Below, in pieces: positions 1 through 64,000 of a stretch of 64,000 nucleotides of DNA. The position numbers and the translations under genes were made by a program. The notes beneath the pieces were generated by a model, which had not been told where the DNA came from, did not search any database, and was given only the letters and a program-made list of their open reading frames with translations. This stretch comes from Candidatus Krumholzibacteriota bacterium. Its GTDB lineage: Bacteria; Krumholzibacteriota; Krumholzibacteriia; JAJRXK01. The stretch is from contig JAJDAC010000031.1 in NCBI GenBank assembly GCA_029262065.1, positions 1 through 64,000 on the forward strand, written 5' to 3'. How positions within the stretch are numbered: position 1 is the stretch's first letter; every line of letters starts with the position of its first letter.

Positions 1-624
1 GTCGCTGACCAGTTCGCCGCGGCGTAGCAGCTGGGCATTCACCTGGTATTGATCGGCGTCCCAGAGGCCGCCGGGTTCGATGGGGCAGGTGCACAGCAGC
101 TTCACACCGGCTTCCACCGCGATGGTTGCGCCGGGCTCAAGTGGAGTTTCCATGGTAGGGCTCAGGATCCGGACGATCAGGCCGTGCAGTTCCAGCACCA
201 GTCCCTCGCCCTGGATGTCATGTCCCGGCAGCATCAACAGGGTTCTCGACGCGCGAGCGGGCGTTCCCGTGAACCCCACGGGTGCTAGGGCCTCGACGCG
301 AACCCAGGTGGGGCGATCCAGGTCGAGGGCGGTCGTGAACTGTGCGGCTCCGGGAGTGTCGAAGACCTGGGCGCCCCGCTCGCGCGGTTGGACGATGATC
401 TTCTTCGTGTCCCCGGTCTTTCCCCACGCGGTGCCGCGCGCCAACGGTTCGCCGGATTCGGCGTCGTAGATACTGACTTCGGCGCCGCCCGAGAGGTCAC
501 CGATGAGCTTCGCGTCGTGGGCCAGGACGCGCACGGTGACGTTGGTGGTTTCCGCGCGAGCCAGACTGGCGGAAGTGGCGACGCCAATCAGAAGAACCGC
601 AATGACCGGTAGAAGTCGACGCAT
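1..624 (-). CDS. Hypothetical secreted protein, N-terminal part. The gene continues beyond the window start.
   Basis: Not in the ORF track because there is no stop inside the window. The reverse-complement frame is open from ATG 624..622 down to position 1. It translates to MRRLLPVIAVLLIGVATSASLARAETTNVTVRVLAHDAKLIGDLSGGAEVSIYDAESGEPLARGTAWGKTGDTKK..., which has an N-terminal signal-peptide-like segment and globular composition. Confidence 0.5.
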   Translation of the reverse strand, partial: MRRLLPVIAVLLIGVATSASLARAETTNVTVRVLAHDAKLIGDLSGGAEVSIYDAESGEPLARGTAWGKTGDTKKIIVQPRERGAQVFDTPGAAQFTTALDLDRPTWVRVEALAPVGFTGTPARASRTLLMLPGHDIQGEGLVLELHGLIVRILSPTMETPLEPGATIAVEAGVKLLCTCPIEPGGLWDADQYQVNAQLLRRGELVSD

Positions 625-706
625 GGCAATGGCTCCCGAAAGCAAAAGGACAACCGCGAACTCGGACCACTGCCTTGGTAACAACGCCGCACCTTCTTGG
701 CCAGGG

Positions 707-904
707 TCAGTCGTCCTTTGACCCCGATCGCCTTCGTAGCGCGTCTCGTAGGAGATACTCGATCTGGGCGTTCAGGCTGCGAAAGTCCTGGGCGGCCCAC
801 CCCTTCAGTTCGGCCAGCAGCTCGGGCGACAGCCGAAGCAGAAACGACTTTCGCGGAGCGCCACGAGGGCGCTCCGCCGGGGGATCGTGGGAGTTGTCGC
901 TCAC
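707..904 (-). CDS. Arc/MetJ-type ribbon-helix-helix DNA-binding protein.
   Basis: 65 aa. A disordered basic N-terminus is followed by [39 protein letters not shown], the typical Arc-like RHH beta-strand plus two helices. It lies 9 nt downstream of the SPFH gene on the same strand. Confidence 0.6.
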
Positions 905-913
905 AACACGCCG

Positions 914-1798
914 CTAATTGTAGAGGCTACCGGTATTGATCACGGGCTGAGCGTCGGTATTGCCGCACAGAACCACCAGCAGATTGCCGACCAACGTGGC
1001 TCGACGTTCGTCGTCGAGCTGAACGATGTTCTTTTCGCTCAGGGAACTCAGGGCCTCTTCCACCATGCTCACGGCTCCTTCGACGATCAGCTTACGGGCG
1101 GCGATGATGGCCGACGCCTGCTGGCGCTGCAGCATGGCCGACGCGATCTCGGCCGCGTACGCCAGGTGGCTGAGGCGGGCTTCGATCACGTTGATCCCGG
1201 CCCGGTCGAGTCGCTTCTGGAGTTCTTCCTGCAGCTCCTGATTCACATCGTCGTTGTCGCCGCGCAGCGAAGGGATTTCGTGGGCGTTCGTATCGTCGTA
1301 GGGGTGGGCACTGGCCAGGCGGCGCACCGCCGTTTCGATCTGGACGTCCACGTAGTTGCGGTAGTCCTCGACGTCGAACATCGCCTGCGCAGTGTCGCGC
1401 ACCTGCCACACCACCACGGCGCCGATCTCGATGGGATTGCCGTCGAGATCGTTCACCTTGATGGTGCTGCTGGCGATGTTGTTGGCCTTCAGCGATACCC
1501 GCTGGCGCGAAGCAAAGGGGTTGGCCCAGTGGAACCCGGCGCGGCGCACCGTGCCGCGATACTTGCCGACCAGAACGAAGACCTTGGCATCGTTGGGGTT
1601 CACCACGAACAGGCCGCGCAGCGTCAGGATCACGGCCGGAATGGAGAGCACCAGAAGGATGATGTACGCGGGGCTGGGTTCCGACAGCGCGATGGCGCCG
1701 AGCACCAGCCCGATGATGCCAGCAATACAGAGAAGGAGGATGAGGGCACCAGGGGCGGTGCTCAGGGCAACCTCACGCGAACGGGTGGTGGCGTTCAT
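914..1798 (-). CDS. SPFH/band-7 (stomatin/prohibitin/flotillin-like) membrane protein.
   Basis: 294 aa. It has an N-terminal TM helix ([21 protein letters not shown]...), an SPFH core ([29 protein letters not shown]...[34 protein letters not shown]) and a C-terminal coiled-coil/Ala-rich tail. Confidence 0.85.
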
Positions 1799-1944
1799 GC
1801 CGGGACCTCCAGGGGTTTGAATGTTCTACCATAATGATATCATTTTGATACGAGAACTCCACCAGGAAGGTTGCCCATAACTTCTGGCTCGGCCATACTG
1901 CGTGGCCGGCCAGTGCCGTAAAGTGTTGTGCTGGAACCAGAAAC

Positions 1945-2991
1945 GTGATCGGAAGAATCCTGGTGGGACGTCTAGGACAACTGATGCCCGGATTGGCGCT
2001 GGTGGTGGTGCTGGGTCTGATCGTGCGCCTGACCCACGGATGGTTGCCGCCGGCATGGGGACGGGCCATGGGCGAAGCCATCCTGGGCGTGCTTGCGGGT
2101 CTGGCTATCGGCAACCTGGCTTCGCCAGGAGATCGCTTCCGCCCCGGAATCCGATTCGCGGCCAATACGCTATTGCGAAGCGCCATCGTCCTGCTCGGCG
2201 CGCGCATTTCCTTCCAGGTGGTGTTGGCCATTGGCGGCCAGGCCCTGGGCATCATCGTGGCGCTCATGGTCATCGCGCTGGTGGTTACGCACACGCTGGG
2301 GCGAGCCATGGGGGTTTCGAAGAAACTGGCCACGTTGCTGGGCGTGGGCACCGCCGTGTGTGGCAACAGCGCCATCTCGGCGGCGGCCCCGGTGATCGGC
2401 GCCACCGATGAAGACGTGTCGTTGGCCATTGCCACCAATACGCTGTTCGGCACCATCGCCGTTTTTCTCTACCCCGTTCTGGGTCAGTGGATGGATATGT
2501 CGCCGACGTTCTTCGGAACCTGGGCCGGTACCGCGGTCAACGACACCAGCCAGGTTGTGGCCACCGGGTTTTCCTTCGGTGAAGAGGCCGGTCGCGTGGC
2601 CACCACGGTCAAGCTCACGCGCAACGCACTCATGGCGGTGGTCATCGTTGGCTTGTCGGTGGCGTACAAGGGAGAGGCTGACGATCAGTCGACGGGAACC
2701 TGGGGGTTCGTGCGTCGTTCCATCCCACCGTTCGTGCTGGGTTTCCTGGTGCTTTCGGCGCTGACCACGGCTGGCGTGGTGGATAGGTTGAGCGGGCTGG
2801 TGGGTCGCGACCTGGCGCGCGACGCGGGCCAGGTGTCCAAGTTCTTCATATTGCTGGCCCTGACCGGCGTGGGGCTGAGTACGCGGGTAGCGACGTTTCG
2901 TCGCACGGGTCCGGCGCCGTTCGTCCTGGGTCTGGCCGCCGCGACCACCGTGTCGGTGACCAGCCTGCTTCTGCTCAGGTGGCTGTATTAG
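1945..2991 (+). CDS. yeiH: YeiH/UPF0324 family membrane protein (putative sulfate exporter family, PF03601).
   Basis: 348 aa and polytopic. Conserved block GVGTAVCGNSAISAAAPVIGA...TNTLFGTIAVFLYPVLG is typical of the Cons_hypoth698/YeiH family. Confidence 0.8.
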   Translation: MIGRILVGRLGQLMPGLALVVVLGLIVRLTHGWLPPAWGRAMGEAILGVLAGLAIGNLASPGDRFRPGIRFAANTLLRSAIVLLGARISFQVVLAIGGQALGIIVALMVIALVVTHTLGRAMGVSKKLATLLGVGTAVCGNSAISAAAPVIGATDEDVSLAIATNTLFGTIAVFLYPVLGQWMDMSPTFFGTWAGTAVNDTSQVVATGFSFGEEAGRVATTVKLTRNALMAVVIVGLSVAYKGEADDQSTGTWGFVRRSIPPFVLGFLVLSALTTAGVVDRLSGLVGRDLARDAGQVSKFFILLALTGVGLSTRVATFRRTGPAPFVLGLAAATTVSVTSLLLLRWLY

Positions 2992-3072
2992 TCGCGACAA
3001 GTCGCGATGGATTAGTCGCGACAAGTCGTGATGGGTCTAGTCGCGACAAGTCGCGATGGGTTTAGTCGCGGT
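2989..3072. repeat. Tandem direct repeat, about 3.4 copies of a 24-25-bp unit TAGTCGCGACAAGTCGCGATGGNT(N).
   Basis: Units occur at 2989-3012, 3013-3037 and 3038-3062, with a partial unit at 3063-3072. Each unit contains GTCGCGA-CAA-GTCGCGA. The first TAG is the yeiH stop codon, and the last copies encode the C-terminal tail of the convergent CPXCG gene. Confidence 0.85.
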
Positions 3073-3265
3073 CGGCGTCGGCGCCGACCTCGCCGCCCGG
3101 CTCCACGCGGAGCCGGATGGGTCGGCAACACACCTCGCAGTCTTCCACGTACTCCTGCGCGCGGTCGGTTGGTTCCACCAGCATCGAAATCTGCTGCCAG
3201 CACCATGGACACTGGAAGAAGTGTTCAGATTCTTCGGGGCCCGGTTCAAAGTCTTCAGATTCCAT
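3062..3265 (-). CDS. CPXCG-motif cysteine-rich small protein (Cys_rich_CPXG-like).
   Basis: The core is FQCPWCWQQISMLVEPTDRAQEYVEDCEVCCRPIRLRVEP, with a CPxC pair followed by a CxxCC. The track ORF starts at 3316. I prefer the internal ATG at 3265 (MESEDFEPG...) because it avoids a 43-nt overlap with the upstream gene's 3' end. Confidence 0.55.
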   Translation of the reverse strand: MESEDFEPGPEESEHFFQCPWCWQQISMLVEPTDRAQEYVEDCEVCCRPIRLRVEPGGEVGADADRD

Positions 3266-3273
3266 GGAGCGCG

Positions 3274-4497
3274 CTACCGTGCGTCGTCGAACTCGATCCG
3301 CTCGACTTCTTCCCACTCCAGGAACACCGGGCGGTCGTCGTCGCTGTCGAAGATGAGGATGCCGTCGTTGCGGTCGCTTACGTCCTGGCTGTCTTCGAGT
3401 CGCAGTTCCTCACCGTTGCGCAGCAGGATCATGCTCTCGTCCCGGTCGCGCGGTTCGATCGATGCGATGTTCTCGAACGGGATGTAGTATTCGACGTCGT
3501 GGTGTGACCCGTGCAGGATCTCCCACCCTTCGGCCTCGTCCAGGTCGAAGACGATACGTCCCGCGTGCGTATTTCCGTCGATGTCGGTGACGCGTCCCGC
3601 CAGCAGGGAACCGGGTCCGAACTCGTCGTAGCCCCGTCCGCTCGGCGCGTCGGCTTCGAACTCGGCGCGATCAAATTCGTCCCACGGGATCTTCACGCGT
3701 CCGTAGCGTTCATCTTCGACGAAGATGCCGCGGATCTCGCTGTTGACGTCGTTGGTTCCGCGCAACTTCAGCTCGCGTCCGTCGAACAGTTCGACCAGCG
3801 AGCTGCGGCGTCCGCGGCGCTCGATGGCGCGAATGCGACCCATCTCGATGGCCATGTTTCCGTCTTCGGACTCGCCGTCCAGGAGGTCGGTGCTCAGGCA
3901 CTCTTCAATGTCCCATTGCACGAATCCGTGGAAATCGCCCGCGTCGGTCATGACTTTGGCGCGCAAACGATGCGCGTCGACTTTCAACGAACTCGGGGTG
4001 GGCATGAACGTGATGGTATCGATGCGATCCCATTTCAGTTCGATATTCCCCAGACTTTCGTCCCAGACATGGATGGTGCCGCCCACGTCGTTGGAATAAC
4101 CGCTGATGGGGTGCACCTGACCGTTCTTCATCACGATGTCGGCGTCTTCATCGCCGGTGACGCGGATTTCCTTGATGTCGCCGAAGCGGGCCACGAACTG
4201 CCGGCTGCCTTTCCATTGGGAATTTCCCCAGTCAATTCTGTAGCCCAGGATACGGATGCGTCCACGGGAGCGCTCCCGTCCCTGATCCTCGGCGTCTTCC
4301 ATGTAGGGCAGTTCTTCCTTCATGGAATTGAAGTGATCGTCCCAGAAGGCCTCTTCATCGGCCCAACGCAGCCGGCCTTCGTAGGTAGACCCGGAACTCA
4401 TGACCACGCGTCCGTACAGGAAGCCCTGTACGTCGGCGCTCGCACTCGGTGCGAGGAGCAGAACCAGCCCGATGGCGATGGGGAATCTCAACTTCAT
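3274..4497 (-). CDS. Secreted hypothetical protein with internal sequence repeats.
   Basis: 407 aa. Signal peptide MKLRFPIAIGLVLLLAPSASA. Acidic and Trp-rich modules recur (GRV..../W.D.E/F..D). No family recognised. Confidence 0.6.
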   Translation of the reverse strand: MKLRFPIAIGLVLLLAPSASADVQGFLYGRVVMSSGSTYEGRLRWADEEAFWDDHFNSMKEELPYMEDAEDQGRERSRGRIRILGYRIDWGNSQWKGSRQFVARFGDIKEIRVTGDEDADIVMKNGQVHPISGYSNDVGGTIHVWDESLGNIELKWDRIDTITFMPTPSSLKVDAHRLRAKVMTDAGDFHGFVQWDIEECLSTDLLDGESEDGNMAIEMGRIRAIERRGRRSSLVELFDGRELKLRGTNDVNSEIRGIFVEDERYGRVKIPWDEFDRAEFEADAPSGRGYDEFGPGSLLAGRVTDIDGNTHAGRIVFDLDEAEGWEILHGSHHDVEYYIPFENIASIEPRDRDESMILLRNGEELRLEDSQDVSDRNDGILIFDSDDDRPVFLEWEEVERIEFDDAR

Positions 4498-4535
4498 CTC
4501 GTCTTCTCCTGGAACTCGGCGGCGTGAGGGGTTGG

Positions 4536-5087
4536 TCAGTGAACTCGAGTGTCTCTATCATCGTCGCCCTCGAAGCGGGGCACGGGATCGAAATCGGCGC
4601 GGGCATGGGACAGGCTCCATGAGCCTTCTTCTGTCTCGCGGTAGAAAACCTGTTCGAGCAGATTGAGCATCTCGCGGCGGTAGCGTGGTTCGGCTTCCAG
4701 CATTTCCACGGCAACCTGGACGAAGCGTTGGTCGGACATATCGTTTTGCGATACTCCCACGTCACGCGCCCACGGCGGCGTATCTGATGTGGACAGGGGC
4801 GAAAGAACGAACGTCAGGCTCACGCCCAGGGCCAACATGGCCACGTGGCTCAAGCGGCGACTCCAGCGCCGGCGCGGAGCAACGATTCGTGCCACGGGCC
4901 GCCCTACCGGTAGGGCGGGACTCAGAGATGCGTTCAGGGTGCGCGCCCGCCGGTAGAACGTGCGGCACTCGGCACAGGTGGCGACATGGTCGAGGTGGTC
5001 GAGGTGATCGTACGGTCCCGAACCGTCGCCGGTTTCCCCGTCGATCAGCGCTGACAATTCGATCTGGTGATGTTCACATTGGCTCAT
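4536..5087 (-). CDS. Anti-sigma factor (zf-HC2 type), membrane-anchored.
   Basis: N-terminal CEHHQIELSALIDGE....CAECRTFY putative zinc-finger motif. One TM segment (VAMLALGVSLTFVL). The start overlaps the stop of the upstream ECF sigma gene by 4 nt. Confidence 0.65.
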   Translation of the reverse strand: MSQCEHHQIELSALIDGETGDGSGPYDHLDHLDHVATCAECRTFYRRARTLNASLSPALPVGRPVARIVAPRRRWSRRLSHVAMLALGVSLTFVLSPLSTSDTPPWARDVGVSQNDMSDQRFVQVAVEMLEAEPRYRREMLNLLEQVFYRETEEGSWSLSHARADFDPVPRFEGDDDRDTRVH

Positions 5088-5614
5088 GGCCGTCTCTCCT
5101 CATCCAGCAACGGGGCCAGCGCTTCTACGACTGCTTTGCGGGCGCGAAACACATCAATCTTCACCTTCGACAGGCTCCAGCCGGTGCGCGAACAGATTTC
5201 GCGGTACGGCAGATTCTCCAGGATCGCCAACTCGAAGGCATGCCGTTGATCGGCCGGCAGTGGCGACAAGGCATCGCGCACGTGGCGGCTCCATTCGTGG
5301 GCTCGCAGGTCGGCCTCGGGTGATCGCTCGGTACTCACCGCGGTTGCATCGAGATCGAAATCCTCGCCCAGATCGCTGGCCACCACCATTCGTGCGTTCA
5401 CGCGCTTCTGATGGTTGATCAGCAGGTTGTGCGCGATCCTCAGTAGATACGCGCGCATCCGCTTCGGGTCGCGCAGGCTGCCTTCGGCTGCCATGGCGCG
5501 GACGAAGGTTTCCTGCGAAAGATCCTGGGCTTCCTCCGACGCACGCGTTCTTCGGCGAAGGTACCCGCGTACCGTCGCCCCGTGCTCGTGGTAGGTCGCC
5601 GCCCAATCGGTCAT
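5084..5614 (-). CDS. ECF (sigma-70 family) RNA polymerase sigma factor.
   Basis: The track ORF extends to 5857, but the homologous sigma begins at the internal ATG 5614 (MTDWAATYHEHGATVRGYL...). Region 2 (FVRAMAAEGSLRDPKRMRAYLLRIAHNLLINH) and region 4 (ILENLPYREICSRTGWSLSKVKIDVFRARK) are recognisable. Confidence 0.85.
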   Translation of the reverse strand: MTDWAATYHEHGATVRGYLRRRTRASEEAQDLSQETFVRAMAAEGSLRDPKRMRAYLLRIAHNLLINHQKRVNARMVVASDLGEDFDLDATAVSTERSPEADLRAHEWSRHVRDALSPLPADQRHAFELAILENLPYREICSRTGWSLSKVKIDVFRARKAVVEALAPLLDEERRP

Positions 5615-5723
5615 GTGGGGTAGACACCGGACGTAGGGAATGGTTGCAGACGTAGGCCACGAATCGGTGATCGACCCGTGGCTCTTCCCGTACGTGTTTG
5701 AATGTCTTGGGGTTGCAGGATCG

Positions 5724-7025
5724 CTAGCGCCCGGGAGAAAGTCCCAGAATCTCGCGGGTGAGGCTCTCGAAGGTCTCCAACAGGGCCTCGTAGGCCGGGC
5801 CCGTGGCCGGGCCTGAGAATCCCGTGTAGACGCCGGCGACCTCGCCGTTCGCGTCAATGAACACGGTGGTGGGGTAGCTGCGAATGCGGTCGAAGAGCGG
5901 CAGCGCCTCGCTGGCCTTCGTCTTGTCGGACACGCCGGCTACCAGGACCGGATACTCCACACCGTGTCGCCGCACGTAGCGGCGCACGAGTCGGCGGTCG
6001 CGTTCGTCGTCGCCGGTCAGCTCGAACGCCAGTCCAAGCACCGATAGTCCCTGGTCACGGTAACGCTGGTGTAGATCCACCAACAGGCGGGTCGCGTCCT
6101 GGCAGTTCGGACACCACGACCCGAATACGTACAGCAAACGGGGGCCCGTGCCCAAAGCGGGGTCGTTCAACGCCCGCAATCTCCCGTCGAGGTCGGGGTA
6201 TCGAAGGCTGGCCAGATCGATGTCCGGGTTCCACGTGGTCTCGTGCAACGGATCGGGAATCGAGGCCGCTTCGTCGCGCCGGGCCGTCCAGGTCTCGTGC
6301 CAGCTCTCGCGCGACCAGAAGTCACCCTTCAGAGACCCATCGGCTTGAAGCGTCGCGTCGAACAGGAAGGCGTGCGCGCCATCGAAGCACGACAGTCGCA
6401 ATCGACCGTCGACGAGATCGCCCTGCAGATACCGGTAGTCGCCGGTGGCCGTCAGGAACGTTCCCAGAACGGTGCCGTCATCGTGGCGCGAGAAGATGCC
6501 CACCGCCGGCTTCTCATCTTCGGCGAAGTCCACCGCCCATCGTCCGGTGACAGCAGCGGCATCGTTGACTTCGTCGCGTGATGTTTCGAAGCGGTGGGTC
6601 TGGCCCCAACTTGCATGGAATGGAAGCTCGGACCAGGAATCCGGTCCTCGCCGTTTCCGCCAGAAGCCGTCCAGTCGGGTCCCATCCTGGGTGACCTCGG
6701 CCTGGAGCCGGGAATCGTAGTGGTCCATGTCCAGGGTCAGCGTCTCCGACTCCAGAACCGTCTGGGGCACCGGGATGCGTTCTTCGCCGTTCAGGATCCA
6801 AGCCGCCAGCTGGCCGTTCTTCTGATCGATCTGCAGGCCGAAGGGAAGCTCGCCTCCCGGACTGTCGAGCCAGGCCCGCCATGCACCCGGGCGCGGCTGG
6901 CTGCCCTGGGCCGGCGCGTGGGTCAACAGCAGCGCGAGCGCCAGCAAGGGCACCGCAAGCGACACCGGGCGCGCCGCAAGCAGCACCGGGGCCAAAACGG
7001 TGCGAACCAACGGGGGGACTCGCAT
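5724..7025 (-). CDS. TlpA/ResA-like thiol-disulfide oxidoreductase (thioredoxin fold, WCPNC) with an N-terminal tandem beta-domain (lipocalin/DUF4369-like).
   Basis: The track ORF runs to 8246, but a signal peptide starts at ATG 7025 (MRVPPLVRTVLAPVLLAARPVSLAVPLLALALLL). The C-terminus contains LLYVFGSWCPNCQDATRLLVDLHQRY...SYPTTVFIDANGEV. The upstream 1.2 kb of the ORF is antisense to the peptidase gene. Confidence 0.8.
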   Translation of the reverse strand: MRVPPLVRTVLAPVLLAARPVSLAVPLLALALLLTHAPAQGSQPRPGAWRAWLDSPGGELPFGLQIDQKNGQLAAWILNGEERIPVPQTVLESETLTLDMDHYDSRLQAEVTQDGTRLDGFWRKRRGPDSWSELPFHASWGQTHRFETSRDEVNDAAAVTGRWAVDFAEDEKPAVGIFSRHDDGTVLGTFLTATGDYRYLQGDLVDGRLRLSCFDGAHAFLFDATLQADGSLKGDFWSRESWHETWTARRDEAASIPDPLHETTWNPDIDLASLRYPDLDGRLRALNDPALGTGPRLLYVFGSWCPNCQDATRLLVDLHQRYRDQGLSVLGLAFELTGDDERDRRLVRRYVRRHGVEYPVLVAGVSDKTKASEALPLFDRIRSYPTTVFIDANGEVAGVYTGFSGPATGPAYEALLETFESLTREILGLSPGR

Positions 7026-7121
7026 GGACAACCTCTCAACGCGTGGATGGGTGCACCCGACGGGCGACCCGACTACAATGGGCCGCTCATGACCATACCG
7101 CAAAACGAAGGAATTGAACGA

Positions 7122-9581
7122 ATGCGGCACGAGAATCGGAAATTTCGATGGGGATGGCTGGCCGGGTTGGCCCTGGTAGCCACATCGACCAGCGGGTCGA
7201 CCTCGGCCCACGCCCAGGTCGCCGTATCCCAGGTCAATCTGCCCCAGATCATGGCCCACCCCGATTGGATAGCCCGATCGCCCCAGAATGCCTACTGGGC
7301 CGACGACGGACGCTCGGTGTACTTCTGGCAGAAACGAGTGGGGTCGCCGTTGCTCGACCTGGTCCAGATGGATCTGAAGGGGCGCGAACTGCGCCGGGTG
7401 AGCGACGAAGAGTTGGGCCGGGTCGACGTGGATGGCGGCGACTGGAGTGCCGATCGGCGCCTGAAGGTGTACACCAACGACGGTGACGTGTTCTGGAAGA
7501 ACACACGCAACGGCGAGAAGGGCGTGCGCCAGCTCACGCGGACGGCGCAGCACGAGCACTCGCCCCGGTTGGTGCTGGACAACACGGCAGTGGCCTACCG
7601 CGTCGACGACCTGGTGCGGGTCCATCACCTGGATACCGATCTCATCGATGACGTCGCCGACTTGCGTACCGCCGATGAGCCGGCCGACGACGAGGACGAG
7701 GAAGACTATCTGACCCGCCAGCAGGAGCGGTTGTTCGACATCATCAAGCAACGCAAGCTGCAAACGAAAGCGCGGGAAGACGAGGACGAGCGCGAGGTCG
7801 CCGCCAATCCGGCCCGCCTGGGCCGGCCGTTCTACCTGGGTAAGAAGAAGGAAATCCAGGGGCTCACGCTGTCGCCCAACGGGCGCTGGTTGCTGGTGCA
7901 GTTGGTCGCCGAGGGTGCCGATCCGGCGCGGGATTCCATGCCCAACTACGTGGCCGAAGATGGCTACGTGGCTTCTCGTAAGGTACGGCCCAAGGTGGGA
8001 GTCGCCGAGGTCGTCACCGATGAGCTGGTGCTCATCGATCTGGTGGAGCGCAAGCAGCACGTGCTCGATCTGGCGGGTTTGCCGGCCATTGCCGAGGATC
8101 GCTTGGCGTTCCTGAACACCGGCGACGACGAAGAATCCGGCGAAGAACCCGAGGAACCCAAGGAACCCAAGGAGACCAAGGAACCCGAGGAACCCAAGGA
8201 GCCGAAGCCGCGAGCCGTGAGCGTGGCGGTGGCCGAGTGGAATCAATCGGGTGACTCATTGTTGTTGCAGTTGCATTCGCGCGACAACAAGGACCGATGG
8301 ATCGCGTCGGTTGAGTTGGATGACGCGCGGGTCGTGCCGCTTCATCACCTGTACGACGAGGCCTGGATCAACTGGCGCTACAATGAAATGGGGTGGATGC
8401 CCGACGGTCGCAACTACTGGTATCTGTCCGAGGAGTCCGGGTACTCCCACCTGTACGTGCAAAGCGTCGAGGGTGGTCCGGCCCGCGCCCTTACGTCGGG
8501 CAATTTCGTGGTCAACGATGTGCAGATCGACGCCAAGGGGCGCTACGCCTACTTCCGCGCCAACCGCGAGCATCCGGGCAACTACGAGATCTATCGGGTG
8601 CGGGTGGAATCGGCCCAGGTTGAACAGATTTCCGATCTTGGTGGCGTGAACCAGGCAAGACTGTCACCGGATAACTCCCAGTTGCTTATCGAGCACTCAG
8701 AAATTGATCGACCCGAGGAACTCCTGGTGCAACCCGCGCGCCCGGGTCGCGAAGCACGTGCGATTACCGACACCATTTCCGACGAGTTCAAGTCCATCGA
8801 CTGGATCGTGCCCGAGATCGTGGCCATTCCCATGTCCCATGGTCGCGACGCCTACGCCAAGTTGTATCGCCCGCGTGACGAAACCACGCAGGGTCGGCCG
8901 CTGGTGATGTTCGTGCACGGCGCCGGCTACACGCAGAACTCGCACATGGGGTGGCCGTACTATTTTCGTGAATTCATGTTCCATACGCTTCTGGTCCAGA
9001 GCGGCTACGTGGTGCTCGATATGGACTGGCGCGCGTCGGCCGGCTACGGTCGCGACTGGCGCACCGCCATCTACCGGCACATGGGCCAACCCGAGTTGGA
9101 GGACATGGCCGAGGGCATGGCCTGGGCCGCGCGCGAACTGGGCGTCGATACGCAAAGAGCCGGAGTCTACGGCGGCTCCTACGGCGGCTTCCTGGCGTTG
9201 ATGGCGTTGTTCAAGGAGCCTGACATGTTCCAGTGTGGGGCGGCGTTGAGGCCGGTTACCGACTGGGCCCACTACAACCACGGATACACCTCGAACATCC
9301 TGAACACACCCGAGTTGGACCCCGTGGCGTTCGAGCGCAGTTCGCCCATCGAATTCGCCGCCGGGCTATCGCGGCCGCTGCTCATGTGTCACGGAATGCA
9401 AGACGACAACGTCGTGTTCCAGGACACGGTGCGTCTGGCGCAACGGTTACTGGAATTGGAAAAGGAAGACTGGGAGGTAGCCATGTATCCCATCGAACCA
9501 CACGGTTTTCGCGAACCGTTCAGTTGGCTGGATGAATACCGCCGGATCTTCAAGCTCTTCGAAACCCATCTGAAGAACTGA
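7122..9581 (+). CDS. S9 family serine peptidase (prolyl oligopeptidase/dipeptidyl-peptidase-like), secreted.
   Basis: The C-terminal alpha/beta hydrolase domain carries GGSYGG (nucleophile elbow) and ...CHGMQDDNVVFQDT...PIEPHGF. It has an N-terminal beta-propeller region and signal peptide MRHENRKFRWGWLAGLALVATSTSGSTSAHA. An alternative start is ATG 7089. The track ORF start at 6594 is antisense overlap. Confidence 0.85.
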   Translation: MRHENRKFRWGWLAGLALVATSTSGSTSAHAQVAVSQVNLPQIMAHPDWIARSPQNAYWADDGRSVYFWQKRVGSPLLDLVQMDLKGRELRRVSDEELGRVDVDGGDWSADRRLKVYTNDGDVFWKNTRNGEKGVRQLTRTAQHEHSPRLVLDNTAVAYRVDDLVRVHHLDTDLIDDVADLRTADEPADDEDEEDYLTRQQERLFDIIKQRKLQTKAREDEDEREVAANPARLGRPFYLGKKKEIQGLTLSPNGRWLLVQLVAEGADPARDSMPNYVAEDGYVASRKVRPKVGVAEVVTDELVLIDLVERKQHVLDLAGLPAIAEDRLAFLNTGDDEESGEEPEEPKEPKETKEPEEPKEPKPRAVSVAVAEWNQSGDSLLLQLHSRDNKDRWIASVELDDARVVPLHHLYDEAWINWRYNEMGWMPDGRNYWYLSEESGYSHLYVQSVEGGPARALTSGNFVVNDVQIDAKGRYAYFRANREHPGNYEIYRVRVESAQVEQISDLGGVNQARLSPDNSQLLIEHSEIDRPEELLVQPARPGREARAITDTISDEFKSIDWIVPEIVAIPMSHGRDAYAKLYRPRDETTQGRPLVMFVHGAGYTQNSHMGWPYYFREFMFHTLLVQSGYVVLDMDWRASAGYGRDWRTAIYRHMGQPELEDMAEGMAWAARELGVDTQRAGVYGGSYGGFLALMALFKEPDMFQCGAALRPVTDWAHYNHGYTSNILNTPELDPVAFERSSPIEFAAGLSRPLLMCHGMQDDNVVFQDTVRLAQRLLELEKEDWEVAMYPIEPHGFREPFSWLDEYRRIFKLFETHLKN

Positions 9582-9589
9582 CGGAACCA

Positions 9590-10192
9590 ATGGAAGGTCT
9601 TTCCCAAACGCAGATCTGGGGCTTCGTGCTCTTCCCGGTGGTGGGCGCGATCATCGGCACGATCACCAACCATCTCGCCATCAAGATGTTGTTTCGGCCG
9701 TACCGGGCGTTCCATTTGGGGTCCTGGCGATTGCCCTTCACTCCCGGGGTCATTCCCTCGCAGCGTCACGTCATTGCCGGCAACATCGCCGAGACGTTCG
9801 AGAAGCAGCTGTTTTCGGGCGGCGAAATCCACCGCGCGCTAACCGGTGAACGCGCCCAGACGATCGTGGAGGAAAAGGTAGGGGAGTTGTTGGCCGGGCT
9901 GGGTCCCATGGCCTCGTTCGCCGCGCCGATGAAGCCCCAGATCGTGGAAAAGGTTCTTTCGGGCATCGAGGAGATGACCACCGAGCTCATTGCCGCGGGC
10001 GGAGAACTCGACATCGGCAAGCGCATCGAAGACAAGATCAACGCCATGGACATCGCTCATCTGGAAGAGCTGATCCTGGGATTCTCCCGCAAGCAGTTCC
10101 GTCACATCACCTTTTTCGGTGGTGTGCTCGGAGCCCTCATTGGGTTGATTCAGGCCGCGTTGAATCTGGCCGTGGGTCAAGGGGGCGGGTAA
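9590..10192 (+). CDS. DUF445-like membrane protein.
   Basis: 200 aa. N-terminal TM helix followed by HLAIKMLFRPYRAFHLGSWRLPFTPGVIPSQRH, which resembles the DUF445 signature. It starts 9 nt after the peptidase stop. Confidence 0.55.
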   Translation: MEGLSQTQIWGFVLFPVVGAIIGTITNHLAIKMLFRPYRAFHLGSWRLPFTPGVIPSQRHVIAGNIAETFEKQLFSGGEIHRALTGERAQTIVEEKVGELLAGLGPMASFAAPMKPQIVEKVLSGIEEMTTELIAAGGELDIGKRIEDKINAMDIAHLEELILGFSRKQFRHITFFGGVLGALIGLIQAALNLAVGQGGG

Positions 10193-10274
10193 GACCGGCA
10201 ATTGGTTCCGGCCCTGGGAACGGAACTCGCAATGTCTCAACCACGAGTGGAGCCCTTTGTCACCAGGGTCCCGC

Positions 10275-11531
10275 ATGGTTTCTTATCGTGGAGACATTGC
10301 TGTGAAGACACCTCGCTCGACAGTCCTCTTTGGTCTCATCTTGCTCGCAGCCTTTGCAGGTTGCAGCCGCGAATCGGCTGACCCCGTGGGTCCGGATGAT
10401 ACGCTGAACATCGATGCCAACGTCGTCCACCGCACAGTCGATGCGCTGGATCTGGCGGACGATCAGAATATTCGCACGTTCGATCTGACCCTGCAGCCGG
10501 GCGACGATCCGTTGCCGGCCATGGCGAAAGACGGCCACGTCAACAACACGGTCGCAATTCGTGGCTTGGCCACGTTGGCCCCGCCGGTGGTCGCCGACCT
10601 GCTGGTCCAGGTCACCGATATGCAGGTGCAGGAACAGGGTCGCAATCTCGTGGGCGTGGCCGTGGCGAACTACGCGGGCGAACAGACCCGTGGCGCCTTG
10701 CAGGTGTTCGACCTGTCCGACCCGCTGGCTCCGACCCTGGCGTCGGAAGTCCAGTTGCCTGATACCGAGTACAACGGTGTTGCGGTCGACAGCGACGTAG
10801 CCTACGCGGTAGGCAACGACTCCGAAATGGGCGTGGTGGATACCTACGATATCTCCGACCCGGCCGAGCCGAAATTGGTGGGTCGTCTGGAAATGACGGC
10901 CGACACGGCGCTGGACGCCGTGCTGGATCGCGGAACCCTTTACGTGGTTACGGGGATCGACGGCGGATTGCATTGGCTGGACGTCTCGGACCCGTTGAAT
11001 CCAACCCAGACGATGACGTTGACCATTCCCGATGCGCGCTCGGTGGAGATGTACAAGAACCACAAGCCTACCGTGTTGCACGGCGGGGGCGTTTACGTGT
11101 TCAACAACAACGGCTCCTTGTGGCGCTCGTTTGCCGTGAGCGATCTGGGGTCGCAGGCGCCGACGCGTGGTGTGATGTACGACCAGCGCTTCTACGTGAA
11201 CACGGAAAGCGGCATAACCTTGGTCGACATCAAACATGACGACGTCTACGAGGTACTGGACTCAGAGTTCGGCACACCAAACGGCATGGCCACCGACAAC
11301 GGCGTGCTGTGGTATCGGGCGAACGGTGAGGCGGGTCTGCAGGTTCTGCAACGCGTATCGAGTCGCGGCTTGTGGTCGTTCCGCATTCTGGGCGTGCTCG
11401 ACATTGCCAACGCGGGTTCGTCCAACAGCGTCGAGGCCCGCAGCGGCTACCTCTTCAGCGGTGATGGGCGCGGCGGCGTTCTCATCTCCGGCGTCAGCGA
11501 ACGCTTCGACGGCGACGATGACGACGACTAG
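10275..11531 (+). CDS. Lipoprotein with LVIVD-type beta-propeller repeats.
   Basis: Lipobox-like LLAAFAGC. The repeated motif is G.a.v.d..G..i.D.SDP..P (e.g. GLHWLDVSDPLNP, VVDTYDISDPAEP). It ends in an acidic DGDDDDD tail. Confidence 0.6.
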   Translation: MVSYRGDIAVKTPRSTVLFGLILLAAFAGCSRESADPVGPDDTLNIDANVVHRTVDALDLADDQNIRTFDLTLQPGDDPLPAMAKDGHVNNTVAIRGLATLAPPVVADLLVQVTDMQVQEQGRNLVGVAVANYAGEQTRGALQVFDLSDPLAPTLASEVQLPDTEYNGVAVDSDVAYAVGNDSEMGVVDTYDISDPAEPKLVGRLEMTADTALDAVLDRGTLYVVTGIDGGLHWLDVSDPLNPTQTMTLTIPDARSVEMYKNHKPTVLHGGGVYVFNNNGSLWRSFAVSDLGSQAPTRGVMYDQRFYVNTESGITLVDIKHDDVYEVLDSEFGTPNGMATDNGVLWYRANGEAGLQVLQRVSSRGLWSFRILGVLDIANAGSSNSVEARSGYLFSGDGRGGVLISGVSERFDGDDDDD

Positions 11532-12865
11532 GCCGTAGTGAAACGACGATGCATCTCGGCGGCTACCGCGTCCACCAGGAACGCCAGCAGCACCGCCACC
11601 ATGAGATGCGTCGACAGCGCGTGGCCATTGAAGGTGCCGAGGGCGTAGGAGGCATAGAACCCCACGCCCCCGGCCCCCACGATTCCCACCACGGTTGCAA
11701 TTCGCAGGTTCGCACACCAGGCGTCGATCGCATGCCGTAGGAAATCTGACGCTTTGGATTCGCGCCCGACACGGGCCAGCATGAAGCCGGTGGACTGCGC
11801 TGTTACCGCGACGGCGCCGGCAAAGGGGCCCAATCCGAGCACGGCAACCAGAACCAAGGCGAAGCCCAGGGTGTAGGCCGTGGTCAGGTGGGCGGCGGCT
11901 GGTTCCCGGCTCGGTGTGGATTTCACGCGTGCGAGGGCCGCAGCTAGCAGCGCACCGAGCACGGTGGCCACTACCGACATACTCAACGTTTCCACGAGTC
12001 CCTGGCGGGCATCCAGAATGACGACGGCGCTGCGTTCGGGTGGCCACAGCCGGGCTGGTATCTCCAGCATCAAGTGGAGGCTTTCGGTCGACAACAGCTC
12101 ACGCAACTGCGGCGCCAGTGACTGAGCGGCAACCACGAAGGCGACCGCGGAGAGTATGGTGATGCGGGTCGATCCGCTGGGTTTGCGGATCGCTACGCGG
12201 GAAGCCATGGCGCCCAGCGCCATGAGCACGGTCAAGGCGGCCAGAGTGGCCATGAGTTCGCCGCCGGACTGGTTTTCAATGGCGCGGCGCAGCAGTAGGC
12301 CGAGTCCGCCCGCGCCCGCGAAGCCGGCCGCGGCGCTCGTGGCGATCGCGCCCGACAACCAGCGCAAAGGGGAGATCGTCGTCGATCGGGAGACGACCGC
12401 GCCCCAGCCCACACCGATTCCCAATACTGCCGCGCTGGACCCCAGGCGCAACAAGTGTACGAACAGCAGGGTCCACAGCACCGGAGGCAAAGCCGCGACC
12501 ACCGACCGCGCGGCGTGCAACAGCGCGCTCAGGAGGCCTCGCCCAAAGCCATCGCGGCCTGCGGATTCTTTGCCGGGCGACACCGCATGGTCGGCCCAGC
12601 GGCCGACGCGGCCCAGCCACAGCGCCAGGATCAAACCCAGGACCGCCACGGCTGCGGTTTCTCCGCATGCCCAGAGCAGGCCGCGCACGAACCATGGGTC
12701 GATCGTCCACGTGGAGTGGATGTTGCCCAGAGACTCGTACGCCGCGCCCGCGACGAAACGACGGGGGTCGAATTCGCTTCCCACCAGGGCGGCGCCGGTG
12801 GCCGCGGTGACGACCAGAGTGATGAACAGTCCGGCGGTTGACCGAAACGAAAAAGAACGGGTCAT
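11528..12865 (-). CDS. PhnE/PtxC-type ABC transporter permease, internally duplicated (two permease domains).
   Basis: The C-terminal half carries NLRIATVVGIVGAGGVGFYASYALGTFNGHAL...LVDAVAAEMHRR, the PhnE-like signature. The N-terminal half carries a related block (AGFAGAGGLGLLLRRAIENQ). No ATPase or substrate-binding gene is adjacent. Confidence 0.65.
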   Translation of the reverse strand: MTRSFSFRSTAGLFITLVVTAATGAALVGSEFDPRRFVAGAAYESLGNIHSTWTIDPWFVRGLLWACGETAAVAVLGLILALWLGRVGRWADHAVSPGKESAGRDGFGRGLLSALLHAARSVVAALPPVLWTLLFVHLLRLGSSAAVLGIGVGWGAVVSRSTTISPLRWLSGAIATSAAAGFAGAGGLGLLLRRAIENQSGGELMATLAALTVLMALGAMASRVAIRKPSGSTRITILSAVAFVVAAQSLAPQLRELLSTESLHLMLEIPARLWPPERSAVVILDARQGLVETLSMSVVATVLGALLAAALARVKSTPSREPAAAHLTTAYTLGFALVLVAVLGLGPFAGAVAVTAQSTGFMLARVGRESKASDFLRHAIDAWCANLRIATVVGIVGAGGVGFYASYALGTFNGHALSTHLMVAVLLAFLVDAVAAEMHRRFTTA

Positions 12866-12916
12866 GGTGAGCTAGTTGGCGCGGGAAACGGACTGCGGCT
12901 TGCGCAGTCTACGTGG

Positions 12917-15586
12917 TCACAGCGCGAACCAATAGGTGAACTTCGCCAGGAAGCGGTTTTCGGGCTCGTTCCTGAACAGCGAGTCCGAACTGAAACCGGG
13001 GTCGAAATCGTCGGGGTTGCCGAACGATCTGCGGTCTTCGAAGCGAGACCGGCTGTGGGTCCACACCAGGAACAGCGTGGAACCGGGACGGTACTCCCAC
13101 CGGTACACCATGTTCAGGTTCACCGCGCCGAAGCGTCGATCGAAACTCTGCACGTCGAAACGACTGGCGTCGATCGAAGCGAGAAACGCGTCGCTGCGAT
13201 TGTCGGTGTAGGGTTCGAGGTCGTAGCTGTCGGGGTTGGCCAGGAAGCGCGGTTGATAGTAGTCCTGCGTGCTCAGGAACGGCTGCAGATAGAGTTCGAG
13301 CGACTTGTCGCGTGAGAACAGGATGTTGCTGCGCAGCGTCACGTCCCAGACCTTGGCGTCGAGTTCGCCGAACAGGTAGCTGACGCCATCGATGCCCTGT
13401 CCGGGATCGTCCAGGTTGGTCAGGAACTGCGCGTTGTCGTGGCGTGACGTGTAGCCGAAGCTGAGGGAGTGGTTGAGCCGGGAATTCTGTACCCATCGCA
13501 GGTCCAGCTCGGGGTTCCATACCCGGCTCCCCGCCCGATCCCAATCGGCCTCGATCTCGACTTCGGCTCCGAATGACTTGCGCCAGTCGGAATTCACACC
13601 CCACCAGAATCCGGTGCGGGCGGGTAGCACCATCAGCGGCCCGCGTGCCCCGTTGAATCTGCGCGTGTTGAACTTGTCGCGGCGTTCGAAGTCGTGCCAT
13701 ACGCCGTAGTTGGTACTCCACCGATGGCGATTCTCCACCCAACCATTGATGTTGCCGCCCGCGTTCTGCGGCTTGCGGTTGCCGTACCGCCAGATTTCCT
13801 GGGTGTCGTCGTCGCGGCTGAACGCGGTGCGTTGACCGTCGAACCAGCTTCGGTGGGCGTTGATGTTCAGGTTGCCGTTGATGAGGTAGGCCTCGGGGTC
13901 CTCGGTGTTGAACCGCCGTTGTAGCCACAGAGACGCCGTGACTTCGTCGGGCGCGAACAGGATGCCCATGTCATTGGGGTCCAGCTCGGTCGATTCCCAG
14001 CCGCCGAACAGGCCGCCTCGGTACTTGCCGGCCAGTTTCTGCATTTCAAGTCGGGCGCCGAACCCGCGCGTGCTCGAGTGATCGATCGTGGCGTCGTTGG
14101 CCACGGGGGCGGGGTCGACGATCGTCGTCACATACGAACCCTGCACCTGGTACGCGCGTTCCCTGAATCGGGCCATGAAGTCGGCGCCGGCGCTGTAGCC
14201 GTCCCGGCTGTCGCGATTGTTATCGTCGATCGTCTCTCGCAGGGAGCCGTCGCGGAGGACCGCGGTGCCCATGATGTTCAGGTTGTGGTCGCCGCCGGAG
14301 AACTCCTTGCCCAGGCGCGTCACCGCGAAGTACTCGCGATTGCTACCACTGCGCAGGAAGTTGTGCGCTTTGCCGTTGCCGGCAAGGTCGGTGGCCGCGA
14401 ACAGGGTAGCCACCGACACGTCGCCGGCCGTCTTGCCGATGAGCTTGCCGGCGTAGCGAATGCGGGCGAGTTCGCTGCCGGTGCCAATGCGACGCGTGTA
14501 TACGAGGTTGAAGTGGGGGTGTTCGAAGAAGCGTGACCCTTCGATGAAGAACGGACGCTTTTCCGCGAAGAACGTTTCGAACGGGGACAGGTTCAACACC
14601 GAGGGGTCGGCTTCGACCTGGCCGAAGTCGGGTTGGAACGTGGCGTTGAGGGTGAGGTCAGCCGTGAGGCCGTACTTCACGTCGGCACCGAAGTTCTGGA
14701 ATCCATCCCAAGTGTCACCCTCGCCCTCCACCGAAGGGTCGGTGGCGCGTTGAACCACATAGGGGGTGATCTCGAGTTGTCGCGGCGATCGCACGTCGCG
14801 CAGGTTTCGCAGTTCGCCGAAACGACTCACGAAGCCTTGCACGTTGCGATCCCAGTTGACCCACGCGGTGTCTTCGCCGCGGCCGTGCATCCAACGGTAC
14901 ACCTGGAGTCCCCAGGTCATGTTGGGCTGTGGCCGGTAGCGGATGGAAGAAAAGGGAATCCGGAATTCGGCGTACCAGCCCTGATCGTCGCGGTGGGTTT
15001 CCACTTCCCACACGGCATCCCAGTCGAGGTCCCGATCGCCGTCGTTGAAGACGTACTGGTCCATCTTCACACCGTGCGGATTGACCCGGAAGTTGTAACC
15101 GGTGGTACGGTCGTGATACGGGTCGATGTAGATGCTTATGACGTCGGAGTTGGTAACGCGATCGCGGCGCGAGAGCGCGGTCGAGACGTTCGCCATGTCG
15201 TTTTCGTAGCAGGCCACGCCGAAGTAGATGGCGTCTTCGTCGTATAGCACCTTGAACAACGTTTGTTCGGAGGCCGGCTCGCCACGGTTGGGGTCGGCCT
15301 CGACAAAGCCGTAGCCGGCCGGAACCTCGGACCAGGCCGCGTCGTCGAGCTGGCCATCAAGCTTCAGGGTGCCCGTCAAGCGGTGGGCGTCGAGTGCGGG
15401 CCGCTCGCTGGCGAGGCCATTGGCCTCGGGAGGATAGTGGTAGCCCGACCCATTGGGGTCGAAGGATCCGTAGGCGGCCACGGCTTCGGTTGGTCCAAAA
15501 TCCAAGGGGCCAGCCGAACCGCTTATCAGGGAAAGGAGAGATGTGGCGAGTGGCACCCAACCGGATATGGCAATGCGCGCATCCAT
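12917..15586 (-). CDS. CBM9-like plus DUF5916 family protein (putative large outer-membrane/secreted beta-rich protein).
   Basis: 889 aa. Signal-like N-terminus. Block LTLNATFQPDFGQVEADPSVLNLSPFETFFAEKRPFF resembles DUF5916 proteins. Composition is Tyr/Trp/Asn-rich. It ends in ...KFTYWFAL, an aromatic C-terminus typical of beta-barrels. Confidence 0.55.
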   Translation of the reverse strand: MDARIAISGWVPLATSLLSLISGSAGPLDFGPTEAVAAYGSFDPNGSGYHYPPEANGLASERPALDAHRLTGTLKLDGQLDDAAWSEVPAGYGFVEADPNRGEPASEQTLFKVLYDEDAIYFGVACYENDMANVSTALSRRDRVTNSDVISIYIDPYHDRTTGYNFRVNPHGVKMDQYVFNDGDRDLDWDAVWEVETHRDDQGWYAEFRIPFSSIRYRPQPNMTWGLQVYRWMHGRGEDTAWVNWDRNVQGFVSRFGELRNLRDVRSPRQLEITPYVVQRATDPSVEGEGDTWDGFQNFGADVKYGLTADLTLNATFQPDFGQVEADPSVLNLSPFETFFAEKRPFFIEGSRFFEHPHFNLVYTRRIGTGSELARIRYAGKLIGKTAGDVSVATLFAATDLAGNGKAHNFLRSGSNREYFAVTRLGKEFSGGDHNLNIMGTAVLRDGSLRETIDDNNRDSRDGYSAGADFMARFRERAYQVQGSYVTTIVDPAPVANDATIDHSSTRGFGARLEMQKLAGKYRGGLFGGWESTELDPNDMGILFAPDEVTASLWLQRRFNTEDPEAYLINGNLNINAHRSWFDGQRTAFSRDDDTQEIWRYGNRKPQNAGGNINGWVENRHRWSTNYGVWHDFERRDKFNTRRFNGARGPLMVLPARTGFWWGVNSDWRKSFGAEVEIEADWDRAGSRVWNPELDLRWVQNSRLNHSLSFGYTSRHDNAQFLTNLDDPGQGIDGVSYLFGELDAKVWDVTLRSNILFSRDKSLELYLQPFLSTQDYYQPRFLANPDSYDLEPYTDNRSDAFLASIDASRFDVQSFDRRFGAVNLNMVYRWEYRPGSTLFLVWTHSRSRFEDRRSFGNPDDFDPGFSSDSLFRNEPENRFLAKFTYWFAL

Positions 15587-15722
15587 TCGGAGAGACTCCT
15601 TCCGGCGGGTTCGGAGTTGTACGCTGTCGTGGCCGAAAACTGAATCGATTCGCTGGCGGGCGAGATGCGAGTATCCGACGAATTACGTCGGCTCGCGCCA
15701 CCAAGTTTCATCTGCGGCTCAT

Positions 15723-16427
15723 TTAGGGGTCCGACGCCAACCATTGGGTCAGCCAGGGGCCCAGGTCGCCCCATTGTCCAAGCACCAACTCGGCTCCCGA
15801 TCGCTCCAGGGCCGATTTGGTATGATAACCCCAAGACACGCCCAGGGTGCGGGCTCCCGCCCTGGAGCCCATTTCCATGTCGAACGTGGTGTCACCGACC
15901 ACGACGATATTGCCGCAGGGCACCCCCACTTCCGCGGCCGCCTGTTGGACCATGGCCGGATGCGGTTTGCTGGGCGCGTCGTCGGCGGTCTGCAACGTGG
16001 CGAACAAGGGAAGCAGGTCGTGGTGTTCCAGCACCTCGCGCAGGCCCCGGCGTCCTTTGCCGGTGGCTATCCCCAGCACGAAGCCTTGAGCGTCGGCGTC
16101 GAGCAGGGCTTCACGCGTGCCTGGATACAGCGATTCGAACTGGCTGTCGGTGGCCCGGAACCGTGAGAATGCGGCTCGGTATCGGTCGACCATGGCCGTG
16201 TGGGTCGCCTGGTCGCCCTCAGGGTGGAGTCTGCGCACCGCCTCCATGAGCGACAGCCCCACGATGCTGCGCACCGCCTGAGGCTCGGGCGACGGCGCGC
16301 CACTGCCGATCCACGCTTCGGCCATGGCCCGGGCGATCAGGGACTGGCTGTCGACCAGTGTGCCGTCACAATCGAAGAGCACCATGCGAGAACGGTCGGA
16401 CTTTGCCGACGAGGACGATTGGTTCAT
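15723..16427 (-). CDS. HAD-superfamily hydrolase (phosphoglycolate phosphatase-like).
   Basis: Motif I LFDCDGTLVDS, motif III K (GIATGKGRRG), motif IV VVGDTTFDMEMG. An alternative start at ATG 16385 (MVLFDCDGTL) is equally plausible. Confidence 0.8.
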   Translation of the reverse strand: MNQSSSSAKSDRSRMVLFDCDGTLVDSQSLIARAMAEAWIGSGAPSPEPQAVRSIVGLSLMEAVRRLHPEGDQATHTAMVDRYRAAFSRFRATDSQFESLYPGTREALLDADAQGFVLGIATGKGRRGLREVLEHHDLLPLFATLQTADDAPSKPHPAMVQQAAAEVGVPCGNIVVVGDTTFDMEMGSRAGARTLGVSWGYHTKSALERSGAELVLGQWGDLGPWLTQWLASDP

Positions 16428-16471
16428 GATGGTGCTGGTTCCGGCCAGCCAGTCTCGTCAGAGGTGAAACC

Positions 16472-16888
16472 ATGCCGCGAAAGACACAAGCAGGGTATTC
16501 GGGGACGCCGTTGGCGCGAAAGCTCGGAATCAAGGAAGGCCACCGGGTGCTGGTGCTTGGGGCCGAAGCGGGATTCGTGGAAAGCCTGCAGCCGCTGCCC
16601 GACGACGTCACGGTCGCCGTGCGGCGCCAGGGGAAGGCCGATGTGATTCTGATGTTCTGTGCCGATGCCCGTGGACTCCAAGCGCTCGAGGCGTGTCGAG
16701 CCAACATGCGCCCAGCTACCGGTCTATGGGTCGCGTGGCCAAAGAAGAGCTCGGGACGCGCGACGGATCTGTCGTTCGATGTCGTACAGGGGGCGGGCCT
16801 GGGATTGGGGTTGGTGGACAACAAGGTCTGCGCCGTGGACGAGACGTGGTCGGGCTTGAGATTCGTGATCCGGACGGAGGATCGATGA
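16472..16888 (+). CDS. DUF3052 family protein.
   Basis: 138 aa. N-terminus AGYSGTPLARKLGIKEGHRVLVLGAEAGF matches the DUF3052 signature as I recall it. Confidence 0.6.
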   Translation: MPRKTQAGYSGTPLARKLGIKEGHRVLVLGAEAGFVESLQPLPDDVTVAVRRQGKADVILMFCADARGLQALEACRANMRPATGLWVAWPKKSSGRATDLSFDVVQGAGLGLGLVDNKVCAVDETWSGLRFVIRTEDR

Positions 16889-17403
16889 ACCAGCCGGCGG
16901 GAAGGAGTTCGTTGGGTCGATCGTTCTGTGACCGGTCGCGGCACCATCTGGAGCGAGAGTATCTACCTCGATTGCGAGTCGCGGTGGAGAAGCTGGGCCC
17001 CGCCGACATCTGGTGGCGACCCCATGAGGGCACGAACAGCGTGGGCAACCTGCTGCTGCACCTGGAGGGCAACGTTCGCCAATGGATCCTGGCGGGTGTC
17101 GGTGGCGAGGCCGACCATCGACGGCGCGCGACCGAATTCTCAGCGCGTGAAGGGGCCGACGTGGACACGTTGCTGGACGCGCTCGAAGCCACGGTGGTGG
17201 CGGCCGGTCGCGTGTTCGACGGCCTGAGCGACGAGAATCTTGCGCGTCCCGTGGAGATCCAGGGGTTCGAAGTAACCGTGATGCAGGCGATCTATCACGT
17301 GGTGGAACACTTCGCCTGGCACACAGGCCAGGTTACGTGGATGGCCAAATTGCGGGCCGGTCCTGGGCACGGTTTGGCGTTCTACGACGATTCCAAGCTC
17401 TAG
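16885..17403 (+). CDS. DinB/YfiT-like (DinB_2) four-helix-bundle metal-dependent protein.
   Basis: The real start is ATG 16885 (MNQPAGRSSL...), overlapping the DUF3052 stop by 4 nt (ATGA). Motifs WRPHEGTNSVGNLLLHLEGNVRQWI and HVVEHFAWHTGQVTWMAKL are typical of the DinB family. Confidence 0.75.
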   Translation: MNQPAGRSSLGRSFCDRSRHHLEREYLPRLRVAVEKLGPADIWWRPHEGTNSVGNLLLHLEGNVRQWILAGVGGEADHRRRATEFSAREGADVDTLLDALEATVVAAGRVFDGLSDENLARPVEIQGFEVTVMQAIYHVVEHFAWHTGQVTWMAKLRAGPGHGLAFYDDSKL

Positions 17404-17627
17404 CGCGGTGCCGGGAACTGCCCCTTTTGACGGCGAATTGTCATGCGCGAGTCCGTGATCTTCACGCTTTTCCGCGAAATTCGAACGAATTCGGCCATCT
17501 AGTAGTTGCAAAACCCCGCGAAACCCCGTAAACAGCCTGCACTAGCGATATGGCGGAAAGCCAGCCCCGCGTATTCGGCCCTCGCGACCGAAAATCAAGG
17601 CGAGGCGCCGACCTGATTCACACGACC

Positions 17628-17633
17628 AAGGAG
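17628..17633 (+). promoter_or_regulatory. Shine-Dalgarno AAGGAG, 9 nt upstream of the histone-fold gene start.
   Basis: AAGGAGattcagaccATG. This is a strong ribosome-binding site in a genome where many genes have weak or no obvious SD. Confidence 0.4.
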
Positions 17634-17642
17634 ATTCAGACC

Positions 17643-17891
17643 ATGGCCAAGAAGGCTGCCAAGAAGAAGGCCAAGAAGAAGACCGCACGACGCAAGAAGG
17701 CTCCCACCATGGAAATGCTGCTCGTAGGTAGCAAGACCAAGGCGGCGTTGAAGGAGGGCGGCGTGAATGTCGCCTCCGACGCGCTCGAGGGCTTGAACGG
17801 TATCGTCTACTGGTACCTGGATCAGGCGACCAAGCGCGCTGCCGCCAACGGGCGCAAGACCGTTCGCGCGCACGATTTCGTGATCATGTAG
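17643..17891 (+). CDS. Bacterial histone-fold (HMf-like) protein with an N-terminal lysine-rich tail.
   Basis: 82 aa. MAKKAAKKKAKKKTARRKKAPT, then MEMLLVGSKTKAALKEGGVNVASDALEGLNGIVYWYLDQATKRAAANGRKTVRAHDFVIM. The core aligns with archaeal HMfB (RVSDDARITLAKILEE...ASEAIKLARHAGRKTIKAEDIELA), sharing VS/ADDA...L...A...A..GRKT(I/V)(K/R)A.D. The track ORF starts upstream at 17550; I prefer ATG 17643 with its SD. Confidence 0.55.
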   Translation: MAKKAAKKKAKKKTARRKKAPTMEMLLVGSKTKAALKEGGVNVASDALEGLNGIVYWYLDQATKRAAANGRKTVRAHDFVIM

Positions 17892-17906
17892 GTCCACTGG
17901 ACCTAC
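17888..17906 (+). terminator. Putative stem-loop immediately 3' of the histone-fold gene (no U-tract).
   Basis: Inverted repeat GTAGGTCCA-c-TGGACCTAC, with 9-nt arms. The stem includes the TAG stop codon. It is followed by GC-rich sequence rather than a T-run. Confidence 0.3.
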
Positions 17907-18103
17907 CGTCATCGGGGTGCGGCCTCTTTCGAGCGGCCACGCCCCGTGACGACTCTTTCCTCCAGAGCCGCTCCGCCCCGATGCCCCTGCCACCACCGAC
18001 ATCAACTTCTTCAGCCTCCGCGCCCACAAAGTGCGCGGGGTGCTATTGTCCTCGGGCGATGGCAGTCGTAGACTCTGCCTGAAGCGAGGGCGCTGTGCTC
18101 TCG

Positions 18104-18628
18104 ATGACCCGACGGCTCGCCCGGGGAGGCGCCGTGACCGAAACGAAACCCGACGGATCCCGCTCAGTTGTACAAGCGTTGCGGGCAGAAAAGGTCAGTC
18201 AGCTGATGACCGCGCCGGCGTTGGCCGTGGGCGAGTCCTCGACCGTGCTCGAAGCCCTCAACGAAATGCGATCGGCGCAGGTGGGGTGCACGCTGGTCAC
18301 CGATGGTGATGACCGGATTCGAGGGATATTCACCGAACGCGATCATCTGGAGAAGATCGCGGGCCGGTCCGATCGCCTGCGGGAACCCATTACCTCGCAC
18401 ATGACCCCCGCTCCGGCGGTGGTCGGTCCTGAAGCCTCGGTGGGCGAACTTCTTTCGGTCATGTCGGCGGGCGGATTTCGCCACATTCCCGTGGTCAGTG
18501 ACGATCGGATCGTGGGCATCGTCAGTGCCCTGGATATCGTGAAGTACATAGCTGACCTGTTCCCCTCCGAGGTATACAACTTGCCTCCCGACTTCGACCA
18601 GGTCATGCCCAGGGTCGAAGGGGCCTGA
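18104..18628 (+). CDS. CBS-domain pair protein.
   Basis: There are two CBS repeats (VSQLMTAPALAVGESSTVLEALNEM...IRGIFTERD and ITSHMTPAPAVVGPEASVGELLSVMSAGGFRHIPVV...IVGIVSALDI). A GTG alternative start lies at 18095. Confidence 0.75.
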   Translation: MTRRLARGGAVTETKPDGSRSVVQALRAEKVSQLMTAPALAVGESSTVLEALNEMRSAQVGCTLVTDGDDRIRGIFTERDHLEKIAGRSDRLREPITSHMTPAPAVVGPEASVGELLSVMSAGGFRHIPVVSDDRIVGIVSALDIVKYIADLFPSEVYNLPPDFDQVMPRVEGA

Positions 18629-18679
18629 TCGAAACCACGGTCGAAGATTCCATCGAACACTTGAGAGGATTTGCGAACG

Positions 18680-20536
18680 ATGGCTGACAACGTTGCCGAA
18701 GAACTTCAGAGCGTAACCATTCGATTCGCCGGTGATTCCGGCGATGGCATGCAGCTCACCGGCAATCGCTTTACCGATACCGCAGCTCTCATTGGCAACG
18801 ACGTTGCCACGTTCCCCGACTTCCCGGCCGAGATCCGGGCCCCAGCCGGGTCGCTACCGGGCGTGAGTGGATTTCAGGTGCAGTTCAGCTCACTGGATAT
18901 CCACACCCCCGGCGATCGTCCCGACGTGTTGGTGGCCATGAACCCCGCGGCGTTGAAGACCAACCTGGCCGATCTGCCCAAGGCGGGCACGATCTTCTGC
19001 AACAAGGATGGCTTTTCGAAGGCCAACCTGAAGCTGGCCGGATACACCAGCAATCCGCTGGAAGATGGCACGCTCGAGGGCTACAAGGTCTACAGCATGC
19101 CCATGAGTTCGCTCACCCAGAAGGCGGTGGAGGAACTGAAGCTCGGGCGCAAGGTGGCCGATCGCTGCAAGAATTTCTTCGCACTAGGCGTAATGTTCTG
19201 GCTGTACGAGCGCCCGCTCGAGCCCACGATCGAGTGGATCGATTCCAAGTTCGGCAAGAAGCCGGAAATCGCCGACGCCAATCGCCGCGCCCTTCGCGCG
19301 GGACACAACTACGCCAATACGCTGGAGCTCCTGCCTCATACGTATCGGATCGAGAAGGCGCAGCTGGACCCCGGCACCTATCGGAGCATCGCGGGTAACG
19401 AGGCCCTTTCGCTGGGTCTGGTCGCCGCGGCCAGGGTCTCGGGTCAGAATCTCTTCTACGGCAGCTATCCCATCACGCCGGCCAGTGACATCCTGCACGA
19501 ACTGTCGCGGCACAAGAATTTCGGTGTGAAGACCTTCCAGGCCGAGGACGAGATCGCGGCCATCGGCGCGGCGATTGGCGCTTCCTTTGGTGGCGCCATT
19601 GCCGTAACCGGGACCAGTGGGCCGGGTATCTGCCTGAAAAGCGAAGCCATGGGGTTGGCGGTCATGGCCGAGCTCCCCCTGGTGATCGTGAACATCCAAC
19701 GCGGTGGACCCAGTACGGGGTTGCCCACCAAGACCGAACAGGCCGACTATCTTCAGGTCATGTACGGGCGCAACGGCGAAAGTCCCATGCCCGTACTGGC
19801 TCCTTCGACCCCCGCGGACTGTTTCTGGATTGCCTTCGAGGCGGTGCGCATCGCGGTGAAATACATGACCCCGGTCATCGTGCTTTCCGACGGGTACCTG
19901 GCCAACGGAGCCGAGCCCTGGAGCATCCCCAGCGCCAGCGACCTACCGAAGATTCCCGTGAGCTTTGCCGATCCCGCATCGCTGAATGGGGATGAGTTCA
20001 TGCCCTATGGCCGCGACAAGAAGACGCTGGCGCGCCCGTGGGCGATTCCCGGAACCGCCGGACTCGAGCATCGGGTTGGCGGGTTGGAGAAGGCCGACGG
20101 CACCGGAAACGTGAGCTACGACCCCCAGAACCATCACCACATGGTCATGACCCGGGCCGAGAAGGTTGCGCGCGTGGCCCAGGACATCGAGCCTCTTCAG
20201 GTCCGTGGACCCGAGCAGGGAGACCTGTTGATGCTTGGTTGGGGCGGAACCTACGGCGCCATCCGTACGGCGGCCGACGCGTTGCGCAACCAGGGCTTGT
20301 CGGTGGCGCATGCGCATCTGCGTCATCTGAACCCGTTTCCGACCAATCTTGGGGACGTGTTGAAGAGCTATGACCGCGTGCTGATTCCCGAGCTGAACAA
20401 CGGGCAACTCAGCCTTCTCATTCGCGCCACGTTCCTGATCGATGCCATCGGCATGAACAAGGTCGCGGGACAGCCCTTCCGCGTGTCGGAGTTGGTTGAG
20501 AAGGCCCGAGAAGTCCTGAATCTGAAGACCGCCTGA
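18680..20536 (+). CDS. korA: 2-oxoacid:ferredoxin oxidoreductase alpha subunit (two-subunit KorAB type; likely 2-oxoglutarate).
   Basis: 619 aa from ATG 18680, with GAGAGGA 9 nt upstream. N-terminus SVTIRFAGDSGDGMQLTGNRFTDT plus gamma/alpha domains (GSYPITPASDILHEL, GPGICLKSEAMGLAVMAELPLVIVNIQRGGPSTGLPTKTEQAD). Confidence 0.9.
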   Translation: MADNVAEELQSVTIRFAGDSGDGMQLTGNRFTDTAALIGNDVATFPDFPAEIRAPAGSLPGVSGFQVQFSSLDIHTPGDRPDVLVAMNPAALKTNLADLPKAGTIFCNKDGFSKANLKLAGYTSNPLEDGTLEGYKVYSMPMSSLTQKAVEELKLGRKVADRCKNFFALGVMFWLYERPLEPTIEWIDSKFGKKPEIADANRRALRAGHNYANTLELLPHTYRIEKAQLDPGTYRSIAGNEALSLGLVAAARVSGQNLFYGSYPITPASDILHELSRHKNFGVKTFQAEDEIAAIGAAIGASFGGAIAVTGTSGPGICLKSEAMGLAVMAELPLVIVNIQRGGPSTGLPTKTEQADYLQVMYGRNGESPMPVLAPSTPADCFWIAFEAVRIAVKYMTPVIVLSDGYLANGAEPWSIPSASDLPKIPVSFADPASLNGDEFMPYGRDKKTLARPWAIPGTAGLEHRVGGLEKADGTGNVSYDPQNHHHMVMTRAEKVARVAQDIEPLQVRGPEQGDLLMLGWGGTYGAIRTAADALRNQGLSVAHAHLRHLNPFPTNLGDVLKSYDRVLIPELNNGQLSLLIRATFLIDAIGMNKVAGQPFRVSELVEKAREVLNLKTA

Positions 20537-20601
20537 CCGGACCACGTAGTACCAGATCTGCGCCTATCCCCGAGCGAGACCAAGAGAGGATTCCACCCGC
20601 C

Positions 20602-21630
20602 ATGAGTACGACAACCCCGGTGGCCCCTGACTCACCTCAACTCACCCGCAAGGACTTCGTGTCCGACCAGGAAGTGCGTTGGTGCCCAGGCTGTGGCGAC
20701 TACGCCATCCTGGCGCAGGTGCAGAAGGTCATGCCGGAATTGGGAATACCGCGCGAGAACGTGGTGTTCATCAGCGGCATCGGTTGTTCAAGCCGATTTC
20801 CCTACTACATGAACACGTACGGCTTCCACTCGATTCACGGCCGGGCCATGACGCTGGCATCGGGTCTGAAGATCTCGCGGCCGGAATTGAGCGTGTGGGT
20901 CATCACCGGTGACGGCGATGCGCTGTCGATCGGCGGTAACCACTTCCTGCACACTCTGCGGCGCAACATGGATCTGAACATCATCATGTTCAACAACCGT
21001 ATCTATGGCCTGACCAAGGGTCAGTATTCGCCGACGTCCGAGACCGGAAAGCGTACCAAGTCCACGCCGCAGGGCTCGATCGATCACCCCATCAACCCCG
21101 TGCGCGCGGCCATCGCCGCCGAGGCCACGTGGGTCGGTCGGTCGGTCGACGTGGATACCAAGCACCTGCCGATGATGGTCAAGGAAATGGCCGCGCACAA
21201 AGGCGTGGGATTCCTCGAGGTCTACCAGAATTGCAACATCTTCAACGACAAGGCTTTCGAGCAGTTCACGGCCAAGTCGGAACGGCCCGATCGCATGCTC
21301 TACATCGAACCGGGCAAGCCGCTGCGGTTTGGCAAGGAGCAGGAAAAAGGGATTCGCGTTGTGAATCATCGTCCCGAGGTGGTAACCCTGGGCGAGAACG
21401 GCGTGACCGAGCAGGATCTGCTGGTGTACGACAACACCGATTCGACCCTGGCCTACATGATCTCGGCCCTGGACCTGCCCGAGTTCCCGGTGCCCGTGGG
21501 CACGTTCCTGAACCTGCAGCGTGAGACCTACGAAGGTGCCTTGACCGCGCAGATTGCCGGCGAGAAAGCCAAGGGTGACGGTGACCTGCAGGGTCTGCTG
21601 AACGGGACCAGTACATGGACCGTTTCCTGA
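20602..21630 (+). CDS. korB: 2-oxoacid:ferredoxin oxidoreductase beta subunit (TPP-binding).
   Basis: WCPGCGDYAIL...ISGIGCSSRFPYYMNTYGFHSIHGRA...VITGDGDALSIGGNHFLHTLRRNMDLNIIMFNNRIYGLTKGQ is the canonical KorB/OorB TPP-subunit pattern. Confidence 0.9.
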   Translation: MSTTTPVAPDSPQLTRKDFVSDQEVRWCPGCGDYAILAQVQKVMPELGIPRENVVFISGIGCSSRFPYYMNTYGFHSIHGRAMTLASGLKISRPELSVWVITGDGDALSIGGNHFLHTLRRNMDLNIIMFNNRIYGLTKGQYSPTSETGKRTKSTPQGSIDHPINPVRAAIAAEATWVGRSVDVDTKHLPMMVKEMAAHKGVGFLEVYQNCNIFNDKAFEQFTAKSERPDRMLYIEPGKPLRFGKEQEKGIRVVNHRPEVVTLGENGVTEQDLLVYDNTDSTLAYMISALDLPEFPVPVGTFLNLQRETYEGALTAQIAGEKAKGDGDLQGLLNGTSTWTVS

Positions 21631-21671
21631 TCGGCACCTAGACGAAAAACGTATCCTAGTGGGGGGTTGCG

Positions 21672-22178
21672 ATGAAGTGTCCGTATTGCAGTCACGAGAA
21701 CATCGCGGGCGTGTCCCTCTGCGAAGATTGCGGCCAGGATCTCACGGCGGTCGGTGACGGTGAGCCTACCGGTCGTCTGCATGGCGCGGTTCTGGACACG
21801 TTGGGCGACGTAGGAATCCTCGACCCCATCGTCATTGCCCCCGCAAAGTCGGTGGCCGACGCGGTTGCCATCATGCGCGAGAAGCGACACGGCTCGGTTA
21901 CCGTTGTCGACGAGGGCAACGTCGTGGGCATCTTCACCGAGCGGGACCTCCTGATCCGGGTGGATCCGCAGGCCGACCTGAAGTCGATCCAGGTGGCGGA
22001 TGTGATGACGCATTCGCCCCGCACCTACCAGTCCAAGACCACGGTCTCCTACGCGCTGAACGGCATGGCCATACGAGGCCACCGGCACCTGCCCATTGTC
22101 AGTGGCAAGGGTGCATTGCGTGGATTCGTGTCGGTGCGCAAACTTCTGGCGCACATCCAGCGTAAGGTTGACCTGTAG
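21672..22178 (+). CDS. CBS-domain pair protein with an N-terminal zinc ribbon.
   Basis: MKCPYCSHENIAGVSLCEDCGQDL is a CPxC...CxxC zinc ribbon. It is followed by two CBS repeats (IVIAPAKSVADAVAIMREKRHGSVTVVD...VVGIFTERD; VMTHSPRTYQSKTTVSYALNGMAIRGHRHLPIV). Confidence 0.7.
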   Translation: MKCPYCSHENIAGVSLCEDCGQDLTAVGDGEPTGRLHGAVLDTLGDVGILDPIVIAPAKSVADAVAIMREKRHGSVTVVDEGNVVGIFTERDLLIRVDPQADLKSIQVADVMTHSPRTYQSKTTVSYALNGMAIRGHRHLPIVSGKGALRGFVSVRKLLAHIQRKVDL

Positions 22179-22188
22179 ACCAGGTTTC

Positions 22189-23652
22189 ATGTCCACCATC
22201 TCCACCGATACCCTGCTCGAGTTCCGGCGCCTGCACGTGGCCGTGGTGGGTGACTTCTATCTGGATGAGTACGTCACCTGCCATCCCATTGGTATCTCAC
22301 CCGAAATGCCCGTGCTGCGCACCACCGAGGGCGCGCGTACATTGGCGCCTGGCTGCGCGGGAAACGTGGCCGCCAATCTGGCGGCGCTGGGAGCCAAGGT
22401 CACGTGTTTCGGTGCGGTAGGGCAGGACGCGCACGGTGACGCGTTTCTCGAATTGCTGCAAGCACACGGGCTGGACGTGTCGGGCATGATCCGACGCGAC
22501 GACTCCCGCACCGGCGTTTTCACTCGGATCGTGTTGGCCGGCGGCGACGGTTCGTCGCAACACCTGGTGCGTATCGACAATGAACCGGCCACCATGACCG
22601 CCGCGCAGCGCAAGTCATTGTCGAGTACGTTGCTTGAGCGACAAGGTGAGTTCGACGCCATCTTCGTTTCCGACTACGACGAAACCGGCGAAGATCGCGG
22701 GATCGCGGGGCCGCAGCTGGCGCATGCGTTGCGCCAGGGTGTAACCATCGATCGTCCACGTCTCGTGGGATCGTCCCGCTTGCGCCCCGAGATGTTCAAC
22801 GGCTTCGATATGTTGTTCGCCAACCGGGAAGAAGCGGCTCGGCTGGGGGCTGGGTCGATGACCGACCTTCGCCAGGAACATGCTCTCGATCTGCTATGCA
22901 CCACCGCGGGCGCCGAAGGCGCCACGGTGACCGACGAAGCGGGCAGTGTGGTGTCACCTTCGCTCACGCGCGATCTGGTCGATCCCTGCGGCGCGGGAGA
23001 CGCTTTTGCTTCGGCATTTTTGTTGTCCTCTTTGTCGGGGCTGGCGAACGTGCCGGCGGCCGCGGTGGCCAATACGGCCGCCGCCATTGCGGTCAGCCGC
23101 CCCGGCACGGTCGTGGTTACACAAGAAGATCTCATGGGTGAGCTTCGTTTTCACGGGGCGGGCGGCGGCAAGCTGGTTTTGCTCGACGCCCTGGTCGAGC
23201 ACCTGGAGTCGCGTCGGGCGCGCAAGAAGATTGTCTTCACCAACGGCTACTTCGATCTCTTCCATTCGGGTCACGTTCATCTGTTGCGCGAGGCCCGGGC
23301 GCTAGGGGACATGCTGGTGGTAGGTATCAACAGCGATCGTTCGGCGCGTGAAAACAAGGGCGAGGGGCGCCCGGTGCTCGACGAAACCGAACGAATCCAG
23401 ATTCTGGCCTCGCTCGAGCAAGTGGATTTCGTGGTGGTGTTCGAGGAACTCACACCCATCAACGTCATCCGGCGCGTTTTGCCTCACGTGCTGGTAAAAG
23501 GTGGTAACTACGCCCCCGAAGATGTGGTCGGGCGCGAAGTCGTGGAGGCCGCGGGCGGCACCGTGCGCGTGATTCCCTACCAGGGAGACGTCAGCACGAC
23601 CAACCTGATTCGCTCGATCAAGAAAGCCTCCGACGGGACTCGCGGGCAGTGA
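22189..23652 (+). CDS. hldE: Bifunctional D-glycero-beta-D-manno-heptose-7-phosphate kinase / heptose-1-phosphate adenylyltransferase.
   Basis: N-terminal ribokinase-like domain (VAVVGDFYLDEYV...NVAANLAALGAKV...DPCGAGDAF). C-terminal cytidylyltransferase domain (IVFTNGYFDLFHSGHVHLLREARALGDMLVVGINSD). The true ATG is 22189; the track ORF start at 22096 overlaps the CBS gene. Confidence 0.85.
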   Translation: MSTISTDTLLEFRRLHVAVVGDFYLDEYVTCHPIGISPEMPVLRTTEGARTLAPGCAGNVAANLAALGAKVTCFGAVGQDAHGDAFLELLQAHGLDVSGMIRRDDSRTGVFTRIVLAGGDGSSQHLVRIDNEPATMTAAQRKSLSSTLLERQGEFDAIFVSDYDETGEDRGIAGPQLAHALRQGVTIDRPRLVGSSRLRPEMFNGFDMLFANREEAARLGAGSMTDLRQEHALDLLCTTAGAEGATVTDEAGSVVSPSLTRDLVDPCGAGDAFASAFLLSSLSGLANVPAAAVANTAAAIAVSRPGTVVVTQEDLMGELRFHGAGGGKLVLLDALVEHLESRRARKKIVFTNGYFDLFHSGHVHLLREARALGDMLVVGINSDRSARENKGEGRPVLDETERIQILASLEQVDFVVVFEELTPINVIRRVLPHVLVKGGNYAPEDVVGREVVEAAGGTVRVIPYQGDVSTTNLIRSIKKASDGTRGQ

Positions 23653-24563
23653 AGTCCCACGACCGCGATCGGGAAACCCATTTCGCAGTAATCGACAAGT
23701 TCATCGACCTGGCCGATCTTCCTTCCGACGAGGCGGCCATGTTGAAGGTCGAATTGCAGCGCTACATGCGCGTGCGGCTGGACCGAGGTCACTGGATCGA
23801 GCCCGAGATCACCCGTTTCCACACGTCCTGGTATCGCGAGTTCTACCGGTTGGTGGGCCAGCGCGATCCCTACATCAAGGCCAAGAATGTCTCCAACGAC
23901 GTGGCGAGGTCCATTCTCGACCGCATCGATGTGGGCACACTCCGCCGCGCCGTGCTGGCGTCGATCGTGGCCAACAACCTGGACTACGGGGTGTACCGCT
24001 TCGACGAGGGTACGTTGCCCATTACGGCCACTGACTTTGCCGATCTCGATGGACTCGAGTTGGGATTCGATCACTACGATGAACTCGAGTCGGGGCTCGA
24101 GCGAGCGTCGTCGTTGCTGTACCTGCCCGACAACAACGGTGAGGTTGAATTCGACCGGCACGTCCTGGAGCGGATTACCGAGCGCTGGCCCGACCTGGAA
24201 GTGACCATCGCCGGCAAGCACGAGCCCATGCTCAACGATGTCACGGTGGATGAATTGCGCGATCTGGGTTTCGAGGGGTTTGGCCGGGTCATGTCCACGG
24301 GCAGCAATTGTTTCGGCCTGCCGCCCGACGAGATCAGCGACGAGATGCACCGCGCGGTGGGCGAGAGCGATTTGATCATCGCCAAGGGTCAGGCGTACCT
24401 GGAATTCTTCACCGAGTACGCCATCGACCGCGTCGTGCATCTGGCCCACGCGAAGATCGACGTGGTCGATCCTCAACTTCCCCTGATCGAAGCCGGCTGC
24501 GATATCATTCTTCACTCGCGGCACTACGCGGCGGACAAGCCGGCCTATCCCGTCTTCGGTTGA
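23649..24563 (+). CDS. DUF89 / ARMT1-like metal-dependent sugar-phosphate phosphatase ('damage-control phosphatase').
   Basis: 304 aa. The GTG start overlaps the hldE stop (GTGA). Globular composition. It contains LIIAKGQAYLEFF, which resembles the DUF89 C-terminal motif. The 371-aa ORF on the opposite strand (23577..24692) is an antisense artefact. Confidence 0.65.
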   Translation: MKSHDRDRETHFAVIDKFIDLADLPSDEAAMLKVELQRYMRVRLDRGHWIEPEITRFHTSWYREFYRLVGQRDPYIKAKNVSNDVARSILDRIDVGTLRRAVLASIVANNLDYGVYRFDEGTLPITATDFADLDGLELGFDHYDELESGLERASSLLYLPDNNGEVEFDRHVLERITERWPDLEVTIAGKHEPMLNDVTVDELRDLGFEGFGRVMSTGSNCFGLPPDEISDEMHRAVGESDLIIAKGQAYLEFFTEYAIDRVVHLAHAKIDVVDPQLPLIEAGCDIILHSRHYAADKPAYPVFG

Positions 24564-24600
24564 TCTGAGCCGGTCACCTTCGAGTTGGAGAGGCGCGCCC

Positions 24601-25788
24601 ATGGCTGAATCCCTGCGTTCGCAATTGCAACGTTCCCTGGCCGAGGGCCGGGGTGTCTTGTTTGCCGAACCCAATCTGGTGTATCGCAACACCTACACCG
24701 GCCGCGGCTTGTTGGGAAAGAACCAGCGATTGGGAGAGGGCGACGCCGACGATCGCGGATACGTGCCGGTGGAATGGTGGATCATGTCGGCGGCCGAAGC
24801 CGACAACCCGGTGCCCCGCGCGGGCGAGGGGATTTCCAAGCTCAGGCTAGCGGCGTCGGTGGCCGGCCTCGATGAGCTTGGGACCGCCGCGGGTGATCTA
24901 CTGTTCGGTTCGGCTCAGACGCGGTGGCCGCTGATCAAGCTCCTGGACATCGGTGGGCCTCGTGTGCGCGGCGACTTCTCCGACCGCGACGAGACGCCTC
25001 CCATTCCGCCGCACGTGCATTCCGGAGCGATCGTGGATGGGAAGGCCCAGGGTCCGGGGAAACTCGAGGCGTACTTCTTTCCTCCGGTGGCGCAGCCGGA
25101 TCTGGCCCAGGAACTCCAGGGGACCATCACGCGGCTGGGTCTGCGGCCGGATGTCACGTTGCAACAGTTCGAGCAGGCCCTGAGCGAGTTCGGGCAGGGG
25201 GACGCGATGTACTCGTTGCTCCAGGAGTATCCCATTCGGCCCTACGACGGCTGGACGATTCCGCCCAAGGTCGTCCATGCGCCAGGTCCGTGGCCCACGC
25301 TCGAGGTGCAGTTGCCGCAGGACGACTTCAACCTGGCTGGTTGGCACCTGGGAAAGCGTATTGCTTCCGAGCAACTCGACGCGGAGCGGGAGTCACTATG
25401 TCTGCGCGGGCTCCACCGGCCGGCCGATTTCGCCGCTGAACTCGTAAATTGGCCCGTGTCGGCCGCGTCGGATTTTCGTGAGCGACACTACCGGGCGGCC
25501 GAGGTGGTGGAGGAATCCCAAGGGGCACGGCGCCTGCGCATCTTCTTCGACCCGTTTCACGGCGAGGCCTGGGAGGTCGAGCCCAGCGCGAGTCTGCAAG
25601 TTGGCGAGCGCGACGAACCGTACTGCGCGTTCGTATGGGATGGTCAGGGTGAACTCGACGCGGGCCGAAGCGTCGATACGCAGATCAACCGGGAGTTTCT
25701 GGTTACCCCGGACACGCCGGTTTCCGTGCTCAACACCGGATCAGGTACGCTGACGGTATTCACCGTCGGCGCGATGTCTGCGAGCTAG
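24601..25788 (+). CDS. Hypothetical protein, possibly a type I phosphomannose-isomerase-like cupin sugar-phosphate isomerase.
   Basis: 395 aa, the same length class as ManA. Weak recall-based similarity to ManA blocks (VEWWIMSAAEADNP ~ ELWMGAHP; WPLIKLLDI...PPHVHSG ~ LPFLFKVL...IQVHPNK; C-terminal LTVFTV). Not verified. Confidence 0.35.
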   Translation: MAESLRSQLQRSLAEGRGVLFAEPNLVYRNTYTGRGLLGKNQRLGEGDADDRGYVPVEWWIMSAAEADNPVPRAGEGISKLRLAASVAGLDELGTAAGDLLFGSAQTRWPLIKLLDIGGPRVRGDFSDRDETPPIPPHVHSGAIVDGKAQGPGKLEAYFFPPVAQPDLAQELQGTITRLGLRPDVTLQQFEQALSEFGQGDAMYSLLQEYPIRPYDGWTIPPKVVHAPGPWPTLEVQLPQDDFNLAGWHLGKRIASEQLDAERESLCLRGLHRPADFAAELVNWPVSAASDFRERHYRAAEVVEESQGARRLRIFFDPFHGEAWEVEPSASLQVGERDEPYCAFVWDGQGELDAGRSVDTQINREFLVTPDTPVSVLNTGSGTLTVFTVGAMSAS

Positions 25789-25789
25789 G

Positions 25790-26377
25790 TCAGGACAGCT
25801 CCCGGAACAACCAGGCGCGTGAGTACTGCCAGTGGCGCTCGACGGTGCGCAGCGACGTATCGATCACCGCCGCGACCTCTTCATTGGTAAGCCCGCCAAA
25901 AAACCGCAGCTCCACCACCTTGGCTTTGGTGGGATCTTCCTGCGCCAAGCGGTCGAGCGCATCCTCCATATCGAGCAGGTCGATGGGTCGATTCCCGTCG
26001 GCCACTTCCAGGCCCGAGGTCAGAGATAGGTGGGGCGCACCGCCGCCGCGCTTGTCGCGGGCGCGGTGGCGCGCATGATCCACGAGCACGCGTCGTATGG
26101 CCTGCGCGGCCACGGCCATGAAATGGGCACGATTCTGCCAATCCACCCGGGTTTGGCCCACGAGTTTCAGGTACGCCTCGTTGACCAGGGCGGTGGCCTG
26201 CAGCGTATGGTCGGCCCGTTCGCCTCCCAACTGGTGTTGGGCCAGGCGCCGCAATTCGTCGTACACCAGGGGAAACAGGGCCTCAACCGCACCTGGGCCA
26301 CGACTCTCTATTTCGCCCAGCAGGCGCGTGACGGCGCCCGCGTTGGACTCGGGCTGGGGGTCTCGATTCGGCGTCAT
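25790..26377 (-). CDS. ECF sigma factor (TIGR02999-like, orphan, no adjacent anti-sigma).
   Basis: VTRLLGEIESRGPGAVEALFPLVYDELRRLAQHQL...ATALVNEAYLKLVG (region 2) and VVELRFFGGLTNEEVAAVIDTSLRTVERHWQYSRAWL (region 4). Confidence 0.8.
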   Translation of the reverse strand: MTPNRDPQPESNAGAVTRLLGEIESRGPGAVEALFPLVYDELRRLAQHQLGGERADHTLQATALVNEAYLKLVGQTRVDWQNRAHFMAVAAQAIRRVLVDHARHRARDKRGGGAPHLSLTSGLEVADGNRPIDLLDMEDALDRLAQEDPTKAKVVELRFFGGLTNEEVAAVIDTSLRTVERHWQYSRAWLFRELS

Positions 26378-26507
26378 GGATCCAGTATACCACGCAAAAT
26401 CAGTCAGTTGGCTAGCTCAGCCTGGAACCGGCCAGGGCGCCGTCTTGAGTCCGGCGACCAAAGAATGAACCCCGGGACCTCGCTCTGCGTCCTGTATCTT
26501 GAGCGAT

Positions 26508-27077
26508 ATGGAAGACGCAGAACTCGTACACCGTTGCCGGGCCGGAGATGAACTGGCCTGGGAGGTCCTGATACGGAGGTATCAGGGCCGGATCTACGCG
26601 CTTGCGTACCACTACGTGCGACACGCCGAGGAAGCCCGGGATTTGACACAGGACATATTCGTGAGGATCTACCGCGGTCTACCGCGCTTCCAGAAGTCCG
26701 AGAGTTTCGTGCCCTGGATGCTGAGGATCGCGCGCACCGCGGCCATCGATCATCTGCGGCGCCGCAAGGCGCGACCCCCCGCCGACGATATTCCGGTGGA
26801 GGACATGTACGGGTTGGCCGACGACGGCCCAGGTCCCGACGACCAACTGGAGGCGCTTTCGTGCAAACAGCTGGTGCATCGGGCGCTGAAATCGCTGACC
26901 GAGGCCCACCGTGAAGTGATCCTGTTGAAGGACATCCAGGGTCTGAGCCTCGAGGAGATATCTGGAATCCTCGACGTGCCGGTGGGCACGGTGAAATCGC
27001 GTTCGAACCGCGCTCGTTTGGAGCTGGCGCGCGAGGTGTTGAGTCTGCAAGACGGTATGGAAGGAGAGATGGCGTGA
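26508..27077 (+). CDS. ECF sigma factor (RpoE-like).
   Basis: AELVHRCRAGDELAWEVLIRRYQGRIYALAYHYVRHAEEARDLTQDIFVRIYRGL...ILLKDIQGLSLEEISGILDVPVGTVKSRSNRAR. First ATG at 26508; the track uses TTG 26499. Confidence 0.85.
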   Translation: MEDAELVHRCRAGDELAWEVLIRRYQGRIYALAYHYVRHAEEARDLTQDIFVRIYRGLPRFQKSESFVPWMLRIARTAAIDHLRRRKARPPADDIPVEDMYGLADDGPGPDDQLEALSCKQLVHRALKSLTEAHREVILLKDIQGLSLEEISGILDVPVGTVKSRSNRARLELAREVLSLQDGMEGEMA

Positions 27078-27982
27078 GCTGCGAACACTTCGAACAGAAC
27101 ATCCACGCGTATCTCGCCCAATCGCTGGGACCAGCCGAGCAGAGCGGGTTGCAGGCGCACCTGAGCGAGTGTGTCCACTGCGTCGCGTTGGTCAGGATTT
27201 TCGCGACGAAGGATGAGCCTTCGGTCGATGCGGATCTTACCACGGCCATCCTGCGTCAGACATCGGGCACGGTGTGCACGAGTGCACGGGATCGCCTACC
27301 CGATCTGGTCGACGGTCGACTCCAAGCCGACGAAGCCGGAATGGTCGAAAACCACGCCCAGGCTTGCGACTCGTGTCGCGCGGTGCTGGTCACGCTCGAG
27401 GAAATGGTTCCGGCGCTGCAGTCCATGGCGCAGATCGAGCCCGATACGGTGTTGGTCGAAGATGTGGTACACGCCACCACGCGGCAGATGGGTAGCGGGT
27501 GGTTGGAGGTCAGGGTCGCATTGGTCGCTTCCGCATGGCGGCGGCTCTTGGCGCGACCGCGGTTCGCCTACGAGGCTGGCTATGGCTTCACGGTCGCGAT
27601 CGTACTGCTCATGGCGTTGCCGGTATCGCCTCTTCGTCACGTGCCGATCGATGGACTGGCCGTGTTGCGCGGAGAGGCCTCGCTCGAGGAGAAGAGCGAC
27701 CTATGGCGCAGGCTGCGCCCGGTACGGGGCCTGGGAGCCCGCGCGTTGCACAAGGGGGGCGATCTGGGGACGGGTGTGTCGACGGAAGTGGCGAGTCGTC
27801 GACTGCAGATGGGACGGGTGTGGCCTCGCATGGGGAACAACGCGAATCGTCTGGGCGCAGCCATGTTGGGGATGGAAGTCGAAACCATACCGGTGGCGCT
27901 GGATGCGCTGGGGTGTGACCTGAGATTGTTGTGGGACGGTTTGCACAAGCGGCTGCCGGCCGAAGGAGATCTGGAATGTTGA
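27074..27982 (+). CDS. Anti-sigma factor (zf-HC2-like), single-pass membrane protein.
   Basis: The GTG start overlaps the sigma stop (GTGA). N-terminal CEHFEQNIHAYLAQSL...HLSECVHC, with a second HAQACDSCRAV motif. TM segment FTVAIVLLMALPVSPL. Confidence 0.6.
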   Translation: MSCEHFEQNIHAYLAQSLGPAEQSGLQAHLSECVHCVALVRIFATKDEPSVDADLTTAILRQTSGTVCTSARDRLPDLVDGRLQADEAGMVENHAQACDSCRAVLVTLEEMVPALQSMAQIEPDTVLVEDVVHATTRQMGSGWLEVRVALVASAWRRLLARPRFAYEAGYGFTVAIVLLMALPVSPLRHVPIDGLAVLRGEASLEEKSDLWRRLRPVRGLGARALHKGGDLGTGVSTEVASRRLQMGRVWPRMGNNANRLGAAMLGMEVETIPVALDALGCDLRLLWDGLHKRLPAEGDLEC

Positions 27983-28018
27983 TAGAGGGAATCGAAGGAT
28001 TCATGGGAGGAGGTCGTG

Positions 28019-28606
28019 ATGAATGATGAAGCGAAATACCACGAGGGAAGCGGTGAGCCGGCCCGGCCGCCCGGAGACGGTGCGAGCGAAACGCCGTACG
28101 GCGGAGGTGCGGGGCCGGTACCGCCCTACGAGGGTCAGGGCGAGCGGTGGAGATTGCCGCGCGGTGGCGGCAAGTCACCCACGGTGGCGGGCATCCTATC
28201 GTTCATGCCGGGGCTGGGTCAGATCTACGTGGGCTACTACACGCGGGGGTTCCTGCACATCGCCATCGTCGCCGCGGTCATCACGCTCTTGGCGAGCGAC
28301 GGCGTGCGTGGCATGGAACCCTTCTTCGGGCTGTTCCTGGCTTTCTTCTGGTTGTACAACGTGATCGATGCGGCGCGACGGGCCAGCGCCTACAACCGTC
28401 TGATGGCTACCGGCCGCGGCGGCGAGGAGCTCCCGGATCTGCCCGACGAACTCGGTAGCCGGACCGCGGGCGGGATTCTGGTGGCGCTGGGTGTGGTGTT
28501 GCTGGGACACACGCGCTTCGATTTCGACTTGTACTGGCTCGAAGACTGGTGGCCGGCGGGTCTCATTCTACTGGGCGCTTATATCCTGCGCCGGGGTCGC
28601 AAATAG
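28019..28606 (+). CDS. Membrane protein with a TM2-like domain.
   Basis: GGGAGGAGG SD. The N-terminus is Gly/Pro-rich and disordered. Then KSPTVAGILSFMPGLGQIYVGYYTRGFLHIAIVAAVITLL, a TM2-like pattern, plus a second helical hairpin near the C-terminus. Confidence 0.45.
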   Translation: MNDEAKYHEGSGEPARPPGDGASETPYGGGAGPVPPYEGQGERWRLPRGGGKSPTVAGILSFMPGLGQIYVGYYTRGFLHIAIVAAVITLLASDGVRGMEPFFGLFLAFFWLYNVIDAARRASAYNRLMATGRGGEELPDLPDELGSRTAGGILVALGVVLLGHTRFDFDLYWLEDWWPAGLILLGAYILRRGRK

Positions 28607-28639
28607 CCGAGCCGCCAGGACGCGTCGGTTTCTGAAGCG

Positions 28640-30886
28640 TCAAGACGCGGGGTCGTTGCCCTGCTCACGCCGCAGCTCGGCCAGGTTCAACTGGATCGAC
28701 TCGTGCGACTGGAGCAGGCGGTCGACGACCTCGCGACCGGCCGGGGCGGCCGGTTTGGGGGGGCGACCCTCTTCCAGGAAAGGCCACAGTGTCTTTCGCA
28801 CCGCCGACGGTAGCACGTGCTCCAGGTATTCCAGGGCCGTGCCCTTCAGGTTCTGGTCGTCGGTAAGTAGTCCCTTGTAGGCCACCAGCACCGCGGTTCG
28901 CGGTAACACCAACGCCAACAACGTAAACACGTGCTCCAGGCTTCGAGTCGAGCGTTCGCGGACCGTGTCGTCCAGAAACGGATCGTCCGAATCGACGGTG
29001 GGGTCGAGCCCATCGAGCAGACGTTGGCTGGTCCAGACGGCGCGATCGACCCGGGCCTCGTGCATGACGCGGCTGAAGATGATCTCTTCATCGAAGATCA
29101 GCGAGTCGTGTTTGCGTCGCAGTCGCAGCAATGCGCGTCCACATTGATAGCGCACCTCGAAACGACGGTCGGTCAACGCTGCCACCAGACCGTCAACCAC
29201 GCGTTGTTCACCGATCGATCCCAGGACGCGGGGGATCCGGCGACGCGTGGAGAACTCCTGGTCAGGATCGAGTAGAGCGTCCACCAACTGCCCCGCCGCT
29301 CGAGACTTGGTGAGACGCAGGGAGCGGGAGGCGTGACCGGCAATTTCGTCCCAGGCCAGGAGCGGTATGATGTGCCCCACGAGCTCGGGTTCGGGGGCGT
29401 GGTGCAGTTCGAGCGCCCGATAGGTGCGCCGCGCGTCTCCGCTACGCAGATCGGCCACCCGGGCCAGCAGGGCGTCGTCGGTAGGGGTGATCGCCGCTGG
29501 CGCCGACGAGGACGCTGCGGAGCTGCGTTGGGCCGCGCCGGAGCGCTTCAGCGCGGCCGACAGATCGCTCGCGTCGAACGACGTGAGCGTCTGCATCACC
29601 ATGGACTTTGTGGTCAGATCGGAAAGGTCGGTGGGATCCAGTTCGATCTCGCGCGCGCGCAGACTCTTTTCCAGCGCAACGGTGTAGCCGCCGTGAAGCC
29701 GCCAGGCGATGAACAGTCCGATCACTCCCAGGGCCGCGGCGGTGGCGCCCATCAGGGGCATCGCGATCGCCGGCGCGGCGAACAGCAAGAGACGAATGAG
29801 CGCGCCGCCCAGGGCATCGCCCAGGCGGTCGCAACCCACGTCGATGAAGCTCTTGGCGGCGCGTTTGCGGTCGGGCGTGAGCGGCGTGTACAGCGGTTCG
29901 TAGGCCGAGCGAAACAAAGAAGACCGCATTACGGACTCGCCACCGCGGGCCAACAGACCGCTGGCCAGGCCCGGCACCGCCCAGGTTGCAATTCCCCCCA
30001 GGAAAATCGCGGCGGGCAACGACGATACCGTGCGAGCCAGTCCCAGTCGTTCGAGGAACCACCGGCTGGCCGTGGATTGCACGATGAACGTCAGCAGGCT
30101 CGCACCGGTGTAGAACGCGGCGAAGAACCGAACCAATGTTGCGCTATCGGTCACGCGGGCGGCGGCCTGCGCCTTGAACAGGTAGTCCAGGAACGCCGCG
30201 CCCATGGTGGCCGTGAGTACGAGGAGCGCCAGGTCACGCAGGTACGGTACGCGTCCTATTTCACGTAGCCCTGCTCGTACTCCTCCGGTGCCGGTCTGAG
30301 CCTGGGACCCGACGGGCGCGAGGTTCAGAAAGCGGACGATGCCCACCGCGCATACGACGTGCAAGGCTGCGAGCAGGGGCAGCATGGAATGCACACTCAG
30401 CGTGTTCGCCAGGCGCTCCGCCGCCAACCCCCCGGCCAGGCCTCCCAGCGTGGCGCCCATGGCGATACGGCTCATTCGCTTACGCGCGGTCCGGGGGTCG
30501 AAGGCTTCGTTCGTCATGGACCAGAAAGCGGAGACAAGAACGGCGCCGAACGATGCCACGTGCAGATAGAAAAGCACGGCGGTGACGCGGGGCGCGGCGT
30601 CGCCGGTGGCCCATAGCGTCAGCAGCAATCCAGCGCTGACGGCGAATGCGCGCGGGACAAACCAGGCGGGTCCCCGCCGCGATAGGATCCGCGCCGATCC
30701 CAACAGCATGACGATGGAAACCAACGATGCGGCCACGATCATGGCGGGAAGCGCCGAAATATCGAAGTTGGACAGGAACATCGCGTCGCGCACGGCCTTG
30801 GCGCCCACTTGATGAGCGATCATCGTGGCCGCGGCGCCGGCGGCGGCCCACGCGGCCCTATTCGAGGATGCTGTCGATGCATTCAC
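28640..30886 (-). CDS. MFS/TLC-type 12-TM transporter fused to a C-terminal HEAT-repeat domain.
   Basis: 748 aa. The first ~430 aa are polytopic. The C-terminal ~300 aa contain PBS-lyase/HEAT-like repeats (RIPRVLGSIGEQRVVDGLVAALTDRRFEVRYQCGRALLRL). Confidence 0.6.
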   Translation of the reverse strand: MNASTASSNRAAWAAAGAAATMIAHQVGAKAVRDAMFLSNFDISALPAMIVAASLVSIVMLLGSARILSRRGPAWFVPRAFAVSAGLLLTLWATGDAAPRVTAVLFYLHVASFGAVLVSAFWSMTNEAFDPRTARKRMSRIAMGATLGGLAGGLAAERLANTLSVHSMLPLLAALHVVCAVGIVRFLNLAPVGSQAQTGTGGVRAGLREIGRVPYLRDLALLVLTATMGAAFLDYLFKAQAAARVTDSATLVRFFAAFYTGASLLTFIVQSTASRWFLERLGLARTVSSLPAAIFLGGIATWAVPGLASGLLARGGESVMRSSLFRSAYEPLYTPLTPDRKRAAKSFIDVGCDRLGDALGGALIRLLLFAAPAIAMPLMGATAAALGVIGLFIAWRLHGGYTVALEKSLRAREIELDPTDLSDLTTKSMVMQTLTSFDASDLSAALKRSGAAQRSSAASSSAPAAITPTDDALLARVADLRSGDARRTYRALELHHAPEPELVGHIIPLLAWDEIAGHASRSLRLTKSRAAGQLVDALLDPDQEFSTRRRIPRVLGSIGEQRVVDGLVAALTDRRFEVRYQCGRALLRLRRKHDSLIFDEEIIFSRVMHEARVDRAVWTSQRLLDGLDPTVDSDDPFLDDTVRERSTRSLEHVFTLLALVLPRTAVLVAYKGLLTDDQNLKGTALEYLEHVLPSAVRKTLWPFLEEGRPPKPAAPAGREVVDRLLQSHESIQLNLAELRREQGNDPAS

Positions 30887-31054
30887 CTGGGGATCTCCGC
30901 CTGACCGAGGTTGCGCGAATCATGGCGCAAACCGCCGTCGGTTGACAACCGCTGGCATGCCATTACCCTGATACGGTCCTACCCGTTGCATATTCCAACC
31001 TTCCATCGTTGCACGCGGCTTCGGGGGCAGGTTGGATGTCCCGCGAAAGACGTC

Positions 31055-32035
31055 ATGGCTTCCGGCCCACGCGCCCGCTCGATTCCCCTGCTCGATCTGC
31101 ATCCGGCCCCCGATGATTTTCTGGGTGAAGTGATCGAGGGCTTGCAAACCACTCCCAAAACGCTTCCATGCAAGTACTTCTACGATCGGGAGGGGTCGCT
31201 TCTGTTCGATCAGATCACCCAACTCGATGAGTACTACCCAACGCGCACCGAAGTGGCGATTCTCACCGAAAACATGGCGGCGATCGCCCGACACATCGGT
31301 CCACGCGCCCGGGTCGTCGAGTACGGTAGCGGCAACGGAAGCAAGACGCATCTCTTGTTGGATCATCTCGATCAACCCACCGCCTACGTCCCGGTCGAGA
31401 TCTCACGCCGTCATCTGCTCGAAAGCGCGCAGCAACTTCAGGCGTCGTTTCCCCGCATCGAAGTACTGCCGGTCTGTGCCGACTTCACGCAGGCTATCAA
31501 GTTGCCCCAGCCGCGGGGCGCCTTCGAACGCACCGTGGTGTTCTTTCCGGGGTCGACCATTGGCAATTTTGCCAAAGGCGAAGCCGTGGACTTGATGCGC
31601 CGGATGGGCGCCGTGGTCGGTGTCGGTGGGGGCCTCTTGATTGGCGTGGATCTACAGAAGGATCGCACTATTCTCGAGCGCGCCTACAACGATGCCTCCG
31701 ACGTTACGGCACGGTTCAATCTGAACCTGCTGCAGCGGATCAATCGCGAGTTGGGGGCGAACTTCGATGCCAAGGGATTTCGCCATGAGGCGATCTACGA
31801 CGACAAGGCTGGGCGTATCGAAATGCACCTGATCAGCAAAACCGATCAAACGGTGACGATCGGGCAGTCTTCGTTCGAATTCGCAAAGCACGAAGTCATC
31901 CACACCGAGTCGTCCCACAAGTATACGCCCGAGGGGTTTGACGAACTCTCGCGTGAAGCCGGTTTTGAACCTACTGTCATGTGGACCGATCCCAACTCGT
32001 TGTTCAGCGTGCGGTACTGTCAACGCGCCCGTTGA
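31055..32035 (+). CDS. egtD: L-histidine N-alpha-methyltransferase-like SAM-dependent methyltransferase (EgtD family).
   Basis: LPCKYFYDREGSLLFDQITQLDEYYPTRTEVAIL, EYGSGNGSKTHLLL and FFPGSTIGNF are hallmark EgtD/Methyltransf_33 blocks. The real ATG is 31055; the track ORF start at 30911 is an upstream extension. Confidence 0.7.
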   Translation: MASGPRARSIPLLDLHPAPDDFLGEVIEGLQTTPKTLPCKYFYDREGSLLFDQITQLDEYYPTRTEVAILTENMAAIARHIGPRARVVEYGSGNGSKTHLLLDHLDQPTAYVPVEISRRHLLESAQQLQASFPRIEVLPVCADFTQAIKLPQPRGAFERTVVFFPGSTIGNFAKGEAVDLMRRMGAVVGVGGGLLIGVDLQKDRTILERAYNDASDVTARFNLNLLQRINRELGANFDAKGFRHEAIYDDKAGRIEMHLISKTDQTVTIGQSSFEFAKHEVIHTESSHKYTPEGFDELSREAGFEPTVMWTDPNSLFSVRYCQRAR

Positions 32036-32946
32036 TCGCCGTCCACTTTCAGTTTCGCCCGAATGAAATGATGGTGGGATAGCAGCAGTCCCTGGCTGAT
32101 GCGGCGGATCTCGTTCATCTCGGATTCGGAGGCTTCGCCGTCGGCCGTGGCTACCTGGAACAGCACGTCCAGGAATGCGATGCGTTGGGCTTCGTTGGTC
32201 TGGCCAAACAATTGTCGAACCAGGCCGTACACGTCGAGTTCATGCGACATTTCGGTCACCGCCACGTTCGTCATGATCGTGGCCCAACGTTCGTCCAGGT
32301 CCCACGTTTCCTGTAGCGTTCGCTGGATGGTCTGGATTTCCCCCAGGGTGACCACGTCGTCCACGTGCGCAACACGCGCCATGAGCGCGCCGGCCAACGC
32401 CATGCGGGACACCAGGCGTTCGTCGATCTCTTCGGGGGCCAGGCGCAACCGCTCGGTCATGGCTTGTACCATGCGTCCGCGCACGTCGAGCTCCAGCTTC
32501 TTCTCCTGCTGAAAGAAACCGCGCAACGTCTGGGTGCGTTCGCGCAGGGGGCGCGAGATCCATCGTCCCAGGTTGGCCAGGGTTCTCTCGTCCTCGGCCT
32601 CGACCGATTGAAGGATATCGTGAAGCACGGATATCTCAGAGCGGCCGAGCCCAGCGTCGCTGTTCCTCAGTTCGGATAGCGCGGTCTGTACGGACTGTCG
32701 ATCCTCGTCGTCGTTGATGGCCGCGTGCAGCGCACGCACGCGCTCCCCGCGTTCGTCCTCGCCCACGGGTTCCTTTCGCGACAGGTCCGATTGCAGCGCT
32801 TCCCACGTCGCCGCGCTCATGTTGGGCAGGCGAAAAATGAAATCGAACAGCCCCTCGCGTTCATCGGACGTGAGCTTTCCGTCGGCCCAGGCCGCGGCCA
32901 CGAGGGCCCGTCCCAGGCAGAGATTGAGTTGATCCGGTGATTTCAT
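32020..32946 (-). CDS. TerB-family protein with tandem TerB domains.
   Basis: LVAAAWADGKLTSDEREGLFDFI and a second LVSRMALAGALMARVAHVDDVVTLGE...FLDVLFQVATADGEASESEMNEIRRI resemble TerB/DjlA-N domains. Its 3' end overlaps the egtD-like 3' end by 16 nt (convergent). Confidence 0.6.
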   Translation of the reverse strand: MKSPDQLNLCLGRALVAAAWADGKLTSDEREGLFDFIFRLPNMSAATWEALQSDLSRKEPVGEDERGERVRALHAAINDDEDRQSVQTALSELRNSDAGLGRSEISVLHDILQSVEAEDERTLANLGRWISRPLRERTQTLRGFFQQEKKLELDVRGRMVQAMTERLRLAPEEIDERLVSRMALAGALMARVAHVDDVVTLGEIQTIQRTLQETWDLDERWATIMTNVAVTEMSHELDVYGLVRQLFGQTNEAQRIAFLDVLFQVATADGEASESEMNEIRRISQGLLLSHHHFIRAKLKVDGDQRAR

Positions 32947-33077
32947 CCGTTTTCGGCTCTCTTTCCGTTGTTTGAGCGAGGCCAGCGCCTGGCGGCGTTC
33001 AAATCGCCAAGCGGAAAATTAAGGGAAGAAGGGCTATACTGACAGCCCCCCGGTTACAGAACCTAGGAGTTTCCGGC

Positions 33078-35717
33078 ATGAATTCAATCGCACTGCGCTG
33101 TCTTCTGGCGGCCACCTGTCTGTTCTTGTCGATGCCCGTGTCGTCGGTGCTTGCCTTGGACGAAGGCGATGCCTTTCGCCTGGGCGTGGACGTGGTTCCT
33201 ATCCACCAGGCGGTCGAGCTGAAGCTCGATCCCGAGGCCTACGATTACGCTGGCGTCACGGTCATTTCCCTGTCGGTGGTCAGCGAAGTGACAAGTTTCC
33301 GGCTTCATTCCCAGGGCCATGATCTTGGCGAGGTTGCGCTGAAGGGGCCCGCCGGCGCGATCGCCGTAACCTACGAAACCGGCGAGGGCGACCTGCTCAA
33401 GATCACTCCGTCGGTGGCGATGGCTCCGGGCTCGTACGAGCTGAGGATCTCGTTCTCGGCCGAATACCAGACCGACGCCGAGGGTTTGTATCGGGTCGTC
33501 AGTGACGGCACGGGCTACCTGTTCACGCAGTTCGAAGCGACCGACGCCCGTGCCGCGTTTCCCTGCTTTGACGAGCCGCGTTTCAAGCTACCGTTCGATA
33601 TGCTGGTGCGGGCGCCGGTGGGCAACATGGTGGTGGCGAATACGCCGGTTGTCGACGAGCAGGAGACCGACGGTTGGGTGTCCGTGAAGTTCGCGACGTC
33701 CAAGCCGTTGCCCAGTTACCTGGTGGCCTTGGCGGTGGGTCCGCTCGAGGCCGTGCCCATTCCGGGGATGTCGGTGCCGGGCAATGTCATCACCACCAAG
33801 GGCCAGTCGCATCTGGCCGCCGCCGCCGTGGCGAGTACGCCGCCGCTGTTGGAGGCGCTCGAAGAGTACTTCGGTCGACCGTATCCGTACGCCAAGCTCG
33901 ACCTCATTGCGGTTCCGGAGTTCTGGCCGGGCGCCATGGAGAACGCCGGCGCGATCACCTACCGCGATGGAATTCTACTGGTGGATGAAGACGCCGCCAG
34001 TCTGTCCCAGCTTCGGAACCTGGCCCAGGTTACCGCGCATGAGTTGGCGCATCAGTGGTTTGGCAACCTGGTCACCATGGAATGGTGGGACGATCTGTGG
34101 CTGAACGAGTCGTTTGCCACCTGGATCGGCGTGAAGATGACCGATCAGGTGTTTCCCGAGTACGCCATGGACATCACGAACGTGAGTGGAACCATGCGGG
34201 CCATGTCCACCGACTCACGTGTCAAGACGCGGGCCATTCGTCAGCCCGTACACGCGCTGGACAACATGCTGCAATCGGCCGATGCCTTGGCGTACCAAAA
34301 GGGAGCGGCCGTGCTGGGGATGTTCGAGGAGTTCGTGGGCGAAGAGAAATTTCGCGACGGTGTCCTGCGCTACGTCGAGAACAACGCCTGGAAGAATGCC
34401 ACCGCCGACGATCTCTGGGCGGGACTCAGCGAAGCCACGGGGATTGCCATTGGCGACGCCATGTCCACGTTCGTGGATCAGGCGGGCGTTCCCACCGTCG
34501 ACGTGTCGGTCTTGGGCGATGGCAAGATCGAGTTCCGCCAACGCCGGTTCCTCAAGTACGGCGCGAAAATCGACGGCCCCGCGCAGCAGTGGCACTTGCC
34601 CGTGGTGTACCGCTACTCCGATGGGAAGCAGCAGCGCACCGAGCGCGTGATGCTGCAGGGCGAAAGCACCATCGTGGAGTTGCCCGGCGGCGTCACCCCG
34701 CACTGGGTGCATCCCAACGCGGACGAGAAGGGCTACTACCATTGGAGTGTGGCTCCGGACATGTTGATGACCATGATCGATGCGGGAGCCGAGGCGCTGA
34801 CCTTGCGCGAACGAATGGCTCTCGTAGGCCATACGGCGGCGTTGCTCGACGCCGGAGCCATTGGCGGTGGCGACTTCCTGCGCGCCATGGGCAAGCTCGC
34901 CAGCGACCAACGTCCCGAGGTGATTTCTTCGCTTCTGGGTGCTCTGGGTAAGGTCAGGTTCGCTTTCATTACCAACGATCAACGCGACAACTTCGCCAGC
35001 TATGTCCGCAACATGTTGGCGCCGGCCGTGGATCGTTTTGGTCTCTCGGCGCGTGACGGCGAGAGCGAGGCCGTGAAGTTGTTGCGCCCCGCCCTCATTA
35101 CGTGGGTGGGTGTGCATGGAGCCGACGCATCGGTGCGTCGCTACGCACGCGAGGTGGCCGACAAGTACCTGGACGACCCCACTTCCGTCGACGCGCAGGT
35201 GGCGTCATCGTGTCTTCGCGTGGCGGCGGTGGAAGGTGATTGGGCGCTGTACAATCGCTACCGCAAGAGTTTCGAGGCGGCCACGGTACCCGCCGATCGC
35301 AGTCGGTACCTGGGCGCGCTGGGATACTTCGGCAAGGAATCAATGGCCAAGGCATCGTTGCGGTACGCACTGGAGGGTCCGACGCGGCCGCAGGAGATGT
35401 TCTCGGTAATCCAGGGAATTCCCACCGTGATGGGCGAAACGAGCATGCTGTACGAATGGATGACCCAGAACTACGGTGCCATCCGCGAGAAGATCCCCGA
35501 AATGATGGCGATCTACATGCCGTACTTTGCCACCAGCTGTTCGCGCGAGCGGTTGGCGGCGGCCGAGATCTTCTTCGCCGATCCCGAGCATTCAGTCGTG
35601 GGGCAGGACAAGGAACTAGCGAAGGTGGGCGAAGACATCCAGGATTGCGCCGGCCTGCGTGATCGCGAAGGCGAGACCGTCGCCGCGTTCCTGGCCCAGT
35701 TCGGCGGTTCGCGTTAG
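33078..35717 (+). CDS. pepN: M1 family aminopeptidase N, secreted.
   Basis: GAMENAG exopeptidase motif. HELAHQWFGNLVTMEWWDDLWLNESFA is the zinc HEXXH-(18)-E site. Signal peptide MNSIALRCLLAATCLFLSMPVSSVLA. 879 aa. Confidence 0.9.
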   Translation: MNSIALRCLLAATCLFLSMPVSSVLALDEGDAFRLGVDVVPIHQAVELKLDPEAYDYAGVTVISLSVVSEVTSFRLHSQGHDLGEVALKGPAGAIAVTYETGEGDLLKITPSVAMAPGSYELRISFSAEYQTDAEGLYRVVSDGTGYLFTQFEATDARAAFPCFDEPRFKLPFDMLVRAPVGNMVVANTPVVDEQETDGWVSVKFATSKPLPSYLVALAVGPLEAVPIPGMSVPGNVITTKGQSHLAAAAVASTPPLLEALEEYFGRPYPYAKLDLIAVPEFWPGAMENAGAITYRDGILLVDEDAASLSQLRNLAQVTAHELAHQWFGNLVTMEWWDDLWLNESFATWIGVKMTDQVFPEYAMDITNVSGTMRAMSTDSRVKTRAIRQPVHALDNMLQSADALAYQKGAAVLGMFEEFVGEEKFRDGVLRYVENNAWKNATADDLWAGLSEATGIAIGDAMSTFVDQAGVPTVDVSVLGDGKIEFRQRRFLKYGAKIDGPAQQWHLPVVYRYSDGKQQRTERVMLQGESTIVELPGGVTPHWVHPNADEKGYYHWSVAPDMLMTMIDAGAEALTLRERMALVGHTAALLDAGAIGGGDFLRAMGKLASDQRPEVISSLLGALGKVRFAFITNDQRDNFASYVRNMLAPAVDRFGLSARDGESEAVKLLRPALITWVGVHGADASVRRYAREVADKYLDDPTSVDAQVASSCLRVAAVEGDWALYNRYRKSFEAATVPADRSRYLGALGYFGKESMAKASLRYALEGPTRPQEMFSVIQGIPTVMGETSMLYEWMTQNYGAIREKIPEMMAIYMPYFATSCSRERLAAAEIFFADPEHSVVGQDKELAKVGEDIQDCAGLRDREGETVAAFLAQFGGSR

Positions 35718-37318
35718 CGAGTATTGATCCGGCGTGGCGGCGTCTGGGGCACGATCCACACGTAGAGTCCGGCTGGTCGGCCTTGGACCCATTCCAATTG
35801 GTCCACGGTCGGCCTCGCTACGTACGCCTGAAGCCACGTGAAGTCGGGCGCCTGCCACCGCAGGCGCCGACCCGTGGCCGGCCACGCGCGTTGCCCCAGG
35901 AATATCGGCCAATCTCCTTCGACCGGGCCCAGCCCGCCCGCGGTGCTGGTCAGATTCAACCGAACCGCGCGTGGGCTGGGGTCGGCCAGCACCTTCCACT
36001 GCACCCGCTGGCCATCGCCCATCAGTTCGTTGTTTTCTGCGCCGCCCCGGGTTCGCGCGTCGGTTTCCGGTAGGGGGCAGAGCAACTCGCGCGGCGTGTC
36101 GCTACCCACGACGCAGAGTTGCAACTCCAGATTGTCGCCCCAGGCGACGGTCGGCAGCTGCTTGCGCAGGGCCTGAATGGGGGCCCGCTGAAGGTTGGCC
36201 AGGTTCTCGTGTTCGTCGGGGTCCCACGTGCGATCGAACAACATCGCCGGACCGCGCGTCGGTGAGACGAGCGAGAACGTGGATGTGCGCCACGCCATCG
36301 CCGCCGACGCGGGGCGCGGATCAACCGTGAAGACATCGGCGGTTGGTGCGAGCGGCGCCGCGTCGAGGGCTCGGGCGAACCAGCCCAGGTCGGCGCCATC
36401 GGGCGGAGCGAACGAAGTGCCGGCCACGCGAACGAACATGGGAACCCGATGTGAATCGCTGCTCAATGGAGTTCCCCGGTCGGGTCCGCGCAGCGCCGTG
36501 ACCACCAGGGCCAATCGTGGGTCGACATCGGGTGTTTCCAGGGCTCTCAGCCATCCCGTCATCAAGGAGTCGTTGAAGGCGTGCGCAGCGGTTTCAAGCC
36601 AGGTCGCGGTTGCATCGCGCAGGTTGGCCAATGCATCGCCGTTCATTGTCGCGGCCCGCTCGACGCGAAGCAGGTGACCGCGTTGGAGTCGCTGGAGGTC
36701 GATCATCCGATCGCCACCCTGCCACGGCTGGGGGTCGTAGGCGGGTAACCAGCGCCGCGGAATGTCAAACGGCGCTACCAGTGCATCGCTGGCCACGACA
36801 AACACCGATGGACTCTGCGCCGCGATGATCTGCCGCAGATGTCTCTCGATGCGGCGCGCGTTCTCGATCGGATCGCCGGCCAACGTTTCCCAGGAGGCGA
36901 AGCTGGCGACGTCGAGCGGCGGGTTCGAGGTATTGGCTTCACCCATGACGTGGATCTGAAATCCGTGACGTATCAGTCCCGTGACTCCCCGCGCGGCCGG
37001 CTCGACGTTCCATCCATCGAGGGGGGAGGCGCCGGTCAGGAGTTGCGCCAGGCCCGAGGCGGGCAGAGGCGACCCCGACCAGACCAACGGCACCGGTTCG
37101 GTGGGACGGACAATACGCATCAGGTTGGGCATGAGTGGTTCACCCTCCGCGGTGGTGGGGGCGACCAGGTCAGACTGCAATCCGTTGAGGGCAACGACCA
37201 CCAGAAGTGGCCGGCTCGATTGCCGCCAGCGGTCCAGCGCGGAAACCATGGATTCCTGTGCCTGCGCGTGGGCCGCGCCGCCGGTCAGGACAGAGATCGC
37301 GAGCAGGTACCTGGCCAT
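35714..37318 (-). CDS. Secreted hypothetical protein, possibly alkaline-phosphatase-superfamily (nucleotide pyrophosphatase/phosphodiesterase-like).
   Basis: Preferred start ATG 37318 (MARYLLAISVLTGGAAHAQA signal peptide). LLVVVALNGLQSDL...EPLMPNLMRIV resembles the PF01663 N-terminal block but has Asn in place of the metal-ligand Asp. Low confidence. Confidence 0.4.
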   Translation of the reverse strand: MARYLLAISVLTGGAAHAQAQESMVSALDRWRQSSRPLLVVVALNGLQSDLVAPTTAEGEPLMPNLMRIVRPTEPVPLVWSGSPLPASGLAQLLTGASPLDGWNVEPAARGVTGLIRHGFQIHVMGEANTSNPPLDVASFASWETLAGDPIENARRIERHLRQIIAAQSPSVFVVASDALVAPFDIPRRWLPAYDPQPWQGGDRMIDLQRLQRGHLLRVERAATMNGDALANLRDATATWLETAAHAFNDSLMTGWLRALETPDVDPRLALVVTALRGPDRGTPLSSDSHRVPMFVRVAGTSFAPPDGADLGWFARALDAAPLAPTADVFTVDPRPASAAMAWRTSTFSLVSPTRGPAMLFDRTWDPDEHENLANLQRAPIQALRKQLPTVAWGDNLELQLCVVGSDTPRELLCPLPETDARTRGGAENNELMGDGQRVQWKVLADPSPRAVRLNLTSTAGGLGPVEGDWPIFLGQRAWPATGRRLRWQAPDFTWLQAYVARPTVDQLEWVQGRPAGLYVWIVPQTPPRRINTR

Positions 37319-37331
37319 GCGCGATCGCGCG

Positions 37332-39581
37332 TCAGTTCGCATAGCCCAACGCCTTCAGTTTTTCCTGGGCCGCCGGACTCAAGCGCGTGGCCGTGGTGGC
37401 GGGGGTTGTGGTGGTCACCAGCGCCGAGTCGGCGATGGCAACCAGTCGCGCCACGCGATCGGGCTGTAGATCGGATAGGTCTTGGACCTCCAGCGAATCC
37501 GAAAGGGCGAACAATTCGAGTCCCGTCGTGCCCGGTACCGGATCCAGCGTGCGGATGAGTTTGAATCCCCCGAGGATCACCGCCTGCTTGGGTCCGTGGC
37601 CGGCGAATCCACCGCTGCCCTCACTGCCGTAGCTCACCGCGAGCACCGGTCGTTCGTCATCAATGGGCTGCAGGAGATTGCGGCCAGGTAGATCGCCGTG
37701 GTCCAGGCCTACCGCGCCCAGCACCGTCGGAGCCACGTCTATCAGAGAGACCGGGCTGACCACGGTGCGCGGCTTTGAGCGGTCGGGCAGGTACATCGCC
37801 AACGGCACATGGATGAGTTCGTTGTAGAGCCCTTGCCCGTGTTTCAGGTATCCGTGATCCAGGAACTCCTCGCCGTGGTCGGAAGTTACGACCACCACGG
37901 TGTTCTCCAGGGGAAGCGAATCGATGAGACGCGCGATCCAGAGGTCGGTGTAGGCGACCTCGCCGTCGTACAGTCCGCGCAGGTGGTCCATGTCGCGTTG
38001 ATCGGGTGTGAAGTCGGTGCGGACGCCGTCGTCGAACATGCGCTTGCGGGTGGGGTTCACGCGACCGGCGAGGATGGTCGATTCCACGGCCGGGTCCGTA
38101 TCCACGAATCGATGCGTGTGCGGTGGTGGCGCCTGGTAGCGGTCGTGTGGATCGAAGTAGTGTACGTACAAGAAGAACGGCGCGTCGCCTTCGTTCAACC
38201 ATTCCCTTGCGTAGGTTGTCACGCGGCGTGCTCCGTAGACCTGGGGCACGTCGAAGGTTCGCGTGTCGAAGCAGTCGAAGCCGCGCGCGAACCCTTCGTC
38301 CGGCGACACGATCAGGTTGTTGCTTACCGCTCCGGTTCGATATCCCGCGTCCTTGAATCTCTCGGCGATCAAGCGGATGCCCGGACGGAACCGGCTGAGT
38401 CCCAGGGTAGCCGTGCCCAGACCGTGATCGGCGGGAAGCAAGCCCGTGAGTAGCGATCCAGTGCTGGGGTGCGTCCACGGCGCGGTTGCGAAGGCGCGCT
38501 CGAACACCGTGCAGCGCCGGAAGAATTCATCCAAGTGAGGACTGGTGGCGCGATCGCGGCGGTAGCGGCCCAGGGCGTCACGTCGCAGCGTGTCGACGAC
38601 CAGCACCACCACGTTGGGGGCGGGCGGCTCGACGCCATCGATGCGTGGAGCGCCAAACCAGGCCACTTGGTCCGACGGCTCGATCCGCGATTCGAAAGGT
38701 GCCGTGCGCGGCGGTTGGGCTTCGACCGCGAAGCGAAGATCCACCGTCTGCCCGCTCCACGCCGACAGGTCGACGCTCGCCGTACGCCACGGCCCGGAGG
38801 GGCCCGCCACCACGTACCTTTGCCATGCGCGAGTTGGTGTCCCGTGGCCATCGTCGACATCGAGGGCCATGAACGCGGATTGCCGCGGCACTCCTGTTCC
38901 GAACGAGAGACGCGCGCCGGAAGGCAACTCGACGCGCCAGACGGCCGACACGCCCGCACGAACTTCCAACACCCGCCGCGTGCGGGCGTCCACCTCAACG
39001 GTGCGCGCGCGCGCCGACGCGTTGGTGGTGACGCGGGTCGACGCCAAAGCAACTTCCCCGGCTTCCCCCGTGGGAGGAAACACTTCGATCGATTCGATCG
39101 GGTGGGTCCACACGACGTCACGCCCCAGATCGGCCGCCAGGTTCAGCCATTCTCCCGGCTGAGCCACGGCGGCCAGTGATGTGATGGCGGTGGGTTGCCC
39201 AGGCGCGGTCAGCCCGATCTGCCATAGACCTTCACCGGCGCTACGCACGCGCACATTGAGACTCTCGACGGAGCCTTGGGCCGCCTTGGGCAAGGGGATC
39301 GTCCAGTAGCCCTGGTCAGGGTCCAGGGCCAGCGCCCGTCGAATCTGGCCCTGGTCGAACTCCTGCAAACCCACGGCCCTGGCGTTGGACAATGCCCAGG
39401 ATGTCGTGGCCGTGTCGCCGAGGGCGGCTTGCGTGCGCCAGGGATGCCTCAGGAGGTCGATTCGGCGCCCGGCGAGAATGGGGTCGGCGACCGGTTTCCC
39501 GGCCTGATCGCAGGCGACCTGCGCCGACAGCAGAAGCGCGAGGAAGCCGGCCTGGAGGGCTCGGATTGAGGTGCCAGTCAT
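37332..39581 (-). CDS. Sulfatase-family (PF00884) hydrolase/transferase with a ~300-aa N-terminal extra domain. The nucleophile position is Thr/Ser rather than Cys.
   Basis: NVVVLVVDTLRRD, FTGLLPADHG-like PWTHPSTGSLLTGLLP and VVVTSDHGEEF are sulfatase-fold blocks. The C-x-P-x-R formylglycine motif is replaced by T-H-P-S-T, so it is more like the phosphotransferase members (LtaS/EptA-type) than a true arylsulfatase. Confidence 0.75.
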   Translation of the reverse strand: MTGTSIRALQAGFLALLLSAQVACDQAGKPVADPILAGRRIDLLRHPWRTQAALGDTATTSWALSNARAVGLQEFDQGQIRRALALDPDQGYWTIPLPKAAQGSVESLNVRVRSAGEGLWQIGLTAPGQPTAITSLAAVAQPGEWLNLAADLGRDVVWTHPIESIEVFPPTGEAGEVALASTRVTTNASARARTVEVDARTRRVLEVRAGVSAVWRVELPSGARLSFGTGVPRQSAFMALDVDDGHGTPTRAWQRYVVAGPSGPWRTASVDLSAWSGQTVDLRFAVEAQPPRTAPFESRIEPSDQVAWFGAPRIDGVEPPAPNVVVLVVDTLRRDALGRYRRDRATSPHLDEFFRRCTVFERAFATAPWTHPSTGSLLTGLLPADHGLGTATLGLSRFRPGIRLIAERFKDAGYRTGAVSNNLIVSPDEGFARGFDCFDTRTFDVPQVYGARRVTTYAREWLNEGDAPFFLYVHYFDPHDRYQAPPPHTHRFVDTDPAVESTILAGRVNPTRKRMFDDGVRTDFTPDQRDMDHLRGLYDGEVAYTDLWIARLIDSLPLENTVVVVTSDHGEEFLDHGYLKHGQGLYNELIHVPLAMYLPDRSKPRTVVSPVSLIDVAPTVLGAVGLDHGDLPGRNLLQPIDDERPVLAVSYGSEGSGGFAGHGPKQAVILGGFKLIRTLDPVPGTTGLELFALSDSLEVQDLSDLQPDRVARLVAIADSALVTTTTPATTATRLSPAAQEKLKALGYAN

Positions 39582-39736
39582 CGTGGATCCAAGCGCCAGC
39601 GTATCGGGAAAACGAAGCCTCGACTATCCTATGGGAGCGGGGCAGCATCGGGCCGCCCCTAGAATAGCGAACCCGGAGCCCAACCCGGAGGACTGTCTTG
39701 AGCTTTCCGAATACGCCGCCCGAGCGCTTTGCGACC

Positions 39737-40417
39737 ATGCCGCCACGCGCCGAGCCCATAACCCACAGCGGCTTCATGCAGGCCGTCTACAGTTGGATGA
39801 GTGTGGGGCTGTTGTTGACGGCCGTGACTGCGTTCTGGGTCATGAACAACGAGTCGATTCTGGGTGCGTTGTACGGCAATCGCCTGTTGTTCTACGGACT
39901 GCTGGGAGCCGAGCTGCTCATGGTCGTGGCGTTCACGGCCCTTTTGAACCGGGTATCCATGACCGTGGCCGCGGCGATGTTCCTGGGGTATTCGCTGCTG
40001 AACGGGATAACCATGGCGGCGATCCTGTTCCTCTATACACAGTCATCGGTGGCCTCCACGTTCTTCGTGACCGCGGGGACCTTCGGGGCCATGAGCATCT
40101 ACGGTTACACCACCAAGCGTGACCTGACGCGGCTGGGGTCGCTGCTGTTCATGGCGCTCATAGGTATTATCCTGGCCTCGGTGGTGAACTTCTTCTTGAA
40201 GAGCACGGCCATCTACTGGATCACGACCTACGTTGGGATCCTCATTTTCGTGGGACTCATTGCGTATGATACGCAGAAGCTGCGCGAGATTCACGAGTCC
40301 GGGCGCGCTCAGGGCGAACAGGGGGGCAAGCTGGCACTTCGGGGTGCGCTGGCCCTCTACCTCGATTTCATCAATCTGTTCCTGCTGTTGCTTCGCGTGA
40401 TGGGCAAGCGCCGCTAG
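39737..40417 (+). CDS. Bax-inhibitor-1/YccA family membrane protein.
   Basis: 7-TM BI-1 pattern ending ...DTQKLREIH...ALALYLDFINLFLLLLRVMGKRR. The track start TTG 39698 adds 13 aa; the first ATG is at 39737. Confidence 0.8.
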   Translation: MPPRAEPITHSGFMQAVYSWMSVGLLLTAVTAFWVMNNESILGALYGNRLLFYGLLGAELLMVVAFTALLNRVSMTVAAAMFLGYSLLNGITMAAILFLYTQSSVASTFFVTAGTFGAMSIYGYTTKRDLTRLGSLLFMALIGIILASVVNFFLKSTAIYWITTYVGILIFVGLIAYDTQKLREIHESGRAQGEQGGKLALRGALALYLDFINLFLLLLRVMGKRR

Positions 40418-40510
40418 GCCTTGCGGCCCGCTGACGGGGCGATTAGTAGTGTAGACTTGATCCGCGGCGCGGTTGCGTCGCGGCATCGGAAAACCAGCTA
40501 GGAGATCAAC

Positions 40511-40942
40511 ATGCCTTACGATCCGGCTCTTGTTGAGCCCATGCGCAACGAACTCACCGGCCTGGGCGTCCAGGAACTCCTGACCTCGGGTGAGGTCGAC
40601 GAGTTCATGTCCCAACAGGACGGGACGTCATTCTTGATCGTCAACTCGGTGTGCGGTTGTGCCGCCGGTCAGGCGCGTCCCTCGGTGGGTCTGGCGCTGG
40701 AAAGCGCCGTGAAGCCGACGCGGGTGGCCACCGTTTTTGCCGGCCAGGACCTCGAGGCCACGGCCAAGGCCCGGGGCTACTTCGCTGAGTTCCCGCCCTC
40801 GAGCCCTTCGATGGTCTTGTTCAAGGACGGCGAAATCGTGCACTTCGTGCCCCGCCATCGTATCGAGTCGCGGGACGCCGCCTCGATCGCCGAAGAACTG
40901 AAGCAGGCGTTCGAAAAGTTCTGCGCGCCGGTTACGAACTAG
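40511..40942 (+). CDS. YphP/YqiW (DUF1094) bacilliredoxin-like thiol-disulfide oxidoreductase.
   Basis: 143 aa with an NSVCGCAAG (CGC) active-site motif in a thioredoxin-like context (FLIVNSVCGCAAG...VATVFAGQD). Confidence 0.65.
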   Translation: MPYDPALVEPMRNELTGLGVQELLTSGEVDEFMSQQDGTSFLIVNSVCGCAAGQARPSVGLALESAVKPTRVATVFAGQDLEATAKARGYFAEFPPSSPSMVLFKDGEIVHFVPRHRIESRDAASIAEELKQAFEKFCAPVTN

Positions 40943-40943
40943 C

Positions 40944-41222
40944 ATGGGAACCTTCCATCACGACAAGGGCGAGCTGCACGGTATTACCGTGGCCGTCGAC
41001 ACCAACGGACCCGAAGTGTACGTGGGTCGATGCGACACCGCCGACGACCAACATATCGTGTTGCTCGACGTGGACGTTCACGCCGAAGGAAACGACGGCC
41101 GGTCCAAGCAGGAGTACCTGAAGCGGGCCGCCCAGTTCGGCGCCTGGAAGAAACACGATCGAATCGTCTTGCCGATGGACCAGGTGGCTTCGGTCCGTCG
41201 GCTCGGAGACTTCGAAGTCTAG
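40944..41222 (+). CDS. Hypothetical small protein.
   Basis: 92 aa, globular composition. It starts 1 nt after the bacilliredoxin-like stop. No family recognised. Confidence 0.4.
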   Translation: MGTFHHDKGELHGITVAVDTNGPEVYVGRCDTADDQHIVLLDVDVHAEGNDGRSKQEYLKRAAQFGAWKKHDRIVLPMDQVASVRRLGDFEV

Positions 41223-41228
41223 CCGCCG

Positions 41229-43031
41229 ATGCTCTCCGCCCGCGGTCCTGGCGTCGTTCGGTGGCTGGTTACCACCGCGCCCGGACTCACCCTGGTGTCG
41301 TTGCTGGTGCACCTGGCTGGTTGGTTCCTGTGGGGCCGCGGCCTGGCACCGCGATACGACGAGGTGGAGTACTTCGAGCGATCGAAGGCCCTGGCGACGC
41401 TGTTGAGGGCGTGGCTGTCGGGTTCGATCGTCGAGCCCACGCTCTGGCTTGATTTCTACGGGCTGGGCGAATGGCCTCCGGCAAACCAGGCCGCGCAGGC
41501 GCTGATGCAGGTGGTGTTCGGCATCGGCCGCGATGTCGCGCGCCTGGCGCCGACGTTGGCGGCATCGGTTACGACCGGCGTGGTGTACCTGGTTACGAGG
41601 CGCGTGGCGACTCCGGCGGCCGCCGTGGTCGCGGCCTGGATGCACGTGCTGCACCCCACCTTTCTCGCCTACGCCCACTACCTGTGGAGCGAGACCCTCT
41701 TCGTACTGTTCATCCTGTTGTTGGCCCTGGTGTGGTTGCGGTGGCGAGAGCAGCCGGAATCGTTGGTGCGGGCCGCATGGGTGGGCTTCGTGTTGGGACT
41801 GGCGGCACTCACGCGGGTTACCGCGCTACCACTCATGGTCGCGGTGCCGGCGTGGTCACTGGTTCGACACCGGCAGTGGCGCGGGGCCGCGGTGGTCGTG
41901 TTGTTGGCGGTATTGACCATTGCTCCGTGGCAGCGTGCGTTGATGCAGCGCGAGCGTGGCCCGGTTCTTCTTTCGAGCGCGGCGTGGTCCAACATCTGGA
42001 TCGCAAACCACGACGGAGTGCCCGACGGACTGGGTTCATCGTGGAGCCACGCCGAGTCGCGCGACCCCGCGTTGGGACACATCGTCCAGTTGGCGCAGGA
42101 TCGTTCGGTTTCGAAGGACGCGGTGGCGCGCGAGCTCTCGATCAGGACCATTGCCAAGTCTCCCGCCAAATTCCTGCGCCGGTGCGGGCTCCGGGTCGGC
42201 ACGTTGTTGTCCTCCAATTTCTTCACGCTGCGGCATTTCGTGGTGGTGGCCTACCCGCCTACCTCCGGCGCGGTAGTAGTGGGAGTCTGGTTCCTTCAGT
42301 TGCTGGCGCACGTTGCTTTATTCGCCCTGGCCGTCTGGGGTACCTGGGTGGGTGGAGTCCGTGAGCGCGGGACCCTATGGTCGGTGGTGTTCTTCCTGGC
42401 CGTACCGGGTTTGGTGTCCATTTCGTTCTCGCGCCTGAATGTTCCCATGCAGGCGATACTGCTACCGATGGCCGCGTGGGGTGCGCTTCACCTGCGGCGG
42501 CCGACGTCGCGGCCGCGCAAGCGGGTGTTGGGTGGAGTCGCGGCGGCGCTCCTGGTCTTGTCGGTGCTTACGCTGCGCACCGTCGTACGCGTGTACCTGG
42601 CCCCGTCTTCCGCGCATGCAGGCTGGCTCGAACCCGTGTCCCGCGGTTTGAACGTCGACCTTCGCTACGTGGACCGATTCGAGTTGCGGGCTGTGAATCC
42701 GCACGTGCCGCCGCAGGTCGAGGTGACGGTAGAGACCGTGGGTTTCGGCTTTGCCGAGGGGCGCGGCGTGGATCGCCAGCCGTGGCAGGTGCCCAAACGC
42801 GTGCGAACCCCAACCACGTTCGACGTTCTGGCCCAGGACCCGGCGGGCCCTCTGGTGGTGGGGTTGGCGTTGCGGGGCCGGCCGCAGTCGGGGGGCCAAA
42901 TTGAGCTGTGTCGCCCCGAGCGGTGGCGGCGGTGGACGGACACGCCGCTTCAGGGCGTGCAGATTCGCTGGATGGGGGCCCAGACGCGGCCGCCGGTCGA
43001 CATTCCCCTGCGCCTGCGATCGCAACCCTGA
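41229..43031 (+). CDS. GT-C fold membrane glycosyltransferase (ArnT/PMT, GT39/83-like).
   Basis: 600 aa. The N-terminal ~430 aa have about 11 TM helices and a conserved early loop (RGLAPRYDEVEYFERS...). The C-terminal part is a soluble periplasmic domain. Confidence 0.55.
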   Translation: MLSARGPGVVRWLVTTAPGLTLVSLLVHLAGWFLWGRGLAPRYDEVEYFERSKALATLLRAWLSGSIVEPTLWLDFYGLGEWPPANQAAQALMQVVFGIGRDVARLAPTLAASVTTGVVYLVTRRVATPAAAVVAAWMHVLHPTFLAYAHYLWSETLFVLFILLLALVWLRWREQPESLVRAAWVGFVLGLAALTRVTALPLMVAVPAWSLVRHRQWRGAAVVVLLAVLTIAPWQRALMQRERGPVLLSSAAWSNIWIANHDGVPDGLGSSWSHAESRDPALGHIVQLAQDRSVSKDAVARELSIRTIAKSPAKFLRRCGLRVGTLLSSNFFTLRHFVVVAYPPTSGAVVVGVWFLQLLAHVALFALAVWGTWVGGVRERGTLWSVVFFLAVPGLVSISFSRLNVPMQAILLPMAAWGALHLRRPTSRPRKRVLGGVAAALLVLSVLTLRTVVRVYLAPSSAHAGWLEPVSRGLNVDLRYVDRFELRAVNPHVPPQVEVTVETVGFGFAEGRGVDRQPWQVPKRVRTPTTFDVLAQDPAGPLVVGLALRGRPQSGGQIELCRPERWRRWTDTPLQGVQIRWMGAQTRPPVDIPLRLRSQP

Positions 43032-43147
43032 CGGCCGTCGTTCGGAGCTATCTGCTTGAGGCGCTTTCAGTTCCGGAGCATACTCGCGGCGGCCGGATTT
43101 TCCGGACCTGACGCTGTGATTCCGCTCCTCCGCCCGCGTCTACTGGT

Positions 43148-43756
43148 ATGAACGAAATCGCTGACAGTCGAGACCTGACCTCGCTGGAAGACGAAGACCT
43201 GATCCGGGTTGCGACGGGAGAGACCGGCCCTCGCGCTCGTCGGGCGTCTTCCGAGCTGTTCGGGCGTTACCAGCGACGCATCTACGTGTGGTGCTTTCGC
43301 ATGGTTCGCGATCACGATCGGGCTCTGGACCTGGCGCAGGACGCTCAGCTGAGCGCCTACCGGGCTCTGGGCCGGTTTCGATACCAATCGCGGTTCTCTT
43401 CTTGGCTGTTCGCAATCGTACGTAATCGATGCCTGGCCGATTTGCGCGCGGTGAGTTTGCTGCGCGACGAGGCGGCCGAGATCGATACCATGGTTCATCC
43501 CGCTCGCGGGATTGACCAGGAGTTGATGGAAGAGGAATCCGCCCAGGAGTTGCTCGATCTGATGGAGCAGGTTCTGGAACCACAGGAGAGGCAAGCGCTG
43601 GCTCTGCGCTGCTTCGAAAAGGTGTCGGTGGATGAAATCACCACCATGTTGCACCTGACCAATTCCACCGGTGCCCGTGGACTGCTGCAGAAGGCGCGCC
43701 GCAAGCTGCGGGCGGCGTTGCAGGAACGGGATCGGGAGGAGGGCACTCATGGATGA
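43148..43756 (+). CDS. ECF sigma factor.
   Basis: ELFGRYQRRIYVWCFRMVRDHDRALDLAQDAQLSAYRAL (region 2) and ALALRCFEKVSVDEITTMLHLTNSTGARGLLQKARRKLR (region 4). Confidence 0.85.
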   Translation: MNEIADSRDLTSLEDEDLIRVATGETGPRARRASSELFGRYQRRIYVWCFRMVRDHDRALDLAQDAQLSAYRALGRFRYQSRFSSWLFAIVRNRCLADLRAVSLLRDEAAEIDTMVHPARGIDQELMEEESAQELLDLMEQVLEPQERQALALRCFEKVSVDEITTMLHLTNSTGARGLLQKARRKLRAALQERDREEGTHG

Positions 43757-44411
43757 TCGCCAGAATCCACAGGAACTAGAACGCGTGGCCGCCATTCTCG
43801 ATCGCGTTGATCGGGGCGAGCCGCTTTCGATCGAAGAAGAAGCATTGGTAGCGGCGTACGCGGGCTTTCTCGATGCGTCGGCGCCGGCCGGGGCCAACGT
43901 TCCCGCCGCCGAGTCGGCCATGGCCGCCGCGCTGCAGCGCGAGCTGGAACGCGAGATCGCCCCGACCTCCGGGGCACCCGCGCAGGTCGAGCCTCGATCC
44001 GGCCCGGGATTTCGTTGGTGGAGCCTGCGCCCGCTTGCTGGGTTTGCCGTGGTGCTCCTGGCTCTGGGCACCGTGTACGTCATGCAGCGTGACGGCGGGC
44101 TTGGAACCAGCGGTGTTCTGCGCGGCCAGGGTGAGGACGCATTCGGTGCGATCGCTGCTCCGGCCTTGTTGGCCGGCGGCGACCGCGAATTTCGTTGGGA
44201 CCCGGTGGCCGGGGCCGATGGTTACGAACTGCGTTTGTACACGCCCAGCATGGAAGAAGTGGGGCGTTACGCGGCCGACGGCTCCGTCGTGCGGCTGTCG
44301 AGTGGGCAGGTCGACGCGATCGACGGCGCGCGAGTGCTCTGGAAGATCGTGGCTTTGCGCGGCGGCCGCGATTGGCAGGTCTCGCGGGTGGCCACGCTCG
44401 AGCTCCGATGA
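43749..44411 (+). CDS. Putative anti-sigma factor / membrane protein cognate to the upstream ECF sigma.
   Basis: The real start is ATG 43749 (MDDRQNPQELERVAAIL), overlapping the sigma stop by 8 nt. It has one TM helix (LAGFAVVLLALGTVYVM) and a periplasmic C-terminal domain. No zinc-finger motif. Confidence 0.5.
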   Translation: MDDRQNPQELERVAAILDRVDRGEPLSIEEEALVAAYAGFLDASAPAGANVPAAESAMAAALQRELEREIAPTSGAPAQVEPRSGPGFRWWSLRPLAGFAVVLLALGTVYVMQRDGGLGTSGVLRGQGEDAFGAIAAPALLAGGDREFRWDPVAGADGYELRLYTPSMEEVGRYAADGSVVRLSSGQVDAIDGARVLWKIVALRGGRDWQVSRVATLELR

Positions 44412-44549
44412 CGCGGGATCGCCAGTCTCTTGTTTTTCCAAGGCCCCTACACTCCAGGGGCCTTTCTTCGGTCGGGGGTTTCCTTGGTTGATCGCAGTGG
44501 GTAGACTTGTGCGGTCTATCCCGCTCCGAGTCCGAAAGGTACACACCGA

Positions 44550-45296
44550 ATGCACAAGCTTGTGTTGGTCCGTCATGGACAAAGCACCTGGAACAAGGAA
44601 AACCGTTTCACCGGCTGGACCGATGTGAACCTGACCGAGCAAGGTGTCGCCGAAGCCACCGCCGGCGGCAAACTCCTACGCGACGAGGGATTCGAGTTCG
44701 ACGTGGCCTACACATCGTTGCTCACGCGAGCCATCCGCACGCTTTGGATCGTGCTTGAACAGATGGATTCGGTCTGGGTGCCCGTGCATCGTGACTGGCG
44801 TCTGAACGAGCGCCACTACGGCGGATTGCAGGGGCTCAACAAGGCCGAGACGGCCGAGAAGCACGGGGCGGACCAGGTCAAGATCTGGCGGCGTAGCTAC
44901 GACATTCCGCCGCCGGCCCTGGAGTTGGACGACGAACGGCACCCCCGCCACGATCGGCGCTACGCATCGCTTGGCGACGACGAGCTGCCGCGCAGCGAGT
45001 GTCTGAAGGATACGGTCGAACGCTTCCTGCCGGCCTGGCACGAGGAGATCGCTCCGGCGATTCGCTCGGGACAACGCGTGCTGTTGGTAGCGCACGGCAA
45101 CAGTCTGCGCGCGCTGGTGAAGTATCTCGACGGAATCTCCGACGAGAAGATCGTTGAACTCAACATTCCTACGGGCATACCGCTGGTGTACGAGCTCGAC
45201 GACGATCTGAAGGCCGTGAGCAGTACCTACCTGGGCGACCCCGAGGCGGCGGCACGCGCGGCCCAGGCCGTGGCTGACCAGGCCAAGCAGAAGTAG
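44550..45296 (+). CDS. gpmA: 2,3-bisphosphoglycerate-dependent phosphoglycerate mutase.
   Basis: [29 protein letters not shown]...[15 protein letters not shown]...[12 protein letters not shown]. Canonical dPGM catalytic residues. Confidence 0.9.
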
Positions 45297-45326
45297 TAGT
45301 TCGCGCCGGCGCGGTTCGAATTGGCG

Positions 45327-46436
45327 TTAGTACAGGACGTGCAGTTGTATCCGTCCCTCGACGAAGTCGGGCTGTTGTACGTCGATGCCCAGTTCGTTGT
45401 CGTGCACGTTCAGTTCGGCTCGCACGGCCAGGAAGTGGTGCACCAGTGAGTGCACTCCCACCCCGTAGCGACGGCGGGCTCCTGTTTTCAGGTCGATGTC
45501 GGGATCGTGGAAATCGTACGTGGCCAGCACATCGATGCCTCGCACCACGTTTACTGAAAGCTCATGATGCGAGACCAGGCCCGTGACGTCGGTGCCGACG
45601 CTGCGGTCGAAGATTCGCCAATCGGTCTCTCCCACATAGGACACGCGACCCCAGTTCACATACCCGAACACGCCGGTGTCGTAGAGAGTGTCGGCACCCT
45701 GGTCGTTCACGTAGCCGCTGCCGCCCACGGCCCAGCCCAACGGTCCCAACGAGAATCTCTGTGCAATGCGTCCCACGCCGGCCAGGCTGTCGTCGTCGTC
45801 AAACGGGCCGCCGCGACTACCGTTTACCGCGGCAAGCTGGATGGTCGTGCGACCGGGATACAGTCCAAACTCAACGCCCGAATCGGTGTTGGCTGGTGGG
45901 TCCAGCCCCAGGAAGTCGCGCGTGAACGACGTGTGGTCCTCGACCCGCCACCCAAACGCGGGGACGAATCGGCCGACCTTCGCGTAGCCTTGCCAGGGAA
46001 GCCAGTAGGCCTGGACGAACGATTCGGTGGTACCGTTCTGTCCGCGATCGAGGTACAACGAAGTACTCTCGTTCAGTTGGAAGTTGAGGTACACGTCGGC
46101 TTGCATCTGGAAGAAATTCTGTGGATTGGGCGAGTCGGGATCTCCCTGGGTCCACAAAGTGCGCACGTCGGCGCCGACGGTGAGGTTCTTGCCGATCTGG
46201 GGATCGATCCCCTCGAGTTCCTCGAACTCCAGAAAGTTGGCGGCCATTTCCGATGGGAGAAGGAATTGGCTGGCGTATAGCGACCGCATGCCACCGCCCG
46301 TGGGGTTCGTGTGGCACAGATGGCAGTCCTGCTGGTAGCGGGCGGCGTAGCGGGGGTTGGCCCACGCCGGCGACGCGCAGGCAAATACACCGACGATTGC
46401 CATCATGACAAACACGCTGATCACTCGGTTGTTCAT
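45327..46436 (-). CDS. Predicted outer-membrane beta-barrel protein with an N-terminal CXXCH haem-binding motif.
   Basis: The real start is ATG 46436 (MNNRVISVFVMMAIVGVFACASPAWA signal peptide); the track ORF continues to 47282 antisense to serB. CHLCH sits 15 aa after the signal peptide. The remainder shows alternating amphipathic beta-strand composition (Y/W/G/D-rich) ending ...GRIQLHVLY. Confidence 0.55.
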   Translation of the reverse strand: MNNRVISVFVMMAIVGVFACASPAWANPRYAARYQQDCHLCHTNPTGGGMRSLYASQFLLPSEMAANFLEFEELEGIDPQIGKNLTVGADVRTLWTQGDPDSPNPQNFFQMQADVYLNFQLNESTSLYLDRGQNGTTESFVQAYWLPWQGYAKVGRFVPAFGWRVEDHTSFTRDFLGLDPPANTDSGVEFGLYPGRTTIQLAAVNGSRGGPFDDDDSLAGVGRIAQRFSLGPLGWAVGGSGYVNDQGADTLYDTGVFGYVNWGRVSYVGETDWRIFDRSVGTDVTGLVSHHELSVNVVRGIDVLATYDFHDPDIDLKTGARRRYGVGVHSLVHHFLAVRAELNVHDNELGIDVQQPDFVEGRIQLHVLY

Positions 46437-46518
46437 CCTGCTGCTTTTCCGGGTCAGGACAACCGCGCAGTGGAGTGGCGGCAAAATTCCTCCCAAGGGG
46501 GATGGAAGCGGAGAGACG

Positions 46519-47424
46519 ATGAGCATAAATGCCTCGGACGATGGATTCAACTGGGGAACCTCAGGTTCGGCCACCGCTGAGCTTCGCGTGGGTGAATTCC
46601 ACGCCGGACCGCACGAGGTCCAGGGCTGGCTCAACTCGTTCGGGAACGCCGACGTCGAGCGTCTGTCGGCCAATCGGTGGCGCGTGCGGCGCGACCTGGT
46701 GCGCGAACCCCTGCTCGAATTGGCCGTCACCAAGGGCCTGGATCTGCTGCTCTTGCCACCAGATTGGCGGCGACCGGCGCTGGTGGGGTTCGACGGCGAC
46801 GCGACGCTCCTGGCCGGCGAAACCATCGACGAATTGGCGCGCGAGGCTGGCCGCTTCGAGCAGGTCGCGGCCATCACCGCCGACGCCATGGCGGGGAATC
46901 TGGATTTCGAAGCCTCGTTGCGGCGGCGCGTGCGCGAACTCGAGGGTCTGCCGGAATCGGCGCTGGATCGTGTCTTCGAGCGAATCGCGCTCAACCCCGG
47001 CGTCGCCGACGCGCTGCGGGCGCTGCGGGCGGCCGGGGCGTTGGTGTGTGCGCTGAGCGGCGGGTTCCATTTTCTGTTGGACCGGTGGGTCGCGCCGCTG
47101 GATCTGCATTGCGTGGTCGCCAATCGTCTGGAGCGCCGCGCTGGCCAACTGACCGGCCAGTTGGTGGGAGAGGTGATCGATGCCCAGGCAAAGGCCGACG
47201 CCCTGGTGAGCCTGGCCCACGAACACGGATTCGCGCCACGGGCCATCGTGGCCGTCGGGGATGGCTCGAACGACATGCCCATGCTTGCCGCGGCCGCGGT
47301 CGGCGTAGCCTATCAGGCGAAGCCGCGGGTGCTGGAAGTAGCCGACGGCGCGCTCTACGGCGTCTCGATGATGGCGTTGGCCGAATTGCTGCTTGGCGAG
47401 GGAACGCCGGCCGATGAAGGGTAG
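46519..47424 (+). CDS. serB: Phosphoserine phosphatase (HAD family) with an N-terminal regulatory domain.
   Basis: LVGFDGDATLLAGETIDELA (DxDxT motif), ...CALSGGFHFLL..., GDGSNDMPMLAAAAVGVAY (motif IV). ATG 46519 is preceded by GGAG. The track ORF start at 46357 is an antisense extension. Confidence 0.8.
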   Translation: MSINASDDGFNWGTSGSATAELRVGEFHAGPHEVQGWLNSFGNADVERLSANRWRVRRDLVREPLLELAVTKGLDLLLLPPDWRRPALVGFDGDATLLAGETIDELAREAGRFEQVAAITADAMAGNLDFEASLRRRVRELEGLPESALDRVFERIALNPGVADALRALRAAGALVCALSGGFHFLLDRWVAPLDLHCVVANRLERRAGQLTGQLVGEVIDAQAKADALVSLAHEHGFAPRAIVAVGDGSNDMPMLAAAAVGVAYQAKPRVLEVADGALYGVSMMALAELLLGEGTPADEG

Positions 47425-49598
47425 GGCGATACCGTGACCAGCACGTTCTTGAAGGCCGGCGTCTTCGACTGCGGATCCAGCTTGCGCGGCACGAGAACGT
47501 TGGCTTCGGGGTAGTACATGGCGCAACTGCCGCGCGATATATCCACCAGGGCTACCGTCGCATTCATGTGACCAACCGACGAAGACACACGCACGCGGTC
47601 GCCTTCGGCCAGTTTCAGTCGCGTCGCGTCGATCGCCGACATCATGAACACATCGCGCCGCGTGTTACCGCGGTACAGATCCTCCTCGTCGTATACGACG
47701 GTGTTGAATTGCCCTTCCGACCGAATGGTCATCATGCGCAGTTCATCGGCGTCCGGCTGGGTCGCCGGCACGGGGGTCACGTGGAATGACGCGCGGCCGT
47801 CGGCCGTGGCGAACTTCGGCTCATGAAACGTGCGCCCTTCGATATGGAATTCGTTACCGGTGTTGTCCATGTCGCCGATGCGATCGTAGCCCGGTACGAC
47901 CTGCGCCATGACCCGTCGTAGGTGCGCGTGGGAACGCAGCTCGGTCCAATCGAAGCGGTCGGTTGGTAGGATTCGTTCGGCCAGCGAGGCTACGATGTCC
48001 ACTTCCGATCGCATGCCGCCTTCGACGTTGGGAGTGCCTCCCTCGGACAAGCGCACGTAGCTGAACATCGACTCCTGCGTGGTCGACTGGTTTTCTTCAT
48101 CGCGGGCCAGGGCGGGCAGGATGATGGCGGTCTGGCCGCGCCCGTGCAAGTGACCGGGGTTCAACTTGGTGGTGATGCTGACGCTCGTGGGAATGTTGCG
48201 AAGGGCACGGGCCGACCATTCCTGGTCGGGGTTGCTGCCCCACAGATTTCCTCCCAGCAGCACCGCGGCGCGAATGCGCCCTTCCGATGCCGCAACCATG
48301 CTGGCGTACGTATCCTGGCCCGGCGCCGGCGCGATCTTGATGTCGTAGAGCTCCTCGAGCTTTTGCGCGAAGCTGGCCTTGATGGCCGGCGCTACTCCGA
48401 CCGAACCCACTCCCTGCACGTTGCTGTGTCCGCGGATGGGAAGCAGTCCGCAGCCTGGACGTCCGAGCCAGCCACGCGACAGCGCCAGATTCGAGAGGGC
48501 CAGGATGTTGTCGACGCCGTGCTCGTGGTGGGTCATCCCCATGGCCCACATGAAGATGCCGGAGTTGGCGCGCAGTAGCAGCTCGACCACGCGGTCCACC
48601 GCGGCCCGGTCGACGCCGCAAGCCGCGAGCAGTTGGTTCCACGATGCGTTGGTGACGTCCTGGGCGACGACCTCGAAGCCGTTGGTGAACTGCCGAACGT
48701 ACTCGGTCTCCACGCCGCCGCGTTCGATCACGCCCTTGAGCAGTGCCTTCAACAGCGCAATGTCCGAGCCCACCGTGGGTTGCAGGTACTCATCGCTCAC
48801 GGTCGAACCAAAGACCATGCTGCGCGCATCAGATGGAACCTTGAAGCGCGTGAGCCCCAGCTCGCGCAGCGGATTGATCACTACCACCTTGCCGCCGCGG
48901 CGACGCATGTCCACCAGGAAGCGCAGCATCCGCGGGTGGTTGCTGGCGGGGTTGGCACCGATCACCACCGCCAGGTCGGCCCGGTCCAGGTCTTCCAATT
49001 GGATCGAGGCGGTGCCCGATCCGTAGACCTTGGACAAGCCCACGCCCGATGCCTGATGGCAGTAGTAGGAGCAGTTGTGGATGTTGGCCGTGCCGTAGGC
49101 TCGCGCCACCAGTTGCATCAGGAAGGCGGCTTCGTTGCTGGATCGACCCGACGCGTAGAAGAAAGTTTCCCGCGGGGTGCTTTTGCTCAGGGCAGTGCCG
49201 GCGACATCGAGTGCGTCATCCCACGACACGGGGCGCCAATGCGTGTCGCCGGGACCAGCCATGATCGGGAATGTTAGACGTCCCAGTTCTTCCATCCGGG
49301 CCGAACTGAAGTGGGACAGCGCCCGGAGTGAATTGCGCGCGAAGAACTCGTGGTCGATCGTGCCGGCCATGTCTCCCGCCTGCGCCTGCACTGACTTCTT
49401 GCAGACCTCGGGGAACCGCCCGATTTCGTTGACCATACCGCCGGACTGCCCGCCCATGCCGAAGGCGCACGTCTTGCACGTGTTGCGTGAGAAGAGCTTC
49501 TTGGCCAGAGGAATCAGGCCGCCGGCTTCGCGTCCTTTGCGCAGGCTGTATAGCACGGCGGGCCAGCCACCACCGTACGAGACCTTCGGACGCGCCAC
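47355..49598 (-). CDS. ydeP: FdhF/YdeP-family molybdopterin oxidoreductase (formate-dehydrogenase-alpha-like, Cys type).
   Basis: 747 aa. N-terminal Fe-S cysteine cluster CKTCAFGMG...C. Molybdopterin domains (NIHNCSYYCHQASGVGL, VVIGANPASNHP, GVDNILALSNLALSRG). GTG start 49598 with GGGAGG SD. The 3' end overlaps the serB 3' end by 70 nt. Confidence 0.8.
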   Translation of the reverse strand: MARPKVSYGGGWPAVLYSLRKGREAGGLIPLAKKLFSRNTCKTCAFGMGGQSGGMVNEIGRFPEVCKKSVQAQAGDMAGTIDHEFFARNSLRALSHFSSARMEELGRLTFPIMAGPGDTHWRPVSWDDALDVAGTALSKSTPRETFFYASGRSSNEAAFLMQLVARAYGTANIHNCSYYCHQASGVGLSKVYGSGTASIQLEDLDRADLAVVIGANPASNHPRMLRFLVDMRRRGGKVVVINPLRELGLTRFKVPSDARSMVFGSTVSDEYLQPTVGSDIALLKALLKGVIERGGVETEYVRQFTNGFEVVAQDVTNASWNQLLAACGVDRAAVDRVVELLLRANSGIFMWAMGMTHHEHGVDNILALSNLALSRGWLGRPGCGLLPIRGHSNVQGVGSVGVAPAIKASFAQKLEELYDIKIAPAPGQDTYASMVAASEGRIRAAVLLGGNLWGSNPDQEWSARALRNIPTSVSITTKLNPGHLHGRGQTAIILPALARDEENQSTTQESMFSYVRLSEGGTPNVEGGMRSEVDIVASLAERILPTDRFDWTELRSHAHLRRVMAQVVPGYDRIGDMDNTGNEFHIEGRTFHEPKFATADGRASFHVTPVPATQPDADELRMMTIRSEGQFNTVVYDEEDLYRGNTRRDVFMMSAIDATRLKLAEGDRVRVSSSVGHMNATVALVDISRGSCAMYYPEANVLVPRKLDPQSKTPAFKNVLVTVSPYPSSAGVPSPSSNSANAIIETP

Positions 49599-49613
49599 GG
49601 GTGGCCTCCCGGC

Positions 49614-50465
49614 TTACAGATGGTCGAGAACGAGGACTCCCAGCAGCACCGGCAGGTAGATCAGCGTGGTCAGGAAGTAGCGGCGTGCCCAGACCACGTG
49701 GGCTACCGAGCGCAAGCCGTACAACGTGCCCAGCAGAGCCATGGCGGACAGGGCCACCGCCGTGAACGCATACAATTGGCCGCCCAGGTCGAAGTACAGC
49801 GGCAGCGCGGTGGCCACTACCAGACCCACCGTGGTGCCCATCATATGCCAGAGACTGGCGCGGTCGCCGTACTCGAGTGGCAGGATCTTGAAGCCCGCGG
49901 CGCGGTATTCCTCGCGCCGGTAGAGCGAGATGGCGATGAAGTGCGGGATCTGCCACAGGAACAGAATGGCGAACAGGGCCAAAGCCGGCGCCTCGAGGCT
50001 CCCGGTGGAGGCGGTCCAACCCATGACGATCGGTGTCGCGCCGGGAATGGCGCCGACGTACACCGCGGAAACACTGCGGGGTTTCAGCGGGGTGTACACG
50101 CCGACATATAGCACCAGGGCCATCAGGCCCAGCGCGGCGGTCACGGGGTTCACGAGAATGGCCAGGAGCGGTAGCGCGACGATGGCCAGGACACTACCCA
50201 GGATCCAGGCCACCTTGGGTTGAAGGCGCCCCGCGGGCAGGGGCCGCGTGCGCGTGCGGGTCATGCGGCTGTCGGGTCCAACTTCCATGGCCATGTTCAG
50301 CGTGGTGCCGGCGGCGACCACCATGGTTGTCAGCGCGATGGCGATCCAGGCCCGGACCGGGTCGAGCGACCCGGGAGCGAGCAGGATTCCCACGCCGGTG
50401 GTGAAGACCACCAGCATGGCCAGGCGTGGCTTGGTCAGGGCAACGACATCCAAAGCGGTCTGCAC
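49614..50465 (-). CDS. ctaB: Protohaem IX farnesyltransferase (haem O synthase), UbiA family.
   Basis: ALTKPRLAMLVVFTTGVG...NMAMEVGPDSRMTRTRTRPLPAGRL...FLWQIPHFIAISLYRREEYRAAGFKILP is the canonical CyoE/CtaB pattern. Confidence 0.9.
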   Translation of the reverse strand: MQTALDVVALTKPRLAMLVVFTTGVGILLAPGSLDPVRAWIAIALTTMVVAAGTTLNMAMEVGPDSRMTRTRTRPLPAGRLQPKVAWILGSVLAIVALPLLAILVNPVTAALGLMALVLYVGVYTPLKPRSVSAVYVGAIPGATPIVMGWTASTGSLEAPALALFAILFLWQIPHFIAISLYRREEYRAAGFKILPLEYGDRASLWHMMGTTVGLVVATALPLYFDLGGQLYAFTAVALSAMALLGTLYGLRSVAHVVWARRYFLTTLIYLPVLLGVLVLDHL

Positions 50466-50489
50466 AGAGTCTCCAGGGGCAGTGGGAAT

Positions 50490-51467
50490 TCAGCCAGCCG
50501 CCGCGGCGGCTTCGCGAGCGGTCGGCCGTAACGCGGCTGGCTCGACGCGGGCAGAGTATGCCCCAAGCCAGATGCGAATCGCCAGTAGATCCACGAAAAG
50601 CGCGGCGCCCACCGACAGGTGGGCGGTTACCAGAGGCACGCTGAGGAACGTCCAGATGCTCGCCACGCCCAGGGCCACCTGGGCCAGCAGTAGCAGCACG
50701 CTGGTCACCGATAGCACCTGCGCAACCTTGTTCCCCGCGGCCCTGGCGGCGTAGAACACGCGGTGAGCGGTGACCAACACGATGGCCAGCACGAGGGTCG
50801 CGGCGAATCGGTGGGCCATGTGAAGACGCCCGGGACCATCGCCGGGCCAGAGGTCCTTGCTACCCCGATTCAGGTCGAAGCCCATGACAATCGAGTCGGG
50901 GCCCAAGCCCACGGCCGCACCGCTCCCGGTGTGCCGCACGAGCGCGCCCAGGAGCATTTGTGCGTAGACCACGGCCAGGGTCACCGTGACCCACGGCAAC
51001 ACGCGCGCGGCCCACGGTGTGGGCCGGGCCTGGGGGTCAAAGGACGGATGGCTGCGGAACGTAAGGACGATGATCAGCGCGAAAAACGCCATGGACGTCG
51101 CCAGATGGGCCGTGGATACCAGCGTGGGCAGCTTGAACAGCACGGTGATGCCACCCAGGAGGCCCTGGCCCACGACCAGGCCCAGCGCCAACCAGCCCAA
51201 CCGGGCGGCCATCGGATCCCGCTTCCGGGATCGATGTAGCAGCACGGCCAGCCCGATGGTGAGCATACCCACCAACGTGGCCAACAGCCGATGGCTGTGC
51301 TCAATGGCCACGCCGCCGGTCATTTCCGGCATGACCTGGCCAAAGCAAAGAGGCCAATCGGGGCAGGCCAGGCTCGACTCGGTGTTGTGGACCACGCCAC
51401 CCAGCGTGATCAGCCCGAAGATGAGCGCGACCAGGATCAGCCCCAACCGGTGAGCAAGCAGGCTCAC
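50490..51467 (-). CDS. ctaA: Haem A synthase (COX15/CtaA).
   Basis: Polytopic. Conserved His pairs in HRLLATLVG / HLATSMAF and HMAHRFAATLV / TAHLSVGAALF halves. 325 aa. Confidence 0.85.
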   Translation of the reverse strand: MSLLAHRLGLILVALIFGLITLGGVVHNTESSLACPDWPLCFGQVMPEMTGGVAIEHSHRLLATLVGMLTIGLAVLLHRSRKRDPMAARLGWLALGLVVGQGLLGGITVLFKLPTLVSTAHLATSMAFFALIIVLTFRSHPSFDPQARPTPWAARVLPWVTVTLAVVYAQMLLGALVRHTGSGAAVGLGPDSIVMGFDLNRGSKDLWPGDGPGRLHMAHRFAATLVLAIVLVTAHRVFYAARAAGNKVAQVLSVTSVLLLLAQVALGVASIWTFLSVPLVTAHLSVGAALFVDLLAIRIWLGAYSARVEPAALRPTAREAAAAAG

Positions 51468-51799
51468 GGGTACGTGGGGAGCTTGCCCTCTTCTTCCAGC
51501 GCCTCGAGCTCCTCGATCGGCTTGGCCGTTTCCAGCTCGTCGATCTTTTCATCGAGAGTGGGGAAGTTTTCGCACTCGTTGGCGTTGATCTCGGTGTAGT
51601 TGGCCCACTTGTCGGGCACTTCGTCCTCGGGGTAGATCGCGCTTACCGGGCAGGCCGGCACGCAGGCATCGCAGTCGATGCAGGTCTCGGGGTTGATGTA
51701 CACCATGCGCGGGCCCAGGTGGAAGGCTTCCACGGGACAGACTTCAACGCAGTCGGTGTAACGGCAATCCACGCAGTACTGCGTAACGACATAGGTCAT
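51464..51799 (-). CDS. fdxA: 7Fe-type ferredoxin ([3Fe-4S][4Fe-4S], FdxA-like) with an acidic C-terminal extension.
   Basis: CVDCRYTDCVEVCPVEAF ... CIDCDACVPACPVSAIY. Its stop overlaps the ctaA start by 4 nt. Confidence 0.85.
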   Translation of the reverse strand: MTYVVTQYCVDCRYTDCVEVCPVEAFHLGPRMVYINPETCIDCDACVPACPVSAIYPEDEVPDKWANYTEINANECENFPTLDEKIDELETAKPIEELEALEEEGKLPTYP

Positions 51800-51956
51800 T
51801 TTGGAACCATCCTACGGAACGGATCGGGTGGTTGAGCGGCTCTTCAGCCTGCGCGGGCGAGCATCCCCCGCGCGGCCAAAGAGGATAGCATTAGGTCTCT
51901 AACGCTTTCCACGAAATGTGGCAAGGGCCTGGGCGCAGCCCACCTACACCCACGCC

Positions 51957-52382
51957 CTACGCTGGGGCGAACCATTGGTAGAGCATGAAATAGATGAGGA
52001 CGCCCGTGACTGATACGTACAGCCAGATCGGGAGCGTGACACGCGCCCATTTCCGGTGCCTATCGAACCGTTGGCGTCGTGCCATGGTGACGGTGGTCAC
52101 GACCAGCGGGACCGTGATCGCGGCCAATATGGTGTGGCTGACCAGGATCGTGAAATAGACGGTTCGCATGGCTCCGGTGCCGGTGAACTTCGTGGAGCCA
52201 TGCAGGGCGTGGTAGGTCAGGTAGCTGACGAGGAAGGCCACGGACACCGACAGCGCCGCGACCATGAAATTGCGATGTTCCCGTTTCCGCTGGGCGCGGA
52301 TGGCTCGCCATCCCAGCAGAACCAGGACCCCGGACGTGGCGTTGAGCGCGGCGTTGAGGGCCGGCAGATTGGTGGTATCCAC
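51957..52382 (-). CDS. DUF420 membrane protein (commonly linked to haem-copper oxidase operons).
   Basis: 141 aa with 4 TM helices. Blocks VLVLLGWRAIRAQRKREHRNFMVAALSVSVAFLVSYLTYH and TVYFTILVSHTILAA match the DUF420 pattern. Confidence 0.7.
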   Translation of the reverse strand: MDTTNLPALNAALNATSGVLVLLGWRAIRAQRKREHRNFMVAALSVSVAFLVSYLTYHALHGSTKFTGTGAMRTVYFTILVSHTILAAITVPLVVTTVTMARRQRFDRHRKWARVTLPIWLYVSVTGVLIYFMLYQWFAPA

Positions 52383-52655
52383 TCAGCGAGCGACGACTTC
52401 GGCCATCAGCAACGCCGCGTAGGCGGCGGCGATGATCGGCAGTATGGCGACGAACTTGAGCCATCCGTATTCGGACTTCAAGTGCATGAACCACCAGCCC
52501 ACCGCGCCGGCCTTGGCCACGGCCAAGGCGACCAGGGTGGCCCATTTGGCCGTTCCATCGAAGGCGATGGCCGCCCAGATTTCGATGCCCGTAAGTACCG
52601 CCAGGGCGATCCATACCAGCAAGTACGGCTTGGTCGAATGACTCTGTTCGGACAT
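52383..52655 (-). CDS. Cytochrome c oxidase subunit IV (bacterial COX4_pro family).
   Basis: Two TM helices (YLLVWIALAVLTGIEIW; LVALAVAKAGAVGWWFMHL). Preferred ATG 52655 is preceded by GGGAGGA. The track uses GTG 52670. Confidence 0.65.
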   Translation of the reverse strand: MSEQSHSTKPYLLVWIALAVLTGIEIWAAIAFDGTAKWATLVALAVAKAGAVGWWFMHLKSEYGWLKFVAILPIIAAAYAALLMAEVVAR

Positions 52656-52669
52656 GGCGGATCCTCCCA

Positions 52670-53284
52670 CTACAGTAGATAGATGAATGTGAACACGAGG
52701 ATCCAGATGAGATCGACGAAATGCCAGAACAGGCCGACGATTTCCACGTGGCTGGCGTCGCCGTCGTAGCGGCCGTTCAGCGATTTGATCCAGATCACGG
52801 TCAGGTAGATCACGCCGCTCAGCACGTGCAGGCCGTGAAAGCCGGTGATGGCGTAGAACGTGGACCCAAACAGGTTGTTCCCGTGCTCCATGGTGGTGAA
52901 GCCCAGTCCGTGGTGAACCAGATGGTTGTACTCGTAGTACTGGATGCCCAGGAATATCACGCCGCCGGCGATGGTGGCGCCCAGCCAGCCCAACAGCGCC
53001 TTGCGGTTGGCCATTTCGGCCCCCCGGATGGCCATGACCATGGACACCGAGCTACAGATGAGGATGAACGTGGCCACACTGGAGATGGTTATCCCCAGTT
53101 CTTCGGCCGGGTCGGGCCAGTTGCCCATGCGACGCAGCGATGCGTAGGCAATGAGCAGGCCGCCGAACGTCATGGCGTCGGTGACCAGATAGATCCACAT
53201 GCCCACTTTGCCAGCGTTGGCGGGGCCAAACTCGCGATCGTGCAGCCCTTCGGGGGCGGCGACGACGGCTCCAGGTGCGCTCAC
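52670..53284 (-). CDS. ctaE: Cytochrome c oxidase subunit III.
   Basis: MWIYLVTDAMTFGGLLIAYASLR...YYEYNHLVHHG...GFHGLHVLSGVIYLTVIW...LFWHFVDLIWILVF. Canonical subunit III. Confidence 0.9.
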   Translation of the reverse strand: MSAPGAVVAAPEGLHDREFGPANAGKVGMWIYLVTDAMTFGGLLIAYASLRRMGNWPDPAEELGITISSVATFILICSSVSMVMAIRGAEMANRKALLGWLGATIAGGVIFLGIQYYEYNHLVHHGLGFTTMEHGNNLFGSTFYAITGFHGLHVLSGVIYLTVIWIKSLNGRYDGDASHVEIVGLFWHFVDLIWILVFTFIYLL

Positions 53285-53436
53285 GGGGGCTCCTCATCGA
53301 AAGGGAAAATCCGCGGCCGATCCTATACGCAAGCCCCCACCCCCTGTCAATGCTCGGCTGCACCTAAGGCTGTCGTAACTTCTTGCGATCGTTTCCCCTG
53401 GAACGATTTCGCCCCGGTTGACAGGGCCGCGGTCGG

Positions 53437-53805
53437 ATGGTTCAATTCGGCGCTGACGACCAACCGGGAGAGCGTCGTTTCGCCGTGCAGTTTCAAATTC
53501 GCAACCAAATCCAACCATCGGTCGGTAGGGCGGTCCATAGGGCGGTCCGCAGGGCCTCGACCAGTGTCGTCGTGGTTCTCGCCACGGTATTGGTCCTGGG
53601 TTTGACTTTCGAGGGCGCGCGCGCCTGCGCGACCTGCATGAACGACAATCCCAACCGGCGCAGAACCATTCCCATTCTCATGGGCTTCATCGGCGTACCG
53701 TTCCTGGTGGCCTCCGGCGTTTTCTACGCCCTGCGCCGTCTTGAGCACGATGAATCCCGGACGTGGACTTCACCTGTAGGGAGAGAGAATGATCCCCCTT
53801 CGTAG
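53437..53805 (+). CDS. Candidate small membrane protein (two TM helices flanking a CxxC) in the divergent cox promoter region. Weak call.
   Basis: ATG 53437. ...VVVVLATVLVLGLTFEGARACATCMNDNPNRRRTIPILMGFIGVPFLVASGVFYALRRL. Its end overlaps the coxII start by 17 nt. No family recognised, so it could be spurious. Confidence 0.2.
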   Translation: MVQFGADDQPGERRFAVQFQIRNQIQPSVGRAVHRAVRRASTSVVVVLATVLVLGLTFEGARACATCMNDNPNRRRTIPILMGFIGVPFLVASGVFYALRRLEHDESRTWTSPVGRENDPPS

Positions 53806-54610
53806 ACTGCTAGCTGCGGTCGTGATTGGCCTGCTTGGGGCCGGTCCGGCGTCCGCGGGGTTTCTGGACGCCTACAAACCCCCGGTCGACATTTCCAAAG
53901 AGGGTCATCGCGTAGACTCATTGTTCTACGTGACCACCATCATGCTCCTCGTGCTGTTCGCGATTCTCTCGTACGTCCTGGTGGTGTCGAGCATCAGGCA
54001 TCGTGGCAAGAGTTCGCATCACGTCCACTTCCATCGCGGTCACGCGACACGCGATCTCACGATCGCGGCGGTTATCTCGGCCAGCATCTTCTTCGTGGTC
54101 GATGGTAACCTGCTCTACAACAGTTACGAAGACATCAACGATGCGTTCTGGAACTACCCCACCGAAGGCGATCTCACGCGGGTGCAGATCATGCCCCAAC
54201 AATGGGCATGGCGATTCCGCCTGCCGGGCAACGACGGGCAGTTCAACACCGCCGACGACATCGTCACGTTGAATGACCTGCGCATTCCGGTGGACAAGCA
54301 GGTGATAGCGCAGATGCAGTCAGCCGACGTGATCCATTCGTTCTTCCTGCCCAACGTGCGGCAGAAGATCGACGCAAACCCGGGGTCGGTTACCAAGATG
54401 ACGTTCACCCCCCTGCAGACTGGGGATTTCGAAGTGGTTTGCGCCGAGATGTGTGGACTGAACCACTACAAGATGCGCGCCGAGATGAAAGTTCTTTCGA
54501 CCGCTGACTATGCGAGATGGCACGAAGAGGCTTCGTTCTGGGCCTTGAGCGGGTTCGACGAGGAAGATGCAGAGGCACATTGGGGCTGGGATTGGGAGGC
54601 GAACGAATGA
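53789..54610 (+). CDS. coxB: Cytochrome c oxidase subunit II (CuA centre, no fused cytochrome c domain).
   Basis: Signal/TM N-terminus, two TM helices. CuA ligands appear in H..(FFLPN)...CAEMCGLNHYKM. Confidence 0.9.
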   Translation: MIPLRRLLAAVVIGLLGAGPASAGFLDAYKPPVDISKEGHRVDSLFYVTTIMLLVLFAILSYVLVVSSIRHRGKSSHHVHFHRGHATRDLTIAAVISASIFFVVDGNLLYNSYEDINDAFWNYPTEGDLTRVQIMPQQWAWRFRLPGNDGQFNTADDIVTLNDLRIPVDKQVIAQMQSADVIHSFFLPNVRQKIDANPGSVTKMTFTPLQTGDFEVVCAEMCGLNHYKMRAEMKVLSTADYARWHEEASFWALSGFDEEDAEAHWGWDWEANE

Positions 54611-56391
54611 GCGCGGACGCACATCACCACGAACCTGGATTCGTCGGGAAGTACATCTTCTCGATGGATCACAAGATGATCGCCAAGCAGTTCCTTTGGT
54701 TGGGTCTGGTGGGACTGGCCGTGGGTGGCCTCATGGCCATGCTCATGCGGTGGAATCTAGCCAACCCCGGCGAGGCCGTGCCGCTGGTGGGAAACATGCT
54801 CTTTCCCGATTCCGGCGGTGTCATCCCGCCCGACGCCTACGCTTCGTTGTTTACGATGCATGGCACGATCATGATCTTCTTCGCCATTACGCCGCTGCTC
54901 ATCGGGTGTTTTGGCAACTTCTGTATTCCGCTGATGATCGGCGCGCGGGACATGGTGTTTCCGTTGCTGAACATGTTGTCGTTCTGGACCGCGGCGCTGG
55001 CCAGCGTGTTCATGTTCGGCTCGATCTTCGTGCCGCTGGGTGGTGCGGCTTCGGGATGGACCGCGTATCCGACCCTGAGCACCAACGTGGGTTTGCCCGG
55101 GCTCGGAATGACCATGTGGGTCGTGGCCATCTTCCTTATCGGAACGTCGTCGATCATGGGCGCGGTGAACTACATCACCACCGTCATCCGGTTGCGCGCG
55201 CCGGGCATGGGCTACTTCGACATGCCGCTCACGGTGTGGGGTCTTTGGCTTACCGCCATCCTCAACGCCTTGTTCGTACCGGTGATTGCCGCGGCCATGG
55301 TGCTGCTGTTTTTCGACCGGGTGTTTGGGACCCAGTTCTTCGCCGCCGGTTCAGCCGTGGTGGACGGCACCGGCGACCCTATTCTCTACCAGCACCTCTT
55401 CTGGATCTTCGGCCACCCCGAGGTCTACATCCTGATTCTGCCGGCCTGGGGTGTGGTGAGCGACCTGCTCTCGTTCTTCAGCCGCAAGCCCGCGTACGGA
55501 TACAAGATCACTGCATTGGGCATGACCGCTGTGACCGTGTTGAGCGCCGTGGTCTACGGTCACCACATGTTCTCCACCGGTCTGAGTCCACTGCTGGGGC
55601 AGAGCTTCATGGTGCTGACCATGATCATCAGTGTGCCGGCCGAGATCTTCTTCCTTAACTGGTTGCATACCATCTGGAAGGGCAGGATCCGCATGGCTAC
55701 GCCCATGCTGTTCTCGCTGGGCGTGGTGTTCGTGTTCGGGCTGGGTGGACTTACCGGGTTGTACCTGGCGTCGATCAGCACCGATCTGTATCTGCACGAT
55801 ACGTACTTCGTCGTGGGTCACTTCCATCTGACCATGGCCGCGGCCGCGTTCCTCGGCTTCTTCGCCGGCCTCTACTATTGGTTTCCCAAGTTCACTGGCC
55901 GCATGCTGAACGAGAACCTGGGTAAGATCCACTTCGCCGGCTCGATCATCACCATCACGATCGTGTTCTGCGGCATGCTGCTGCAGGGTTGGGCGGGCAT
56001 GCATCGCCGGATCTACGACCACAGCGTGTACACGTACCTGCAGCACCTCGCGCCCATGACCAATATCATCACGCACTCGGCGTTGACGCTGGGTTTCTTC
56101 CAGCTGTTTTTCGTGGTCAATTTCTTCCGTAGTTGGTTTGCCGGAGAGAAAGCGCCAGAGAACCCGTGGCAGGTTGGTACATTGGAATGGGCGACATCGA
56201 ATCCTATTCCCCACGGCAACTTTGAGCATATCCCCGTGGTATTCCGTGGTCCGCACGAGTTCAACAATCCCGATTACGCCCACCTGGGTCGCGACTGGGT
56301 GGCGCAATGGGAGCAGCTGCCCGGTGATCCGTCACCCGAAGAGCGCATCGCCTCGACGCATGTGCCGGCGCCGCAGGCCGCGCACAGCTAG
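54607..56391 (+). CDS. coxA: Cytochrome c oxidase subunit I (haem-copper oxidase catalytic subunit).
   Basis: ATG 54607 overlaps the coxII stop (ATGA). Canonical blocks: WLGLVGLAVGGLMAMLMR, HGTIMIFF, ILYQHLFWIFGHPEVYILILPAWG, HHMFSTG, VGHFHLTMAAAAF. The track ORF start at 54517 is an upstream in-frame extension. Confidence 0.95.
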   Translation: MSADAHHHEPGFVGKYIFSMDHKMIAKQFLWLGLVGLAVGGLMAMLMRWNLANPGEAVPLVGNMLFPDSGGVIPPDAYASLFTMHGTIMIFFAITPLLIGCFGNFCIPLMIGARDMVFPLLNMLSFWTAALASVFMFGSIFVPLGGAASGWTAYPTLSTNVGLPGLGMTMWVVAIFLIGTSSIMGAVNYITTVIRLRAPGMGYFDMPLTVWGLWLTAILNALFVPVIAAAMVLLFFDRVFGTQFFAAGSAVVDGTGDPILYQHLFWIFGHPEVYILILPAWGVVSDLLSFFSRKPAYGYKITALGMTAVTVLSAVVYGHHMFSTGLSPLLGQSFMVLTMIISVPAEIFFLNWLHTIWKGRIRMATPMLFSLGVVFVFGLGGLTGLYLASISTDLYLHDTYFVVGHFHLTMAAAAFLGFFAGLYYWFPKFTGRMLNENLGKIHFAGSIITITIVFCGMLLQGWAGMHRRIYDHSVYTYLQHLAPMTNIITHSALTLGFFQLFFVVNFFRSWFAGEKAPENPWQVGTLEWATSNPIPHGNFEHIPVVFRGPHEFNNPDYAHLGRDWVAQWEQLPGDPSPEERIASTHVPAPQAAHS

Positions 56392-56394
56392 AAC

Positions 56395-56982
56395 ATGGGA
56401 GCCGTATTGACATCCAACGGGAGTCCGGCCGGCGAAGACCGGTGGACATCCTACCTGGGCATGGTCGTAGCCGTGGCTTCGTGGGGCATGCTGTTCGCCG
56501 CGTTGTTGCTTTCCTACGTGTTGCTGCGGGTACAGCAGCCGGTGTGGCCTCCTTTGGGGAGTCCACCGCTGCCGTTGGGATTGGCCGTCGCGAATACCGC
56601 GGTGCTCTTGTTGAGCAGCGTGGTCCTGAGCTGGGGCGGGCGCAAGTTGGGGCGCGGAGGTCGCGAGGAATTCCACGTGGCGCTGCAATGGACCATTGCG
56701 TTGGGGATTGTGTTTCTGGGCTTGCAGCTTCGACTGTGGCAGGCCACGCACGCCAATGGGCTGGGTCTTACCCACATTTTTGGCGGCATGTTCTACGTAC
56801 TTACCTGGGCTCATGCCGCGCACATCGTGGCGGGACTGGGGGCATTGCTATGGCTGGTACCGGGTTCGCGTCAGCGCACCTACGGCCCCGAGCGTCGTGC
56901 CCGCGTCATGATGGTGTCGTTGTTCTGGCATTTTCTCGATGTGGTGTGGGTCGTGATGTTCGTTGCTATATTCGTTGTCTAA
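56395..56982 (+). CDS. Second haem-copper-oxidase subunit III-family protein (short, 5-TM).
   Basis: Ends ...VMMVSLFWHFLDVVWVVMFVAIFVV, the subunit III C-terminal signature. It starts 4 nt after the coxI stop. Confidence 0.7.
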   Translation: MGAVLTSNGSPAGEDRWTSYLGMVVAVASWGMLFAALLLSYVLLRVQQPVWPPLGSPPLPLGLAVANTAVLLLSSVVLSWGGRKLGRGGREEFHVALQWTIALGIVFLGLQLRLWQATHANGLGLTHIFGGMFYVLTWAHAAHIVAGLGALLWLVPGSRQRTYGPERRARVMMVSLFWHFLDVVWVVMFVAIFVV

Positions 56983-57000
56983 CCGTTCTGGGAGGAACGC

Positions 57001-57927
57001 GTGTCAACTCACAAGATCCTAAGCGCGCTGCTGGTTGCCCTGATCCTGGCGGGTGGCTGCGCCAACAGTGACGACTTCAAGGAAGCAATCGTGCTGGGCG
57101 GGCAGGAAGTCCAGCCTGAAGTCCTGAACCTTGGTCATGACACCTACATAGCGTACTGCCGGGCCTGTCACGGCGTGAACGGCGACGGCAAGGGTCCCGC
57201 GTCCAAGGGTCTGCGTCCGCCTCCCCGTGACTTCCGTCAGGGCGTGTTCAAATTTGCGAACGTCGAAACGGGCTATCTGCCGCGCGACGAAGATCTCCAG
57301 CGGATCGTCCGTCACGGACTCGGCGGCACGGCCATGCTTCCGTGGGACATCAGCGACGATCGGCTCGATGCTGTCATCCAATACATCAAGACGTTCTCGG
57401 AGTTGTGGGTCGACGAGTTCGAAGAAGTGGGCGAGGAGATCGTGGCGGGCACCGACCCGTTTGGCGCGGCCCGGCGCGACGAGGCCGTGGAAATGGGCAA
57501 GAAATTGTACCACGCCCTGGCGCAGTGCAATTCGTGTCACCCCTCATACATTTCCTACCAGGAGATCTACGACGCCGGCGTGGAGATGACCGGTTCGGGC
57601 AACACCGACCTGGGTCCGCATTCCTACGCCGTCGAGCTGAAGGACAGCGACTACGACAGCAAGTTGTTGCCGCCCGACTTCACGTTCCATCTGGTGCGTT
57701 CCGGTGAGAGTACCGAAGCCATCTTCCTGGCCATTGCTTCGGGAATCGGCGGCACTGCGATGCCCACGTGGAAGGGCTCGCTTCCCGACGATCAGATCTG
57801 GGCCATGGCGTACTACGTGCGCAGTCTCATCGAAATTCGCGACACCAGCGAGGCGCTTGCCTTGAAGCAGCGGTTGCGCAATCAGCCAGCCTGGGTGGCG
57901 CCGGCCGACACCGACGGGGGACGCTGA
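57001..57927 (+). CDS. Dihaem c-type cytochrome lipoprotein.
   Basis: Lipobox LILAGGC. Two CXXCH motifs (CRACHGVNG; CNSCHPSY), each followed downstream by a Met ligand region (GGTAMLPW / GGTAMPTW). Confidence 0.8.
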   Translation: MSTHKILSALLVALILAGGCANSDDFKEAIVLGGQEVQPEVLNLGHDTYIAYCRACHGVNGDGKGPASKGLRPPPRDFRQGVFKFANVETGYLPRDEDLQRIVRHGLGGTAMLPWDISDDRLDAVIQYIKTFSELWVDEFEEVGEEIVAGTDPFGAARRDEAVEMGKKLYHALAQCNSCHPSYISYQEIYDAGVEMTGSGNTDLGPHSYAVELKDSDYDSKLLPPDFTFHLVRSGESTEAIFLAIASGIGGTAMPTWKGSLPDDQIWAMAYYVRSLIEIRDTSEALALKQRLRNQPAWVAPADTDGGR

Positions 57928-57928
57928 C

Positions 57929-58636
57929 GTGGCGTCTCCCATGGGGCTGGCCGCACGGCTTACCGGTAGTTGGGTGTTCTGGGTCCTGTTGCTTTCATCG
58001 GCGTTTGCCATGCCCATCATTCGCTCGGTCACGCGTGAGTTGCCGGCGGCGCCCACGGTGTACGGCGAAGTGCCCGCCTTCGAATTCATCCGGCAGGACG
58101 GCTCAACGCTCAGCCGCGACGATCTCCGTGGCAAGATCTGGGTGGCCAACTTCATCTTCACCAGTTGCTCAGACGTGTGCCCCGGCCTGAGCTCGCGCAT
58201 GCGCGAAATCCAGAATCGCATGGACAAGATGGGCGACGCCGTCCATCTGGTTTCGTTCAGCGTCGACCCGGCCCGCGACACGCCTGAGAAGTTGCAGAAG
58301 TACGCCGCCCGTTTTCAGGCCCGCCCCGATATGTGGTCGTTCGTGACCGGTGACATGGAGGCCATCCAGAGCGTGGTCGAAGACGGTTTCAAGCTGGGCC
58401 TGGAAGCCACCGAGGTGGAGGACACCGGGTTCTTCAACATTGTCCACGGCGAACGGTTTGTACTGGTCGATCAGCTTGGCCAGATACGTGGCTACTTCCG
58501 CGCCAACGACGAAGAAATCCAGCGACTTCTGAACACCGCGGGTCAGTTGGGCAACATGGGTCCGGTGTCTCCCACCGAAACCGACGTCGACCCGGCCCAG
58601 GATCCCACCGCGCCGCCGCAGGTCTCCGTACACTAG
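57929..58636 (+). CDS. SCO1/SenC copper chaperone (thioredoxin fold, CxxxC).
   Basis: FTSCSDVCP copper-binding motif, and a conserved His in the DTPEKLQKYAARF...HGERFVLVD region. It follows the cytochrome gene by 1 nt. Confidence 0.85.
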   Translation: MASPMGLAARLTGSWVFWVLLLSSAFAMPIIRSVTRELPAAPTVYGEVPAFEFIRQDGSTLSRDDLRGKIWVANFIFTSCSDVCPGLSSRMREIQNRMDKMGDAVHLVSFSVDPARDTPEKLQKYAARFQARPDMWSFVTGDMEAIQSVVEDGFKLGLEATEVEDTGFFNIVHGERFVLVDQLGQIRGYFRANDEEIQRLLNTAGQLGNMGPVSPTETDVDPAQDPTAPPQVSVH

Positions 58637-58670
58637 GGACCAGTGGGCGCACCTTGGTTGCCCCTGCAGG

Positions 58671-59570
58671 CTAGCGTCGCTCTTCGTACACGGCGGGGTC
58701 CTGCCCCCTAAGCATCGAGTTGCCTTCGTAGAGATCGCCGGCCGCCACGCGAGTCGGTGTTTCCAACGTGGCCCGGTCGAGCCGACCGGTCTGCCCGAAG
58801 AACTCGATGGGATTGTTCCAGACCAGCTTGTCGACGTCGCTGGCTTTGAATCCCGATTCCAGCATGAGTTTGGCCGTCTTGGGTACCATCAGCGGGTCGC
58901 TTACTCCCCAATCGGCGGCGCTGTTCACGATCATCCGGTCGAGCCCGTATTCCTTGAGAATGGGGATCATGCGCGCGGGGCTCATCTTGGTGTTCGGGTA
59001 GAGTGAGAAGCCGCTGACACAACCCAGCTCGTGCGTGATCTTGATGGTTTCTTCGTTGCCGTGGTCCAGAAGCACGCGCTCCATGGAAATGCCGGATTCA
59101 CGCACGATGTCTACACTGCGCTCGAAGCCCACCTTCTTGTCACGGTGGGGCGTGTGGACCAGAATCGGCAGGTCGTGCTTGATGGCCAGTTCGATCTGCG
59201 CCTTGAAGTATTTTTCTTCCTTGGGGGTCTGGTCGTCCAAGCCAATTTCACCGACCGCCACGACGCCGTTCTTCTCGAGGAACCGGGGCAGTACGGCCAT
59301 CACGTCGTCGTTCACGCGGTCGTCGTTGGCCTCGCGCGGATTCAGGGCCATGGTGCAGACATGGTGGATGCCGAATCCCGCCGCGCGGTGCCTTTCCCAC
59401 CCCAGGAGTGTGTCGAAGTAGTCGATGAACGACCCCACGCTGGTGCGGTTCTGGCCGAGCCAGAATGCGGGTTCGAGTACTACACGAATTCCCGCTTCGT
59501 ACATGCGTTCGTAGTCGTCGGTGACGCGGCTGATCATGTGGATGTGTGGATCGAAGATGCGCATCGGCAA
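58671..59570 (-). CDS. TatD-family metal-dependent hydrolase (amidohydrolase-fold TIM barrel).
   Basis: MRIFDPHIHM (HxH), GEIGLD, ILVHTPH and DHGNEE metal-ligand blocks typical of the TatD/PF01026 family. Confidence 0.7.
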   Translation of the reverse strand: MPMRIFDPHIHMISRVTDDYERMYEAGIRVVLEPAFWLGQNRTSVGSFIDYFDTLLGWERHRAAGFGIHHVCTMALNPREANDDRVNDDVMAVLPRFLEKNGVVAVGEIGLDDQTPKEEKYFKAQIELAIKHDLPILVHTPHRDKKVGFERSVDIVRESGISMERVLLDHGNEETIKITHELGCVSGFSLYPNTKMSPARMIPILKEYGLDRMIVNSAADWGVSDPLMVPKTAKLMLESGFKASDVDKLVWNNPIEFFGQTGRLDRATLETPTRVAAGDLYEGNSMLRGQDPAVYEERR

Positions 59571-59578
59571 AGTTCCTT

Positions 59579-60505
59579 TCAGCCCAGCTCTTGCAGGGCC
59601 AGGGCGAGTGCTTCGCGCACGCGCGGATGTCGTTCGCGACCCTCTCGCTGGGTCAGGTAGTCGCGTAGTTCAGAATTCTTCATGGCCGCCACGGCTTGGA
59701 CCGCGGCCAGGCGTACCGCGTCGTCGCCGTGTTCCAGGTGGCCCACCACGCGGGCCGTGGTACCGGCCACCGGAGCTCGCGCAATGAGGTGGAGGGTGTC
59801 AAGCCAGACGCTGCGTCCGGCCGCTTCGCGCTCGGTGGCGAAGTCCTGAAGCATACGGCTCAGATCGCCGTTGGCACGGTCGACCGCTCCGAAGACCCGG
59901 GCCAGTGGCAGATCGCAAAACGCGATCTTCAGGATCATGCGATTGAAATCGTCCTGGGGGAGGTAGGTCGAAGCCAGATCGTGGTCGAACCAGGCCGCTT
60001 CGAACAAATCGGACGTGTTCGTGCGTTGGGCTTCACGCATGAAATCCAGGACCACGTTCAACTCGGCAATGAACGGCATGCAACGCATTACGCTCACGCG
60101 CTCGTCCAGGTCGCCCTGGTCGAAGAGGGTCCGCAGCAGGTCAGATTCGTGACCGGCGTCGATGGCCGAGGTCACCAGAAGGGCGGCCGCCGCGTCGGCG
60201 ACGCGCCACGCGGCCAGATCCAGGCGGTAGGAATCGGTGGCCACGAAGCGTCCCTCGTGGTCCAGCGGAACCAGCGGCGTCGCGCCACAGCGTCGCACCA
60301 GCGCCGGAAAAGCTACCTCCAGCGCATGTTGCCCCTTGTCGATGGCATCCAGCTCGGCCGCGCTCCACCATTGCCGGGCGGGTTCGGGCAGCCCCGTCAG
60401 GAAGAGATGGCGGATGTGGGCGAGGGCGCCCTCGGCGCTCTTTGTTTCTTTCGTGGTCATGCCGTCAGTGTAACCAGCGAACCATGTTGGCTCAACGCGG
60501 ATCAC
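59579..60505 (-). CDS. Hypothetical protein with C-terminal HEAT-like repeats (possibly EboA-like; speculative).
   Basis: 308 aa. The C-terminus DDAVRLAAVQAVAAMKNSELRDYLTQREGRERHPRVREALALALQEL is HEAT/PBS-lyase-like. It lies 8 nt upstream of the TatD-like gene and overlaps the DUF523 gene stop by 4 nt. Confidence 0.45.
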   Translation of the reverse strand: MIRVEPTWFAGYTDGMTTKETKSAEGALAHIRHLFLTGLPEPARQWWSAAELDAIDKGQHALEVAFPALVRRCGATPLVPLDHEGRFVATDSYRLDLAAWRVADAAAALLVTSAIDAGHESDLLRTLFDQGDLDERVSVMRCMPFIAELNVVLDFMREAQRTNTSDLFEAAWFDHDLASTYLPQDDFNRMILKIAFCDLPLARVFGAVDRANGDLSRMLQDFATEREAAGRSVWLDTLHLIARAPVAGTTARVVGHLEHGDDAVRLAAVQAVAAMKNSELRDYLTQREGRERHPRVREALALALQELG

Positions 60506-61080
60506 ACTGCCTCAGCCAGAAGGCGTTTCCAGTCCCAAAGGGGAGGCAGCCCCGCGGCGCCCGATCGGCGATGCCAGCGCACGAGAACCTGTTCCAGGAA
60601 CAGGCGCCGGAGATCGCGGTGCGCGAGCTGATCCTCCCTTGCGGTGGGGAGGCTGGGGTCGTTGCGCAACACCGCGCCCGCGAATACGCCCCAGGTGGAT
60701 CCCACTACCTCACCGCGATCGTTGTGAAGGGGAACGGTATGGGTGCCGCAGCTTGGTGACCGGTCCTTGAACACGAACCCGTCGATTTGAGCCTGGTTCA
60801 GCCTGGAAATGAACGCGGTGGCGACTGCTTCCACACTGGAGGTCACGTCGATGCGGGTCTCACGACCCACCATGCGGACGCCACCTCCAAGTGCACGCAA
60901 TTGCACTGGCTCGCGCGGTGTCCCCAGACCAGCCTCCACTTCGGGGCAGACCACGAGCCACTCGACGCACTCAGACAGTCGAAGAGTAAGAAACTCTTGA
61001 GCCTTGTGGCCTCCGTCGTAGCGGACCGGTTCGCCCAGTAGGCAGGCGCTCACGCCCAGACGAGGTCGTTTCGATTCCAT
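60502..61080 (-). CDS. DUF523 family protein (TudS-like Fe-S desulfidase family).
   Basis: LGVSACLLGEPVRYDGGHK...CPEVEAGLGTPREP...SPSCG. The conserved Cys residues and N-terminal motif are typical of DUF523. Confidence 0.65.
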   Translation of the reverse strand: MESKRPRLGVSACLLGEPVRYDGGHKAQEFLTLRLSECVEWLVVCPEVEAGLGTPREPVQLRALGGGVRMVGRETRIDVTSSVEAVATAFISRLNQAQIDGFVFKDRSPSCGTHTVPLHNDRGEVVGSTWGVFAGAVLRNDPSLPTAREDQLAHRDLRRLFLEQVLVRWHRRSGAAGLPPLWDWKRLLAEAV

Positions 61081-61171
61081 GGCACCACTATAGACGATGA
61101 GCGCGCTCCCGTGACACCGTGTACGCCCCTGCGATAGACTCTACCCGCGCCTAGCCTGAGCATCCTTGGAC

Positions 61172-61177
61172 AAGGAG
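61172..61177 (+). promoter_or_regulatory. Shine-Dalgarno AAGGAG upstream of the LanB-like ORF.
   Basis: AAGGAGttcttccCTG. The only in-frame codon at canonical spacing is CTG 61185. There is no ATG, GTG or TTG in frame between the upstream stop (TAG 61152-61154) and the conserved LanB N-terminal block. Confidence 0.35.
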
Positions 61178-61184
61178 TTCTTCC

Positions 61185-64000
61185 CTGCCGCCGCTTCAGT
61201 TCGTCCCATCTGGGTTTGTCGCCCTGCGATCCCCGTTGCTTTCGTTCCATGAGCTGGAAGAGTGGACGAGAGACCTGCACGGGACCAATTCGCACGCGGA
61301 TCTGGCGAAGTACCGTGCAGATGTGGACCTGGTTCGCCAGCGCCTGCGCGAAGCCCTGCGGCATCCGATGGTGCAGGAGGCTCTGTTTCTCGCATCACCA
61401 TCTCTCCACGAGCGCGCGGCCGTCTGGCTCGAAGACCCCGAGCGTGAGGAGGCGTTGGGAATCGAAGCGGGCCTTGTCCGCTATTTCACACGCATGGCCT
61501 CGCGAAGCACGCCGTTCGGTCTCTTCGCTGGCAATAGCGTGGGCTCGGTCGGGCACGAGACCGTGTTGCGATTGCAGGCGGCCAAAGATGCCGTGCGCCA
61601 TACCCGTCTGGACACCGAATACCTGGATGCCGTCATCGCGCGGCTGGTGGCCCAGCCCGATATTCGTGCCGTGTTGACGTTTCGAACCAATACCAGCTTG
61701 TACGAGGTAGGCGAGACCATCCGATACGCGGAGGCGCGCCTGGTGCAGGGCCGTCGGGCGTACTTCCTGGTCGATGTGGAGTCCCATGCGCATCTGCGCC
61801 GCGCCCTGGTCGTCGCGGACAACGGGGCGACACCCGACGAGCTGGCCCGGGCCATTTCCGACGAAGACGTTCCGATTGAAACTGCCCGTGACTTCGTGGA
61901 CCAGCTGATCGATGCCCAATTGCTGACGGTGGATCTGGGGCCGGTCATTACAGGACGAGGCGCCGTCGAGTACCTGCTGGATCGACTCCAGCGAGTCGCA
62001 GCTGACTGTGAACCGGTGGCCAACGCAGTGCGCGTTCTTTCTGCCGTGCAGGGCAAGTTGGCCGACTTCGACGCGGCGGGGGTGGGGCAACTGGCAACCG
62101 AGTACCGCCAATTGGTGTCGACCGCGCGCAGCTTGGCCGAGGTTTCGGCGTCGAGGTTCGTGCAGGTGGATGTGGCCAAACCCATGGATGCCCTGACCGT
62201 GGCATCCAATCTGGTGGACGAGTTGGCGCGAGGCGTCGATGTTCTTGTCGACCTGTTTGCGTACGGGCGCGACGATCCCTTGGCTGAATTTCGGCGGGCG
62301 TTCGAAGCCCGCTACGGCGAGAGAACCATCCCGTTGGTGGAGGTCCTGGATGAAGAAATGGGAATCGGGTACGGTGCGGCGCAAGGTCCTGGGACCGACC
62401 CCTCGCCGCTCCTGGCGGGGCTGCCGTTTCCCGCGGAACAGGAAGATGAGACCGTAGGTTGGGGCAGTCGAGGCCGATACCTCCTGTGGCGCGTGGCCGA
62501 AACGATCGAGGCGGGCCAGGACGAGTTGGTGCTCGATCCGCGTGAAGTCGCGCGTTTTCGCGATCCCGGTGCGCCGCGTCTGCCCAACGCCTATCACATC
62601 ATGGCCAGTCTGCTGGCCGAGGATCCGAACAACTCCGACGCCCCACGCGCCGTGCTTGATTCGGCGGGCGGTCCGTCGGGCGCGCGCCTGTTGGGCCGTT
62701 TTTGTCACGTGGACGACGAGCTGCAGCTGAGAGTTCGTGAGCACCTGCAGGCCGAGGAGCAGCTCGATCCCGGCGTCCGATTCTTCGAACTTGTTCATCT
62801 ACCCGAAGGTCGCGTTGGAAACATCCTGGCTCGACCGCTGTTGCGAGACCTGGAGTTGGAGTACCTGGGTACGTCGGGGACGAGTGTAGGCAAACGACTT
62901 CGTATTACGGATCTCACGCTGTCCGTGGCGGGCGGACGCGTGGTACTTCGCTCTCGCCGGCTGGGCTGCGAGGTGCGTCCGCGGATAACATCGGCCCACA
63001 ATACCCAATGGCGCAGCTTGGGCATCTATCGGTTCCTCAGTGCGCTGCAAGCCGAAGGACATGTCGAGGGAGTCGCTTGGACGTGGGGTCCGCTCGAGAG
63101 TCAACCGCGACTGCCGCGGGTTCGGATGGGCTCGTTGATCCTGAGCCGCGCCCGCTGGAACGTGCCGGCACCCGAAATGAAGGAGCTGGTCGCGACGGGA
63201 CCGTCGATCGCCGAACGACATGGTTCATTCACGCGCGTCCAGGCGTGGCGCGCGAAGCGAGGGCTGCCCCGGTGGATCGGGTTGGTAGACCAGGACAATG
63301 TGCTGACCGTCGACCTGGACAATCCCCTGTCGGTCGCATCGTTGCTCGACGCGCTGCGCAGCCGCAAAGAAGCGACGTTCCAGGAACTGCATCCGGGAGC
63401 GCGTTCGGACGCGGTGACGGGGCCGGAAGGGTGCTTCGTGAACGAAGTAGTCATACCGATGGTACGACGGGCCAAGTCTGACGTAGTCCCACGCGCCGAA
63501 CCGCCGCATCAATCTGAGCGACGCATCGGCGCGTTCGCGCCGGGTTCGGCGTGGATGTCGGCCAAGATCTACGCCGGTCCGGGGCAGTGCGACGCTTTGC
63601 TTACCGACGTGGTGGAGACGGTTTCGCGGAAAGCGCTGGCCACGGGAGTTGCAAGAAGGTGGTTCTTCCTGCGCTACGCCGATCCCGACTGGCACCTGCG
63701 TGTGCGATGGGAGGGTGAACCGGAGCCCATGGCGGCCGAGTTGTTGCCCGCGTTGCATGCTGCCCTCGCACCATGGCTCGAAGATCGACGCGTCCACCAA
63801 CTTCAGTTGGATACGTACCAACGCGAAACACGCCGCTACGGCGGACCCGAGGCAATCGGTGCGGCGGAGGATATCTTCTACCACGATAGTGTGATGACGA
63901 CGGCATTCCTGGCCTTGGCCAGCGGCGACGATGGGCTCGACGCCCGGTGGCGCTTCGCTCTGGTAGCCATGGACCGGCACCTGGATGATTTCGGTCTGGA
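61185..64000 (+). CDS. Class I lanthipeptide-type (LanB-like) dehydratase, full-length type (N-terminal glutamylation domain plus C-terminal SpaB_C elimination domain). It is 3'-truncated by the window end and its start codon is uncertain.
   Basis: It is not in the ORF track because there is no stop before 64000. The frame is open from 61155 to 64000 (more than 938 codons). Hallmarks seen in my own translation: FVALRSPLLSFHELEEW (N-terminal F.vRtPLLP block), VRYFTRMASRSTPFGLFAGNSVG (compare NisB YLRSTPFGLFSETSIG), FFELVHLPEGRVGNILARP, and near the end RRWFFLRYADPDWHLRVRW...ETRRYGGPEAIGAAEDIFYHDS (compare NisB LFFLRYTDPKPHIRLR...ERYGG). The 467-aa track ORF 61395..62798 on the minus strand is its antisense mirror. 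Confidence 0.8.
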   Translation, partial: MPPLQFVPSGFVALRSPLLSFHELEEWTRDLHGTNSHADLAKYRADVDLVRQRLREALRHPMVQEALFLASPSLHERAAVWLEDPEREEALGIEAGLVRYFTRMASRSTPFGLFAGNSVGSVGHETVLRLQAAKDAVRHTRLDTEYLDAVIARLVAQPDIRAVLTFRTNTSLYEVGETIRYAEARLVQGRRAYFLVDVESHAHLRRALVVADNGATPDELARAISDEDVPIETARDFVDQLIDAQLLTVDLGPVITGRGAVEYLLDRLQRVAADCEPVANAVRVLSAVQGKLADFDAAGVGQLATEYRQLVSTARSLAEVSASRFVQVDVAKPMDALTVASNLVDELARGVDVLVDLFAYGRDDPLAEFRRAFEARYGERTIPLVEVLDEEMGIGYGAAQGPGTDPSPLLAGLPFPAEQEDETVGWGSRGRYLLWRVAETIEAGQDELVLDPREVARFRDPGAPRLPNAYHIMASLLAEDPNNSDAPRAVLDSAGGPSGARLLGRFCHVDDELQLRVREHLQAEEQLDPGVRFFELVHLPEGRVGNILARPLLRDLELEYLGTSGTSVGKRLRITDLTLSVAGGRVVLRSRRLGCEVRPRITSAHNTQWRSLGIYRFLSALQAEGHVEGVAWTWGPLESQPRLPRVRMGSLILSRARWNVPAPEMKELVATGPSIAERHGSFTRVQAWRAKRGLPRWIGLVDQDNVLTVDLDNPLSVASLLDALRSRKEATFQELHPGARSDAVTGPEGCFVNEVVIPMVRRAKSDVVPRAEPPHQSERRIGAFAPGSAWMSAKIYAGPGQCDALLTDVVETVSRKALATGVARRWFFLRYADPDWHLRVRWEGEPEPMAAELLPALHAALAPWLEDRRVHQLQLDTYQRETRRYGGPEAIGAAEDIFYHDSVMTTAFLALASGDDGLDARWRFALVAMDRHLDDFGL

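What the first reader, a model, noticed from the sequence alone, without database searches (positions are those of the whole stretch)
17404..17910. Bacterial histone-fold protein with an H1-like lysine-rich N-terminal tail
The 82-aa ORF has a 22-aa tail (AKKAAKKKAKKKTARRKKAP) followed by a ~60-aa core. By recall, the core aligns well with the archaeal HMfB histone fold (alpha2-L2-alpha3: VSDDA...L...A..GRKT(I/V)(K/R)A.D). It ends right after a short alpha3, as in the recently described bacterial histone singlets (Bdellovibrio-type and DUF1931-type). The gene has one of the best SDs in the window (AAGGAG, 9-nt spacing), a ~240-bp leader/promoter region and a stem-loop overlapping its stop. That is consistent with a highly expressed nucleoid protein. 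A Lys-rich tail fused to a histone singlet is unusual and would be a previously uncharacterised chromatin-protein variant.
Basis: partly seen in the sequence, partly recalled or inferred. Interest (0 to 1): 0.75.

Follow-up and report, generated by a model that had tools for sequence, protein, structure and literature searches.

The report
Bacterial histone with lysine-rich tail
This gene encodes a genuine bacterial histone, closest to the DNA-wrapping HLp histone of Leptospira, with a disordered lysine/alanine-rich N-terminal tail; such tailed bacterial histones are rare overall, but they are already catalogued, common within this family, and their tails remain untested.

Summary
Window 17643-17891 (+) encodes an 82-aa protein with a 22-residue Lys/Ala-rich tail (net charge +12) and a 60-residue histone fold that ends in a one-turn alpha3. 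AAGGAG lies 9 nt upstream of the ATG, the upstream intergenic gap is 239 bp, and a hairpin overlaps the stop codon, followed by a second, larger hairpin. Pfam gives no significant hit and DUF1931 never matches. Even so, sequence, profile and structure searches all place the protein with solved bacterial histones: HLp first (profile E 2e-16; TM 0.95, rmsd 0.7-0.8 A), then HBb, then archaeal HTkC. The HLp tetramer-interface residues (R49/N53/R55) and its main DNA-contact residues are conserved and invariant in the family. I therefore read it as a face-to-face (FtF), alpha3-truncated histone that probably wraps DNA as a tetramer, with four basic tails adding electrostatic DNA binding. The claim that the tail is unusual fails. 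Of 121 close homologues (window protein included), 120 have tails of at least 10 aa and 112 of these are K/R-rich. Published surveys already state that tails are common and mostly positive in bacterial FtF histones. Verdict: real, and a new member of a known kind. Tail function is still experimentally untested. Interest is moderate.

The parts
17404..17642 (+). 239-bp intergenic leader upstream of the histone gene; the promoter was not identified
   Evidence: The upstream DinB/DUF1572 gene ends at 17403. No sigma-70 consensus site and no Rfam match. The sequence is not conserved with the L001/L002 leaders, apart from the SD. GC is 0.577.
17628..17633 (+). Shine-Dalgarno AAGGAG, 9 nt before the start codon
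   Evidence: Read directly from the sequence. CAAGGAG is conserved in the window, L001 and L002. An SD of at least 4 nt precedes the tail start in 66 of 77 family genes scanned (75 related loci, L081 and the window).
17643..17891 (+). Histone gene, 82 aa plus stop (8.9 kDa, pI 10.5)
17643..17708 (+). Codons 1-22: disordered Lys/Ala-rich N-terminal tail (MAKKAAKKKAKKKTARRKKAPT, net charge +12)
   Evidence: Mean pLDDT is 48 for residues 1-10 and 55 for 11-20, with no secondary structure. GC3 is 0.81 and Lys is encoded only by AAG. Comparable tails occur in 120 of 121 close homologues.
17709..17888 (+). Codons 23-82: alpha3-truncated histone fold (alpha1 29-38, alpha2 47-68, L2 NGRKTVR, one-turn alpha3 76-78)
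   Evidence: AF2 core pLDDT is 88-96. Foldseek against HLp 9qt1/9qt0 gives TMt 0.95, rmsd 0.7-0.8 A. The family profile hits HLp at 2e-16, HBb at 4.5e-9 and HTkC at 5e-7. Invariant residues: R65, N69, R71, K72, T73, V74, R75, H77, D78.
17888..17906 (+). Perfect 8-bp hairpin with a 3-nt loop, overlapping the TAG stop
17907..17951 (+). Second, longer GC-rich hairpin immediately downstream, followed by CUCUUUCC; probably a terminator or an mRNA-stabilising 3' structure
   Evidence: Both hairpins together: -48.4 kcal/mol, z -6.6. No canonical T tract. Strongly structured 3' ends (z < -2) occur in 52 of 77 family genes scanned.

Best explanation
[quoted passage not shown] The 60-residue fold should form the usual head-to-tail histone dimer. 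Two dimers should then close into a ring-like tetramer through the R65/N69/R71 - H77/D78/F79 network. About 60 bp of DNA would wrap non-specifically around its basic rim through S30, K31, K33, K37, T73 and R75. The 22-residue Lys/Ala tail leaves the fold next to the 'paired ends of helices' DNA site. It stays disordered and adds +12 per chain, so +48 per tetramer against about -120 for 60 bp. The tail would act like a built-in H1-CTD/HupB-type polycationic arm, raising affinity, neutralising wrapped or flanking DNA, and possibly bridging neighbouring complexes. Shown here: the fold, the family placement, conservation of interface and DNA-contact residues, tail disorder and its conservation by composition, and the translation signals. 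Inferred: tetramerisation, wrapping, tail function and high expression.
For: phmmer against PDB sequences: HLp 1.5e-8, HBb 1.6-1.9e-4. Family profile against PDB sequences: HLp 2.1e-16, HBb 4.5e-9, HTkC 5e-7, then other archaeal histones. AF2 model: core pLDDT above 90, helix-loop-long helix-loop-short helix. Foldseek: HLp TMt 0.95 at 44-45% identity, HBb 0.84-0.87, HTkC 0.86-0.87, nucleosomal histones 0.4-0.6. Using the, 55 alignment, the HLp tetramer residues R49/N53/R55 and F63/D62 (PMC12701072) map to R65/N69/R71 and F79/D78. R65, N69, R71, H77 and D78 are invariant and F79 is at least 90% conserved in 56 homologues. HBb has S and D at the R/N positions. The five residues that give 52% of HLp's DNA-binding energy (S14, K15, K17, K21, R59) map to S30, K31, K33, K37 and R75, all conserved. 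Tail: low pLDDT; net +12, coding-type codon usage; retained by composition (K 43.5%, A 27%) but not by sequence in 112 of 121 close homologues. A strong SD and a structured 3' end recur across the family. The chromosomal context is native: no GC anomaly and HAD-histone-KorA-KorB synteny with a Krumholzibacteriota MAG.
Against: No multimer prediction or biochemistry was possible, so the tetramer rests on conserved residues and the nearest solved relative. HLp S52 and T61 are A68 and H77 here, and HLp K54 is G70. Pfam and NCBIfam give no significant histone hit. There are no expression data. Relatives of this family occur in Elusimicrobiota and Bdellovibrionales, phyla where Schwab et al. mostly report the 'bacterial dimer' class, so the class boundary is not certain. 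HLp, the solved model, was studied as a 63-residue form with only about 7 disordered N-terminal residues, so nothing experimental speaks to a long tail.
Confidence: 0.7

Rival explanations
1. It is a dimer-only histone that works like HBb (Bd0055) of Bdellovibrio. It would bend DNA or coat it end-on as dimers rather than wrapping it around a closed tetramer, with the tail simply increasing affinity.
For: HBb is the second-best sequence and structure match. The alpha1 lysine pattern K, K+2, K+6 is shared with HBb (PMC11390915). Family members occur in Bdellovibrionales and Elusimicrobiota. Oligomeric state was not tested here.
Against: Schwab et al. define bacterial dimers by the absence of the R48/N52 pair. 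Here both residues (R65, N69) are invariant, whereas HBb has S and D at those positions. HLp matches much better than HBb (2e-16 against 4.5e-9; TMt 0.95 against 0.84-0.87).
Confidence: 0.2
2. The Lys-rich stretch is not part of the main product. Translation would start at M23 or M25, giving a tail-less 58-60-aa histone, or a mixture of tailed and tail-less isoforms.
For: The junction residue is Met in 71 of 119 tailed close homologues and M25 in 113 of 119. For HLp, the authors rejected a longer annotated form on SD grounds. Tail-less relatives exist (MADQEMLLV..., MLLVGSK...).
Against: The strong, conserved SD lies before the tail start, not before M23. No SD of at least 4 nt precedes the junction in 53 of 57 tailed loci, and the junction codon is a start codon in only 9 of 57. 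The tail shows coding-type GC3 and exclusive AAG use. The frame stays open, with length changes in whole codons, across hundreds of homologues.
Confidence: 0.05
3. The histone fold is used for something other than chromatin, for example as a protein-protein module or an RNA/ribosome-associated basic protein. Some histone-fold families (DUF1931 pseudodimers, TAFs) do not bind DNA.
For: Schwab et al. caution that not all prokaryotic histone-fold proteins need be genome organisers. The gene neighbourhood gives no functional clue and is conserved only with L001.
Against: The residues that contact DNA in the HLp crystal structures and simulations are conserved. The RKT...D motif and RD clamp are intact. 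The pI is 10.5, with a polycationic tail. DUF1931 does not match.
Confidence: 0.05

Closest known systems
HLp, FtF (face-to-face) histone of Leptospira perolatii (PDB 9QT0/9QT1/9QT2; PMC12701072)
   Same: Best sequence, profile and structure match. Same alpha3-truncated fold ending in ...DF. The tetramer triad R49/N53/R55, the RD clamp, and the DNA-contact residues S14/K15/K17/K21/R59 are conserved.
   Different: The HLp form studied has 63 residues, with only about 7 disordered and not especially basic N-terminal residues. The window protein has a 22-residue tail of net charge +12 and three extra C-terminal residues (VIM). HLp S52, T61 and K54 are A, H and G here. The core is about 45% identical.
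HBb / Bd0055, 'bacterial dimer' histone of Bdellovibrio bacteriovorus (PDB 8CMP, 8FVX, 9EZZ)
   Same: Short-alpha3 bacterial histone singlet with the same alpha1 lysine pattern and RKTV...D motif. Second-best match.
   Different: HBb lacks the R/N pair of the dimer-dimer interface (S and D instead), has no basic tail, and acts as a dimer that bends or coats DNA.
HTkC, archaeal FtF histone of Thermococcus kodakarensis (PDB 9F2C)
   Same: Same alpha3-truncated fold (TMt 0.86-0.87; profile E 5e-7). Forms tetramers.
   Different: Archaeal and tail-less. Schwab et al. note that archaeal FtF histones generally lack tails. It has E at the N69 position.
Nucleosomal histones (archaeal HMfB; eukaryotic H3/H4)
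   Same: Histone fold, GRKT(I/V)...D L2 motif and RD clamp. Eukaryotic and Asgard histones also have basic N-terminal tails.
   Different: Only TM 0.4-0.6. They have a longer alpha2 and a full alpha3, and form a four-helix-bundle spiral rather than a closed face-to-face ring.
Lys/Ala-rich polycationic arms of other chromatin proteins: H1 C-terminal domain, mycobacterial HupB/MDP1 C-terminal tail, Chlamydia Hc1, Pseudomonas AlgP (from general knowledge; HupB is cited in PMC10919886)
   Same: Same type of composition (K ~43%, A ~27%, some P/T/S), predicted disorder, and presumably the same electrostatic DNA-condensing role.
   Different: No homology. The arm here is N-terminal, only ~20 residues long, and attached to a histone fold rather than to a winged helix (H1) or an HU fold (HupB).
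DUF1931 (PF09123) pseudodimeric histones (Aquifex Aq_328, Thermus TTHA1554-type)
   Same: Bacterial histone-fold proteins. NCBI and the PDB depositors use the DUF1931 label for some relatives, including HLp.
   Different: PF09123 does not match the window protein or any of its 55 aligned homologues. DUF1931 proteins are doublets that lack the DNA-binding residues.

Membership tests
Histone-fold superfamily | Helix - loop - long central helix - loop - helix architecture superposable on solved histones | tested here: met
   AF2 model with core pLDDT above 90. The top 50 Foldseek PDB hits are all histone-fold proteins (histones and NF-Y); best TMt 0.95.
Histone-fold superfamily | L2 motif R-K-T-x-x-x-x-D with an Arg-Asp clamp | tested here: met
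   R71-K72-T73-V74-R75-A76-H77-D78. All but A76 are invariant in 56 homologues.
alpha3-truncated histones (Schwab et al. 2024) | alpha3 of only 3-4 residues at the C terminus, and a shortened alpha2 | tested here: met
   DSSP on the model gives alpha2 at 47-68 (22 residues) and a 3-residue helix at 76-78, and the protein ends 4 residues later.
Face-to-face (FtF) histones | Conserved Arg and Asn at the end of alpha2 (HMM R48/N52; HLp R49/N53) plus L2 Arg (HLp R55), which make the dimer-dimer contact | tested here: met
   R65, N69 and R71 align to HLp R49, N53 and R55 and are invariant.
Face-to-face (FtF) histones | Forms a closed homotetramer (this predicted quaternary structure is the criterion used to define the class) | not testable with these tools
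   Only single-chain prediction was available. This needs AF-Multimer or SEC-MALS.
Face-to-face (FtF) histones | Wraps ~60 bp of DNA non-specifically | not testable with these tools
   Only conservation of the DNA-contact residues S30, K31, K33, K37, T73 and R75 could be checked.
Bacterial dimer histones (HBb type) | Lack of the R48/N52 interface pair; clusters by sequence with Bd0055 | tested here: not met
   R65 and N69 are present and invariant, whereas HBb has S and D there. The HBb match is about 7 orders of magnitude weaker than the HLp match with the family profile.
Pfam DUF1931 (PF09123) pseudodimers | Match to PF09123; tandem double histone fold | tested here: not met
   No PF09123 hit at E<=10 for the protein or its core, or at E<=1 for any of its 55 aligned homologues. 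It has a single fold.
Pfam CBFD_NFYB_HMF (PF00808) / NCBIfam archaea_histone (NF043032) | Score above the curated cut-off | tested here: not met
   PF00808 is absent for the window protein and sub-threshold (best 0.011) in 9 of 56 alignment members. NF043032 scores 14 bits against a cut-off of 50.
Linker histone H1 | Winged-helix globular domain flanked by a Lys/Ala/Pro-rich C-terminal domain | tested here: not met
   No globular H1 domain: no Pfam hit, and the only folded part is a histone fold. Only the composition of the tail resembles the H1 CTD.

The most novel reading that the evidence does not exclude
The tail is more than a charge supplement. A 9-kDa chain would combine 'core' and 'linker' histone functions: the tetramer wraps DNA while four H1-CTD-like arms bridge neighbouring particles or drive condensation. 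The lysines could be reversibly acetylated, giving a bacterial counterpart of tail-based chromatin regulation. The tail is kept by composition across several phyla. It is encoded with GC-rich AAG codons in a ~62% GC genome. Both points argue for selection rather than the accidental read-through into AT-rich DNA proposed for tail origin (PMC10919886).
Probability: 0.2. Interest if true: 0.7.

Novelty: new member of a known kind. Interest (0 to 1): 0.4.

Why it matters
Histones are reported in fewer than 2% of bacterial genomes (PMC12701072), and only two bacterial types (HBb, HLp) have been studied, both essentially tail-less. This gene belongs to a large, wholly uncultured clade in which a Lys/Ala-rich N-terminal tail is the rule. 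The clade includes Krumholzibacteriota-like, Planctomycetota, Acidobacteriota, Myxococcota and Bdellovibrionota MAGs. It gives a compact natural system, a 60-aa fold with a tail of 0 to 50 residues, for asking what a histone tail contributes to DNA wrapping and compaction and how easily tails are gained and lost. It does not change the current picture, because surveys have already recorded that bacterial FtF histones often carry positive tails. A practical point: Pfam and NCBIfam miss this family, so annotation pipelines leave most members as hypothetical proteins.

Tried and rejected
- **Pfam and NCBIfam scans** of the full protein, the core alone and 55 homologues gave no significant histone hit. 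There were only sub-threshold CENP-T_C, CBFD_NFYB_HMF, CENP-X and TAF10 matches and a spurious weak HEM4 match. By itself this would have wrongly 'refuted' the histone reading.
- **Rfam** on the leader and 3' region at E<=1, and on the whole window at gathering thresholds, found nothing. There are no tRNAs in the window.
- **Consensus promoter and terminator scan** found nothing.
- **Leader alignment** with the two closest genomic loci showed no conserved element apart from the SD and start.
- **Source organism:** The Krumholzibacteriota affinity is inferred only from histone identity (82-83%) and synteny with L001.
- **Viral contigs** contain no relative. The afdb50 fold library was unavailable.
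- **tblastn** for HU or a second histone in the window found none, which says little for 64 kb.
- **Internal start at the tail/core junction** was considered and rejected as the main start.
- **113-aa ORF from 17550** was rejected.

Full report
**1. What is in the sequence**

Window 17643-17891 (+) is an 82-codon ORF. Its product is MAKKAAKKKAKKKTARRKKAPT-MEMLLVGSKTKAALKEGGVNVASDALEGLNGIVYWYLDQATKRAAANGRKTVRAHDFVIM.

- **Translation signals.** AAGGAG (17628-17633) lies 9 nt before the ATG.
- **Upstream gap.** The preceding gene, a DinB/DUF1572-family protein, stops at 17403. That leaves 239 bp.
- **3' structure.** A perfect 8-bp hairpin (17888-17906) overlaps the TAG. A second, longer GC-rich hairpin (17907-17951) follows directly. 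The pair folds at -48.4 kcal/mol, z = -6.6, and none of 200 shuffles folds as well.
- **Negative scans.** No sigma-70 consensus promoter, T-tract terminator or Rfam family was found.

A longer in-frame ORF from 17550 is not the gene, for three reasons. The SD lies inside it. An independent gene call on an identical Logan contig gives 82 aa. In the two closest genomic loci, only CAAGGAG plus ATG/GTG-GCC-AAG-AAG is conserved upstream.

**2. Is the core a histone?**

Pfam and NCBIfam say nothing significant. The full protein, the core alone and 55 homologues give no hit above threshold. DUF1931 never appears. CBFD_NFYB_HMF, CENP-T_C, CENP-X and TAF10 appear only below threshold in a minority of members.

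Comparison with solved structures is unambiguous.

| Target | phmmer E | Profile of 56 homologues, E | Foldseek TM (target-normalised), rmsd |
|---|---|---|---|
| HLp, Leptospira perolatii (9QT0/9QT1) | 1.5e-8 | 2.1e-16 | 0.95, 0.7-0.8 A, 44-45% identity |
| HBb/Bd0055, Bdellovibrio | 1.6-1.9e-4 | 4.5e-9 | 0.84-0.87 |
| HTkC, archaeal FtF | 0.1 | 5e-7 | 0.86-0.87 |
| Nucleosomal and NF-Y histones | not significant | 0.013-0.31 (Asgard histones, NF-YB) | 0.4-0.6 |

The profile also reaches MJ1647, the M. kandleri doublet and Asgard histones. The AlphaFold2 model built on the homologue alignment has pLDDT 88-96 over residues 21-80. It shows alpha1 at 29-38, alpha2 at 47-68, and a single helical turn at 76-78 just before the C terminus. 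So the core is a histone fold of the alpha3-truncated kind defined by Schwab et al. 2024.

**3. Which kind of bacterial histone?**

The literature separates two classes.
- 'Bacterial dimer' histones (HBb) lack an Arg/Asn pair at the end of alpha2.
- Face-to-face (FtF) histones (HLp, HTkC) use that pair to close two dimers into a ring.

In HLp, the interface is R49/S52/N53 against R55/T61/F63. With the, 55 alignment, these map to R65/A68/N69 and R71/H77/F79 in the window protein. R65, N69, R71, H77 and D78 are invariant, and F79 is at least 90% conserved, in 56 homologues. HBb has Ser and Asp at the Arg/Asn positions.

The five residues that supply 52% of HLp's DNA-binding energy are S14, K15, K17, K21 and R59. 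They map to S30, K31, K33, K37 and R75, all conserved.

I therefore place the protein in the FtF class. I infer, but could not test, a tetramer that wraps about 60 bp of DNA as HLp does. The main rival is a dimer-only, HBb-like mode. It remains possible because no multimer prediction or biochemistry was available.

**4. The tail**

- Residues 1-22 have low model confidence (pLDDT about 48-55) and no secondary structure.
- The net charge is +12, against +2 for the core. The full protein has pI 10.5.
- The segment is genuinely coding. GC3 is 0.81, like the core at 0.85, and Lys is always AAG. The region sits at about 57-65% GC with no compositional anomaly.

The tail is the rule in this clade, not an oddity.
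- Of 121 close homologues (window protein included), 120 have an N-terminal extension of at least 10 residues (median 22, maximum 51).
- In 112 of them the extension is at least 35% K+R.
- The pooled composition is K 43.5%, A 27%, R 7%, T 5%, S 5%, P 4%. That is H1-CTD-like in composition only.
- The tails differ freely in sequence and length, the pattern expected for a disordered region selected for composition.

In the wider family, a core-only search of 1.84 billion cluster representatives returned 181 hits. Of the 110 singlets among the best 150 hits, 24 have K-rich tails of at least 10 residues. Others are tail-less or differently extended.

Across genomes, tail length tracks lineage.

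| Lineage | N terminus or gene product |
|---|---|
| Krumholzibacteriota MAGs | 88-96-aa proteins (tails of about 28-36 residues) |
| Elusimicrobiota | about 4 residues (MAKKMEPL...) |
| Several Planctomycetia | none (MADQEMLLV...) |
| Kofleriaceae | K/G-rich |

An internal start at the junction is unlikely to be the main one. No SD of at least 4 nt precedes it in 53 of 57 tailed loci, and the junction codon is a start codon in only 9 of 57. However, Met is kept at that position in 71 of 119 close homologues. It may be a fossil of the ancestral start.

**5. Mechanistic reading**

The tail emerges at the N terminus of alpha1. This is the 'paired ends of helices' DNA site in the HLp-DNA crystals (A13/S14/K15, which map to G29/S30/K31). 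Four tails would add +48 per tetramer against about -120 for 60 bp.

I infer that the tails raise non-specific affinity, neutralise wrapped or flanking DNA, and may bridge complexes. Lys/Ala-rich arms of H1, mycobacterial HupB and Chlamydia Hc1 are known to act this way (general knowledge; HupB is cited).

The strong SD occurs in 66 of 77 family genes scanned (75 related loci, L081 and the window) and a stable 3' structure in 52 of 77. Both fit a monocistronic, well-expressed gene, but no expression data were examined.

**6. Context and origin**

The flanking genes are ordinary chromosomal ones: a HAD hydrolase, a 138-aa hypothetical protein, a DinB-like protein, a CBS-domain protein, 2-oxoglutarate:ferredoxin oxidoreductase alpha and beta, and a PfkB/cytidylyltransferase. 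The order HAD - histone - KorA - KorB recurs only in L001, a Krumholzibacteriota MAG, with 64-69% identity for KorAB. That MAG also has one of the most similar histones (82%). No relative was found in viral contigs.

**7. Comparison with what is known, and novelty**

Schwab et al. [quoted passage not shown] Their source data list bacterial FtF lengths up to about 100 aa. A 2024 review discusses easy gain of Lys-rich tails by upstream start codons, including in Leptospira histones. JGI already annotates many homologues as 'histone H3/H4'.

So the class, and the existence of basic tails on it, are known. This gene is a new, clean member from an uncultured clade. Three things remain open.
- The function of such tails has not been tested experimentally. 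HLp was studied as a near tail-less 63-residue form.
- The oligomeric state of this clade is unknown.
- Whether the lysines are modified is unknown.

Interest is moderate (0.4). The most novel reading not excluded is a combined core-plus-linker histone with regulated tails. I give it a probability of about 0.2.

Noticed in passing
window 17907-17951 (+), just outside the flagged interval: A second, longer GC-rich hairpin directly abuts the hairpin that overlaps the stop codon. The tandem pair has z = -6.6 but no T tract. Strongly structured 3' ends recur in 52 of 77 family genes scanned.
   Followed up: partly
window 17709-17711 (codon M23) and homologues P0001-P0120: The residue at the tail/core junction is Met in 71 of 119 tailed close homologues, and Val/Leu in 18 more. 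In more distant tailed loci the junction codon is a start codon in only 9 of 57, and no SD precedes it. It may be a fossil of the ancestral start codon from before the tail was added.
   Followed up: partly
proteins P0121-P0129, P0139, P0141, P0142 and others; not in the window: 36 of the 150 best cluster representatives are tandem doublets of this alpha3-truncated fold (about 117-132 aa). These are natural pseudodimers of the HLp/HBb-type fold and are distinct from Pfam DUF1931 doublets.
   Followed up: no
proteins P0161, P0163, P0225, P0255, P0267; not in the window: Some relatives begin with a hydrophobic, signal-peptide-like N terminus (for example MKTIALPVLFIVSAVVAAGAATSF...). This suggests exported histone-fold proteins, which would be odd for a DNA-binding fold.
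   Followed up: no
proteins P0131, P0132, P0137, P0157; not in the window: A few singlet relatives have no basic N tail. They carry a 30-60-residue acidic, Glu/Ala/Pro-rich C-terminal extension instead, the opposite charge solution.
   Followed up: no
protein P0183 (650 aa); not in the window: A long protein ends in this histone fold (residues 592-648). Further upstream it contains a segment that looks like a sigma-70 region-4 helix-turn-helix (...REVAEETGVSRPMVSKIKRSALEKLR...). It could be a fusion or a gene-calling artefact.
   Followed up: no
window 17643-17888 and 55 homologues: This whole histone family is invisible to Pfam-A and NCBIfam at curated thresholds. Most database members are unnamed or 'hypothetical'.
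   Followed up: yes
window 16472-16888 (+): A 138-aa ORF between the HAD gene and the DinB-like gene has no Pfam match. It is absent from the otherwise syntenic L001 locus.
   Followed up: no

Follow-up and report, generated by a model that had tools for sequence, protein, structure and literature searches.

A conserved module of an HldE-like protein, a DUF89 phosphatase and a PMI-fold cupin, predicted to form a non-orthologous heptose-nucleotide pathway

Background

Can a nucleotide-activated heptose be made with neither GmhA nor GmhB? LPS cores and the glycans of S-layers and proteins are built with ADP-heptose and its relatives, which are also potent innate-immune agonists sensed by ALPK1. 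Until now, the organisms able to make them have been identified through their GmhA, HldE and GmhB homologues (PMC11461863). The question is raised by a locus of a Candidatus Krumholzibacteriota bacterium, in which an HldE-like gene is coupled to the gene of a DUF89 phosphatase and followed by that of a 395-aa cupin. A first-pass annotation proposed that the three genes make up a non-orthologous ADP-heptose module, in which DUF89 may stand in for GmhB and the cupin may be an alternative aldose/ketose-phosphate isomerase. We analysed the whole 64-kb stretch of DNA around the locus (the window) and the related loci in other genomes. Our data support the proposal, and we give a probability of about 65% to the module being a non-orthologous heptose-nucleotide pathway, in which the cupin replaces GmhA and DUF89 replaces GmhB.

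Results

The three ORFs are present as first described (Table 1), and they are one operon. The TGA of the HldE-like gene (23650-23652) overlaps the GTG of the DUF89 gene (23649), so the GTGA overlap reported earlier was confirmed at 23649-23652, and a gap of 37 nt separates the DUF89 gene from the cupin ORF. The HldE-like ATG lies 10 nt past the stop of the gene for a CBS-domain protein, which had been suggested as a possible regulator. This protein is absent from every other module locus examined and is thus not a component of the module.

Table 1. Features of the locus and its surroundings in the window
Feature	Position	Strand	Basis or remark
HAD hydrolase, phosphoglycolate-phosphatase-like	15723-16427	minus	sole HAD hydrolase in the 64-kb window
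Zn-ribbon + CBS-pair protein gene, upstream of the module	21672-22178		domain search
HldE-like PfkB kinase/nucleotidyltransferase	22189-23652	+	ATG start; PfkB + CTP_transf_like domains
PfkB-type sugar(-phosphate) kinase domain, HldE-like aa 1-330	22189-23178	+	PF00294
Nucleotidyltransferase (NT) domain, HldE-like aa 331-487	23179-23652	+	PF01467
DUF89/ARMT1-type metal-dependent phosphatase	23649-24563	+	PF01937; GTG start
GGAGAGG ribosome-binding site of the cupin gene	24587-24593	+	sequence; 7 nt before the cupin ATG
PMI-fold bicupin, 395 aa	24601-25788	+	fold match; no Pfam/NCBIfam model

The HldE-like protein has the PfkB-then-NT architecture typical of HldE. The Pfam matches cover residues 53-308 for PfkB (E=1.3e-30) and 351-441 for CTP_transf_like (E=1.3e-15). 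The PfkB motifs GAGD (as CGAGDAF) and G-N-V-A are present in the translation, and the NT motifs HSGH (FHSGHV) and VSTT (VSTTNLIRSI) are intact in both translation and alignment. The top NCBIfam models are HldE, rfaE_dom_I and rfaE_dom_II, every one below its cut-off: NF008454 (HldE) gives 291.5 bits against an equivalog cut-off of 521, TIGR02198 (rfaE_dom_I) falls widely short with 168.4 bits against 345 (E=2.1e-49), and TIGR02199 (rfaE_dom_II) gives 181.3 bits against 181.5, which leaves the NT domain short by 0.2 bits. The second-best kinase family for the PfkB domain reaches only 2.3e-20 (NCBIfam), and an archaeal orthologue of the kinase scores 270 bits with the heptose-7-P kinase model. 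Judged from sequence, the PfkB domain is predicted to be an anomeric (C1) kinase for heptose-7-P and the C-terminal NT domain a heptose-1-P adenylyltransferase. With 168 bits against the 345 required for HldE domain I, the kinase domain may have a different substrate. The promiscuous heptose nucleotidyltransferases of the STTR5 type carry the motif (F/L)xxGRSTT, with Arg directly before STT (PMC11573728); this arginine is missing in the NT of the window, which reads YQGDVSTT with Val at the position. HldE-like orthologues accompany the module in at least 16 loci. A second NT paralogue is found in the archaeal loci; both kinds score best with rfaE_dom_II, and a simple four-step scheme has no need of the second one.

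The DUF89 product is a full member of its family but belongs to a clade below the equivalog level. It matches PF01937 (ARMT1-like) with E=2.4e-33 and 116.1 bits (Pfam gathering cut-off, 25), over profile positions 9-300 of 311. It aligns to the P. horikoshii DUF89 protein 2g8l (E=1.8e-28) with the motifs DNxGE..FD, ND and AKGQ in line; their sequences in the window are DNNGEVEFD, LNDVT and AKGQ. The damage-control phosphatase equivalog of NCBIfam (NF040824) gives 161.9 bits, short of its cut-off of 440. The module homologues form a tight clade at 190-330 bits, beyond which full-length proteins drop to at most 81 bits; many clade members are on the same contigs as cupin matches, and fusions to NT occur among them. 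The general description of DUF89 proteins is that of damage-control phosphatases (PMC9062747; also a 2026 preprint), and their in-vivo substrates are still called hard to establish (PMC9062747). The module members, as far as homology can tell, are predicted to be heptose-1,7-bisphosphate 7-phosphatases and analogues of GmhB. A mere housekeeping role in damage control, which the first-pass annotation had kept as its fallback, is unlikely, given the DUF89-NT-cupin single polypeptides and the tight clade travelling with the module.

The 395-aa protein is a PMI-fold bicupin. No Pfam or NCBIfam model, the PMI models included, matches it at E up to 0.1. With phmmer it finds 1zx5, a putative mannose-phosphate isomerase, at E=0.08, and the profile of its family reaches 1zx5 at E=1.1e-4; hhalign and hmmsearch gave no significant match to E. 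coli ManA. The fold comparison was decisive: the protein has the three-domain bicupin fold of type-I PMI, and PMIs are its sole structural relatives, so the weak PMI-like features noticed earlier are real.

The metal site of PMI is conserved in the cupin. H138, H140, E156 and H226 are invariant across 53 sequences of the family. The Zn ligands of PMI are Gln, His, Glu and His (PMC3765361), and the four invariant residues occupy the positions of Q111, H113, E138 and H285 of CaPMI, with His and not Gln as the first ligand. In the register with ManA, which we inferred from the motifs and the global fold match, H138-x-H140 maps to QVH (Q97, H99), K154-x-E156 to KPE (K132, E134) and H226 to H255, while E235 and D241 map to E264 and D270 with identical spacing (+9, +15); K154, E235 and D241 are likewise invariant in the family. 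L245 and G251 align with R274 and K280 of ManA, which, like R304 of CaPMI, we take to be the residues binding the substrate 6-phosphate; phosphate recognition should hence be different or absent in the cupin. R29 and R178 are invariant in the family and R52 is nearly so, and these arginines could be the phosphate binders. We predict that the cupin is a sedoheptulose-7-P / D-glycero-D-manno-heptose-7-P isomerase, an analogue of GmhA.

The cupin also occurs without the module. In Limnochordia and Symbiobacterium it lies beside FGGY sugar kinases (4 of 4 loci) and a DeoC aldolase, which shows that it has other, catabolic roles, and it might act on unphosphorylated sugars. The family also has members in sponges and amoebae, and it thus spans bacteria, archaea and eukaryotes.

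The trio is a conserved module in bacteria and archaea. The cupin is adjoined by the kinase-NT gene, the DUF89 gene or both in 18 of the 28 GTDB loci, spanning DPANN archaea, Patescibacteria, Acidobacteriota, Planctomycetota and Acidimicrobiia, and at least five gene orders are seen among the GTDB loci. The flanks of the bacterial module loci are unrelated while the trio persists. Since it recurs in distant phyla with completely different flanking genes, the arrangement is not due to chance. The activities are also joined in single polypeptides: we found NT-cupin, cupin-NT, DUF89-cupin (P0033, P0203), DUF89-NT-cupin of 855-920 aa (L002, L008, L010, L015, P0202), PfkB-NT-cupin of ~900 aa (L006, L007, P0201), cupin-PfkB (P0207) and DUF89-NT (P0158 and others).

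The neighbours of the module point to heptose. Glyco_transf_9 (GT9) is the commonest Pfam family among the neighbours, with 9 matches among 103 in 11 archaeal loci, and GT9 genes are present in 13 module loci (11 GTDB loci, L033 and L043). The 64-kb window has no GT9 gene, and neither GT9 nor other glycan genes lie near the module here or in the Acidobacteria and Planctomycetota loci. Transaldolase, a supplier of sedoheptulose-7-P, adjoins the cupin in each of the Patescibacteria loci L021, L024 and L026, two of which also have PfkB, NT and GT9. A Cof-type HAD phosphatase replaces DUF89 in all three, suggesting that the phosphatase slot is interchangeable. An NTP_transferase of the mannose-1-P guanylyltransferase type adjoins the module in L039 and L033.

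A bona fide GmhA and a GmhB are both missing beside the module. As the first-pass annotation had stated, neither is adjacent to the HldE-like gene: tblastn and phmmer --max found no homologue of either one in the 64-kb window, and canonical copies may lie elsewhere in the genome. No locus has a GmhB within ~10 kb of the cupin (phmmer --max), and no bona fide GmhA is present at the module loci, where the single weak SIS protein (L009) scores 51 bits against a cut-off of 209. The module proteins themselves match neither the SIS domain nor TIGR00441, and hence the cupin could equal GmhA in function only. A ranking of the HldE homologues by score shows a natural swap. P0427, at 328 bits, has DUF89-cupin, NT and two GT9 genes on its flanks. 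The first homologue ranked beyond the module clade is P0438 (276 bits, directly under the score drop). A canonical GmhA with 48% identity to the E. coli protein overlaps it, and its locus has no DUF89 or cupin.

Discussion

Our analysis suggests the following four-step pathway. The cupin, with a metal on H138, H140, E156 and H226, would turn sedoheptulose-7-P into D-glycero-D-manno-heptose-7-P. This reaction matches, with seven carbons, the interconversion of fructose-6-P and mannose-6-P, and it would replace the step normally carried out by the SIS-fold GmhA. The PfkB domain of the HldE-like protein would then phosphorylate C1, DUF89 would take the 7-phosphate off heptose-1,7-bisphosphate in place of the HAD-fold GmhB, and the C-terminal NT domain would make the NDP-heptose. 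The cupin must precede the anomeric kinase because an aldose-ketose isomerase needs free C1/C2. The proposal is backed by the PMI type-I fold with its metal ligands in register, the spread of the trio across bacterial and archaeal phyla and the many independent fusions joining the four activities. GT9 enrichment, transaldolase in candidate-phyla bacteria, module loci with neither a genuine GmhA nor a GmhB, and the pairing of the nearest non-module HldE homologue with GmhA further support it. Membership in an NDP-heptose pathway is predicted from genomic context, namely the GT9 and transaldolase neighbours, the fusions and the swap with GmhA, and we infer substrates, step order, product and nucleotide specificity.

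The same product could be reached in another order. DUF89 would dephosphorylate sedoheptulose-7-P or another ketose phosphate, the cupin would isomerise the free ketose to the free manno-aldose, the divergent PfkB domain would phosphorylate this unphosphorylated sugar at its anomeric carbon and NT would activate the sugar-1-P. L245 and G251, at positions whose phosphate-binding role we presume, would fit such an order, as would the low score of the kinase domain against the heptose-7-P kinase cut-off and the FGGY kinases beside the stand-alone cupin, which follow an isomerase-then-kinase logic for free sugars. We consider it unlikely, because R29, R178 and R52 could hold a phosphate, heptose-7-P kinase is still the best kinase model by far (2e-49 vs 2e-20, with 270 bits for the archaeal orthologue), and hydrolysis followed by re-phosphorylation would waste ATP. 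To our knowledge, the PMI-fold enzymes described so far use phosphosugars. A little less probable is a hexose pathway, in which the cupin is a true PMI that converts fructose-6-P into mannose-6-P, mannose-1,6-bisphosphate is formed by the kinase, DUF89 releases beta-mannose-1-P and NT forms ADP- or NDP-mannose, bypassing phosphomannomutase. It would agree with the PMIs being the sole structural relatives of the cupin, with the kinase and NT scores under the heptose equivalog cut-offs and with the guanylyltransferase-type neighbour in L039 and L033; the TAL_FSA family found beside the Patescibacteria cupin also includes fructose-6-P aldolases. However, GT9 heptosyltransferases are the top neighbours, heptose-specific models are the best ones for both kinase and NT, and no Pfam PMI model recognises the cupin. 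The canonical phosphate-binding positions differ, as expected for a longer substrate, and in the nearest non-module locus the cupin is replaced by GmhA, not ManA.

The locus could also hold an ordinary hldE with two bystanders, where gmhA and gmhB lie elsewhere, DUF89 clears stray HldE products and the cupin is unrelated. The general view of DUF89 proteins, the module-independent contexts of the cupin and a GmhA/GmhB search that, for this genome, covered the 64-kb window all leave room for it. We regard it as the least probable of the three, since independent lineages have DUF89-NT-cupin, kinase-NT-cupin, DUF89-cupin and cupin-kinase as single polypeptides, a dedicated DUF89 clade co-travels with the module and the trio is kept while the flanks change. 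In Patescibacteria the position of DUF89 is taken by another phosphatase family, and GmhA appears exactly where cupin and DUF89 disappear.

If the non-orthologous heptose-nucleotide pathway is correct, heptose nucleotides are made in organisms invisible to surveys based on the canonical enzymes, including ultra-small archaea and LPS-less bacteria. It would offer a concrete and testable in-vivo substrate for DUF89 phosphatases, a function for a protein family that has no Pfam or NCBIfam model and spans the three domains of life, and a clean double non-orthologous displacement inside one short pathway. The cupin in sponges and amoebae hints at a heptose-type metabolism in eukaryotes, which reportedly lack the canonical phosphatase. 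More tentatively, at somewhat less than even odds, we speculate that the module is a complete second route to nucleotide-heptose in which two of four steps evolved independently, with the PMI-fold cupin in place of GmhA and DUF89 in place of GmhB. DPANN archaea, many Patescibacteria and some Acidobacteriota and Planctomycetota would then have no other route, a DUF89 clade would gain its first committed biosynthetic substrate, and surveys by homology would undercount the producers of ADP-heptose, the ALPK1 agonist.

Comparison with known systems

The module shares its four activities (isomerase, anomeric kinase, phosphatase and nucleotidyltransferase) with the canonical GmhA/HldE/GmhB pathway. 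Its kinase and NT domains are homologues of those of HldE and are joined in the same way, though under the HldE equivalog cut-offs, and GT9 heptosyltransferases are likewise associated. In contrast, the isomerase is a PMI-fold bicupin and not a SIS-fold GmhA, the phosphatase is DUF89 and not a HAD-IIIA GmhB, and among the hosts are lineages that lack a wall or LPS, for example DPANN archaea and Patescibacteria.

Tridomain isomerase/kinase/nucleotidyltransferase heptose enzymes were reported by Tang et al. 2024, as summarised in PMC11573728 and PMC11461863. The PfkB-NT-cupin proteins are likewise single polypeptides, but their fused isomerase is a cupin and not SIS, and the phosphatase fusion DUF89-NT-cupin is not described in these two summaries. 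That survey identified producers as the genomes in which homologues of the canonical enzymes intersect, and it is therefore likely to have missed this module.

The cupin is only 14-20% identical to the type-I PMIs of C. albicans (1pmi), S. typhimurium (2wfp), B. subtilis (1qwr) and A. fulgidus (1zx5). Unlike them, it has a 20-residue insertion ahead of the HxH motif, no Pfam PMI match, His for Gln as first metal ligand and Leu/Gly at the presumed phosphate-binding Arg/Lys positions, and its genomic partners are heptose and not mannose enzymes.

The module phosphatase shares its domain and the DNxGE, ND and KGQ motifs with the DUF89 subfamily I damage-control phosphatases (PH1575, 2g8l; A. fulgidus, 2ffj), whereas it forms a separate clade below the equivalog cut-off and its predicted role is a committed biosynthetic step rather than clean-up. 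Its physical or genetic link to a kinase of its own pathway recalls PanK4, a PanK-DUF89 fusion.

Organization of the module in the window

The first-pass annotation had described an hldE gene coupled to a DUF89 gene and followed by the gene of a 395-aa protein, and both the coordinates and the overlap agree with the sequence. The stop codon of the HldE-like gene and the GTG start codon of the DUF89 gene overlap in GTGA, the gene of the 395-aa protein (the cupin hereafter) begins 37 nt past the DUF89 gene with a GGAGAGG site ahead of its start, and a convergent ECF sigma gene closes the unit. A promoter and terminator scan of 17800-26600 gave nothing exceeding the shuffled expectation.

The korAB genes, which encode a 2-oxoacid:ferredoxin oxidoreductase, lie between the genes of two CBS-pair proteins that share 29% identity, the second with a zinc ribbon at its N terminus. 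This second one had been suggested as a regulator of the module, which we abandoned because tblastn gave no counterpart at any other locus. Both may be partners of korAB, not of the heptose module. On the other side, the closing sigma gene is one of a divergent pair, and its partner is followed by genes for an anti-sigma factor and a membrane protein. Elsewhere in the window, an EgtD-like gene suggests ergothioneine-type biosynthesis, and a LanB-type gene may lie at the edge of a biosynthetic cluster for a RiPP.

Features in the window and in the loci (L0xx) that hold homologues of the cupin or the module
Feature	Location	Strand	Remarks
HAD hydrolase	window 15723-16427	-	only one in the window
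CBS-pair protein	window 18095-18628		
korA and korB	window 18671-21630	+	followed by the zinc-ribbon and CBS-pair gene
Zinc-ribbon and CBS-pair protein	window 21672-22178	+	
HldE-like protein, 487 aa	window 22189-23652	+	PfkB kinase and cytidylyltransferase-like domains
DUF89/ARMT1 protein, 304 aa	window 23649-24563	+	PF01937
Cupin, 395 aa	window 24601-25788	+	no Pfam or NCBIfam match
ECF sigma factor	window 25790-26377	-	PF07638-type
ECF sigma factor	window 26499-27077	+	PF07638-type
zf-HC2 anti-sigma factor and LiaF-like membrane protein	window 27074-27982	+	
Membrane protein, 748 aa	window 28640-30886	-	weak partial match to TLC ATP/ADP transporters only
EgtD-like histidine-specific SAM methyltransferase	window 30911-32035	+	Methyltransf_33, E=1.6e-112
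LanB-type lanthipeptide dehydratase	window 61236-64000	+	Lant_dehydr_N E=1.9e-142, Lant_dehydr_C; extends past the window end
Second nucleotidyltransferase NT2 (examples)	L002:9524-9949; L003:9578-9970; L011:13676-14068		
B12-binding radical-SAM enzymes	L024:15395-16921; L026:14342-15874; L033:15889-17301; L043:3654-5189		
Stand-alone cupin loci	L014:4364-8185; L016:633-3438; L020:82-5195; L032:6753-13815		
Cupin matches, Verrucomicrobiaceae MAG	L029:10001-11190		five gapped pieces only (tblastn)
Cupin gene, Halichondria panicea chromosome	L035:10001-13068		with introns
Cupin-PfkB fusion, 845 aa	L041:3286-5823		no nucleotidyltransferase domain; 39-kb metagenome contig

Conservation and fusions of the three genes

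We scanned one genome for each GTDB species and obtained 28 loci. By tblastn with the window proteins, the gene of the kinase-nucleotidyltransferase (kinase-NT), the DUF89 gene or both adjoin the cupin gene in 18 of them, in at least five gene orders. The hosts are Woesearchaeota, Aenigmatarchaeota and other small archaea (some labelled 'Methanosarcinales'), and among the bacteria Paceibacterota, Acidobacteriota, Planctomycetota and Acidimicrobiia. Two of the bacterial loci, L039 and L040, keep all three genes, with gene ends that overlap, amid unrelated housekeeping genes. Together the three genes make up a module that is both conserved and mobile. No relatives were seen in a scan of viral contigs.

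The domains are also fused to each other in the loci and in the ranked homologue lists (P0xxx). DUF89-NT-cupin fusions are single ORFs of 855-920 aa (L002, L008, L010, L015, P0202), and PfkB-NT-cupin fusions have ~900 aa (L006, L007, P0201). Others join NT to cupin (P0011, P0055), cupin to NT (P0016), DUF89 to cupin (P0033, P0203), cupin to PfkB (P0207, P0239) and DUF89 to NT (P0158, P0160, P0172, P0182). The DUF89 proteins of the module form a tight clade at 190-330 bits, full-length proteins beyond it falling to at most 81 bits, and its members on long contigs repeatedly have cupin and kinase matches on the same contigs.

The fragmentary cupin of the Verrucomicrobiaceae MAG could reflect a pseudogene, divergence or mis-assembly. 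The contig of the 845-aa cupin-PfkB fusion could come from a protist or a giant virus, since it also encodes ankyrin-repeat, leishmanolysin and purple-acid-phosphatase genes.

The cupin and its predicted active site

Among 5.8 billion proteins we found 220 relatives of the cupin, in bacteria, archaea and eukaryotes; wherever the sources name them, it is as 'hypothetical' or 'uncharacterized'. When 1.84 billion cluster representatives were searched exhaustively with the family profile, just 726 matched (98 below 1e-30); the family is compact and rare. Its 53-member alignment has 48 invariant columns, and AlphaFold2 on this alignment gave a model with pLDDT 95.9 and pTM 0.93. A distant sister family of full-length proteins (P0272, P0275, P0287, P0298, P0307; 390-425 aa, 100-140 bits to the profile) occurs in Nitrososphaeria/Aigarchaeota, Planctomycetota and an unclassified bacterium; it has no Pfam match, and all its named members are 'hypothetical'.

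The family profile matches the structure 1zx5 with E=1.1e-4. Against the single sequence of E. coli ManA, hhalign and hmmsearch --max gave only an insignificant short match, and therefore the homology to phosphomannose isomerases (PMIs) rests on the fold search and the motif register. Read side by side, WPLIK(113)LLD of the window cupin corresponds to LPFLFK(86)VL of ManA, PH(138)VH(140) to IQ(97)VH(99)P, and GK(154)LE(156) to HK(132)PE(134); H(226)APGPWPTLE(235)VQLPQD(241)D and H(255)AYLQGVALE(264)VMANSD(270)N have identical spacing. PMI binds its zinc through Gln, His, Glu and His (PMC3765361). Their cupin counterparts are His, His, Glu and His, all invariant. The positions matching R274 and K280 of ManA, which we take to bind the 6-phosphate in PMI, are Leu and Gly. 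As the metal site is kept and these two positions are changed, the same metal-dependent aldose-ketose isomerization is predicted, on a different substrate. The PMI-like features noticed at first pass are thus borne out by the fold and the metal-site register, the family itself being undescribed; it lies outside the PMI sequence families, yet has the PMI fold and metal site.

Evidence for heptose as the product

The top models of the HldE-like protein are HldE, rfaE_dom_I and rfaE_dom_II, each under its equivalog cut-off (291.5 vs 521, 168.4 vs 345 and 181.3 vs 181.5 bits, respectively). Its GAGD, HxGH and STT motifs are all intact, and the STTR5 arginine, a mark of NTP-promiscuous enzymes, is missing. 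Its NT domain is 70% identical to the closest module orthologues, which are from Acidobacteria MAGs (tblastn).

No homologue of GmhA or GmhB was found anywhere in the 64-kb window, which extends the earlier remark that neither adjoins hldE. The window HAD hydrolase was rejected as a hidden GmhB, being phosphoglycolate-phosphatase-like with a GmhB E value of 0.069. In the flanks of the cupin (up to 10 kb), no locus has a GmhB homologue, and the sole SIS protein, a weak match in L009, was discarded as a canonical GmhA at 51 bits vs a cut-off of 209; given this score and an adjoining transaldolase, it probably belongs to pentose-phosphate housekeeping.

Glyco_transf_9 (GT9), the heptosyltransferase family, is the commonest Pfam family among 103 neighbours in 11 archaeal loci (9 proteins), outnumbering GT2, GT1, methyltransferases, NAD-epimerases and STT3 oligosaccharyltransferases. 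The GT9 profile matches in L002, L003, L004, L005, L006, L010, L011, L015, L018, L024, L026 and L033, and Pfam detected GT9 in L043. Beside the module and its GT9 genes, B12-binding radical-SAM enzymes are seen repeatedly, as are several SAM methyltransferases; they may point to C- or O-methylation of a heptose glycan.

A TAL_FSA transaldolase, the enzyme producing sedoheptulose-7-P (S7P), is clustered with the cupin in three Patescibacteria loci, L021, L024 and L026. These three have a Cof-type HAD phosphatase and no DUF89, two of them with PfkB, NT and GT9, and thus the phosphatase slot is filled by varied families while the cupin is constant. Among the ranked HldE homologues, P0427 (328 bits) precedes a DUF89-(degenerate NT)-cupin fusion and a free NT, and GT9 genes lie on both sides. 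The gene of a canonical GmhA, 48% identical to that of E. coli, overlaps P0438 (276 bits), the first homologue under the score drop; neither DUF89 nor cupin was found near P0438.

Proposed pathway and alternatives

Our preferred reading, with a probability of about 0.65, is that the module represents the canonical heptose pathway with two non-orthologous replacements. The cupin would convert S7P to heptose-7-P, the PfkB domain would take this to heptose-1,7-bisphosphate, DUF89 would release heptose-1-P, and the NT domain would form NDP-heptose. The cupin is placed ahead of the anomeric kinase because an aldose-ketose isomerase requires a free carbonyl. The same enzymes might instead work in the order of phosphatase, free-sugar isomerase and anomeric kinase; we regard this order as unlikely.

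A hexose (mannose) version of the pathway, to be read beside the PMI fold of the cupin on one side and the GT9 neighbours on the other, seems still less probable. One could also think of an ordinary hldE with bystander genes; set against the recurrent adjacency and fusions of the three genes, this is the least probable reading to us.

Archaeal and Patescibacteria modules have a second HldE-domain-II-like paralogue, NT2, with the signature VTTNGSFD (L002-L015, L018, L024, L026, L033, L043). It is free-standing, cupin-fused or sandwiched between DUF89 and cupin. For NT2 and the kinase-fused NT1 alike, heptose-1-P adenylyltransferase is the best model, as heptose-7-P kinase is for the kinases. 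In several loci NT1 is without HxGH (NEGK in L010, HAGI in L011) or STT (LSSD), and NT2 retains both motifs. Neither NT2 nor the lack of a glycosyltransferase beside the module, in the window and in its closest relatives, fits neatly with the simple four-step scheme of the heptose reading.

The cupin outside the module

In Limnochordia, Symbiobacterium and Carboxydochorda, the cupin is found with neither kinase-NT nor DUF89. FGGY sugar kinases adjoin it at all four such loci and a DeoC-type aldolase at two, in a LacI-regulated sugar-utilization cluster, which suggests a separate catabolic isomerase role of the same family. Eukaryotic cupins were seen in sponges, an amoeba and protist transcriptomes (Pelomyxa L042; P0076, P0080, P0090, P0105). 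The sponge gene of L035 is a genuine animal gene, judging from its introns and the ephrin-receptor, kelch and kinesin genes around it. Neither L035 nor L042 has informative neighbours, and the eukaryotic cupins have no visible partners.

Comparison with known systems

Our full-text searches gave no paper tying DUF89/ARMT1 or a cupin to heptose synthesis, though an earlier mention of DUF89-hldE clustering is possible. The module follows the same pathway logic as GmhA-HldE-GmhB. Its fusions of kinase, NT and cupin resemble the known isomerase/kinase/NT tridomain enzymes, except that the isomerase fold differs. The DUF89 of the module is a true PF01937 member like the damage-control phosphatases, but it forms a separate clade, and its role is predicted to be biosynthetic instead of damage control.

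What the first reader, a model, noticed from the sequence alone, without database searches (positions are those of the whole stretch)
61150..64000. Edge of a RiPP (lanthipeptide-like) biosynthetic locus: full-length LanB-type dehydratase running off the window
A >938-codon open frame that the ORF track misses entirely carries the diagnostic LanB blocks. These are the RSTPFGLF glutamylation-domain motif and the WFFLRYADPDWHLRVRW...RRYGG SpaB_C elimination-domain motif. This is the only secondary-metabolite-type gene in a window otherwise made of housekeeping, envelope and respiration genes. It sits on the opposite strand from a TatD/HEAT/DUF523 operon. LanB-type enzymes are poorly characterised outside Firmicutes and Actinobacteria, and in a GC-rich Gram-negative lineage (inference) the product is likely novel. 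No precursor peptide, LanC, YcaO or transporter gene is visible. Either they lie downstream beyond 64000, or this is an orphan or repurposed LanB (for example a PEARL-like amino-acid-adding enzyme or a thiopeptide-type dehydratase).
Basis: partly seen in the sequence, partly recalled or inferred. Interest (0 to 1): 0.85.

Follow-up and report, generated by a model that had tools for sequence, protein, structure and literature searches.

The report
Class I lanthipeptide gene cluster edge
The open frame at the window's end is an intact LanB dehydratase that starts an ordinary five-gene class I lanthipeptide cluster, probably from an uncultured Eisenbacteria-like bacterium; its cyclase, exporter and a strongly conserved but uncharacterised precursor peptide lie just past the window.

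Summary
Frame 61155-64000 (+) is open for 948 codons and hits Lant_dehydr_N (2e-142) and Lant_dehydr_C (6e-41, cut by the window end).

Two Logan contigs of the same sample carry the sequence about 5.8 kb past 64000; the first matches the window over 4,567 bases with no mismatch. All genes found on them share the window's 95,972-bp NCBI contig. LanB ends at window-equivalent 64409. It is followed by:
- a 188-aa membrane-fusion adaptor that lacks the alpha-hairpin;
- a C39-peptidase ABC exporter;
- convergently, lanC and a 52-aa precursor, VKIEVKKLELNRKTLRCLTETETKQVEGAA/QTTKCPCTHTSSRPNNSCLIFC.

All NisB residues known to matter for activity, the LanC zinc ligands and the C39 triad are conserved. 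Five related genomes carry the same cassette in different flanks. Their precursors are 85-92% identical while their LanB proteins are only 51-59% identical.

The leader (LxLxRx5L, ending in Gly-Ala) is of the type already described for Bacteroidetes class I lanthipeptides. PEARL-like, thiopeptide, orphan and pseudogene readings are rejected.

This is a new member of a known kind, with an uncharacterised product. Minor oddities are a probable CTG start codon, the small adaptor and the very conserved core. Interest is about 0.3.

The parts
61111..61140 (+). Promoter-like site (GTGACA-18 nt-TAGACT) in the 104-nt divergent intergenic region upstream of lanB
   Evidence: The consensus scan found 1 site where 0.1 is expected from shuffles. 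This is weak evidence: a pattern match only.
61172..61177 (+). Shine-Dalgarno sequence AAGGAG, 7 nt upstream of the in-frame CTG at 61185
   Evidence: Read directly from the sequence.
61185..64000 (+). lanB coding sequence, a class I lanthipeptide dehydratase. The probable start is CTG at 61185. The only canonical in-frame start is TTG at 61236, which is the one the gene callers used. The gene runs off the window and ends at window-equivalent 64409 (1074 aa from CTG, 1057 aa from TTG).
   Evidence: The frame is open. The identical Logan contig extends the gene to its stop.

Partner genes past the window, in window-equivalent coordinates:
- mini membrane-fusion protein, 64406-64972 (+)
- PCAT (lanT), 64972-67137 (+)
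- lanC, 67097-68401 (-)
- GC-rich hairpin in the lanA-lanC spacer, about 68402-68487
- lanA, 68488-68646 (-)
61215..61235 (+). Conserved N-terminal strand FVALRSP, the equivalent of NisB F11-V13-R14. It lies upstream of the TTG start at 61236.
   Evidence: Homologues begin before PSGFxALRTPLLP; for example P0004 starts MPPLPARPSGFFALRTPLLP, against L-PPLQFVPSGFVALRSPLLS here. The NisB R14A mutant is impaired (PMC4341554).
61362..63344 (+). Glutamylation domain (Lant_dehydr_N). Residues are numbered from the TTG start, with the first base of each codon in brackets: Y83 (61482), R86 (61491), R90 (61503), T92 (61509), D126 (61611), D312 (62169), R488 (62697).
   Evidence: PF04738, E 2.1e-142, aa 70-730 of the frame. 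Residues were mapped to NisB Y80, R83, R87, T89, D121, D299 and R464 through the profile-to-PDB alignment.
63552..63998 (+). First part of the glutamate-elimination domain (Lant_dehydr_C / SpaB_C). It carries R822 and R824 (63699, 63705) and E864 and R867 (63825, 63834). The catalytic His1018 lies past the window.
   Evidence: PF14028 with E 6.2e-41 and TIGR03891 with E 5e-43. Residues were mapped to NisB R784, R786, E823, R826 and H961.

Best explanation
The frame is lanB, the first gene of a compact and complete class I lanthipeptide gene cluster arranged as lanB, mini-MFP and lanT(PCAT) facing a convergent lanC and lanA.

Proposed mechanism:
1. The 52-aa precursor LanA has a leader with the motif L-E-L-N-R-x5-L (LxLxRx5L), ending in Glu-Gly-Ala. 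Its core is about 22-23 residues long, (A)QTTKCPCTHTSSRPNNSCLIFC, with 7 Ser/Thr and 4 Cys.
2. LanB recognises the leader. Its N-terminal domain transfers glutamate from Glu-tRNA(Glu) onto Ser/Thr side chains. Its C-terminal domain eliminates the glutamate to give dehydroalanine or dehydrobutyrine.
3. The zinc enzyme LanC adds the Cys thiols to these residues, forming up to four (methyl)lanthionine rings.
4. The C39 cysteine-peptidase domain of the ABC exporter removes the leader after Gly-Ala. The exporter then secretes the peptide, assisted by a 188-aa membrane-anchored adaptor that lacks the alpha-hairpin.

Shown here: gene identities, domain integrity, conservation of catalytic residues, and conservation of the cassette and of the precursor across genomes.

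Inferred: the chemistry (by homology to NisB/NisC and PCATs), the cleavage site, the ring number, and any bioactivity. The host lineage, probably Candidatus Eiseniibacteriota, is inferred from the labels of the nearest homologues.
For: LanB domains are detected with E 2e-142 and 6e-41.

Contig extension. An identical Logan contig (0 mismatches over 4,567 bp) extends the frame to a stop at 64409. It adds a 188-aa gene overlapping lanB by 4 nt and a C39-ABC gene overlapping that by 1 nt. A second Logan contig from the same sample overlaps the first by 29 nt, in frame through the Walker A motif. It carries the end of the PCAT, LanC (PF05147) and the 52-aa precursor. LanB, LanC, the adaptor, LanA and nine window proteins are all recorded on one 95,972-bp NCBI contig.

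Catalytic residues. The equivalents of NisB Y80, R83, R87, T89, D121, D299, R464, R786, R826 and H961 are all present, and they are invariant among 10 relatives. LanC has SHGIPG, WCYGDPG and CHGSAG, which correspond to NisC H212, C284, C330 and H331. The PCAT has Cys22, His95 and Asp111.

Conservation. The same cassette occurs in five related genomes with unrelated flanks. The precursors are 85-92% identical across it.

Leader type. The leader matches the LxLxKx5L + GG + C39 type described for Bacteroidetes class I LanAs (PMC7268733). It also hits NCBIfam lant_leader_L1a weakly.

Closest solved structures are all full-length class I dehydratases: MadB 9G04 (3e-83), MibB (1e-67) and NisB (8e-45).

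Against: - There is no canonical start codon upstream of the conserved N-terminal strand. Expression of a full-length LanB depends on a rare CTG start, or else on a truncated product from the TTG start.
- The join between the two Logan contigs rests on a 29-nt overlap, reading-frame continuity and shared contig-length metadata. The 96-kb record itself was not read.
- The leader's match to the curated class I leader model is below its cut-off (14.8 bits against 22).
- The leader ends in Gly-Ala, not Gly-Gly.
- No immunity, regulator or LanP gene is present.
- No experimental data exist for any member of this precursor family.
Confidence: 0.9

Rival explanations
1. This is an orphan or repurposed LanB: either a PEARL-like enzyme that adds amino acids, or a thiopeptide-type dehydratase that works without LanC.
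For: NCBIfam names the C-terminal domain 'thiopeptide-type bacteriocin biosynthesis' (TIGR03891). No partner gene is visible inside the window itself.
Against: The glutamylation and elimination domains are fused in one polypeptide, and all elimination residues are present. PEARLs lack the elimination domain, and thiopeptide LanBs are split. LanC and a Cys-rich precursor sit 2.7-4.2 kb downstream, and the arrangement is conserved in five relatives. No YcaO or other azole-forming gene occurs in any of the cassettes. The solved thiopeptide enzymes match only weakly (TbtB 9e-9, TsrE 6e-8), against 1e-67 to 3e-83 for the full-length class I LanBs MibB and MadB.
Confidence: 0.02
2. The cluster is a decaying relic in this genome: lanB has lost its start codon and is not made as a functional enzyme.
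For: There is no ATG, GTG or TTG between the upstream stop (61152-61154) and TTG 61236. The TTG lies after the conserved FVALRSP strand, which contains the equivalent of NisB R14.
Against: - The frame stays open for 1074 codons from CTG 61185, in DNA of 63% G+C.
- Every catalytic residue is intact.
- A consensus AAGGAG lies 7 nt before an in-frame CTG. That CTG aligns with the ATG of homologue P0004.
- The four partner genes are all intact.
- Start/stop overlaps of 4 nt and 1 nt suggest translational coupling, which would indicate a working operon.
Confidence: 0.05
3. The cluster is active, but its product is a conserved signalling or physiological peptide and not an antibiotic used against competitors.
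For: The precursor is nearly invariant (85-92% identity; core CPCTHTSSRPNNSC[LP]IFC), while LanB is only 51-59% identical and LanC about 58%. No immunity genes (lanI, lanFEG) occur in any of the six cassettes. The core lacks the nisin-type lipid II motif SxxxCTP(G/S)C quoted in PMC7268733.
Against: Structural peptides being better conserved than their enzymes is also usual for antibiotic lanthipeptides (my own knowledge, not tested here). A producer with an outer membrane may not need immunity genes; that the host has one is an assumption. No regulator or receptor gene is linked to the cassette. Nothing here tests function.
Confidence: 0.2

Closest known systems
Class I lanthipeptide clusters of Gram-negative bacteria with double-glycine-type leaders (Bacteroidetes family with the LxLxKx5L leader; Ped15.1/15.2 of Pedobacter lusitanus, thalassomonasins, viridisins, pinensins)
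   Same: Separate LanB and LanC enzymes. The leader carries LxLx(K/R)x5L in place of FNLD and ends in a Gly-Gly-type site. A C39-peptidase ABC transporter is encoded in the cluster. LanP is absent (PMC7268733; PMC9680876).
   Different: The motif has Arg where the described motif has Lys, and the leader ends in Gly-Ala and not Gly-Gly. The leader scores below the cut-off of NCBIfam lant_leader_L1a. The core has no Pfam or NCBIfam family even at E<=10 and was not found in any searched paper text. The host is probably a different candidate phylum, Eiseniibacteriota. The adaptor is a 188-aa protein lacking the alpha-hairpin, not a full HlyD.
Nisin system (NisA/NisB/NisC/NisT/NisP)
   Same: LanB has two domains and all residues important in NisB (Y80, R83, R87, T89, D121, D299, R464, R786, R826, H961). 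LanC has the His and Cys/Cys-His zinc-site motifs.
   Different: The match to NisB is distant (phmmer 4e-18, profile 8e-45). The leader motif differs. The leader is removed by the exporter's C39 domain and not by a subtilisin-type NisP. There are no NisI/FEG immunity genes or NisRK regulators. The core is unrelated and lacks the lipid II-binding rings A/B motif.
MadB (maddinglicin dehydratase, PDB 9G04) and MibB (microbisporicin dehydratase, PDB 5EHK)
   Same: These are the best solved-structure matches, and they align over almost the full length (3e-83 and 1e-67 with the family profile).
   Different: Sequence similarity is low. The hosts are a Clostridium and an actinomycete, and the precursors are unrelated.
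Periplasmic adaptor / membrane-fusion proteins (MacA, EmrA, ZneB, HlyD family; the hairpin-less BesA)
   Different: The protein is only 183-188 aa, and 80 aa in one relative. It has no alpha-helical hairpin, and no Pfam or NCBIfam HlyD model detects it. It therefore probably cannot reach an outer-membrane channel.
Split LanBs of thiopeptide pathways (TbtB, TsrE) and small LanB/PEARL enzymes
   Same: They share the Lant_dehydr_N or SpaB_C folds and the Glu-tRNA-dependent chemistry.
   Different: Here both domains are fused in one polypeptide. LanC and a lanthipeptide-type precursor are present, and there are no azole- or pyridine-forming genes. Matches to TbtB and TsrE are only 9e-9 and 6e-8.

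Membership tests
Full-length class I lanthipeptide dehydratase (LanB) | N-terminal glutamylation domain (PF04738) | tested here: met
   E 2.1e-142, covering profile positions 2-649 of 649.
Full-length class I lanthipeptide dehydratase (LanB) | Glutamate-elimination domain (PF14028 / SpaB_C) fused in the same polypeptide | tested here: met
   E 6.2e-41 within the window. The complete protein P0001 carries both domains and ends at window-equivalent 64409.
Full-length class I lanthipeptide dehydratase (LanB) | Residues shown to matter in NisB: Y80, R83, R87, T89, D121, D299, R464 (glutamylation) and R786, R826, H961 (elimination) | tested here: met
   They correspond to Y83, R86, R90, T92, D126, D312, R488, R824, R867 and H1018. 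All are invariant in 10 relatives.
Full-length class I lanthipeptide dehydratase (LanB) | Glu-tRNA(Glu)-dependent dehydration of Ser/Thr in a precursor peptide | not testable with these tools
   This needs co-expression or an in vitro assay with mass spectrometry.
Class I lanthipeptide biosynthetic gene cluster | A stand-alone LanC cyclase with zinc ligands next to LanB | tested here: met
   P0137 has PF05147 and is on the same 95,972-bp contig. It carries H219, C285 and C334-H335, which align with the NisC active-site residues.
Class I lanthipeptide biosynthetic gene cluster | A precursor with a leader and a Ser/Thr/Cys-rich core | tested here: met
   A 52-aa ORF lies 86 nt upstream of lanC. 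Its core has 7 Ser/Thr and 4 Cys. It is conserved in at least 21 database sequences.
Bacteroidetes-type class I LanA (LxLxKx5L leader, GG site, C39 exporter) | LxLxKx5L leader motif | tested here: met
   The leader reads L-E-L-N-R-KTLRC-L, that is LxLxRx5L with Arg in place of Lys. L8, L10, R12 and L18 are invariant in 16 precursors.
Bacteroidetes-type class I LanA (LxLxKx5L leader, GG site, C39 exporter) | Gly-Gly-type leader end together with a cluster-encoded C39 peptidase | tested here: met
   The leader ends VEGA|A; Gly-Ala is an accepted variant of the double-glycine site (my own knowledge). The PCAT has PF03412 with E 7e-30 and Cys22, His95 and Asp111. Actual cleavage was not tested.
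Bacteroidetes-type class I LanA (LxLxKx5L leader, GG site, C39 exporter) | Match to the curated leader model NCBIfam NF038153 lant_leader_L1a above its cut-off | tested here: not met
   14.8 bits (E 0.023) against a cut-off of 22. The second precursor of relative L012 scores 18.4 bits. The leader resembles the family but is not a curated member.
Thiopeptide pathway (split LanB) | Separate glutamylation and elimination proteins together with YcaO/azole-forming and pyridine-forming enzymes | tested here: not met
   There is a single fused LanB. No YcaO gene occurs in the target cassette or in five relatives.
PEARL (small LanB) | Glutamylation-like domain only, with no elimination domain | tested here: not met
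   The elimination domain is present with its catalytic residues.
HlyD / membrane-fusion protein family (the 188-aa gene) | N-terminal membrane anchor, lipoyl/beta-barrel domains and an alpha-helical hairpin, detectable by the HlyD models | tested here: inconclusive

The most novel reading that the evidence does not exclude
The cassette may make a lanthipeptide scaffold unrelated to any characterised one. The core, (A)QTTKCPCTHTSSRPNNSCLIFC, could form up to four rings and ends in a C-terminal Cys. It has stayed almost unchanged across divergent Eisenbacteria-like genomes while the enzymes diverged to about 55% identity. No immunity genes are linked to it. On this reading the peptide serves a conserved lineage-wide role, such as signalling or a single conserved molecular target, rather than being an ordinary strain-level weapon. 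It would be exported through an unusual pairing of a PCAT with a membrane-fusion adaptor that lacks the alpha-hairpin.
Probability: 0.15. Interest if true: 0.55.

Novelty: new member of a known kind. Interest (0 to 1): 0.3.

Why it matters
The result extends experimentally untouched class I lanthipeptide machinery to an uncultured candidate phylum. It also supplies a complete, compact five-gene cassette and a very well conserved 52-aa precursor that could be synthesised and expressed heterologously straight away. If the product has an unusual ring pattern or target, it would add a new lanthipeptide family.

Otherwise this is a routine genome-mining hit. The enzymology, the leader type and the export logic are all already described. 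The probable CTG start and the 188-aa adaptor that lacks the alpha-hairpin are small annotation and biology points, not discoveries.

Tried and rejected
- An exact 51-mer from the window end was searched in genome contigs and gave no match.
- The search for related loci with LanB in genome contigs returned only distant LanBs (28-40% identity; Mycobacterium, Bacteroidales). These were not useful for context.
- The look-up of encoding contigs never returned the 95,972-bp NCBI record, only two short Logan contigs. The downstream region therefore had to be joined from a 29-nt overlap.
- For the 188-aa protein, the following all failed: Pfam and NCBIfam at E<=10; a profile search against PDB sequences, which gave only chance aquaporin hits; the word-indexed homologue search, which found only the protein itself; and a single-sequence AF2 model with pLDDT 43.5. 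It was resolved only by the exhaustive phmmer search together with an alignment-based model.
- The window was searched for a second precursor by tblastn with 8 precursors and by a leader regular expression. Nothing scored better than E 0.1.
- PEARL, thiopeptide, orphan and pseudogene readings were considered and rejected (see the rival explanations).
Full report
**Observation**

The frame that starts at 61155, right after a TAG stop at 61152-61154, stays open to the last base of the window: 948 codons. It is missing from the ORF list only because that tool omits ORFs that run off the source.

- RSTPFGLF at 61503-61526
- WFFLRYADPDWHLRVRW at 63660-63710
- RRYGG at 63831-63845

Pfam gives Lant_dehydr_N with E 2.1e-142 over the whole 649-position profile. 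It gives Lant_dehydr_C with E 6.2e-41 over profile positions 1-145 of 255, truncated by the window end. NCBIfam TIGR03891 matches the same C-terminal stretch. G+C is 63-64%, the same as the flanks, so there is no compositional island.

**Extending the locus**

The DUF523 gene next door led to Logan contig SRR15505514_37655 (7,102 bp). It is identical to window 59434-64000, with 0 mismatches over 4,567 bases, and continues 2,535 bases further. On it:
- LanB ends at window-equivalent 64409.
- A 188-aa gene overlaps the LanB stop by 4 nt (64406-64972).
- A gene with Peptidase_C39, ABC_membrane and ABC_tran domains starts at 64972, overlapping by 1 nt.

A homologue search with the LanC of a relative picked out P0137. 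This is a 434-aa LanC whose longest contig is 95,972 bp, the same figure as for LanB P0001. P0137 lies on a second Logan contig of the same sample (3,318 bp). The reverse complement of that contig overlaps the end of the first by 29 nt and continues the ABC gene in frame through the Walker A motif (GPSGSGKST|LARL).

The joined PCAT is 721 aa, against 701-729 aa in relatives. Downstream, on the minus strand, come:
- lanC at window-equivalent 67097-68401
- an 86-nt spacer
- a 52-aa ORF at 68488-68646
- an aconitase gene

Exact-sequence look-ups place LanB, the 188-aa protein, LanC, the 52-aa peptide and nine other window proteins on a contig of 95,972 bp. The partners are therefore on the window's own contig.

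**The precursor**

The peptide is (V/M)KIEVKKLELNRKTLRCLTETETKQVEGAAQTTKCPCTHTSSRPNNSCLIFC.
- The leader carries L-E-L-N-R-x5-L and ends in Glu-Gly-Ala.
- The core has 7 Ser/Thr and 4 Cys.
- Walker et al. (PMC7268733) describe exactly this alternative class I leader in Bacteroidetes: LxLxKx5L in place of FxLD, a Gly-Gly end, and a C39 protease encoded in the cluster.
- NCBIfam's class I leader model lant_leader_L1a matches weakly, below its cut-off (14.8 bits against 22).
- No Pfam or NCBIfam family matches the core, and no searched paper text contains the core string.
- The peptide's 90%-identity cluster has 21 members. Those that carry a name are called 'hypothetical protein', and all with an organism label are from Candidatus Eisenbacteria MAGs.
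- No precursor-like ORF exists inside the 64-kb window.

**Enzyme integrity**

A profile of LanB and nine relatives was aligned to NisB (PDB 4WD9). The NisB residues reported as important (PMC4341554) map as follows, numbering from the TTG start:

| NisB residue(s) | Residue(s) here |
|---|---|
| Y80, R83, R87, T89 | Y83, R86, R90, T92 |
| D121 | D126 |
| D299 | D312 |
| R464 | R488 |
| R784, R786 | R822, R824 |
| E823, R826 | E864, R867 |
| H961, R966 | H1018, R1023 |

All of these are invariant in the ten sequences.

The best solved relatives are full-length class I dehydratases:
- MadB 9G04, 3e-83 (identified in PMC12241602)
- MibB, 1e-67
- NisB, 8e-45

Thiopeptide enzymes match only marginally: TbtB at 9e-9 and TsrE at 6e-8.

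LanC carries SHGIPG (H219), WCYGDPG (C285) and CHGSAG (C334-H335). These align with the NisC acid/base His and the zinc ligands. The PCAT has the C39 residues Cys22 (CGPAC), His95 and Asp111.

**The 188-aa protein**

No Pfam, NCBIfam or PDB-sequence match was found. An exhaustive phmmer search found 167 relatives. Most are about 180-200 aa. The longer ones are HlyD-family membrane-fusion proteins (HlyD_3, Biotin_lipoyl_2, TIGR01843, NHLP-bacteriocin HlyD), matched over their N-terminal anchor region.

The top Foldseek hit is BesA, which as far as I recall is an adaptor that naturally lacks the alpha-hairpin. I therefore read the gene as a minimal adaptor without an alpha-hairpin for the PCAT. 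One relative has only an 80-aa stub, so only the anchor is strictly conserved.

**Conservation elsewhere**

The 26 closest LanB homologues (47-59% identity) include several labelled Candidatus Eisenbacteria. Five of their loci were read. All have lanB, the small adaptor, a PCAT, a convergent lanC and a 48-55-aa precursor. The flanking genes are unrelated in each.

The precursors are 85-92% identical to the target's, and the core CPCTHTSSRPNNSC[LP]IFC is nearly invariant. LanB is 51-59% identical and LanC about 58%. One relative carries a second, divergent precursor just upstream of lanB. Three JGI metagenome loci encode the same peptide family; one has a shorter core.

The lanA-lanC spacer holds a strong GC-rich hairpin in the target (-36 kcal/mol, z -2.8). 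A hairpin sits at the same place, with a different sequence, in the relatives; it scores clearly above shuffled sequence in three of the six folded. This resembles the attenuators common after lanA genes.

**Mechanism**

By homology, the pathway runs as follows:
1. LanB glutamylates the core Ser/Thr residues using Glu-tRNA(Glu) and then eliminates glutamate to give dehydro residues.
2. LanC closes up to four thioether rings.
3. The C39 domain of the exporter cuts after Gly-Ala.
4. The ABC exporter, with the mini-adaptor, secretes the peptide.

Gene identity, residue integrity and conservation of the cassette are shown. The chemistry, the cleavage site, the ring number and the bioactivity are inferred. 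No LanP, LanI/FEG, LanRK or tailoring genes are present in any of the six cassettes.

**Start codon**

The only canonical in-frame start, TTG at 61236, lies after the conserved strand FVALRSP (61215-61235). The Arg in that strand corresponds to NisB R14. Homologues all start before PSGFxALRTPLLP. An AAGGAG at 61172-61177 sits 7 nt before an in-frame CTG at 61185. That CTG aligns with the ATG of homologue P0004: MPPLP... in P0004 against L-PPLQ... here. A CTG start giving a 1074-aa protein is therefore likely. A weak promoter-like site lies at 61111-61140.

**Verdict**

The open alternatives (orphan, PEARL-like, thiopeptide-type, pseudogene) are rejected.

The system is a canonical class I lanthipeptide cluster of the Gram-negative, double-glycine-leader type already described in Bacteroidota and Gammaproteobacteria (PMC7268733; PMC9680876). 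Here it is found in a probably Eisenbacteria-like MAG, a lineage for which no lanthipeptide paper was found. General biosynthetic potential of that lineage has been noted (PMC7298704).

This is a new member of a known kind. Interest is about 0.3.

Noticed in passing
window 61152-61238: lanB has no canonical start codon upstream of its conserved N-terminal strand. A consensus AAGGAG (61172-61177) lies 7 nt before an in-frame CTG (61185), which suggests a rare CTG start. The gene callers used TTG at 61236, which removes the residue equivalent to NisB R14.
   Followed up: partly
It is followed by a TatD-like hydrolase (58671-59570) and preceded by a DUF523/2-thiouracil-desulfurase-family gene (60502-61080). 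This looks like a partial ebo-type metabolite-traffic gene pair. The other ebo genes (eboC-eboF, from my own knowledge of the published cluster) are not adjacent: the next gene is SCO1 on the other strand.
   Followed up: partly
window 61395-62798 (-): A 467-aa ATG-initiated ORF lies antisense inside lanB. It is most likely a shadow ORF of the kind common in GC-rich DNA, not a gene.
   Followed up: no
L014 1335-1426 (window-equivalent about 68399-68490); L010 17375-17452, L016 14927-14998, L017 15431-15514, L020 8145-8225: The lanA-lanC spacer carries a strong GC-rich hairpin of 11-16 bp at the same position in the target and its relatives, but with different sequences. In some relatives a U-rich tract follows. 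It looks like the attenuator or processing hairpin typical downstream of lanA genes.
   Followed up: partly
L012 9792-9974 (-): One relative has a second, divergent precursor directly upstream of lanB: MLKLGVKKLELNRSTVRNLTAAESKNVKGALPSIVCGSRASACCPCTGTSTIGPTQPLIC. It keeps the leader and the CPCT motif. No counterpart exists in the window.
   Followed up: yes
precursor alignment A3 (target lanA at window-equivalent 68488-68646): The leader contains a nearly invariant Cys (LRCLT), which seems unusual for a lanthipeptide leader. The whole precursor is 85-92% identical across genomes whose LanB proteins are only 51-59% identical.
   Followed up: partly
L016 11237-11479: In one relative the adaptor gene is only 80 aa: the anchor and C-terminal tail, with the beta-rich domain deleted. 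The ectodomain may therefore be dispensable, or that copy may be decaying.
   Followed up: no
window 54517-58636 (+): A respiratory block lies just upstream of the divergent operon: COX1, COX3, a dihaem cytochrome c and SCO1/SenC.
   Followed up: yes
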